The notes below the pieces were generated by a model. It had not been told where the DNA came from, searched no databases, and worked only from the letters and a program-made list of their open reading frames with translations. From a virus (lineage: Duplodnaviria; Caudoviricetes): DNA of 25,687 bases. The stretch spans positions 1-25,687 of the IMG/VR virus record IMGVR_UViG_3300030098_001936, one strand, 5' to 3'. Numbering within the stretch: the stretch's first letter is position 1; each line of letters begins with the position of its first letter. This document shows, one piece after another, positions 1 to 25,687 of the stretch. A program made the position numbers and the translations under genes.

Positions 1-593
1 GAGCAGTGGCCGCTGGTTCAGGTGGTCGAGCGGTGGTGTGCATTCAGCCGCCGCCGTGTTGACCTGTTCGGCGTGTTCGACCTGCTCGCAGCCTGCCATG
101 ATCCCCTCGATGCCATCGTCCGATCAGGAGGGCCGCACGTCCCGTCTCCGGGCGTTCCTGTCGCCGGATGTACCCTCGATCATCCCGCCGCTGAACTGCC
201 CGCAGGAGCCAAGCCTGAGCCTGTGACGGCATCGGTGCGCAGCCTGCTCAACGGTGGCTCAGGCATCTGCGGCATTCAGGTGACCTCAGCGTCCTGTTTG
301 GCAGCGCGTCGTGCCAAGTTGCTTGCGTCTCCAGCAGTCCCAGCATGGCTCGCCGCAGGTGGTCAGGCTCTGCTGTTGGGATGGGTGAAGCGGCGCGGTC
401 GGTGGCTCTGGGCGGCGGAGGTGATCAGCCTCAGCGAGGGGGGACTCGTCGCCGGTCCAAGGTCGGAGTGGTCGAAGCCTCCGCCCAAGGCGAGGGGGGT
501 GGGGTCCCCCCGAGGTGCGGATCCCCCAGTACCCGGCGGGGGAGAGGCATAACGTTTCCTAAAATCTTATTACTAAATTACTTAGGTCTTCTC

Positions 594-893
594 ATGACAC
601 ACGACAACCAACGACAACGAACACGCGGCGAACCTTGGGACAGCAAGGCGATAGGCCAACGGACGATGCGGCAGATTGCGATACTCAGGGCGATCACGAC
701 ATTGACTAGGCAGAACGACGGCATTGCGCCGACGGTGTCACAGTTAAGTCACAGCACGGGCATTCCTCGCAGCAGTGTGTACCGTCACTTGCAGACACTT
801 GCGGAGAACGACTTAGTAGAAATTGGTCGGGGTGGTCGCAAGACTGGGGTGAAGATATATCGTCCTGCAAACCGTGGTGGGAGAGAGAGATAG
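594..893 (+). CDS. LexA-N-terminal-like winged-helix DNA-binding protein (99 aa, no peptidase domain)
   Basis: 3' part of track ORF 345..893, restarted at ATG 594 after an AT-rich stretch. RQIAILRAI...GIAPTVSQLSHSTGIPRSSVYRHLQTLAENDLVEI fits the LexA/IclR-type wHTH pattern. Confidence 0.75.
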   Translation: MTHDNQRQRTRGEPWDSKAIGQRTMRQIAILRAITTLTRQNDGIAPTVSQLSHSTGIPRSSVYRHLQTLAENDLVEIGRGGRKTGVKIYRPANRGGRER

Positions 894-1217
894 GGGGGTG
901 GGGGTATGTTGTATCTAGGAGTCCCTCGACTAAAGGGAGCCTATATCTCCAAAAATCGAATTGCGTTTTTTCGTTGCGCTGGGTACGCTGGGGGGCTGGT
1001 GGCGTAGGATGCTGAGGGAAGGCATCTTTCGGAAGAGGAGAGGAGAGAAGATATTTAAAATTGGAGGCTGTGTTCATCTCACAGAGTAGTGCGGATTTGT
1101 TAAAGTCTGCGTGTTGGAGAACCCCTCTGTGAAGTATTGATCATGCAAACACTTCTCTTCTCTTCTCTCTAACACCTCATCTTCGTTTTCAGTTTGCTTG
1201 CTGAAAACTCCTTTCAG

Positions 1218-1253
1218 CGCACACCCTCCAGCCTCCGGAGGGTGTGTGTTTTT
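1218..1253 (+). terminator. Rho-independent terminator upstream of the structural operon
   Basis: 12-bp stem cgcacaccctcc / ggagggtgtgtg (one G-U pair), 7-nt loop, followed by TTTTT. Confidence 0.75.
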
Positions 1254-1324
1254 GGGACGTAACCGAACAAACAGGGAAACTTTGTTGCGTTCATGCGTAA
1301 TAGTCATATGGTGGGCGAACGACT

Positions 1325-1543
1325 ATGGTCCGTTCGCGTGGTACATCTTGCGCAGATACTGTCACTCTTTCCGTTAAGGATTGGGTGACGATGTTAGGTG
1401 TTGTCATTCCTGTTGCTGTATTGGTGGTGTTTGGTTGGCTAAGGCACGACCGGCTTCTAACGACCTTGATAGTTCAGCAGGAATCGCTCAATGACAGACT
1501 TGAGCGGGTCGAAGAAACTCTGGATGGGAGGCTCGTCAAATGA
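1325..1543 (+). CDS. Small single-TM protein with coiled-coil C-terminus (holin-like)
   Basis: Hydrophobic segment WVTMLGVVIPVAVLVVFGWL followed by LNDRLERVEETLD. Stop overlaps the next start (ATGA). Confidence 0.6.
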   Translation: MVRSRGTSCADTVTLSVKDWVTMLGVVIPVAVLVVFGWLRHDRLLTTLIVQQESLNDRLERVEETLDGRLVK

Positions 1544-2046
1544 GCGCCCGTTGCGCAATTTTCCTTTTGGCTTTCCTCGCTGGCTGCTCGCAGCACTCGC
1601 GTCTTACGTCCCCTACACTTCCCTCTATCGGACTAGGCGGAAAAGTCTCGCAGCCAGCGGGGGACGGCCTAATGTCCTTGGCCCACTCATCTGGATCGCT
1701 TTGGCCTATTACGGCTGCTTCGGGTCTGTTTTTGCTTGCGGCCATCCCTGCATTCTTCATCCTTTCCAAGAAACAGTTCTTTACTCTCATCGCGGTTGGG
1801 GTGCTGCTGGCTATTTCTCCAGTGATCCTTCTTCGCGTGATGGATCACCTTGTTATCCCGTTTGCCATTTTGATAGGTCTTGGCGGTGCTGCCGCACTCG
1901 CTTTCTTCCTTGGTAGACTCTGGGACAGACGGCTTATTCGCAAGCGTGCGAAAGTAGAAGCCGAAAAACTTGTATCGTCCGACACCCCAGACCAAATCAA
2001 AGACTGGGATGCAGCGGGCATTGTCACCAGACTTACGGAGAAATAG
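1540..2046 (+). CDS. Predicted lipoprotein with about three further TM segments (possible lysis accessory protein)
   Basis: Signal peptide with lipobox FLLAFLAG-C, three hydrophobic stretches, then a basic tail (RRLIRKRAK). Coupled to the upstream gene. Confidence 0.65.
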   Translation: MSARCAIFLLAFLAGCSQHSRLTSPTLPSIGLGGKVSQPAGDGLMSLAHSSGSLWPITAASGLFLLAAIPAFFILSKKQFFTLIAVGVLLAISPVILLRVMDHLVIPFAILIGLGGAAALAFFLGRLWDRRLIRKRAKVEAEKLVSSDTPDQIKDWDAAGIVTRLTEK

Positions 2047-2048
2047 AT

Positions 2049-2174
2049 ATGGAAATCAACATTGTCTTTGCTGTACTCGCACTGGTTGCAAGCGTAGTAA
2101 CCGGCTGTCTTCTTCAGGCTACGGGCTTTCCCCAGTGGCTGTACAAGAAACTGCCTTGGGTTAAGAAGGGTTAA
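2049..2174 (+). CDS. 41-aa membrane peptide (not in ORF track)
   Basis: Hand translation MEINIVFAVLALVASVVTGCLLQATGFPQWLYKKLPWVKKG*. Starts 2 nt after the previous stop; its TAA overlaps the next ATG (TAATG). Confidence 0.75.
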   Translation: MEINIVFAVLALVASVVTGCLLQATGFPQWLYKKLPWVKKG

Positions 2175-2467
2175 TGGAACTACCCGTCATTGACAATTGC
2201 GATAATTGTGGGGCGTGCTGCATGGATGCAGGACTGCCCCCGTTTGCAGGAAGTGAAATAGACAGGTTGCCTGAAGACATTCAGGTCGAACTTGCCCACT
2301 ACAACATGACTAACCGTGGGAACAACATGCCGTGCGTGTGGCTAGATTGTGAAATGAATTGCAGCAGGTACGAACATCGACCTAAAGCATGCAAAGATTA
2401 CGAAGTGGGTGGAGCATCTTGCCGTATCGTCAGGTATCAATATGGCGTTGATGGAGAACAAGGTTAA
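2174..2467 (+). CDS. YkgJ-family (CxxCxxCC) putative Zn/Fe-S cluster protein
   Basis: CDNCGACC ... PCVWLD...CSRYEHRPKAC is the characteristic YkgJ/CxxCxxCC cysteine pattern. Confidence 0.85.
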   Translation: MELPVIDNCDNCGACCMDAGLPPFAGSEIDRLPEDIQVELAHYNMTNRGNNMPCVWLDCEMNCSRYEHRPKACKDYEVGGASCRIVRYQYGVDGEQG

Positions 2468-3720
2468 TGGCAAAGAACATTGATTACATCCACACGACTG
2501 TTAGTTCTGAGGTGTCAACCACGACATCAACCGGATACGTCGAGGTGGTTGAGTCCGCCGCCCTAACTCCCGGCAAGACGTACCACATTATTTGCCATGC
2601 GTTGTGTGAAGGTAGCCACTCAGGATCAGTGTTCCTTTGGCGTTTGTACGACCGGACAAACGACGCAGCCGTTGCTGACTCGGCAATCCTTCGTGAGCCG
2701 ACTGCTGCAAACGAAACAGAGTCTTACTTTTTTGTCGGCCAGATTACTGCTGGGAGCGACGGCGGCGGCATCGAGTTCCAGCAACAGGCTGCGGCAAGCC
2801 GCACTGCCCGCACACAATTTGTTTCGATGTTGATCTTGGATCTGTCTGAGATGCGGTCGAGCGATTACTTCTTGGTCAACGACTCGACGAACACTTCGCA
2901 CACAACTTCATTTGCTGACCGCGTAAGCACTACACGAAACACAACTGCGGGAGACGAGTGGTTGATCTTTGGGTGGGGTGCTGTGTCTATGGACAGCACC
3001 AGTAAGCCAACGTCCATGACGCTCTCGTACACCAATGGTGGGTCCACCACTACGTCAAACGAAATCTCGTTTGAAGGTGAGGACGCAACTGAACTTCTGA
3101 GTTACTACGTCAGCCGTTCGTTTACAATCGGAACCTCTGGTTCTACCACTTGGAAGATCCAGAGCAAAGACAATGCTGTTGCTTCAGACCCAAACAACTA
3201 CGAGGCAAGCACAATCCTTGGCATCCGCCTGAATGCGTTTGCGGACTTTGGCACGTTTTACAATGCGTCTGCCGTGTCCCACTCTGCGTCTGCGTTTGAA
3301 GAAGACGCTACAGTTTCATACACGCCATCACAGACAGGCAATAACATTGTTGCCGCGTCAAGCGTATATGTCCCCGGAGCCAAGACATACGCCGCGTTCT
3401 CTAGAGTGCAGGTAGGCGGTTCGTCTTCTCCTAACGCTGTGCCTGATTCACAGCGAAACGGAGTAGCGTCTGACCCTACTGACAAACTACCGCTGTCTAC
3501 TGTGACGGCATTTTCTGGAACTAGGGGTGTTGCAAGCACGGTTGACTTTGATTCTAAGCGTGCCAATGAAACAACCAATCAGGATGTGACTGACCGGAGC
3601 CTTGTTGTCTTTTCAACCGAACTCAACTACGACTCTCCGACTGTCACCGGCAAGATGCGTAGGCCGGGAATGTTCCGTCGCGGTGGAGGCAGAAAAAGTG
3701 CAAAGAGGATTCGTAGGTAA
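2467..3720 (+). CDS. Ser/Thr-rich beta protein with three internal repeats and basic C-terminal tail; probable virion protein
   Basis: 417-aa ORF coupled by TAATG, with repeated ~130-aa units and tail GKMRRPGMFRRGGGRKSAKRIRR. Function is inferred. Confidence 0.6.
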   Translation: MAKNIDYIHTTVSSEVSTTTSTGYVEVVESAALTPGKTYHIICHALCEGSHSGSVFLWRLYDRTNDAAVADSAILREPTAANETESYFFVGQITAGSDGGGIEFQQQAAASRTARTQFVSMLILDLSEMRSSDYFLVNDSTNTSHTTSFADRVSTTRNTTAGDEWLIFGWGAVSMDSTSKPTSMTLSYTNGGSTTTSNEISFEGEDATELLSYYVSRSFTIGTSGSTTWKIQSKDNAVASDPNNYEASTILGIRLNAFADFGTFYNASAVSHSASAFEEDATVSYTPSQTGNNIVAASSVYVPGAKTYAAFSRVQVGGSSSPNAVPDSQRNGVASDPTDKLPLSTVTAFSGTRGVASTVDFDSKRANETTNQDVTDRSLVVFSTELNYDSPTVTGKMRRPGMFRRGGGRKSAKRIRR

Positions 3721-3745
3721 ATTGGCATGGGTGCGGGAGTAGGTT

Positions 3746-4030
3746 TTGGAAAGCAGCGACATACTCAAGACTATAGAGACACTGGGCTTTCCCGTATTCA
3801 TCGCACTTGTACTGATGGGCGGCATTTACTTTTTGGGCCGCTGGATGATGAACCACCTCATGGGCAAACTGGATGCCCAGTGGAATATGATTACCAAACT
3901 GATTGACCGAACGCGAGCGTTGGATAACTCAATCATTCGACTGGAAACAATGATTCGACTCTTGAACCACATGGACCCAGACTGGGAACGGATTGGGAAG
4001 TTGGACGAACAAGATCGACGTAAGGATTAG
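3746..4030 (+). CDS. Single-TM coiled-coil protein, YvrJ/BhlA-holin-like
   Basis: TTG start behind gggagtagg. LGFPVFIALVLMGGIYFLGRW TM segment followed by heptad-like KLD...KLIDRTRALDNSIIRLE. Confidence 0.6.
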   Translation: MESSDILKTIETLGFPVFIALVLMGGIYFLGRWMMNHLMGKLDAQWNMITKLIDRTRALDNSIIRLETMIRLLNHMDPDWERIGKLDEQDRRKD

Positions 4031-4032
4031 AT

Positions 4033-4392
4033 ATGGCAATTACATTTACAGAGCATCACGATAGAGCAATGATGGTTGTTAAAGCAACCATTGCTATGAC
4101 TGGTGCTTCTGACAACGCAACTACTACCCACAGTTACTACGGGTTTCTTGTCCAATGTGTTATTGACGAAACCGACGCACCAACTGATGGGTACGACATC
4201 GTGGTCACCGATGAGTTTTTGCAGGTTGACCTTCTCAATGGCAAAGGCGCAAACCTGAGCGGTGACACGACTATTACACAGGCGGACCTTGACAACGGAA
4301 TGGCTTGCTCCGGTCAGTTGAAAGTTACGACAACAGACGGGGAAAGTGGTAAAGATGTTGATGTCTACCTTTATATTGCGAGATACCAATAA
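4033..4392 (+). CDS. Hypothetical phage protein (acidic, beta-rich)
   Basis: 119-aa ORF packed between neighbours, with a TAATG overlap to terS. Confidence 0.7.
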   Translation: MAITFTEHHDRAMMVVKATIAMTGASDNATTTHSYYGFLVQCVIDETDAPTDGYDIVVTDEFLQVDLLNGKGANLSGDTTITQADLDNGMACSGQLKVTTTDGESGKDVDVYLYIARYQ

Positions 4393-4931
4393 TGGGTCAT
4401 CCCACTAAGGCTTATCTAGAGCAAGTTGCTCTCATTGCTTCCCGTGACAACGAGAACGAGAAGAAGGGTAGGCTTTCACCCAAGCAGAAGAAGTTCCTTG
4501 CATCGTTTGTTCAGACTGGCTGCATTGCTAGTTCTGCTCGATCAGCAAACGTAGATAGGAATACTCACTATGGGTGGGTGGAAAAGTCTCCCGTTTACCG
4601 CGAAGCGTTTCTTCACGCCGAACTTGCGTCACGCGAGTTGATTATGGAGAAGTGTCGAGAGGTAGCAATCGAAGATAAGAATGTTCCGATGCTTATACAC
4701 TTGAGCAAGGGTGCGTACCCTGAAGTGTTTGGAACGAACCGACATGAAGTATCTGGGCCGGATGGTGAACCTATCCGTGTCCAGAGTGAAACAGAAACAG
4801 TAGACGAGATACTGGGTAGAATCCGTGGACTCATGCAACAGCAAGACTCTGCCGACTCATCTTCTCAAGGCCCCGGACTTCCAAGAGGACGAGGCGACGA
4901 GTTTCCCGATCCCGAAGACCCTGAAGGATAA
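4392..4931 (+). CDS. terS: Terminase small subunit
   Basis: HTH region KQKKFLASFVQTGCIASSARSANVDRNTHYGW and the typical C-terminal HEVSGPDGEPI. Lies immediately before the large terminase. Confidence 0.8.
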   Translation: MGHPTKAYLEQVALIASRDNENEKKGRLSPKQKKFLASFVQTGCIASSARSANVDRNTHYGWVEKSPVYREAFLHAELASRELIMEKCREVAIEDKNVPMLIHLSKGAYPEVFGTNRHEVSGPDGEPIRVQSETETVDEILGRIRGLMQQQDSADSSSQGPGLPRGRGDEFPDPEDPEG

Positions 4932-6684
4932 CCTCTCACTTCGAGAGGACATTCTTGAGGCAACGCGGGCGGATGAGGCGCAGCAACAGCAAGTAATGGA
5001 GATGTGTAAGGCATCCCCATTGCTGTGGGTCAACTTGTTTGCGTGGACATACAACGTCAAAGTTGTAGATAAACAAGGCAGGGAAATCCCTGCTGAGGCC
5101 CAGCATGTTCCGTTTATTACTTGGCCTGTCCAAGATGCTGCGATAACAGAAATGATTGACGGGATAGATCGAGGGTACGACCTGTTGATCGACAAGTCCC
5201 GAGACATGGGCGCATCTTGGATTTGTATTACTGTCGCTACTTGGATGTGGTTGTTCAGGGATAACACGCAAGCCTTGCTTGTTTCCCGTGTTGAAGATTT
5301 GGTTGACCGCAAGGGCGACCCCGACACCCTGTTCTGGAAGATTGACTACTTGTTGTCCAATGTCCCTGACTGGATGCTGCCTTGCCCCCGCAAATGCATA
5401 TCTAGTAAAGGTGAATACAGGACGCACCTCCAACTGGTGAACCCTGCAAATGGATCAACAGTTTCAGGCCAAGCAACTACTGGACACGTTGGCCGTGGTG
5501 GCCGTCGTACATTTGTTGTGTTTGATGAGATGGCCGCTATGCAGAACGCTGATGATGCTTGGCGTTCTGCTGCTGACACCACATCTTGCCGTATTGCTAA
5601 CTCCACTCCTATCGGACCCGGCACAGCGTTCTCGCGATTGAGGCAACAGGGGGCAGTCCACAAGTCCCCTAAGATCATTACGCTTGGGTACTGGGATCAT
5701 CCCCAGAAGGGTCAAGGTAGAGAGTGGCGGCAGGATGAAGACGGGGATACCACCGGCATTGCGGGCCGTTGGTTTTGGTGGTCGCCTTGGTTTAGTGAGC
5801 AGGTTGCCCGTCGTGGTGACACTGCTGATATCGGTCAAAACATCCTTATTGACCACACTACTTCAGGTGATTTGTTCTTCAATGCCACGATTGTTACGAA
5901 GCATTTGCAGGCGCACGGTAAGCCAGCGCGGCGATTCGAGGTCGTGGAACGTGGGGAGGGGTTCGTCTTTGAGGAAGCAGACAATGGCCGTTGGTTCTTG
6001 TGGTGCGACCTCGAAGGCGGTCTTCCCGACAACATGACTAACTACCTGATGTTCGCAGACATTTCTCACGGTAAAGGCTCCAGTAACAGTGTGTTAGCAG
6101 TTATGGACCGTGAATCGGGAGAGGTAGTTGCAGAGTTTTGCGACCCATATATCTCGCCTCATGACTACGCTGAAGAGGCGTGCCGTGCTGGTCGAAGTGT
6201 TTGGGCTGGATCTAGTGGCGAAGCGTTCTTGGGATGGGAAGTCAACGGTCCCGGTGAATCGTGGTACGAGGACATTCGCAGGCAAGAGTACCGTCGCGTA
6301 TACTACCAGCGTGCAACAGGTCAAAAGACTGACCGGAAATCAAGACGCTATGGATGGCGCAGCGACCGACGAAACAAGAGAATTATTCTGTCCTCGCTCC
6401 TTCGTGCCATCACAAGGGACGAGGTTATTATTCGTTCCGAAGACGGCATCAAAGAGATGCTTGAGTATGTGTACTACGAGGATGGGAGCATTGGTCCCGG
6501 CCTCATGAGGGACGAGAGAACAGGGGCAAGAGAGTCTCACGGCGACCGAGTTATTGCATACGCTGGTTGTGTATTCTTGCGAAATGAAGCCCCTCGCTTT
6601 GAGGAAGATTCGCCAAAGTACGCTCCCAACACTATGGGTGAAATACTTAACCACGCAGAGGTATGGGAGTCAATGGATGATTAA
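4825..6684 (+). CDS. terL: Terminase large subunit (start codon uncertain)
   Basis: Walker A-type DKSRDMGASW, Walker B VVFDE, coupling motif NSTP, RNase H-like nuclease motifs MFADISHGKGSSNSV and HGDRVIA. Confidence 0.95.
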   Translation: MDSCNSKTLPTHLLKAPDFQEDEATSFPIPKTLKDNLSLREDILEATRADEAQQQQVMEMCKASPLLWVNLFAWTYNVKVVDKQGREIPAEAQHVPFITWPVQDAAITEMIDGIDRGYDLLIDKSRDMGASWICITVATWMWLFRDNTQALLVSRVEDLVDRKGDPDTLFWKIDYLLSNVPDWMLPCPRKCISSKGEYRTHLQLVNPANGSTVSGQATTGHVGRGGRRTFVVFDEMAAMQNADDAWRSAADTTSCRIANSTPIGPGTAFSRLRQQGAVHKSPKIITLGYWDHPQKGQGREWRQDEDGDTTGIAGRWFWWSPWFSEQVARRGDTADIGQNILIDHTTSGDLFFNATIVTKHLQAHGKPARRFEVVERGEGFVFEEADNGRWFLWCDLEGGLPDNMTNYLMFADISHGKGSSNSVLAVMDRESGEVVAEFCDPYISPHDYAEEACRAGRSVWAGSSGEAFLGWEVNGPGESWYEDIRRQEYRRVYYQRATGQKTDRKSRRYGWRSDRRNKRIILSSLLRAITRDEVIIRSEDGIKEMLEYVYYEDGSIGPGLMRDERTGARESHGDRVIAYAGCVFLRNEAPRFEEDSPKYAPNTMGEILNHAEVWESMDD

Positions 6685-6922
6685 CCCTACTGATCAGATT
6701 ATGAGAGACAAGGCAGTTAATGCTTGCTCGAATCTGGCACAAGTGATGGACACTCAGGGTAATGACGGGTGGCTGTTTATTCAGGAAGAGGAAGAGAGCG
6801 AAACGCAGGGCTGGGCAATTATTGCTGCAAGAAGCCCTAAAGATTTGTTGTCTATAACTTTGAGTCTTCTGGCGATGGAAGACGATCTTCAAGATGAAGA
6901 ATGGCAAATAGGAGAAATGTGA
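6677..6922 (+). CDS. Hypothetical acidic protein (81 aa)
   Basis: ATG 6677 (MINPTDQ...) overlaps the terL end, preceded by gggag. It is the 3' part of track ORF 6554..6922. Confidence 0.6.
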   Translation: MINPTDQIMRDKAVNACSNLAQVMDTQGNDGWLFIQEEEESETQGWAIIAARSPKDLLSITLSLLAMEDDLQDEEWQIGEM

Positions 6923-6923
6923 C

Positions 6924-7028
6924 ATGCCAAGTGGTAAAGGGACGTATGGATCAAAGGTTGGCCGACCGCCAAAGAAGAAGTCTGCTCCTAAGAAAAAGAA
7001 AGCCGCAATGAGGGGCAAGAAAAAATAA
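6924..7028 (+). CDS. 34-aa lysine-rich peptide with GRP (AT-hook-like) core (not in ORF track)
   Basis: Hand translation MPSGKGTYGSKVGRPPKKKSAPKKKKAAMRGKKK*. SD aggag at 6910-6914; fills the gap with 1-nt spacers on both sides. Confidence 0.85.
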   Translation: MPSGKGTYGSKVGRPPKKKSAPKKKKAAMRGKKK

Positions 7029-7029
7029 C

Positions 7030-7287
7030 ATGGCTTATTCGATGCTAAAAACCGGCGGCAGACAGAAAGGTGTTTTGCCCGGAGTGCAGAAGAACATTCA
7101 GCAGGATGTCAAAGACAGAATGCAGAATATGCTTCCGATGCTTTCCGGTGGTTCACCGCTTGGGCTTCCATTGTTTGATGGAGAGGGTGGCCTTGTTTCG
7201 GATTTGCAGGGAGGGGGCTATTTGCCAATGAGCCAGATGTTCCCCTTCTACTCTCCTGAATACTCTATGAATCTTGGATATTCCTAA
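7030..7287 (+). CDS. Hypothetical protein (85 aa, Gly/Met/Pro-rich)
   Basis: Starts 1 nt after the previous stop; TAATG overlap with the portal gene. Confidence 0.65.
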   Translation: MAYSMLKTGGRQKGVLPGVQKNIQQDVKDRMQNMLPMLSGGSPLGLPLFDGEGGLVSDLQGGGYLPMSQMFPFYSPEYSMNLGYS

Positions 7288-9026
7288 TGTTGAACTTAAA
7301 GCCTACTAATATGTTTGAGGAGATTGAAAGCGCGGAAAGATACCGCGACTCTCACTTCGAGCATTACAAGGATGTGATTCAGGGGTATGTGGGGCCGATG
7401 CATTCAAGCATAGGGTCCGATGAGTTCTCTCCTGAGAACCATGTCTATGAGTACCTTTCTCTTACTGTTCCCCGGTTGATCAATGACAACCCTCGCGTCA
7501 GGGTTTCGACTCGCAGGCCAGTTACCTACGGGGCTATGGCTTCTGCTCTTGAACATGGTCTTAACAGGTGGGCAAGGGATACGAATGTCAGAGATGTAAT
7601 GCGTCGTGTTGCATTTGACACGTTGATTACTTACGGCGTAATGATGACTGCCCAAATGCCTATGGGTGGACATGACCCTACCTCTAAGTTCAAGGCTTAT
7701 TGGCCCAACTGCTACCGCATTTCTCCTAAGCGTTTTATTATTGACCCGCTGGCGCTTAGTGTCTCAGAGTCGCGGTATCAGGGCCATATGTGGGTACGCG
7801 ACCGTGAAGACCTAATCGAAGAAGCAAAGGTAGATTCAAGTTGGAATCCAGAGGTTATTGAGCGTATTGCTGGCGTGACAGACCTTAAGGAAAGGAAACT
7901 TGATCACCAGAGCAGCCGAGACACTCCGGAACGAAATGAAGTTACTGCCTATGACATTTGGGTTCCGGAAGTTCAATTGGATGAAAGCCCCGGACCAGAG
8001 TTTGGTTTCCACGGAACGATCTACACAATTGCTGTGGGGATTTCTCATGGTGAACGAGATCCTGAAAAGGCTGATTACATTAGAGATCCTAGACCGTTTT
8101 ATGGACCTCCGACTGGACCCTACACAATGTTTGGGTGCTACTACGTCCCAGACACGCCCTACCCCTTGTCGCCAATCATGGCAACTATGGGTCAGGTCAA
8201 CGAGTTGAATGACCATGTGCGTTCTGCTTCGATGTCTGCGGCGAAATATAAGCGGCTCATCTTGGTTGACGGCAAGAACAAAAAGTTGGTGCAGGATGTC
8301 AAATCACAACCACACGACTACGTCGTGCCTGTTGAAGGCTTGGACCGGGATGCTGTCATCCAAATGGAACTTGGTGGCATCACCAACCAGCAGGTGTCAT
8401 ATATCCAAATGGCCCGAGAGCGTCTGGACCGAAACAGTGGTATCCACGATGCAATGCGCGGGAACGTCACAGGATCAGCGACGGCAACAGAAGTAAGCAT
8501 TGCTGATAGTTCGACAACAATTCGTCTTGCGTATATCAAACAGCAGTTTCTGGAAGCAACTAGAAACATTATGGAAAAAGTTGGCTGGTACTTGCATAAC
8601 GATGACAGAGTCGCTTTCCCACTAGGCGCTGACGCTGCTAAAGAAATGGGGATGGGCGAGCCTTACTTTGTAGGCGGGATGAATCCGCCTCAGTCATACG
8701 ATGATATTGAACTTGAAATTGATCCGTACAGCATGGAGCGAACGACCGAGGCTTTGCAGCAGCGACGAGCAATGGAAGCATTCCAAATCATTGCCAATGT
8801 TGCATCAGCAATGCCGACCATGCCGTATGTTAATTGGAATGCGCTGCTTGATAAGATGGGCGATGCTTTGAATATGCCTGATCTTTCAACACTTGTGGAC
8901 TCTGAAATGCTTCAGCAAATGATTCAGCAGCAGCAAGAGCAGGCGCAAATGGAGCAGATTTCTGCTCAGACCGCTCCGCAGGAAATGTCTTCTGAGCAGG
9001 CTGCTGCTCAAGGGATGGGAATGTAA
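7287..9026 (+). CDS. Portal protein
   Basis: 579 aa between terL and scaffold/capsid. Contains RISPKRFIIDP, GIHDAMRG...SATATEVSI and a Q/M-rich C-terminus, as in podovirus portals. Confidence 0.88.
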   Translation: MLNLKPTNMFEEIESAERYRDSHFEHYKDVIQGYVGPMHSSIGSDEFSPENHVYEYLSLTVPRLINDNPRVRVSTRRPVTYGAMASALEHGLNRWARDTNVRDVMRRVAFDTLITYGVMMTAQMPMGGHDPTSKFKAYWPNCYRISPKRFIIDPLALSVSESRYQGHMWVRDREDLIEEAKVDSSWNPEVIERIAGVTDLKERKLDHQSSRDTPERNEVTAYDIWVPEVQLDESPGPEFGFHGTIYTIAVGISHGERDPEKADYIRDPRPFYGPPTGPYTMFGCYYVPDTPYPLSPIMATMGQVNELNDHVRSASMSAAKYKRLILVDGKNKKLVQDVKSQPHDYVVPVEGLDRDAVIQMELGGITNQQVSYIQMARERLDRNSGIHDAMRGNVTGSATATEVSIADSSTTIRLAYIKQQFLEATRNIMEKVGWYLHNDDRVAFPLGADAAKEMGMGEPYFVGGMNPPQSYDDIELEIDPYSMERTTEALQQRRAMEAFQIIANVASAMPTMPYVNWNALLDKMGDALNMPDLSTLVDSEMLQQMIQQQQEQAQMEQISAQTAPQEMSSEQAAAQGMGM

Positions 9027-9328
9027 TGCCAACGTATGTATTTAAAGACGCTGAAACAGGAGAAAAAATTGACCGCTATTTTCCTATCGCAGAGGCTCCT
9101 CGCTTCGGCGAAACCATCATGGTTGATGGCAGGGAATATGTGCGTCAGTTGAACTTCAACCTTGATTCAGCAGGCATTGCTAGGAAAACACATAAGTATC
9201 CTTATGTAAGTAAGGCGTTGCCTCGCAATCTTCGGGGGTGTGAGTGCAACGAAAAGGGGCAACCCATAATTAAATCACAGGCTCATGAACGCAACGTAGC
9301 GTCAGAGCATGACATGGCAAAAGATTAG
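9026..9328 (+). CDS. FmdB-like small protein (MPTY start, N-terminal Zn-ribbon cysteines absent)
   Basis: MPTYVFKDAETGEKID... N-terminus, coupled to the portal by TAATG. Confidence 0.6.
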   Translation: MPTYVFKDAETGEKIDRYFPIAEAPRFGETIMVDGREYVRQLNFNLDSAGIARKTHKYPYVSKALPRNLRGCECNEKGQPIIKSQAHERNVASEHDMAKD

Positions 9329-9362
9329 GGACCGTAAATACGAGAACCCCAAGGAGATAAAC

Positions 9363-10442
9363 ATGCCAGAAGAAACCCCCACAACTACAGACGTAACTTC
9401 CGCTGAAACAGTCATTCCGGTTAGTCAGGGTGTTACAATGGAAAACGATTCCGCGGACGATGCGGTCCTTGACAACATCATGGGCGTATCGAACCCACAG
9501 GATTCGGACAATCTTTCTTCGCATCCCGAAGATGAAACCATTGACCTTTCGCCTAATGAGGATGGACTCACGGGGGAAGATTCGTCTGCGCAGTCAGAGG
9601 CCGATGACACGGCTGATGATTCTTCAGAATCTACAGAGGAAAACAGCGACAACCCTGCTGAACTTGACTCTGAAGATTACGCAAAAGCCGTTGCCGCCCT
9701 CAAGCGTGACGGCGTACCACGTTCAGTCATTGACCAGATGGCCGATAAGAACCCCCAAGACATAATTGATTGGGGACTTAAGCGAGCCAAGGTGCAGGCT
9801 GACGTTGATGGATACGGCGCTAAAGTCAAAGAACTAGAAGCGAAACTTTCAGAATCAAGCGAGGCAACCAGCGAGGACGGGGAGTCGGCAGGTACAGATC
9901 AACTTGTCGGCCAACCCTCCGAAGTCGTTGAATCGCTAAACCGCTATGAGTCTGAGATTTCAGAAATCTTTGGCGATGAAGCAGCCAAGTCTGTCATGTC
10001 CCCTATTAAACAACTTGCCGATGAAATGAAGCAGGCGTTCATGCAGCAGCAGGAGGTTATTAGCCAACTGTATAGTGCGATGGAACGTCGCGGAATTGAT
10101 GAGGCTAGGGGACGTTTGGGAGAGCGGTTCTCCCGCTTGAGTGACAATGATGTATTCCAAACTGTCGTAGAAACAATGGAAAAACTTGCCAAGGTTGGTG
10201 AGTATGAAAACATTGACGATTTGATGTCGGATGCATATAGGCTCAAGTTCTCAGAAGTAGCGGAAAAGGAAGCACAGCAGTCACAGCAACGAGAGTTGCG
10301 TTCTGCTGGGCAGCCTACTGCTACCACTCAGACTCCCATGCCATCAATGGGCAAATCTATTCAAGATCGTGAAGACGATGCTTTGGATGCTTTGCTTAGT
10401 GGCAAGGGATTTGATGGTGCGTCCGCTGCATATCAAGGTTAA
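9363..10442 (+). CDS. Capsid scaffolding protein
   Basis: Preferred start ATG 9363 behind aaggag. Very acidic disordered N-half and helical C-half; directly precedes the capsid gene. Confidence 0.75.
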   Translation: MPEETPTTTDVTSAETVIPVSQGVTMENDSADDAVLDNIMGVSNPQDSDNLSSHPEDETIDLSPNEDGLTGEDSSAQSEADDTADDSSESTEENSDNPAELDSEDYAKAVAALKRDGVPRSVIDQMADKNPQDIIDWGLKRAKVQADVDGYGAKVKELEAKLSESSEATSEDGESAGTDQLVGQPSEVVESLNRYESEISEIFGDEAAKSVMSPIKQLADEMKQAFMQQQEVISQLYSAMERRGIDEARGRLGERFSRLSDNDVFQTVVETMEKLAKVGEYENIDDLMSDAYRLKFSEVAEKEAQQSQQRELRSAGQPTATTQTPMPSMGKSIQDREDDALDALLSGKGFDGASAAYQG

Positions 10443-10445
10443 TTC

Positions 10446-10461
10446 CGGGGCATTCGCCCCG
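10446..10461 (+). promoter_or_regulatory. Short hairpin immediately 5' of the capsid gene SD
   Basis: cggggc-attc-gccccg perfect 6-bp GC stem, followed by agaaggag SD and ATG 10478. Confidence 0.5.
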
Positions 10462-10477
10462 AGAAGGAGTATGACTT

Positions 10478-11635
10478 ATGGCAGGTACAGCCCTCGCCAA
10501 CTTCAACGACTTCATGAAAGTTACCGGCCCCCGGTATCTTTCGTCGGCTGAAGAGGTCATCAACGAAGCCGTGAATAACACCTATATCCTTGGCCGCTTT
10601 CTTAAGGGCAAGGGTATGGATGCTTCTATTCAGGGCGGGAAAACGATCAATGACTCTGTCATGTTTGACGAGGCATCGACGTATGACCACTACAAGCCGA
10701 ACGCCACGTTCTCATGGAGCAATCCACAGGTCATTACTGATCTGGAAATCAGTTGGCGTTTCTCCGTTGACCACATGTCGTGGACGGATCAGGAAGTCGA
10801 ACTTAACGTGTCCGAAGGACTTTCCCGTGATGCACAGAAGGTTGCCTACAAGCGACTGAAGCGTATCAAGGAAATGCGTCTCTGGACTTCTTTCTTGAAT
10901 GGTATGGAAGCCGACCTTTGGAAGGGCGCTTACCCCAATGGTTCCGAAATGGAAACCAGCACCGGCACTCTTCCCTACAGCATCCCGTCATTCATCTCAG
11001 AAAACACCAGCAACTACCATTCGTTTAACACGGGTGACGCTACTACGGTAATGGGAGTCGCTCCCGGCACTGAATCCAAGTGGCGCAATCAGGTGTCAAC
11101 GTATGACTACACTGACGCTGATGACTCAGACGGCGACCAAGACGGTCTGCTTGATGCGTTTGATGAAATGTTCCTCAAGGTAAAGTTTGTTCCTCCTTCA
11201 ACCAAGCAGGAATACTTTGAGAAGGACAGCCTGAATCGGCAGTTCATCTGTTGCTCCCGTGGCGGTATCAATCTCTACAAGAGAATGCTCCGTGACGCGA
11301 ATGACACGCTGGTAGGTAAACAAGACCCTGCTTACAACATGCCTCAGTACAGCGGTATCGATCTGCTGTACGTTGCCCATCTTGATGACGCAACCATCTA
11401 CGGCGACACGACTGCCGACGATGCTGAGACAGCAGCAGGTGACAATGCTGGCTATCGTTACTGGTGGCTCAACGGCAACTACATGACCCCCGTGTATCAC
11501 GCACGGCGGTACATGGAAAAGCACGATCCCATGCGGCATCCGAATCAGCCGTTCACGACTGTGCAGCCTGTTGACTGTTGGTGGAACCTCTTCTGTAACA
11601 GCCGTCAGCGGCAGGGAATCATTTGCCCGCAGTAG
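10478..11635 (+). CDS. Major capsid protein (HK97 fold inferred)
   Basis: 385 aa, strong SD, follows the scaffold gene. Motifs GGKTI, YSGIDLLY, YWWLNGNY and CNSRQRQGII resemble podovirus coat proteins. Confidence 0.88.
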   Translation: MAGTALANFNDFMKVTGPRYLSSAEEVINEAVNNTYILGRFLKGKGMDASIQGGKTINDSVMFDEASTYDHYKPNATFSWSNPQVITDLEISWRFSVDHMSWTDQEVELNVSEGLSRDAQKVAYKRLKRIKEMRLWTSFLNGMEADLWKGAYPNGSEMETSTGTLPYSIPSFISENTSNYHSFNTGDATTVMGVAPGTESKWRNQVSTYDYTDADDSDGDQDGLLDAFDEMFLKVKFVPPSTKQEYFEKDSLNRQFICCSRGGINLYKRMLRDANDTLVGKQDPAYNMPQYSGIDLLYVAHLDDATIYGDTTADDAETAAGDNAGYRYWWLNGNYMTPVYHARRYMEKHDPMRHPNQPFTTVQPVDCWWNLFCNSRQRQGIICPQ

Positions 11636-11673
11636 TGCGAGCAATGATCCCTTGACATAGAAAGGTAAATACC

Positions 11674-12153
11674 ATGTCAAATGGACCCTCAGTAAACGCC
11701 CCCTTCGGGCTTTCCCTCCCGGTGCATGACATCCGGGTAACAAATCGTACTGGCAGTACGGTCGCTCGCGGCCGTCTGATGCAGTTGGATTTTGTCAGTC
11801 TTAGTTCAGAAGCAACTTCCAACACGGAAGGCATCGAATTGTCTGGACTCGCTAATGGCATTGCTGTTACAGCAGATGGCAAGGCGGGAGAGCAAATCGT
11901 TGTCGTTGCATTAAGTGACATCGCTGACGATGCAAGCGGTATGTGCCGTGTGTATGGCCGAGTAAAGGCTATGGGCAGTGCAACCGTGGATATTAGTTCT
12001 GCTGGTGCTAGTCTTTGTGTCACCGCATCTGAACTTGGCGGTCATGCTTCTGATGGCAAGGGCGTATTTGCCATTGCTCTGGAAGATACGGCAAATGACA
12101 CGCTTAGTGAAGTTCTTTGGAACGGTTTCGGCTGGGCCAACGCTAGTGCGTAA
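11674..12153 (+). CDS. Capsid decoration/cement-like protein
   Basis: 159-aa Ala/Gly/Ser-rich ORF right after the capsid gene. VVALSDIADDASGMCRVYG...FAIALED pattern. Confidence 0.65.
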   Translation: MSNGPSVNAPFGLSLPVHDIRVTNRTGSTVARGRLMQLDFVSLSSEATSNTEGIELSGLANGIAVTADGKAGEQIVVVALSDIADDASGMCRVYGRVKAMGSATVDISSAGASLCVTASELGGHASDGKGVFAIALEDTANDTLSEVLWNGFGWANASA

Positions 12154-12164
12154 GTAAAACCTAA

Positions 12165-12195
12165 GACTCCTCTCCCCTACCGGGGAGGGGAAGTC
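12165..12195 (+). terminator. Stem-loop after the capsid module (probable partial terminator or mRNA stabiliser)
   Basis: gact-cctctcccc-tacc-ggggagggg-a-agtc, followed by pyrimidine-rich attcctctttctt. Confidence 0.6.
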
Positions 12196-12218
12196 ATTCC
12201 TCTTTCTTGGAGATAACG

Positions 12219-12734
12219 ATGGGAACTATTAACTTTTACACAAAGTTTGATTACACGGATGCAGCGGGCAACCTGTACTCAGACGGCAGCACTTCTGTTG
12301 CCCACACAATAACTGTTGCTTCTGATGAAATCTTTGACCGGACGTATGCGATTGGCCCTACGGCTACCTTGACCACACTTCTGAACGATGATCTTATTTC
12401 TGACTTTGATTTTCTGTGGATCGAATCAGATCAGCAGGCTGAGATTCAATTGGTTTGCAACGAGTTGGGTGTCCATAACACTGATGCTGCTGATGATAGT
12501 GATGACACGGCTTTGGCAAACGGTTGGGTTGTAAAACTTGAGGCTGGCATTCCGTTCTGTTTGCACAACGATGACAGTAGAAACCGTGGAGATGTCGGTG
12601 GAAACATTGGCACTAACTACCTTAGTGAACAAAACTCTTGGGAATCTTCGTGGAACGTAGATGTTATTGACCGGATTGAGTATTACCACACGACTGGTTC
12701 CGCAGCAAAAGTTCGTGTCATTGCAATTACTTAA
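12219..12734 (+). CDS. Hypothetical virion protein, paralog A
   Basis: ATG 12219 behind ggag. Shares SDFDFLWIESD, EIQL.CNE, VKL.AGIPF.L.NDDSRN and IDRIE with the next ORF. Confidence 0.8.
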   Translation: MGTINFYTKFDYTDAAGNLYSDGSTSVAHTITVASDEIFDRTYAIGPTATLTTLLNDDLISDFDFLWIESDQQAEIQLVCNELGVHNTDAADDSDDTALANGWVVKLEAGIPFCLHNDDSRNRGDVGGNIGTNYLSEQNSWESSWNVDVIDRIEYYHTTGSAAKVRVIAIT

Positions 12735-12745
12735 TAGGATTTAAG

Positions 12746-13243
12746 ATGGCAACACTAAACCTGACCACACACTTTACAGTTTCGCTTGCAGACAGTGATG
12801 ATTCTCGAACAATCACTGGTGGAAGCACAACTGCTTCTGATTCAATCACAATTACCCATTACTACGATCAAAGGTTTTTGATTGCGAACACAACTTTAGT
12901 TGAGTTGTGGAGTGATAGCACTGCAACGTCGGACTTTGATTTCTTGTGGATTGAATCTGACGCTGCTGTCGAGATTCAATTGCTTTGTAACGAAGGTGGC
13001 GACCTTTCTAATAACAACATTGAAAATGGCTTTTGCGTCAAACTCACTGCTGGCATCCCATTCATCTTGTCAAACGACGATTCCCGAAACATGGGAAACA
13101 TGAATGGCACTTTTAATGAAAGTAATTACCAGTCAGAGATTGACACTTGGGAAACCAACTGGGTGGCTGACACCATTGACCGCATCGAGTGCTACAACGG
13201 AAGTGGCGGCGATGCTAATGTTCGTATCTTTGCGGCGACATAA
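12746..13243 (+). CDS. Hypothetical virion protein, paralog B
   Basis: Tandem paralog of 12219..12734, with agga SD. Confidence 0.8.
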   Translation: MATLNLTTHFTVSLADSDDSRTITGGSTTASDSITITHYYDQRFLIANTTLVELWSDSTATSDFDFLWIESDAAVEIQLLCNEGGDLSNNNIENGFCVKLTAGIPFILSNDDSRNMGNMNGTFNESNYQSEIDTWETNWVADTIDRIECYNGSGGDANVRIFAAT

Positions 13244-13245
13244 TC

Positions 13246-13953
13246 ATGGCTATCACACTGGCTACACTTAAAAAGCATGTACAGCACGCCCTTGGCGGAA
13301 GTGTTGCAGAACAACTGGATGAAACTGGCATAGTCAACGAGGCTGGCCGTCAGTTGTTTATGTCTCCTTGGAAGTTCAGGGAGCGTCCTCCAGTCGATGT
13401 TTCGTTTGTTGCTAATCAGAATCATGCGGAACTTCCCTCAGACTTCGGGGAGTTTATTGCAGCAAACATGAAGGATGGCCTTGTAAAGTCCTTCACGTTT
13501 ACTTCCTTCCATGATCTTGTGCAACGAAGATCAACCAGCACTGGTGTCACCAATCATTACTGGCTTGCTGTTTCCCATCCATTCCCCCAGAGTGATGGCG
13601 ACCCCCTGCCTGCTCCGCGACTAGAGTTGTACCCAACGCCTACAAGTGCTGACCAGATGACGATGATCTATCGGTCAAAGTGGGTAGACCTTCTTGCTGA
13701 CGGCGACTACGCCCCGATCCCTGACTACGCAGAGTCAGTGCTAATTGCTTTGGTCAGGGCGTTTGCTCTTGGCTATGAGGAAGAAGGCATGGAGTTGCGT
13801 GTCGCAGAGGTTGAGAACGGGACTCTTTATCAAAGACTTCGAGAAAAGGACGGCTTGATTCAACCGGACTACGGGCCTCTTCGTAATGGGGCATTGAGTC
13901 AGGCGCGTCCAAGTTACCAATTGCCGTGGGACTCCACGGCTGATCCTTCATAA
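13246..13953 (+). CDS. Head-tail adaptor protein (T7 gp11 / P22 gp4 functional analogue)
   Basis: 235 aa. ITLATLKKHVQ...VNEAGRQL...ELPSDF...RLELYPTP...IPDYAESVLI pattern and position fit podovirus adaptors. Confidence 0.7.
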   Translation: MAITLATLKKHVQHALGGSVAEQLDETGIVNEAGRQLFMSPWKFRERPPVDVSFVANQNHAELPSDFGEFIAANMKDGLVKSFTFTSFHDLVQRRSTSTGVTNHYWLAVSHPFPQSDGDPLPAPRLELYPTPTSADQMTMIYRSKWVDLLADGDYAPIPDYAESVLIALVRAFALGYEEEGMELRVAEVENGTLYQRLREKDGLIQPDYGPLRNGALSQARPSYQLPWDSTADPS

Positions 13954-13997
13954 GCGGCGAGTGGGTCCGCACCTACCCACAGGCATAGGAGAAAATC

Positions 13998-14432
13998 ATG
14001 CCAAGTCCTCACAGAACAAGAGAAATTGCAAGACAGGAAGTCGGTCACTATCGAGTCGTGGCAACTTCTGCCAATGTAACCCTGACAGATGACGATGGGG
14101 GTACATACTTTACGGTCACTCAAGCGTCTGCTTACGACATTACTTTGCCCGCTATTTCGGCTTCACGCGCAGGCTGGTGGGCAGACTTTACGCTTGTAAC
14201 CGCTGGGTCCAACGATGTTGACGTTGTTGCCGCTGCTGCCGATGCGGACAAAATCTACATATTGGAAAACTCAGACACGGCGACAAACAATGCTTCTGAC
14301 CCGGCTGACAAAGTTACGTTTGATGCGAGCAACGCCGGAATCGGTGACCACTTGCACATCTGGCACGACGGCAATAACTGGTACGCTCGACAGTCATCTG
14401 TTGCTGATGCTGGTGCTGAACATTCTGGATAA
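13998..14432 (+). CDS. Small beta-rich virion appendage-like protein
   Basis: aggag SD. TLTDDDGG...ITLPA...GDHLHIWHDGNNWY is a pattern common in fibre/appendage domains. Confidence 0.65.
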   Translation: MPSPHRTREIARQEVGHYRVVATSANVTLTDDDGGTYFTVTQASAYDITLPAISASRAGWWADFTLVTAGSNDVDVVAAAADADKIYILENSDTATNNASDPADKVTFDASNAGIGDHLHIWHDGNNWYARQSSVADAGAEHSG

Positions 14433-14450
14433 TAAATAAACGCTCACCAC

Positions 14451-14478
14451 CTTCTCTCCCCTTAACGGGGGAGAGGAG
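14451..14478 (+). promoter_or_regulatory. Stem-loop whose 3' arm contains the SD of the downstream gene
   Basis: cttctctcccct-taac-gggggagaggag 12-bp stem (two G-U pairs). gaggag lies 8 nt before ATG 14487. Confidence 0.65.
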
Positions 14479-14486
14479 ATTTCACT

Positions 14487-14873
14487 ATGCCTGAATCGTA
14501 CAAAACAACCAACTTCGCAACGACGTACAAGACGATCACATTCTTGTCTTCTGCGGCAAAGTCCACAACGGCACTTGGTACTAGCAAGACCAAGGCTAGG
14601 TCAAACATCCGCACGTTGTTTTCTGGGGCGGTTATTTACAACAAGTCAACCTCGACGCAGCCTTTGACTGTCACAATCAAGGTGACTAACGGGACTGTGT
14701 CGTATGAGTTGGACAGCGTGACAATACTTCAGGGCGACTCTGCTGCTTGGACAGAAGAGGAGTACGGGGTCGTACTTGACACAGATCAGTACATCCAAAT
14801 TGAGGTGACAGAGACAATTGCAAACGGCGATGTCTTGAACATCTTTATCCGGTCAAAGGATATCTACCAGTAA
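14487..14873 (+). CDS. Hypothetical Thr-rich virion protein
   Basis: 128-aa ORF with SD; TAATG overlap with the next gene. Confidence 0.7.
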   Translation: MPESYKTTNFATTYKTITFLSSAAKSTTALGTSKTKARSNIRTLFSGAVIYNKSTSTQPLTVTIKVTNGTVSYELDSVTILQGDSAAWTEEEYGVVLDTDQYIQIEVTETIANGDVLNIFIRSKDIYQ

Positions 14874-17800
14874 TGCCACCAGCCAAGAAACAAAAAGTCG
14901 AGTTGCAGTTTCCGATTGAAGGCCAAGTAGAAGGCACAGGCCACGCAAATCAGAAACCAAATACAACTTCTGATTGTAAGAACGTCCGTCCGTTTGACGT
15001 TGAGGAAGATCGAGCAAGGGGTGGTCGGCGTGATGGTGTAAGCAAAGTTACTTCAACTCCTGTGACTGGAGAAAAGATTGATCACATGGAGTTTGTACAA
15101 AGGGCGAATGAAAGCACCGTCTATGAACCCGGCCAATTGATGGAGTTCCCTGAAGGAAACCCAAACGCGGGCAAACTTGCTAATTTTACTTTTCCATCAA
15201 TACCAGTAGGCCAGCAAATAACTCAATCTGGCGCGAACTTTTTGTATTTTGGAAGGGCTCTTCAATTTTTAAATGGCCCTACTGATAATGTTGATTCAAG
15301 TTATCCGGCATCTTCTTCTTCGGATTTGGCTAATGTCGGTCCATTTCATGGGGCAATTGCTTACAACGAGCAAAGGTCCGCCAAGCCTATTAACATGTTT
15401 GACTACTCAAACCTTGTGAAATACAAGGATGCCGACAATGCTGAGTACGTTGACATAAACTCTAAAAACTTTGGGTATGCTGGTGCGCCATATCAGTACG
15501 GCGATGGAGGAGTTTACGAAACCAGTTCGCAGCACAGATGGAGGCCGTGGTCAGAGTTTGTTGATGGACGTATCGATTCACATATTTTAATTAATCCGCT
15601 AAATCGTAATTGGGTTGTTTCTTCTGGTTTTTTTGTTTCCCCTAACACTGGTGGTTTTTTAGATTCAAATAACGGCGGCAACGATGACAAAGATGATTAC
15701 ATCTTTGCACCATGGAGTAGTACAAAAAGAACTTCATATGTAACTAGTTTGGATTTTAGATGTCCGTATGGTATGCCAGCAAAGTTTTCGTACAATGGTG
15801 GTGACCCAACAGTTACTGTCAAGTTTGTTGCAACTGCTGATGATGTAGATGACGATAGTTGTGTCTATGACCCTTATTACAATGAACTTATGGGGTCTAG
15901 TACAAGTACAATGCCGCACACTTGGCTTGTTAATTCTCCTAACCAAGAAGGTCATGATGACTACAGTCACTACATAACTTGGGGCATTGCATTGCGTTGT
16001 CGCATTAGCAGCGATGGAACAGATTCAGAAGCAAATTACACCCACGGATACATGGAGTGGCATGATTATTATGGTTCGTTTAATGATGGTTGCAATGCTC
16101 AAGACAACGCAAAAACGCCAATAGTTATTAGATTTAAAATGGAGATCCGAACTGGAAAAGTTGACATGTTTATTGGTGGTTGGGCTGACCACCGACATAG
16201 TTCAGTTGAAGGCACTGTCTTTGCGATGCAGCAAGCAAATGCTCATTTGGGTTACTCATATCTTAACCAAAATGGAAATCAAGAAGGTAAACTTGGAACT
16301 GTTATTGCAAGTCGGGAAGATGACTTGGATGAAAACGGAGACAGGAAACGCCATAAATTAGTTGTTACTCAGCAAGACAAATCTCTTTCAGTAAGTTTTG
16401 ATGGAAATGTTTTGTGGTCTGCGGAAGACATTGAAGATACGGAAAAGTATGATTGGCATACTTATCCGCATATTAGACTTGGTGGTGTATATAGCCACGG
16501 ACATCCCGTTTCACATCACAGGTCAAAACTTATTTACGGTCATACTCTTCAGGTGTCACCGTCAAGTTCAAGTACACAAAATGAGTATGTTCAAAAGCAA
16601 GCATTAAAGTATTTTGGAACATTTGATCATGTAAACCAGCCAGACAGTTCTGGGGACACTGCTGAATCGGCAAACGCAAACAATTCTCTTCATGGGAGTC
16701 GACACAAATGGAGTCTTGGTCTTAAGGTTTACGACTGGGACTGGAGGTCGATTGACCCAGTCATTGTTGGAAGAAGACATGTTACTGCGGTGTCTGGCGG
16801 AAAAGTACACAGTACGACTCCAGATGATTTAAGCAACTTTACTATTAGGTCTACTTCCCAAGACTTATCTACAAACGTAAACAGAATTGACGGCACATCG
16901 TTCTTTGAGAATATTTACTTTGTGGACGGCAGTAACTATAAGTATTTTGACTCATCTCAAATGAAGGTTCTCGACTGGAACACTCTTGACGAAAACGGTG
17001 AAATCAACACCAATTCTACGCTTCCGGGTGGTAACGGCGACACTGGCTTGTACGGCAGTGGCACATCAGATGAAAACCCAAGATGCACAATAATCAAGTC
17101 TTGGCTTGGTCGCTTGGTGATGGCCGGAAAGTCTGACGAACCGCAAAACTGGTTTATGTCTGCTGTGGGTGACGCGACTGATTTTGACCCAGACAGTTCC
17201 GCTCCGGGTGCATCCGTGTGGGGGTCTAAGTCAGAAAACATTGGAGAGATTTCTGACCCCATCATTGCGATTGCCCCGTCGATTGACAACCGGCTAATCA
17301 TTAGCACATCGAATTACATCTATGCAATGACTGGAGATCCATTGTGGGATGGTACTCAACTTGTAAGCATTAGCACGGAGGTTGGATTCATTGGCCCAGA
17401 CGCATGGTGCTACGGGCCTAATAGAGTCTTGTATTTCATGGGTCCGAATGGACTCTATGCTCTTGCTCCCAACGAGTTCAACATTACGCAGACTAACCGC
17501 TTGTCTTCTGGCAAACTTGATAAGACATTCAAAGACCTTGATTTGTCTTCGTCGGCATGCAAACTGGTGTATGACAACGTCAACCATGGTGTCCACATAT
17601 TCTTGACTCCGGCGAACCAAAGCACAGACAAGCGTAGTCATTATTTCTACGACTCAAGAACTAATTCATTTTGGCCCATGGAGTACCCCGGAGTCATTGG
17701 GCCGACGTATGTAATGGACTTCCAGAGTCCAAACCCTGAAGCAAACAAGATTCTTCTTGGCGGCTTTGATGGTCACATTCGTTCATTCTCGTCTTCTGCT

Positions 17801-18142
17801 CAGGACGATGATGGGACAATTATTGACTCACACGTTTGGATCGGGCCGATCTCATTGTCAAGTACGCAGGAGGTCAAGTTGACTGAGATGCTTGCCATTC
17901 TTGACGAGCAGACTCCCGGCTTGAGTTACGAAGTGTATGCGGCAGACACGGTCGAGCAGGCCAAGAGTGGAACGCCGATCTTCAGTGGCCGCTGGAACGG
18001 TGGCCGAAACAATTATGTAAGGACTCGCGCTCGCGGGGCCGCTATCTTTATCAAGTTGCTGGATGGGACTAAGCAAGACCCGTGGGCAATGGAACGCCTT
18101 GCAGCCACTCTTGCAGTTGCTGGTCGCGCAAGAATCCGATAG
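14873..18142 (+). CDS. Tail nozzle / DNA-stabilisation protein (P22 gp10 / T7 gp12-like) with large central insertion
   Basis: N-terminal DCKNVRPFD...RGGRRDG and C-terminal beta-propeller-like LGRLVMAG...WFMSAVGD, LYFMGPNGLY, FYDSRTNSFW. Sits between adaptor and ejection genes. Confidence 0.7.
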   Translation: MPPAKKQKVELQFPIEGQVEGTGHANQKPNTTSDCKNVRPFDVEEDRARGGRRDGVSKVTSTPVTGEKIDHMEFVQRANESTVYEPGQLMEFPEGNPNAGKLANFTFPSIPVGQQITQSGANFLYFGRALQFLNGPTDNVDSSYPASSSSDLANVGPFHGAIAYNEQRSAKPINMFDYSNLVKYKDADNAEYVDINSKNFGYAGAPYQYGDGGVYETSSQHRWRPWSEFVDGRIDSHILINPLNRNWVVSSGFFVSPNTGGFLDSNNGGNDDKDDYIFAPWSSTKRTSYVTSLDFRCPYGMPAKFSYNGGDPTVTVKFVATADDVDDDSCVYDPYYNELMGSSTSTMPHTWLVNSPNQEGHDDYSHYITWGIALRCRISSDGTDSEANYTHGYMEWHDYYGSFNDGCNAQDNAKTPIVIRFKMEIRTGKVDMFIGGWADHRHSSVEGTVFAMQQANAHLGYSYLNQNGNQEGKLGTVIASREDDLDENGDRKRHKLVVTQQDKSLSVSFDGNVLWSAEDIEDTEKYDWHTYPHIRLGGVYSHGHPVSHHRSKLIYGHTLQVSPSSSSTQNEYVQKQALKYFGTFDHVNQPDSSGDTAESANANNSLHGSRHKWSLGLKVYDWDWRSIDPVIVGRRHVTAVSGGKVHSTTPDDLSNFTIRSTSQDLSTNVNRIDGTSFFENIYFVDGSNYKYFDSSQMKVLDWNTLDENGEINTNSTLPGGNGDTGLYGSGTSDENPRCTIIKSWLGRLVMAGKSDEPQNWFMSAVGDATDFDPDSSAPGASVWGSKSENIGEISDPIIAIAPSIDNRLIISTSNYIYAMTGDPLWDGTQLVSISTEVGFIGPDAWCYGPNRVLYFMGPNGLYALAPNEFNITQTNRLSSGKLDKTFKDLDLSSSACKLVYDNVNHGVHIFLTPANQSTDKRSHYFYDSRTNSFWPMEYPGVIGPTYVMDFQSPNPEANKILLGGFDGHIRSFSSSAQDDDGTIIDSHVWIGPISLSSTQEVKLTEMLAILDEQTPGLSYEVYAADTVEQAKSGTPIFSGRWNGGRNNYVRTRARGAAIFIKLLDGTKQDPWAMERLAATLAVAGRARIR

Positions 18143-18151
18143 GAGTAAACA

Positions 18152-18877
18152 ATGGGATTTTTGGATGCCATTTTTGGAAGTAAAGAAAAGAAGGGCAACC
18201 CTTACTTGGGTTACTCGCAATTTTTGCCATCGGCAACACAGGCATATTTTACTGATATTCAAAATCAAATGTCTAATGCGCAAAAAGCGTATGCGTTTGA
18301 CCGAGAAAGAAGTATTGGCCTACTAAATCAAATCTTTGCCCACAAAGAATTGGGGCTTCAAGAGATGATTCGCTTGGCACAGGATACTCCTGTTGTCGAT
18401 CCTGAAATCTACAAGACTGGCAAAAAACAAATTGAAACAGGCATTCAAGACATTATGTCTGGTGCTGAAGAACGAGAACGCGCGCGAGGTTTTTACTCTA
18501 CTACTCTTCCCACTAGGCGTGGGGCAGACCTTTCGTCTCGACGAGTTCAAGAGTTTGAAACTCAGTTTGCTCAATTTAAGGGTGGACTAGATGCTCAGAG
18601 GCGTAACCAGATTCTTCAACTGCAAGGCCAACAGGCAATGCTTGGGGCTGACAGGGCTTCAGCGTTCTTGAACTTCTACGAAAAAGAACCTGCTTACACG
18701 TTTGAACCTTCGGGGTATTTGCAGTTTATGCAGGCATTTGGAAAGGCTCAACCTTGGAAACAAATGGGCCAGCCAATTGAATATGCCAGAGAAGGCGTAC
18801 TTGGTGGACTTTTGGGAACTGCCACGGGATTTTTGCAGGGTGCTACAGGCGCTATGACTACTGGCGGTGCTGCGTAA
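18152..18877 (+). CDS. Putative internal virion/DNA-ejection protein
   Basis: aggag SD. MGFLDAIFGSK start, Gln-rich helical body, Gly/Ala hydrophobic C-terminus; follows the nozzle gene. Confidence 0.6.
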   Translation: MGFLDAIFGSKEKKGNPYLGYSQFLPSATQAYFTDIQNQMSNAQKAYAFDRERSIGLLNQIFAHKELGLQEMIRLAQDTPVVDPEIYKTGKKQIETGIQDIMSGAEERERARGFYSTTLPTRRGADLSSRRVQEFETQFAQFKGGLDAQRRNQILQLQGQQAMLGADRASAFLNFYEKEPAYTFEPSGYLQFMQAFGKAQPWKQMGQPIEYAREGVLGGLLGTATGFLQGATGAMTTGGAA

Positions 18878-18909
18878 AGCATTTTGTTTGTTAAATAAAA
18901 GGGTTAAAT

Positions 18910-19362
18910 ATGGGACGCAGGATTGACATGAGTTTGTTTGCAGCCGCTTCGCAGGGCACAGCCCCTGTTTTGGATGTTTTGACGGAAGGGCGGAATGCCG
19001 CCAATAAAACTGTACAAAACAACATTGCGGCTGATCAAGAGTATTACTCCATGAGAAACGCAAACATTTCAGGTTTAATGAAAGGCGCATCTCCTCTGGT
19101 TTCTCAACTAGGCGGACAATTTGGTACATCAATTAGCGGCATCTTTGGCGGTTCTGCTCCGGCTCAAACAATGAGTTGGGCAGGCAGCCCACAAATGACC
19201 CAAGCCACGTTTGGCTCGCCTACTTATCACGGTGCAATGAGTCAACTTCAGCCTTACATCCAAGGCGCGCAGGCACTTCAACAACAACAAATGGCGGTCA
19301 ACATGGCTCCGCCTGCAAATATGGGTGGGCCTCTTAATTTTGGCTCATTTATAAGGCAATAA
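18910..19362 (+). CDS. Putative internal virion protein (Gln/Gly/Ala/Met-rich)
   Basis: 150-aa low-complexity ORF in the ejection-gene cluster. Confidence 0.55.
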   Translation: MGRRIDMSLFAAASQGTAPVLDVLTEGRNAANKTVQNNIAADQEYYSMRNANISGLMKGASPLVSQLGGQFGTSISGIFGGSAPAQTMSWAGSPQMTQATFGSPTYHGAMSQLQPYIQGAQALQQQQMAVNMAPPANMGGPLNFGSFIRQ

Positions 19363-19363
19363 A

Positions 19364-21304
19364 ATGGCTACTAATAAAAAGCAACCAATTGGAAATCCTC
19401 CCTTTCAAGAGGACTCGCGTACTTATTTCGACCCCAATGAGTTTGAAGACGTTATCCAGCCGAAGGAAGGCAGCACGCCAGACACAGTTGAACGTGACAA
19501 GGCTACTCTTGAAGATGGCATTGCGTCCGCTACTGCTGCTGCTGTTTCCGCCGAACAAAATGGTGACAATGATGCTGCCGCTGCTGCACGCAGGGCTTTG
19601 GTAAATCTGCGAAGTCAGCGTGCAAAAAAGGGTGCGGAGTCTGTAGGGTTTACTCAGGCTCTTGACTTGGGAGATCAAAAAGTAGACGCACGCACTGTGT
19701 GGAAACCTCAGACTCCGGGCTTTCATACAGAAATTAGAGTTGCTCCTGACGGAAGCATGCACTTTGTAGATTCAGAAACTGGTAAATGGATTGGGATTGC
19801 CAGCAAAGATAGCGTTAACATTGTTACAGGCATGGACAATCAGATGGTTGGCAACCGTCTAAAGTCTGAGAAGTTCGACCTTGAATTAAAAGCATACCGT
19901 CAAGTGAACGAGCAGCGTGACGCTGTGACGGCTGCAAGCCGTGCTGTTAACGGGGCAATTATTGACAACCATATTAATGCGTTGTCTGAATACCCTGAGC
20001 CTATTCAAAACATTCTTATGCAGGCTTACTCAAATCTTGAGGAACTTTCCGAGCATCTGCACCCAGAGCAAATGAAGATTCTTTTGGCTGAAACGCATCG
20101 GGCTACTCTTGGTGGAGGCTCAATTTTTGACGTTGAAAATATCCTTGGTAATGGAATCAATGTCGCTAATCAAAACAAAGCAGCACTCCGAAGTTCTAGT
20201 GAGATTGCATACGGTCAATCGATGAGTTCAATTAACGAGGAACTGTCAGAACTTCAGTCCAGCATTGATGCCGTTGACCAGCAGATACTGGATGCTCACA
20301 TAAGAGCAGAGTCAGAAATTAAAACAAGGGAGACAAAGTATAAATACGCTGAAACTCCCAGTGTTGTTGATGCTTCGGGTGGTATGTCAGAAAAGGACGA
20401 AATAATGGCTGAGGCTGACCGCGTGGGTGGCAGTGGGGGAGGCCAACGTCCAAGGACAAGTGTGTCTACTGTTGAGAAAACTTATTCATCTACTCAAGCC
20501 ACTATAGATGTTCTGGAGACAAGAAGAAAAAAACTTGAGGATGAAAAAACAAAACTTGAAATGACTCAGAAAGCACTGTATCGCCGGAACAGGCACAGGT
20601 CAGCAAATGACAATGCTGGTCCCGATGGAATGTTTGCGAATAATCCTGACATGGATTCGTGGGCAGGAAAGGAAATGGGCAAGCATCTTGTTTCCCCCGG
20701 CGGTCACATGAGTGCCATCATTGATCTGGTTGCAATGAACAACCAATTTGAAGATGGCAGTGTTGATTCTGATCTTGTCGCTGCGATGGCAAAGCCAGAG
20801 TTTATGGCGGCGTTTATTGATAAGTGTCAAAAGTATGCACGGGCGCACGGATGGTCTGGTGTTGGAAGCGTGGACTTGTGGGGTGCTGCAATTATTCAGA
20901 ATGTCAGCACCGCAAACAGTGCGAATGACATTAACCGGGCGATCAATTCGATGGCTGAAGTAAAGGCAGCCGAGATGCTTAGTGCTTACAGTCAGGCTGC
21001 TGGCCGACCCACGCCTGCTGCTGGGCCTGCTCCTGCTCCTGCTGCTGCTGCTTCACCTCCCCCCGGCCCAGCAACTGCCGGGGAAACTGTTGACTTTGAT
21101 CCCAGCAACACTGACTGGTTGAATGATCCGGCAATAGTAGATTCAATGATTAAAGAACTTGGCACAATTCCTGACACCGGAATAAGTGGGTCAGATTATC
21201 AAGCACGAATTGCTGCATGGATGATTAATCACAACGTCCCTCGCAATCAAGCAGATCAAATCAACACTACAATTGCAATGATGTCTGCAAATCCTGATTC
21301 ATAA
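19364..21304 (+). CDS. Putative internal virion/ejection protein with coiled coils and Pro/Ala linker
   Basis: 646 aa with helical coiled-coil segments and a PTPAAGPAPAPAAAASPPPGPA linker before a small C-terminal domain. Confidence 0.6.
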   Translation: MATNKKQPIGNPPFQEDSRTYFDPNEFEDVIQPKEGSTPDTVERDKATLEDGIASATAAAVSAEQNGDNDAAAAARRALVNLRSQRAKKGAESVGFTQALDLGDQKVDARTVWKPQTPGFHTEIRVAPDGSMHFVDSETGKWIGIASKDSVNIVTGMDNQMVGNRLKSEKFDLELKAYRQVNEQRDAVTAASRAVNGAIIDNHINALSEYPEPIQNILMQAYSNLEELSEHLHPEQMKILLAETHRATLGGGSIFDVENILGNGINVANQNKAALRSSSEIAYGQSMSSINEELSELQSSIDAVDQQILDAHIRAESEIKTRETKYKYAETPSVVDASGGMSEKDEIMAEADRVGGSGGGQRPRTSVSTVEKTYSSTQATIDVLETRRKKLEDEKTKLEMTQKALYRRNRHRSANDNAGPDGMFANNPDMDSWAGKEMGKHLVSPGGHMSAIIDLVAMNNQFEDGSVDSDLVAAMAKPEFMAAFIDKCQKYARAHGWSGVGSVDLWGAAIIQNVSTANSANDINRAINSMAEVKAAEMLSAYSQAAGRPTPAAGPAPAPAAAASPPPGPATAGETVDFDPSNTDWLNDPAIVDSMIKELGTIPDTGISGSDYQARIAAWMINHNVPRNQADQINTTIAMMSANPDS

Positions 21305-21317
21305 CAAGTGAACACAA

Positions 21318-24300
21318 ATGCCTGAAACGCCAACGCCTCAAAACCAACAGGGTTTTCAGTCTCTTGAGTTGGGACTGCTTGATTACCACAGGAAAAACCT
21401 AAGAGACGGCACTTACTTTGCAGATGAAGATGGCTATGTCACAACTGTTCGCACTATGGGCGTGACGGTTGATGACAAGTATTACATGATTCCTAGTTAT
21501 GTCGGCGGGAAAATACTGGAACCCGAAGAGGCTGTTAAAAATGCTGAGTCTGTTGGCTGGGAAAACTTCCCGTCGTACTCAACTATGGAAGAGTTTGAAG
21601 ATGCCGACAGGCGATTGCATACGCAAATCGAAGATGACTTTGAAGACTGGCAAAAGTCTCAAGGAGAGAAGGCGTGGTCCCCTGAAGTACGCGCTGCCGC
21701 TGGTGAACTAAGAGAGCAAAAAAGAAGGGAACTTGTACAACAACTTGAAGAAGGTAGAGGAAAACGTGTTCCGGGTCAGCCCGGATACGGCGCTCCGTTT
21801 GTAGTCCGTGAACAAGAAACAGAGCGTTTGCAAGAATTGCAAGAACAACTTGACTCACTTGATTTGTACGAAGAAGAACAATACGACAGGCTTTCTCTTG
21901 AAAGAGAAAAGGTTGACTTTGAAGTTCAGGCTCAATATGACAGAATTAAAATGGGTCAAGAGCCGTACACGAAAGAAGAACTGGAAGGATTGTTTGAGGT
22001 GTACGTCAGGGACAGGGACGTACTAAAACTAAACATCGTTCGTGAAAACATGGGCATGCCTGCGCTTTCTCCTGAAGCGTTCAAACCTGCTGGCTTTGGC
22101 GAGTCATTTGCCGAAGAGATTTACTGGCCCATTATGGGAACAATTGATCAGGCAGATTACATTATTGACCTGTATGAACGGGCTGATCGTATTGAAAGAG
22201 GCGAGGGTCTGCCGCAAGATGAGAAGCGTCTACTTGAGCATTGGGCAACGCTTAAAGAACTTGAGATTAGGGGCCGCACTTGGATGGGTGAAGCGGGTGC
22301 TATTTCTGGCATGTCGCTTCCCTTCATGATGGAAATTGTGGCAACGAGAGGGGTGACAGCGGGAGCCAAAAAAGCCTTGACTAAGGCAGGCTTTAAGATG
22401 GGAGACAAGGTCATTGCCAGAGCGCTTGGCAAAGTCATCAACAAAGCAACTAAGGGCGGTGCTGAGAATCTTGTCAAGCACCTTGCAAAGAAAAGGTCTG
22501 GCGCTCTGGCTCTTAAGGGGCTGGCAATTTCTGGTGACGTAGCGTCAGCCGAAGCCGTTCGTTCGTCTGTGCTTGGGTTTGGTACAGGCAAGATTTATGC
22601 CGACGCTATCCGTGAAGTGTTGATGGTTGACGTTGACATGGATCAAATGGGCGAGATCCAATTGTACGTTGATGCTCCTACTACTATTGGTGGCGAGGCT
22701 ATTCTTAGGTCGTGGGCCAAGAACTACGTTGAGTACGTTTCAGAAAGAACTGGTGCAATACTTACCAAAGGTGTTGTACCCGGTGTCAAGAAAGGCCTTA
22801 GCAAAATTACGCCACGCCAGATTGATGAGGCGGTTAAGGGTCTTAAGACTGCTGTTGTTACTAGGTGGATGAAGAACAACCCAAGGGCGAAACTGTCTGA
22901 GTTTGGTAAGTTTCTTGCCCAGAAGGGTGGGTATCACGGCGTACTTGGCGAGGACTTTGAAGAGTGGGTCGGTTCAGGTATGCACTACGGCATCGACGCG
23001 GCCACCATGGAAGATGCCGAGTTGTACATCCCAAGTCTTGACGAGTGGCTTCAGCGTCTCGTTGGCTTTGGTGTTCCTATGGGCGGGCAAGTAGCAATTG
23101 GTGCTGCTGTAACACCGTTGGCACGCAGGTCTGCTTCCGGTGCAATCGATGCAGCAAGAACTGAGGGTCGGCTTAGGGGTGTACGCAGGCAGCAGGAGGG
23201 GGCGCTTAGGCAGGAAGAGCAGCCTCCAATTATCTCAGAGTTGCAAGAAGAAGTTGAGGGTATCGGAGGGGTAGTAGAGGGTGAGGCTGTTACTGTTGCC
23301 AGAATCAGAAACAAAGATGGGGTGATTGTCGGTGAGGTTGCGGCTAGTTCTGAGAAGGCTGAAGAGGTAGAAGAACACATCAAGACGCGGCTGGCTCCTG
23401 AAGAGTACGAAGAGTTGGAAGTGTCCATGATTCCGTTGGCTGAGATTCAGGCGGAGTTGGAGGAGCAGGCCGAAACTGTAGAAACAGAGGCTGCCGCACT
23501 TGCACCGCGTGGTGACATGGCGCAGACGGAGGCTGCTGAGGCTGCCGAGGCTTTAGACGCAGAGATTAAGAATGAACTGGATGCTGTTGCAGAAACCGCT
23601 AGTAATAAGTTTGATGATGCTCACACCATCACGCCGACCCCGGTAGAAGAACAAGATCGTGGTGTCCAACTTATCTCACAGGCAATGGGCAGGGCAGGGA
23701 TCCGCGTTGTTCCGGTTGACATTACTGCGGAAAGCGGCAGCCCTAAGATTGGTGGCGCTCAGTTGCCGTCCAGACCAGACGTTGTGTTTGTTCAGGACAC
23801 CAGCAAGATTACTGACCCGAAAGAAAAACGCAAGGCGTTCGTCCGTAACTTCCTTGGCATTCTTGCTCATGAGGCTACTCACACTCTGGAGTCCATGAAC
23901 CCGGCGTTGTACAACTACCTGATTCTCCGGGGCAGGAAAGAAACTGAGCGGGGTCTTAGAAGTTACGCTGGTACTGAGGCTGGTGAGGTTCTTGATTCTA
24001 ACTACATGTCAGAACTTTCAGAAGGTCTGGCTACTGCTATCCAGAAACTGATTGCTTCTGGTCGTATATCTTTGGACCCCACCGAAAAGAATATGTGGAA
24101 CCAGTTGAAGGACTGGCTTAATGGTTGGGTGAACCGCACTGGCCTGCGTGGCTCGTTTGCTATGGAGACTCAGAAGTTTGTTGACAGGCTTCTTGCAGGC
24201 GAGAACATTGCAGAGATAGAACTGCCCGGCCAGAGAAAAGAACTTGAGCGTGCGCGTGCCCGTGGCTTGGCACCGAGGGCTGGGGCTGCATTGCCTGAAG

Positions 24301-25687
24301 TTACGGAGGAGGACATTGCCGCCGAGCCTGACTTGTCTGTGAGGTTTGCGCCTGCTGAGGGGCAGCCCCCCCGTCGCATTAAAATTGGGCGTACGGCACC
24401 GAGCATTGAAATCCCAGAAGATTTTTCTATTGAACTTGAAGCCGATGAAATCACAGAGGGCCAAAAGAACTTCATGTCCGAGTTCTTTGATGCCACCTTT
24501 GCTGCTCCTTCCATGCTTTCGGTACAAGGGAGAGTGTTCTTAGACCCTAGCGTAAGCGGCGAAGCGTTGGAAAGGTTTGCGACAGAGCAGACACTTCCTC
24601 AAGACTGGGTCCATATTGTTGCAAAGGCTCATGTGTATACACGCGGCAATAATTCTATCTATCTTGGGTCTATTGCTACTCAGGTTCGTGGGCAAGGGTA
24701 CGGGACTTATGCTCTGAAGATCCTCACCGATCTTGCAGACAAGCACGGAGTTTCTATCGAAGGTTCTGTCGATAAGTTTGGGAAAGAGGGACTATCCCAA
24801 ACCAAACTTCGAGCGTGGTACAGGCGGCATGGTTTTGTTGTTGGCAAAACAGACACAATGGTCTACAAGCCTAAGCCTGAGGCCGAGGCCGCACCCCGCT
24901 TCGCACCCGCACCTGCTGTCAACACGCCTGAGTTCCGCCGCTGGTTCAAGGACTCGAAGGTGGTGGATGAACAGGGCAACCCGTTGGTTGTGTACCACGG
25001 AACAAAGAAAGAGTTTTCTGAGTTCAAGACACGGTTTCCTGACATTCCAATTATTTTCTTTACAACCGATCCAAAGTTTGCTTCTGATTGGATGGAAGGT
25101 ACGGGGGGAGTTCGCCAGCCGTCAGATGAGGTTCTTGCTAAATCTAAAGAAATGCGAGCGTATGAAAATGCCTTGTATGAAGAGTTAGGAATCAGAAATA
25201 TTGACACTAGCACGGACGCGGGACTGCAAGAGTTCAACCAGATGCAGCAAGACGTGCGCAATCGTATGACCGAACGGTACGGCTTTGATTCGGCAATCGA
25301 GTATGAGAGTTTGGCTGATACTCGAATCATGCCAGTCTACTTGTCAGTGCAAAACATGTTTGAGCCTCAAGAACATTGGGATCAAATAAAGTTTCCTGAA
25401 CCTACCCCCAATATAATGCGCGCCGCTAAACGCGGCGCGTGGCCGGTGTATGAAACAAAAGAAGTGATAGAACAAATTAGGGAGTTGGGTTATGACGGCA
25501 TTCGGTTGTCTGAATCTACCCTTGAAGGTTCGCCCCTTGATACTATAGCAGTCTTCGACCCCACCCAAGTCAAGTCAGCCACCGGCAACGTAGGCACGTT
25601 CGATCCCGCTCAAGCAGACATCCGCTTCGCACCCGCACCTGCGACAAGGGAAGTCACATGGTCCGATAGCGAGCAGCAACAGTTTGA
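21318..25687 (+). CDS. Giant polyvalent virion protein (3'-truncated): HExxH metallopeptidase, GNAT and ADP-ribosyltransferase-like domains
   Basis: Hand translation from ATG 21318 has no stop to the window end (1456 full codons). HEATH at 23868-23882, RGQGYG at 24687-24704, YHGT at 24993-25004, then LGYDGI and AVFDPTQVKSATGNVGTFD. Confidence 0.92.
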   Translation, partial: MPETPTPQNQQGFQSLELGLLDYHRKNLRDGTYFADEDGYVTTVRTMGVTVDDKYYMIPSYVGGKILEPEEAVKNAESVGWENFPSYSTMEEFEDADRRLHTQIEDDFEDWQKSQGEKAWSPEVRAAAGELREQKRRELVQQLEEGRGKRVPGQPGYGAPFVVREQETERLQELQEQLDSLDLYEEEQYDRLSLEREKVDFEVQAQYDRIKMGQEPYTKEELEGLFEVYVRDRDVLKLNIVRENMGMPALSPEAFKPAGFGESFAEEIYWPIMGTIDQADYIIDLYERADRIERGEGLPQDEKRLLEHWATLKELEIRGRTWMGEAGAISGMSLPFMMEIVATRGVTAGAKKALTKAGFKMGDKVIARALGKVINKATKGGAENLVKHLAKKRSGALALKGLAISGDVASAEAVRSSVLGFGTGKIYADAIREVLMVDVDMDQMGEIQLYVDAPTTIGGEAILRSWAKNYVEYVSERTGAILTKGVVPGVKKGLSKITPRQIDEAVKGLKTAVVTRWMKNNPRAKLSEFGKFLAQKGGYHGVLGEDFEEWVGSGMHYGIDAATMEDAELYIPSLDEWLQRLVGFGVPMGGQVAIGAAVTPLARRSASGAIDAARTEGRLRGVRRQQEGALRQEEQPPIISELQEEVEGIGGVVEGEAVTVARIRNKDGVIVGEVAASSEKAEEVEEHIKTRLAPEEYEELEVSMIPLAEIQAELEEQAETVETEAAALAPRGDMAQTEAAEAAEALDAEIKNELDAVAETASNKFDDAHTITPTPVEEQDRGVQLISQAMGRAGIRVVPVDITAESGSPKIGGAQLPSRPDVVFVQDTSKITDPKEKRKAFVRNFLGILAHEATHTLESMNPALYNYLILRGRKETERGLRSYAGTEAGEVLDSNYMSELSEGLATAIQKLIASGRISLDPTEKNMWNQLKDWLNGWVNRTGLRGSFAMETQKFVDRLLAGENIAEIELPGQRKELERARARGLAPRAGAALPEVTEEDIAAEPDLSVRFAPAEGQPPRRIKIGRTAPSIEIPEDFSIELEADEITEGQKNFMSEFFDATFAAPSMLSVQGRVFLDPSVSGEALERFATEQTLPQDWVHIVAKAHVYTRGNNSIYLGSIATQVRGQGYGTYALKILTDLADKHGVSIEGSVDKFGKEGLSQTKLRAWYRRHGFVVGKTDTMVYKPKPEAEAAPRFAPAPAVNTPEFRRWFKDSKVVDEQGNPLVVYHGTKKEFSEFKTRFPDIPIIFFTTDPKFASDWMEGTGGVRQPSDEVLAKSKEMRAYENALYEELGIRNIDTSTDAGLQEFNQMQQDVRNRMTERYGFDSAIEYESLADTRIMPVYLSVQNMFEPQEHWDQIKFPEPTPNIMRAAKRGAWPVYETKEVIEQIRELGYDGIRLSESTLEGSPLDTIAVFDPTQVKSATGNVGTFDPAQADIRFAPAPATREVTWSDSEQQQF
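24896..24916 (+). repeat. 21-bp direct repeat, copy 1 (ccgcttcgcacccgcacctgc)
   Basis: Identical to 25622-25642; encodes the RFAPAPA linker. Confidence 0.95.
25622..25642 (+). repeat. 21-bp direct repeat, copy 2
   Basis: Identical to 24896-24916; offset 726 bp = 242 codons, in frame. Confidence 0.95.

Follow-up and report, generated by a model that had tools for sequence, protein, structure and literature searches.

Polyvalent proteins, in which disparate enzymatic domains are joined in one giant polypeptide, have been described by Iyer et al. (PMC5512222), who also proposed autoproteolytic domain release with an explicit analogy to viral polyproteins. Both the family and the self-processing idea are thus known already, the latter in print since 2017, which was missed in the original prediction for the DNA described here, namely, that repeated RFAPA motifs are recognition sites of an upstream HEATH metallopeptidase. 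The virion RNA polymerase of phage N4 (vRNAP) also has an HExxH domain, and its structure was solved from the full-length recombinant protein (PMC13434306), which warns, by analogy, that such domains may not need to cut their carrier. Among small zincins of known specificity, ImmA cuts between F95 and M96 and IrrE between L106 and R107 (PMC6868357), and CapP cuts between F82 and R83 (10.1101/2022.04.27.489752), all with Phe or Leu before the cut.

The window, a DNA stretch of 25,687 nucleotides, belongs to an uncultured, podovirus-like phage record and represents ~62% of the genome. Matches to terminase, portal, major head, adaptor, and tail genes were identified upstream of a giant ORF, on the same (+) strand. 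The features are as follows.

Within 4392 to 21304, + strand: small and large terminase, portal, major capsid, SU10-type adaptor, and tail genes, assigned by family matches.
Within 4392 to 21304, + strand: probable scaffold and probable small ejection genes, labeled from their position.
21318 to 25687, + strand: first 1456 aa of a giant polyvalent protein (probable ejection protein), with no stop codon and cut by the contig end.
21318 to 23609, + strand: conserved N-terminal backbone (aa 1 to 764), with a hydrophobic stretch at aa 581 to 599 and no motif copies.
23610 to 24284, + strand: zincin-like metallopeptidase domain (aa 765 to 989), from predicted structure and weak fold matches.
23868 to 23882, + strand: HEATH zinc-binding motif (aa 851 to 855), its H, E, and H invariant in 20 of 20 rows.
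24021 to 24023, + strand: Glu902, probable third zinc ligand, at least 90% conserved and Glu in 20 of 20 local-alignment rows.
24342 to 24356, + strand: RFAPA copy 1 (aa 1009), 158 aa past HExxH, with divergent codons.
24357 to 24896, + strand: GNAT-like cassette (aa 1014 to 1193), from a Pfam match below the cut-off and from relatives.
24897 to 24917, + strand: RFAPA(PA) copy 2 (aa 1194), with a 21-nt direct repeat at 24896 to 24916.
24912 to 25622, + strand: ART-PolyVal cassette (aa 1199 to 1435), with a Pfam match above the cut-off.
25623 to 25643, + strand: RFAPA(PA) copy 3 (aa 1436), with the 21-nt direct repeat at 25622 to 25642.
25638 to 25687, + strand: start of the next cassette (TREVTWSD...), from comparison with the relative P0002.

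Some other regions of the window are also distinct. Positions 1 to 1000 have a G+C content of 61% versus 41 to 54% in the remaining window and carry an HTH gene (345 to 893). A 168-aa ORF (1540 to 2046) with a lipobox-like LAGC at its start and several hydrophobic stretches had no Pfam or PHROG match and possibly encodes a lysis or membrane protein. Two adjoining ORFs of 175 and 165 aa (12207 to 13243), both containing DFDFLWIESD, resemble paralogues and showed no family matches.

The giant gene sits among virion genes, and its product combines ART-PolyVal, GNAT-like (below the cut-off), and HExxH domains in one polypeptide, as in the polyvalent proteins of Iyer et al. (PMC5512222). The gene position suggests that the protein could be packaged and injected with the DNA, and this position together with the N4 vRNAP analogy (PMC13434306) points to a possible ejection role for the N-terminal backbone. 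A search for related loci with this single window protein confirmed none of six candidates. P0002 (2982 aa) is a near-identical allele, with 99.9% identity over aa 1 to 1228 of the window protein, and likely gives its full layout. It ends in a conserved domain of ~1100 aa (aa 1890 to 2982) that has two mildly hydrophobic stretches and no Pfam match; in other matches, this position may be filled by LPD38 or LPD39. In P0002, the TREVTWSD cassette comes after a later motif copy (aa 1747), so that cassettes of P0002 are missing from the window exactly at the copy 3 joint.

RFAPA starts at 24342, 24897, and 25623, the positions given in the original prediction, and at no other position in the six frames of the window. 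It is the sole 5-mer with three copies, its expected count is 0.0016, and any 5-mer reached three copies in only 4 of 2,000 shuffles. Residues 1 to 1008 are free of RFAPA, in line with the predicted absence from the first ~1,000 residues, and no copy lies upstream of HEATH (aa 851). All five codons of copy 1 differ from those of copies 2 and 3, as had also been claimed, whereas copies 2 and 3 are identical over 21 bases. RFAT at aa 1086 was left uncounted because it is not conserved in P0024 (RFET). The proposed order of peptidase, GNAT, and ART domains, each followed by a copy, held for ART-PolyVal between copies 2 and 3 (83.5 bits; cut-off, 31.2), but the GNAT match between copies 1 and 2 is below the cut-off (E value, 8.5e-4; 20.1 bits versus 27) and partial, covering only residues 89 to 161 of 180. 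The GNAT-like cassette is missing from P0004, P0122, and L001 and runs from motif to motif in P0024. The ART cassette of the window is 98% identical to that of P0124 and ~60% identical to the cassettes of two lineages with other motif versions (FAA and LSP; see below).

The metallopeptidase placed upstream of the motifs by the original prediction seems intact, as judged from its conserved residues and predicted structure. None of the 20 aligned relatives, which are 22 to 100% identical, deviates at H851, E852, or H855. The model (pLDDT, 71.9; pTM, 0.71) comprises helix 17 to 28, strands 32 to 40, 47 to 52, and 55 to 62, and helices 70 to 96 and 132 to 149, with an HEXXH helix and a Glu on a later helix, as in zincins. 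This matches the MPTase core described by Iyer et al. (PMC5512222), in which a helix and three strands precede the HExxH helix and the Glu helix. The best fold match was PprI, a weak one (Z score, 5.1; rmsd, 4.4; 92 residues aligned), and many of the top rows were zincins; the weakness of these matches counts against cleavage by the zincin. Foldseek returned nothing below an E value of 0.001, Pfam peptidase models gave no match at E values up to 1, the best hit of a PDB sequence search was unrelated (E value, 0.2), and no cultured phage matched the domain. The ESM Atlas yielded unnamed clusters, in one of which 18% of the members carry LPD23, and this is taken as a lead only. In the model, the copy 1 linker has a pLDDT of <50 and shows no sign of docking, which counts against cleavage by the zincin.

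In 14 full-length close relatives, we found 58 copies of the protein's own motif type in the 17,719 aa that separate HExxH from the C-terminal part (the last 850 aa, or 600 aa for L001) and none in the 11,119 aa upstream or in the 11,650 aa of the C terminus, the motif labels and the C-terminal border having been picked after inspection of the data. All copies thus fall inside the cassette region. The first copy lies 150 to 165 aa past HExxH in 11 of the 14 proteins, and the last one is followed by 1064 to 1191 aa in 12. In P0011 and P0019, the first copy occurs only 379 and 492 aa past HExxH, implying a joint without a clear motif, which counts against cleavage by the zincin. The claim that every boundary carries the motif holds for the three joints of the window; in the relatives, most joints carry it, but some do not. 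When the motifs were masked, the alignments had 129 distinct ends, 82 of which lay no more than 15 aa from a motif, against an expectation of 19, and five decoy runs placed 5 to 16 of 107 to 125 ends near decoys, although the relatives in this count are not independent. Among the 54 motif-to-motif segments, 41 belong to nine families, whose members match across 60% or more of each length, and 13 are singletons, 5 of which have a length of only 7 to 23 aa; these short ones also count against the zincin. The motif sits in Pro/Ala-rich linkers and brackets interchangeable cassettes between the zincin and the ~1100-aa C-terminal domain, a repeated consensus at domain joints such as characterizes self-processed polyproteins. 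Several of the nine families have no Pfam match, so the motif delimits unknown phage effectors.

A leader of ~40 aa and a domain of ~300 aa, with the motif between them, occur together in all five full-length carriers: P0002 (aa 1395 to 1435 and 1441 to 1746; DNA in L008), P0004, P0013, P0024, and P0123. Neither has a Pfam family, and the leader might serve as an inhibitor or propeptide that can be removed.

Three versions of the motif were identified in the clade: xFAP, [QR]FAA, and x[LFM]SP. ART cassettes that are 79 to 81% identical end in [QR]FAA in P0003 and P0008 and in RLSP in P0013, and the change at their ends is limited to the motif. Similarly, a site with homologous flanks reads KFAPS, RFAPS, RFAPA, QFAPS, RLSPT, or QFAAR, depending on the host protein, and the site between the leader and the ~300-aa domain is xFAP, RLSP, or (in fragment P0128) QFAA. 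By these sequence comparisons, the motif goes with the host protein and not with the cassette, and crossing over at a shared repeat explains neither conversion case (the ART ends or the leader/domain site). The original prediction of selection on the peptide is supported by these host-specific versions at homologous sites, although it missed that RFAPA is the local version of a family-wide slot. On the zincin tree of the clade, the three motif classes need four changes, versus a minimum of two and 8.0 when shuffled, counts that indicate clustering only; the excess over the minimum counts against the zincin as the reader.

The position and host specificity of the motif, the intact catalytic residues, and the homogenization of the DNA under the motif are established. 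With moderate confidence, we favor the motif as a candidate cut site of the built-in zincin, probably between Phe and Ala, that doubles as a DNA crossover point. The ejection protein would begin with a conserved N-terminal part and end with a conserved C-terminal domain, the zincin and then a variable series of effector cassettes lying between them, and x-F-A-P would be the recognition site of the protein's own zincin. We infer that the zincin might cut each copy after packaging or after injection, most likely after Phe, and that the cuts could release the GNAT, ART, and further cassettes as individual enzymes, off both ends of the backbone. A cassette acquired from another lineage would then have to gain the site version of its host. 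With a copy at every joint, the site could also provide, in its DNA, short homology for gain and loss of cassettes within a lineage. Counted against cleavage by the zincin are the observation that ArdC and TraC1 are transferred whole (Iyer et al., PMC5512222) and a peptidoglycan role proposed by the phi24B authors for such a domain (10.64898/2026.04.10.717836).

The slot was also read in a wider set of 120 listed of 848 matches, biased to ART carriers, at a fixed offset from 347 ART ends in 117 more distant proteins; all counts here refer to the matches listed. After the ART ends, I occurred 290 times, R 202 times, F/Y/L 212 times, and S/A 227 times, and the slot is mostly R-F/Y-S. At equal ART similarity (core-identity bins, 0.1 to 0.7), slot identity was 0.55 to 0.68 within and 0.14 to 0.43 between proteins. 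A protein's own slot recurred off ART ends 0.49 times, versus 0.059 for foreign slots, and an exact extra copy was present in 56 and absent from 61 of the 117 proteins, the absences counting against the zincin. In 108 of these listed proteins, slot similarity followed both the zincin, with a beta of 0.243, and the C-terminal domain, with a beta of 0.247, but neither the N terminus nor ART (ART beta, -0.02); when the C-terminal domain was held similar, it followed zincin similarity (0.66 versus 0.40). In such sequence comparisons, slot similarity tracks the C-terminal domain as strongly as the zincin and does not tell the two apart, and kin share both, which counts against the zincin as the reader.

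This tracking would also fit an uncut docking or threading tag for the C-terminal domain, the zincin fold, or an ejection partner, keeping the cassettes packed or unfolded for tail passage. N4 vRNAP offers a precedent, as it resembles beads on a string and its HExxH-bearing C-terminal domain binds RNA polymerase and was not seen cut (PMC13434306), and all of the positional and selection evidence fits a tag equally. However, a site of three to four residues with a large hydrophobic and then a small residue in Pro/Ala-rich linkers resembles a protease site, the catalytic Glu never varies, and the I-x-E slots of P0014, P0047, and P0051 are like the sites of Glu-specific phage head proteases (PMC5694885). 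We regard an uncut tag as unlikely.

The motif could also be cut by another protease, of the host or encoded elsewhere in the phage, with the zincin having a different target, which we consider quite unlikely. Among the matches listed, 84 of 107 proteins with HExxH/HExxxH have an F/Y/L slot versus 1 of 10 without, and this sole protein has HEVGIH by eye; by cluster, the counts are 22 of 32 versus 0 of 8, where the HExxxH pattern was included once the data had been inspected and several of the 8 clusters may be kin. F/Y/L slots are thus nearly confined to zinc-motif proteins, which supports the predicted link to the peptidase and argues against a separate protease. Conversely, 23 of the 107 listed zinc-motif proteins have another slot type, some of them of the head-protease type, which favors another protease and counts against the zincin. 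Listed proteins without the zinc motif have T-A-A/S or K-S slots, and the K-S slot resembles HK97-type sites. The post-ART slot is of the K-S or T-A-A/S type in P0027, P0029, P0043, P0116, and P0118 and in P0033, P0035, P0041, P0055, and P0057, and an HPRD motif is repeated in P0014, P0027, and P0096. The three listed I-x-E proteins have a zinc motif. Together, the I-x-E, K-S, and T-A-A/S slots suggest that other proteases may read the same position. The window covers only ~62% of the genome, and the protease search in the records covered one family, PF04586, which was found in none of five records (the window and four relatives) and is absent from both near-complete relatives; no PHROG protease was found among the 22 window proteins. 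Neither mark of prohead-type sites was seen: RFAPA contains no Glu, and RFAP is absent from all genes within 4392 to 21304, including the capsid, portal, and scaffold ORFs.

The DNA under the motif is homogenized as well, a point absent from the original prediction. In five DNA records, 13 of 22 F-A-P copies are encoded by one and the same codon triple, versus an expected 4.6%. Within a lineage, recombination or duplication therefore runs through the motif, while silent variants persist. That the motif is mainly a crossover scar, a repeat spread by recombination that encodes a tolerated linker, would agree with these shared codons, with the 21-nt identity of copies 2 and 3, and with cassette gains and losses that end at the motif. 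Yet the remaining nine copies use eight different synonymous triples, and codons vary in the FAA lineage. Cassettes moved between lineages carry different motifs, which cannot have been the shared homology, and even a site with homologous flanks was converted, so the scar is already weakened by the conversion cases and seems improbable. The window (24990 to 25620) and P0002 (aa 1229 to 1389) carry differing ART variants in otherwise identical alleles. Their divergence begins 33 aa inside ART; thus, crossovers are not confined to the motif. A 19-base scan of viral contigs gave four loci: two lie on the L001 contig, and the other two are unrelated, chance similarities that fall in no long ORF.

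That the motif is a structural tail of ART, carried along when the domain is copied, might account for conservation that continues from the ART C-terminal signature at the 347 ART ends among the matches listed, but this extremely improbable reading is largely refuted by ART-less proteins, as the motif occurs without an ART match in P0004, P0024, P0045, P0123, and P0126, follows non-ART cassettes too, and varies without a link to ART similarity in the matches listed.

Cleavage by the built-in zincin thus remains our preferred reading, and we tentatively raise the possibility of a family-wide, lineage-specific cutting code, in which the cassette-end slot would be rewritten for the protease of the host protein, the same codons serving as the DNA exchange joint. 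The slot would be x-F/Y/L-small for built-in zincins and I-x-E, K-S, or T-A-A elsewhere. If true, such a code would allow domain borders that are now hidden to be read in thousands of giant proteins, and it would supply orthogonal pairs of protease and site. The FAP, FAA, and LSP lineages make reciprocal-swap testing possible, and even if uncut, the motif marks cassette borders. Three cultured phages, Pseudoalteromonas phage Y7 (L017, 126 to 14153), Pseudomonas phage F116 (L019, 8411 to 13360), and Dfl-JY45 (L021, 7536 to 14699), also encode giant proteins that combine a zinc motif with slots of the FSR/YSQ type, which makes them usable test systems. The slots are KFSR at 3193, RYSQ at 3686, and KFSR at 3695 in Y7 and QYSF at 38 and LFSR at 682 in p60 of F116.

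Among known systems, T4, phiKZ, and SPN3US prohead processing shares a short repeated motif, theirs being A-X-E and its kin in head and ejection proteins, but it depends on a separate Glu-specific protease that also cuts capsid and portal proteins, whereas the motif of the window occurs only at the joints of one protein (PMC5694885). IrrE/PprI, ImmA, and CapP are small HEXXH zincins of mobile elements and defense systems with cleavage after Phe or Leu, but each makes a single cut in a separate repressor (PMC6868357; 10.1101/2022.04.27.489752); PprI was the best, though weak, fold match of the window zincin. N4 vRNAP (gp50) is likewise a giant ejected protein with an N-terminal membrane part, linkers, an HExxH domain, and a helical C-terminal part of ~110 kDa, but it has one fixed payload, while the window protein has variable cassettes after the zincin and a motif at each joint (PMC13434306). 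As in polymorphic toxins, effector cassettes are exchanged by recombination at conserved sequence; unlike in those toxins, several tandem cassettes lie in one protein between two fixed ends (PMC5512222). The polyvalent proteins of Iyer et al. are also giant and multienzymatic, with ART-PolyVal, GNAT-like, and HExxH domains and a place in the virion gene block (PMC5512222); the window zincin has no Pfam peptidase match at E values up to 1. The main text of that paper names no recognition motif ("linker" has no matches, and the one "cleavage site" is in a reference title), and word matching in open-licence PMC and bioRxiv papers found none that describes a recognition motif at the joints. The present analysis adds that the motif is converted on cassettes shared among three lineages, as well as counts at the DNA level and a prediction of the bond. 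The 2017 proposal, in its main text, named neither substrate nor site (PMC5512222), and the host-specific motif supplies exact residues and the bond predicted to be cut.

Follow-up and report, generated by a model that had tools for sequence, protein, structure and literature searches.

Gene, modules, and repeat

The window, by which we mean the whole stretch of 25,687 bases analyzed here, belongs to a phage record that is 62% complete, and its contig stops inside a polyvalent protein gene. The sequencing runs that contain the stretch are annotated as marine or seawater metagenomes, with one exception. Upstream of the gene, on the same strand, lie genes for the small and large terminase subunits, the portal, the major head protein, and an SU10-type adaptor. 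The encoded protein consists, in order, of a core with an HExxH motif, a GNAT-like module, an ART-PolyVal module, and the opening 14 residues of a further module. Thirteen distinct proteins were compared, namely that of the window, those of loci L001 and L023, and ten from two protein searches; P0003, a fragment of L001, and P0013, which is distant and matches at the C-terminus only, were left out. The features referred to below are as follows.

21318..25685, plus strand: polyvalent protein gene, 1,456 aa in the contig, with the reading frame running off its end; final gene of the virion module
21318..24257, plus strand: constant N-terminal core, about 1,000 residues, from protein comparison with relatives
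23868..23882, plus strand: HEATH (HExxH) zincin-type motif at residue 851, kept in relatives
24243..24286, plus strand: end-of-core block (ERARAR...), second exchange point
24342..24356, plus strand: third linker peptide, RFAPA; 0/5 codons match the repeat
24342..24896, plus strand: GNAT-like module of 185 aa; sub-threshold Pfam match to Acetyltransf_7 (E 0.001)
24879..24914, plus strand: extended joint EAEAAPRFAPAP, 36 bp identical to L023, whose core is 33% identical
24896..24916, plus strand: copy 1 of the 21-bp repeat, encoding RFAPAPA; exact match
24897..25622, plus strand: ART-PolyVal module, 242 aa from linker to linker; Pfam PF18760, 77 bits, cut-off 31.2
24897..25004, plus strand: linker and ART start up to YHG, 96% DNA identity to L001; left joint of the nested swap
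25001..25559, plus strand: variable ART interior; five interiors in six ART-bearing proteins, 35-45% mutual identity
25560..25642, plus strand: ART end and linker, 84% identical to L001 at the DNA level; joint on the right of the nested swap
25622..25642, plus strand: copy 2 of the 21-bp repeat, encoding RFAPAPA; exact match
25644..25685, plus strand: start of the next module (TREVTWSD...), which is 139 aa long in P0009

Polyvalent proteins of phages and conjugative elements have mosaic architectures that have been explained by domain accretion (Iyer et al. 2017, PMC5512222). The window protein resembles the proteins described in that paper in its size, its disparate domains (ART-PolyVal, GNAT-like, HExxH), its virion-gene neighbors, its terminase-portal phage, and its mosaic architecture, and on the features that can be tested, disparate domains and a late virion gene neighborhood, we classify it as a phage polyvalent protein. 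Judging from the position of its gene and from the account in PMC5512222, this giant protein is probably packaged in the virion and injected. A zincin-like MPTase domain was not matched in the window core by Pfam, PHROG, or NCBIfam, and the HEATH motif is the part that relatives retain. By eye, the N-terminal region at 21378-21650 (LLDYHRKNL...TMGVTVDDKYYMIPSYVGGK) shows a likeness to N-terminal stretches of L003 and L023, with no family match. Elsewhere in the window, two adjoining genes of similar size (12207-12734 and 12746-13243) have a 32-bp stretch in common at 84% (12399 and 12929); they match no family and, from this resemblance, are likely tandem paralogues of the head-tail region.

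The 21-mer CCGCTTCGCACCCGCACCTGC occurs at 24896 and at 25622, a spacing of 726 bp or 242 codons, and both copies are in the frame of the ORF that runs from 21318 to the end. The preliminary description had read these as identical, in-frame direct repeats bounding an ART domain, and this holds, an ART-PolyVal match lying between the two exact copies. The 21-mer is the sole exact repeat of at least 16 bp in the window, hence the longest, and no further copy within 5 mismatches was found on either strand of the window. Given the codon usage of the gene, the identity of all six RFAPAP codons between the copies has a probability of 6.6e-4, and a 21-bp run was reached by 1 of 20,000 synonymous shuffles. 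In L001, an independent record, the repeat (20 bp) flanks ART as well.

Module orders among relatives and within samples

The closest full-length relative of the window protein is P0009, with 2,982 aa. The cores of the 13 proteins fall into three groups that are about 30-37% identical to one another: that of the window is 100% identical to P0009, 95% to P0008, 87% to P0002, and 69% to L001, about 30-37% identical to a group that we call the core-B proteins, and 33% to L023. A fixed domain order in relatives had been named in the preliminary description as evidence against exchange of domains; cut at the linker (by manual reading of the alignments), the 13 proteins have 11 module orders. The variable modules are internal and are followed by about 1,100 aa of constant C-terminal sequence.

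Individual pairs illustrate gain, loss, and replacement. P0006 and P0004 have cores that are 96.7% identical, the same downstream module start, and the same residues flanking the junction; in P0006 two linkers enclose an ART of 242 residues, and in P0004 a single linker stands without ART. The exact loss of 242 codons that recombination between the copies was predicted to leave is thus found at the protein level. The ART of P0006 is identical to that of the window at 239/242 residues (98.8%), on cores that are 37% identical. Conversely, P0009 equals the window over the core (1008/1008) and over GNAT (185/185), a module confined to these two among the 13 proteins, and its ART is 37% identical, with 357 extra residues between the ART end and the TREVT module. 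P0012, on the third core, has one module 97% identical to that of L023 (cores 31%) and another 92% identical to that of L001. A different domain between the linkers, which was likewise to be looked for, is present in relatives, with other modules in the same slot in P0005, P0012, and L023.

Over all protein pairs, 32 of 61 identity-block ends lie at most 8 residues from a linker, against 5.0 expected, a count whose ends are not independent and which is no formal test, because each event is counted from both partners; the linker pattern used for it missed the P0008 copies RFASA and RFAAS. The other 29 lie away from linkers, with clusters at the core end (ERAR) and at the YHG motif of ART. At the core end, contigs branch off at two positions, 24257 and 24286, and the 44 bases of this block recur in a core-B phage with 1 difference. 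As an observation on the adjoining DNA, window 24243-24356 appears as a mosaic of a block in common with core-B phages, an L001-like segment, and a codon-diverged linker.

At YHG, the DNA of the window and L001 is 73% identical in the core vs 96% over the 108 bp of linker and ART start. On these alignments, ART has a nested second level, in which the interior is exchanged between ART's own conserved ends, and two ART interiors coexist in the metagenome run X1, both between the same conserved ends. Members of the ART-PolyVal (Tox-ART-HYD2-like) family are expected to have His in strand 1, Tyr in strand 2, and Asp in strand 5. Among the five alleles, YHG is present in 5/5, and the window allele has IFFT where the other four have YFT or YFA; the window allele carries F at the position of the strand-2 Y of the other alleles.

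The same turnover is visible in assemblies of single samples. Contigs of four runs from four studies (X1, X5, X9, and X14, out of 20 runs listed for the stretch) were mapped on 22700-25687, with one rough depth figure per contig. In X1, core and GNAT stand at about 18x, the window ART interior at 5.8x, and the other interior at 14.3x, and a single contig (record 7) holds two repeat copies 1,071 bp apart, matching the 357 codons of P0009. X5 has the same module order as X1. In X9, a phage that differs from the window at 19 of 1,558 core bases leaves it at 24257, rejoins for 36 bases at the linker, and then enters another module; a core-B contig of the same run ends at the linker, with continuations into ART or directly into the module that follows ART in L001. 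X14 has the window ART without GNAT before it and with another module behind. Where the insert is known, at three joints, the reading frame is preserved. Alternative module forms coexist within one sample. We had considered whether the joints of X9 and X14 that run from 24286 to 24877/8 were GNAT deletions of the window phage, and rejected this because their upstream letters match core-B proteins, which points to other phages sharing both blocks.

All of these sequences come from metagenome assemblies, and assemblers could in principle have joined different phages via the repeat, so that the module orders would be chimeras. The window itself offers one candidate: its junction behind 25642, from ART to TREVT, is bridged by no contig among those listed in 4/4 runs, where other modules follow ART, and the TREVT module is preceded by another module in P0009, X1, and X5 (357 codons in P0009 and X1). 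However, the run contigs break at overlaps of 30 letters, more than the 21 bp of the repeat, single contigs cross the repeat (X1 record 7, X9 record 19, X14 record 8), the P0004 order recurs in 6 member sequences and in X9, and the P0009 order recurs in X1 and X5. That the repeat is an assembly artefact, as the preliminary description had allowed for, is ruled out by its flanking of ART in L001 and by the two copies in X1 record 7, and we regard chimeric module orders as extremely unlikely. As for the single ART-to-TREVT junction, the window's bases at 25604 and 25607 are those of an X9 contig and not those of the dominant X1/X5 form, consistent with a real minor haplotype; we lean toward a real minor deletion form, and a misjoin seems to us somewhat short of an even chance. 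The main conclusion is independent of whether this junction is real.

One linker allele beside unrelated modules

The comparison of linker DNA covers three genes (window, L001, and L023), the other ten relatives having been compared as protein. Between the window and L023, 12/12 linker codons are shared, vs 44% of the codons of identical core residues; for the window and L001, the figures are 32/36 and 60%. One long linker allele accounts for this: of the 12 linkers in the three genes, 7 agree with it at every comparable codon or differ at a single one, and outside the allele the unrelated modules that flank it have no similarity to each other. L023 was first found by a 17-base pattern, and six of its shared codons lie outside that pattern (p about 0.008); both L001 and L023 were also recovered by peptide-seeded searches that are blind to linker codons. 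In the L001 gene, four of the five longest-ranking repeats sit at linkers. Among viral contigs, a 17-mer scan returned 26 loci (2 on the L001 contig, 1 in L023, 22 in short frames, and 1 in L024, a 942-aa frame) and a degenerate DIRFAPAP scan 5 (the L001 contig, the distant polyvalent gene L039, and 3 others). A metagenome scan gave only copies of L001 and L023 among the matches listed, and a 23-mer scan of genome contigs gave 0 matches. A search with the core of the single protein found 0 relatives, and one with alignment A1 found L001 only.

Codon sharing does not extend to linkers in general. Over all pairs within a gene, it is near chance in the window (6/18 vs 5.6 expected) and modestly high in L001 (33/75 vs 23.0) and L023 (8/17 vs 5.3). 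The short RFAP copies share 0/5, 0/5, and 0/4 codons with the allele, and some of them still bound modules. General codon fixing of all linkers was rejected on this mismatch of the short copies and on the near-chance all-pairs counts. One patch of the core is also conserved at the DNA level between the window and L023 (8/9 codons). Four distant polyvalent genes with linker peptides of their own have no excess of codon sharing, and a fifth has too few pairs. The genes of L003, L004, L034, and L039, with boundary peptides RYSK, RSADR-like, RFALNP, and RFAPAP, are distant polyvalent genes of this kind, and such boundary peptides without codon fixation suggest a general signal at the protein level. 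Another distant polyvalent gene, L045:9773-13360, has six ARF[QM]P linkers, two of which share an exact in-frame 21-bp repeat that the other four lack, and it carries a homologue, 28% identical, of one module of this group. Taken at the sequence level, one long linker allele is fixed in DNA, and the RFAP peptide is wider and older than the allele. The peptide itself probably has a protein-level job, as a spacer or a processing site.

The synonymous-site conservation of the linker that the preliminary description proposed to look for is therefore found in one long allele fixed across three genes, and not in the short copies or the distant genes. Its proposal that the linker DNA doubles as a recombination joint stands insofar as the same DNA occurs in phages with cores about 33% identical (36/36 bases). 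It does not follow that the joint DNA is itself under selection, because the 21-mer is the core of longer blocks of 36-108 bp and just one long allele is codon-fixed.

An alternative hypothesis is that the identical DNA is merely a footprint. The linker would be kept for its peptide, exchange would take place at any homology or by illegitimate joining, selection would retain only those products whose domains are whole, and the identical DNA would be a passive trace of recent transfer or duplication of modules with the linker at their ends. The confinement of codon fixation to one long allele is consistent with this, as are the peptide linkers of distant polyvalent genes without codon fixation and the breakpoints at the core end and at the YHG motif. 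However, the same allele borders unrelated modules at those 7 of 12 linkers, with no similarity beyond it, and the window and L023 have the 36 joint bases in common and neither the preceding nor the following module. Run contigs whose cores or downstream modules differ also match this extended joint, over 36-41 bp. An allele that lies beside unrelated modules makes passive descent from one module insufficient without repeated exchange at the linker, and we consider the footprint alone improbable.

A probable route of exchange, and known systems

We conclude, with fair confidence, that the repeat encodes a linker peptide between enzyme modules, and that relatives differ by in-frame gain, loss, or replacement of modules there, likely because the linker DNA that they have in common is a point of homologous crossover for predicted RecE/Rad52-type recombination by the phages themselves. 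The recombination events we infer from their products, of which the repeat, the module boundaries, the presence/absence pairs, the near-identical modules on three divergent cores, and the common linker allele are seen directly.

The preliminary description had likened the arrangement to an integron. Integrons are arrays of exchangeable units separated by a repeated element, with an integrase and an attC hairpin. The locus shares with them the exchangeable units separated by a repeated element in an array, and differs in having no integrase, no attC-like hairpin, and units that are not separate genes. More broadly, a phage or host recombinase could recognize the 21-mer and excise or insert modules; the one fixed sequence with its internal CGCACC repeats and the precision of the products would suit such an enzyme. 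Yet matches to tyrosine (PF00589) or serine (PF00239) recombinases were found in none of 3 phage records (that of the window and two relatives, one of them 99% complete), with profile controls positive in 14 and 12 of 14 genomes, respectively. At the linker there is no stable hairpin or dyad, four folds being no better than shuffles (z +2.05, +2.40, -0.21, and +0.28), and Rfam gave no relevant match, only one chance snoRNA match. Crossovers are not confined to one site either, given the block ends away from linkers (29/61) at the core end and at YHG, and swaps occur at codon-diverged linkers and at non-linker blocks. We therefore rejected the integron-like label, and we hold site-specific recombination of any kind to be very unlikely.

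A homologous route has candidate genes in relatives. In G001 (99% complete), three genes adjoin one another: a DUF3799/exonuclease VIII gene, one of 266 residues, and a DUF669 gene that matches SSB weakly. The 266-residue gene has no Pfam match and is labeled "exonuclease" by PHROGs; the Atlas places it with Rad52/Rad22 clusters (score 0.95, Pfam share 11-35%), one structure row passes the bar, and a PDB sequence search with the protein gave nothing relevant. From this language-model and predicted-structure search, it is likely Rad52-like, and PHROG 7838, which carries the "exonuclease" label, may be a family of annealing proteins. G002 has a homologue of this gene, and the window's record, at 62% completeness, is without it. 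The row of exonuclease VIII-like, Rad52-like, and DUF669 genes in the near-complete relative lies at L042:4829-6925 (minus strand), and the same relative has a separate ArdC-N and MPTase-PolyVal anti-restriction gene (L042:9184-10143, minus strand). On these model-based assignments, the RecE-like and Rad52-like genes of a near-complete relative are the likely engine of exchange.

Rad52-like recombinases are described as dominating exchange over short, diverged sequences, and the minimum homology for Red-beta is quoted as about 30 bp (De Paepe et al. 2014, PMC3945230). The 21-mer falls below this length and the blocks of 36-108 bp shared between phages lie above it, so our preferred reading is exchange between phages at those blocks, with deletion between the two copies within one genome as a rarer event. 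We picture the process as follows. Phages of this group would meet in one host cell, where the RecE-like exonuclease and the Rad52-like annealing protein would pair strands at the blocks that the phages have in common. These blocks measure 36-41 bp at the linker, 44 bp at the core end, and as much as 108 bp where the ART start is included. Since all linker copies are in one frame, every product would be an intact chain. Each exchange would spread the same linker allele and so make the next one easier, which would account for both the fixed allele and the drifted copies. Conflict with host defenses would keep the modules turning over. A more far-reaching version, in which a community-wide, recombinase-free cassette system has selection on the silent positions of the joint, phages about 30% alike trade injected modules, ART undergoes a nested swap, and the joint peptide is cut by the phage metallopeptidase, appears to us rather doubtful.

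In the main text of Iyer et al. (PMC5512222), the word "linker" occurs 0 times, and cassette recombination is considered in one case only, that of separate small ORFs in Verrucomicrobium; unlike the domain-accretion account of that paper, the locus points to linker-to-linker exchange of modules. The PeSLs of T4-type phages are non-coding elements of a promoter and a stem-loop between whole genes (Arbiol et al. 2010, PMC2839356). Common to these cassettes, to Botstein's linker model, and to our locus are short conserved elements that flank exchangeable modules and serve as sites of homologous recombination, with no dedicated recombinase identified in the description of the PeSLs; in contrast, the joint here is coding, in frame, inside one ORF, and without a hairpin, and the units are domains. 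Go-back joints, such as excised mini-circles of the PeSL kind would give, do not occur among the run contigs listed, although rare forms drop out of contigs. CdiA-CT/Rhs systems of bacterial chromosomes have a single C-terminal slot, which receives new domains from orphan modules accompanied by immunity genes (Poole et al. 2011, PMC3150448). The VENN-type joint of CdiA, a conserved peptide-coding block proposed as an in-frame crossover for change of the effector domain, is similar to the linker, whereas in our proteins several slots lie internally, flanked by constant sequence toward both termini, and neither orphan nor immunity genes were seen. The Rad52-like mosaicism of PMC3945230, where an exonuclease and an annealing protein favor exchange across short diverged homologies flanking near-identical mosaics, is alike in its proposed machinery; there, however, the mosaics are of gene scale and in temperate phages of E. 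coli, and here a coding joint is repeated within one gene. Joints at the DNA level in polyvalent genes are not described in the literature that we searched, which lay mostly outside subscription journals.

Variable domain orders of polyvalent proteins are known, and their origin has been left open; the locus points to a concrete route. It would mean that a coding joint is common to divergent phages, that module turnover is fast enough for polymorphism within one seawater sample, and that Botstein's linker model becomes testable at the scale of domains inside one ORF. It also calls for caution with metagenome data, since any one contig of such a gene represents just one form among many that coexist. 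Finally, the linkers give exact boundaries for several unnamed modules, which are candidate counter-defense enzymes. One unnamed module, of 311-319 residues, is always preceded by a segment of 43-46 residues between two linkers in P0007, P0008, P0009, P0010, and P0011, and the pair co-moves.
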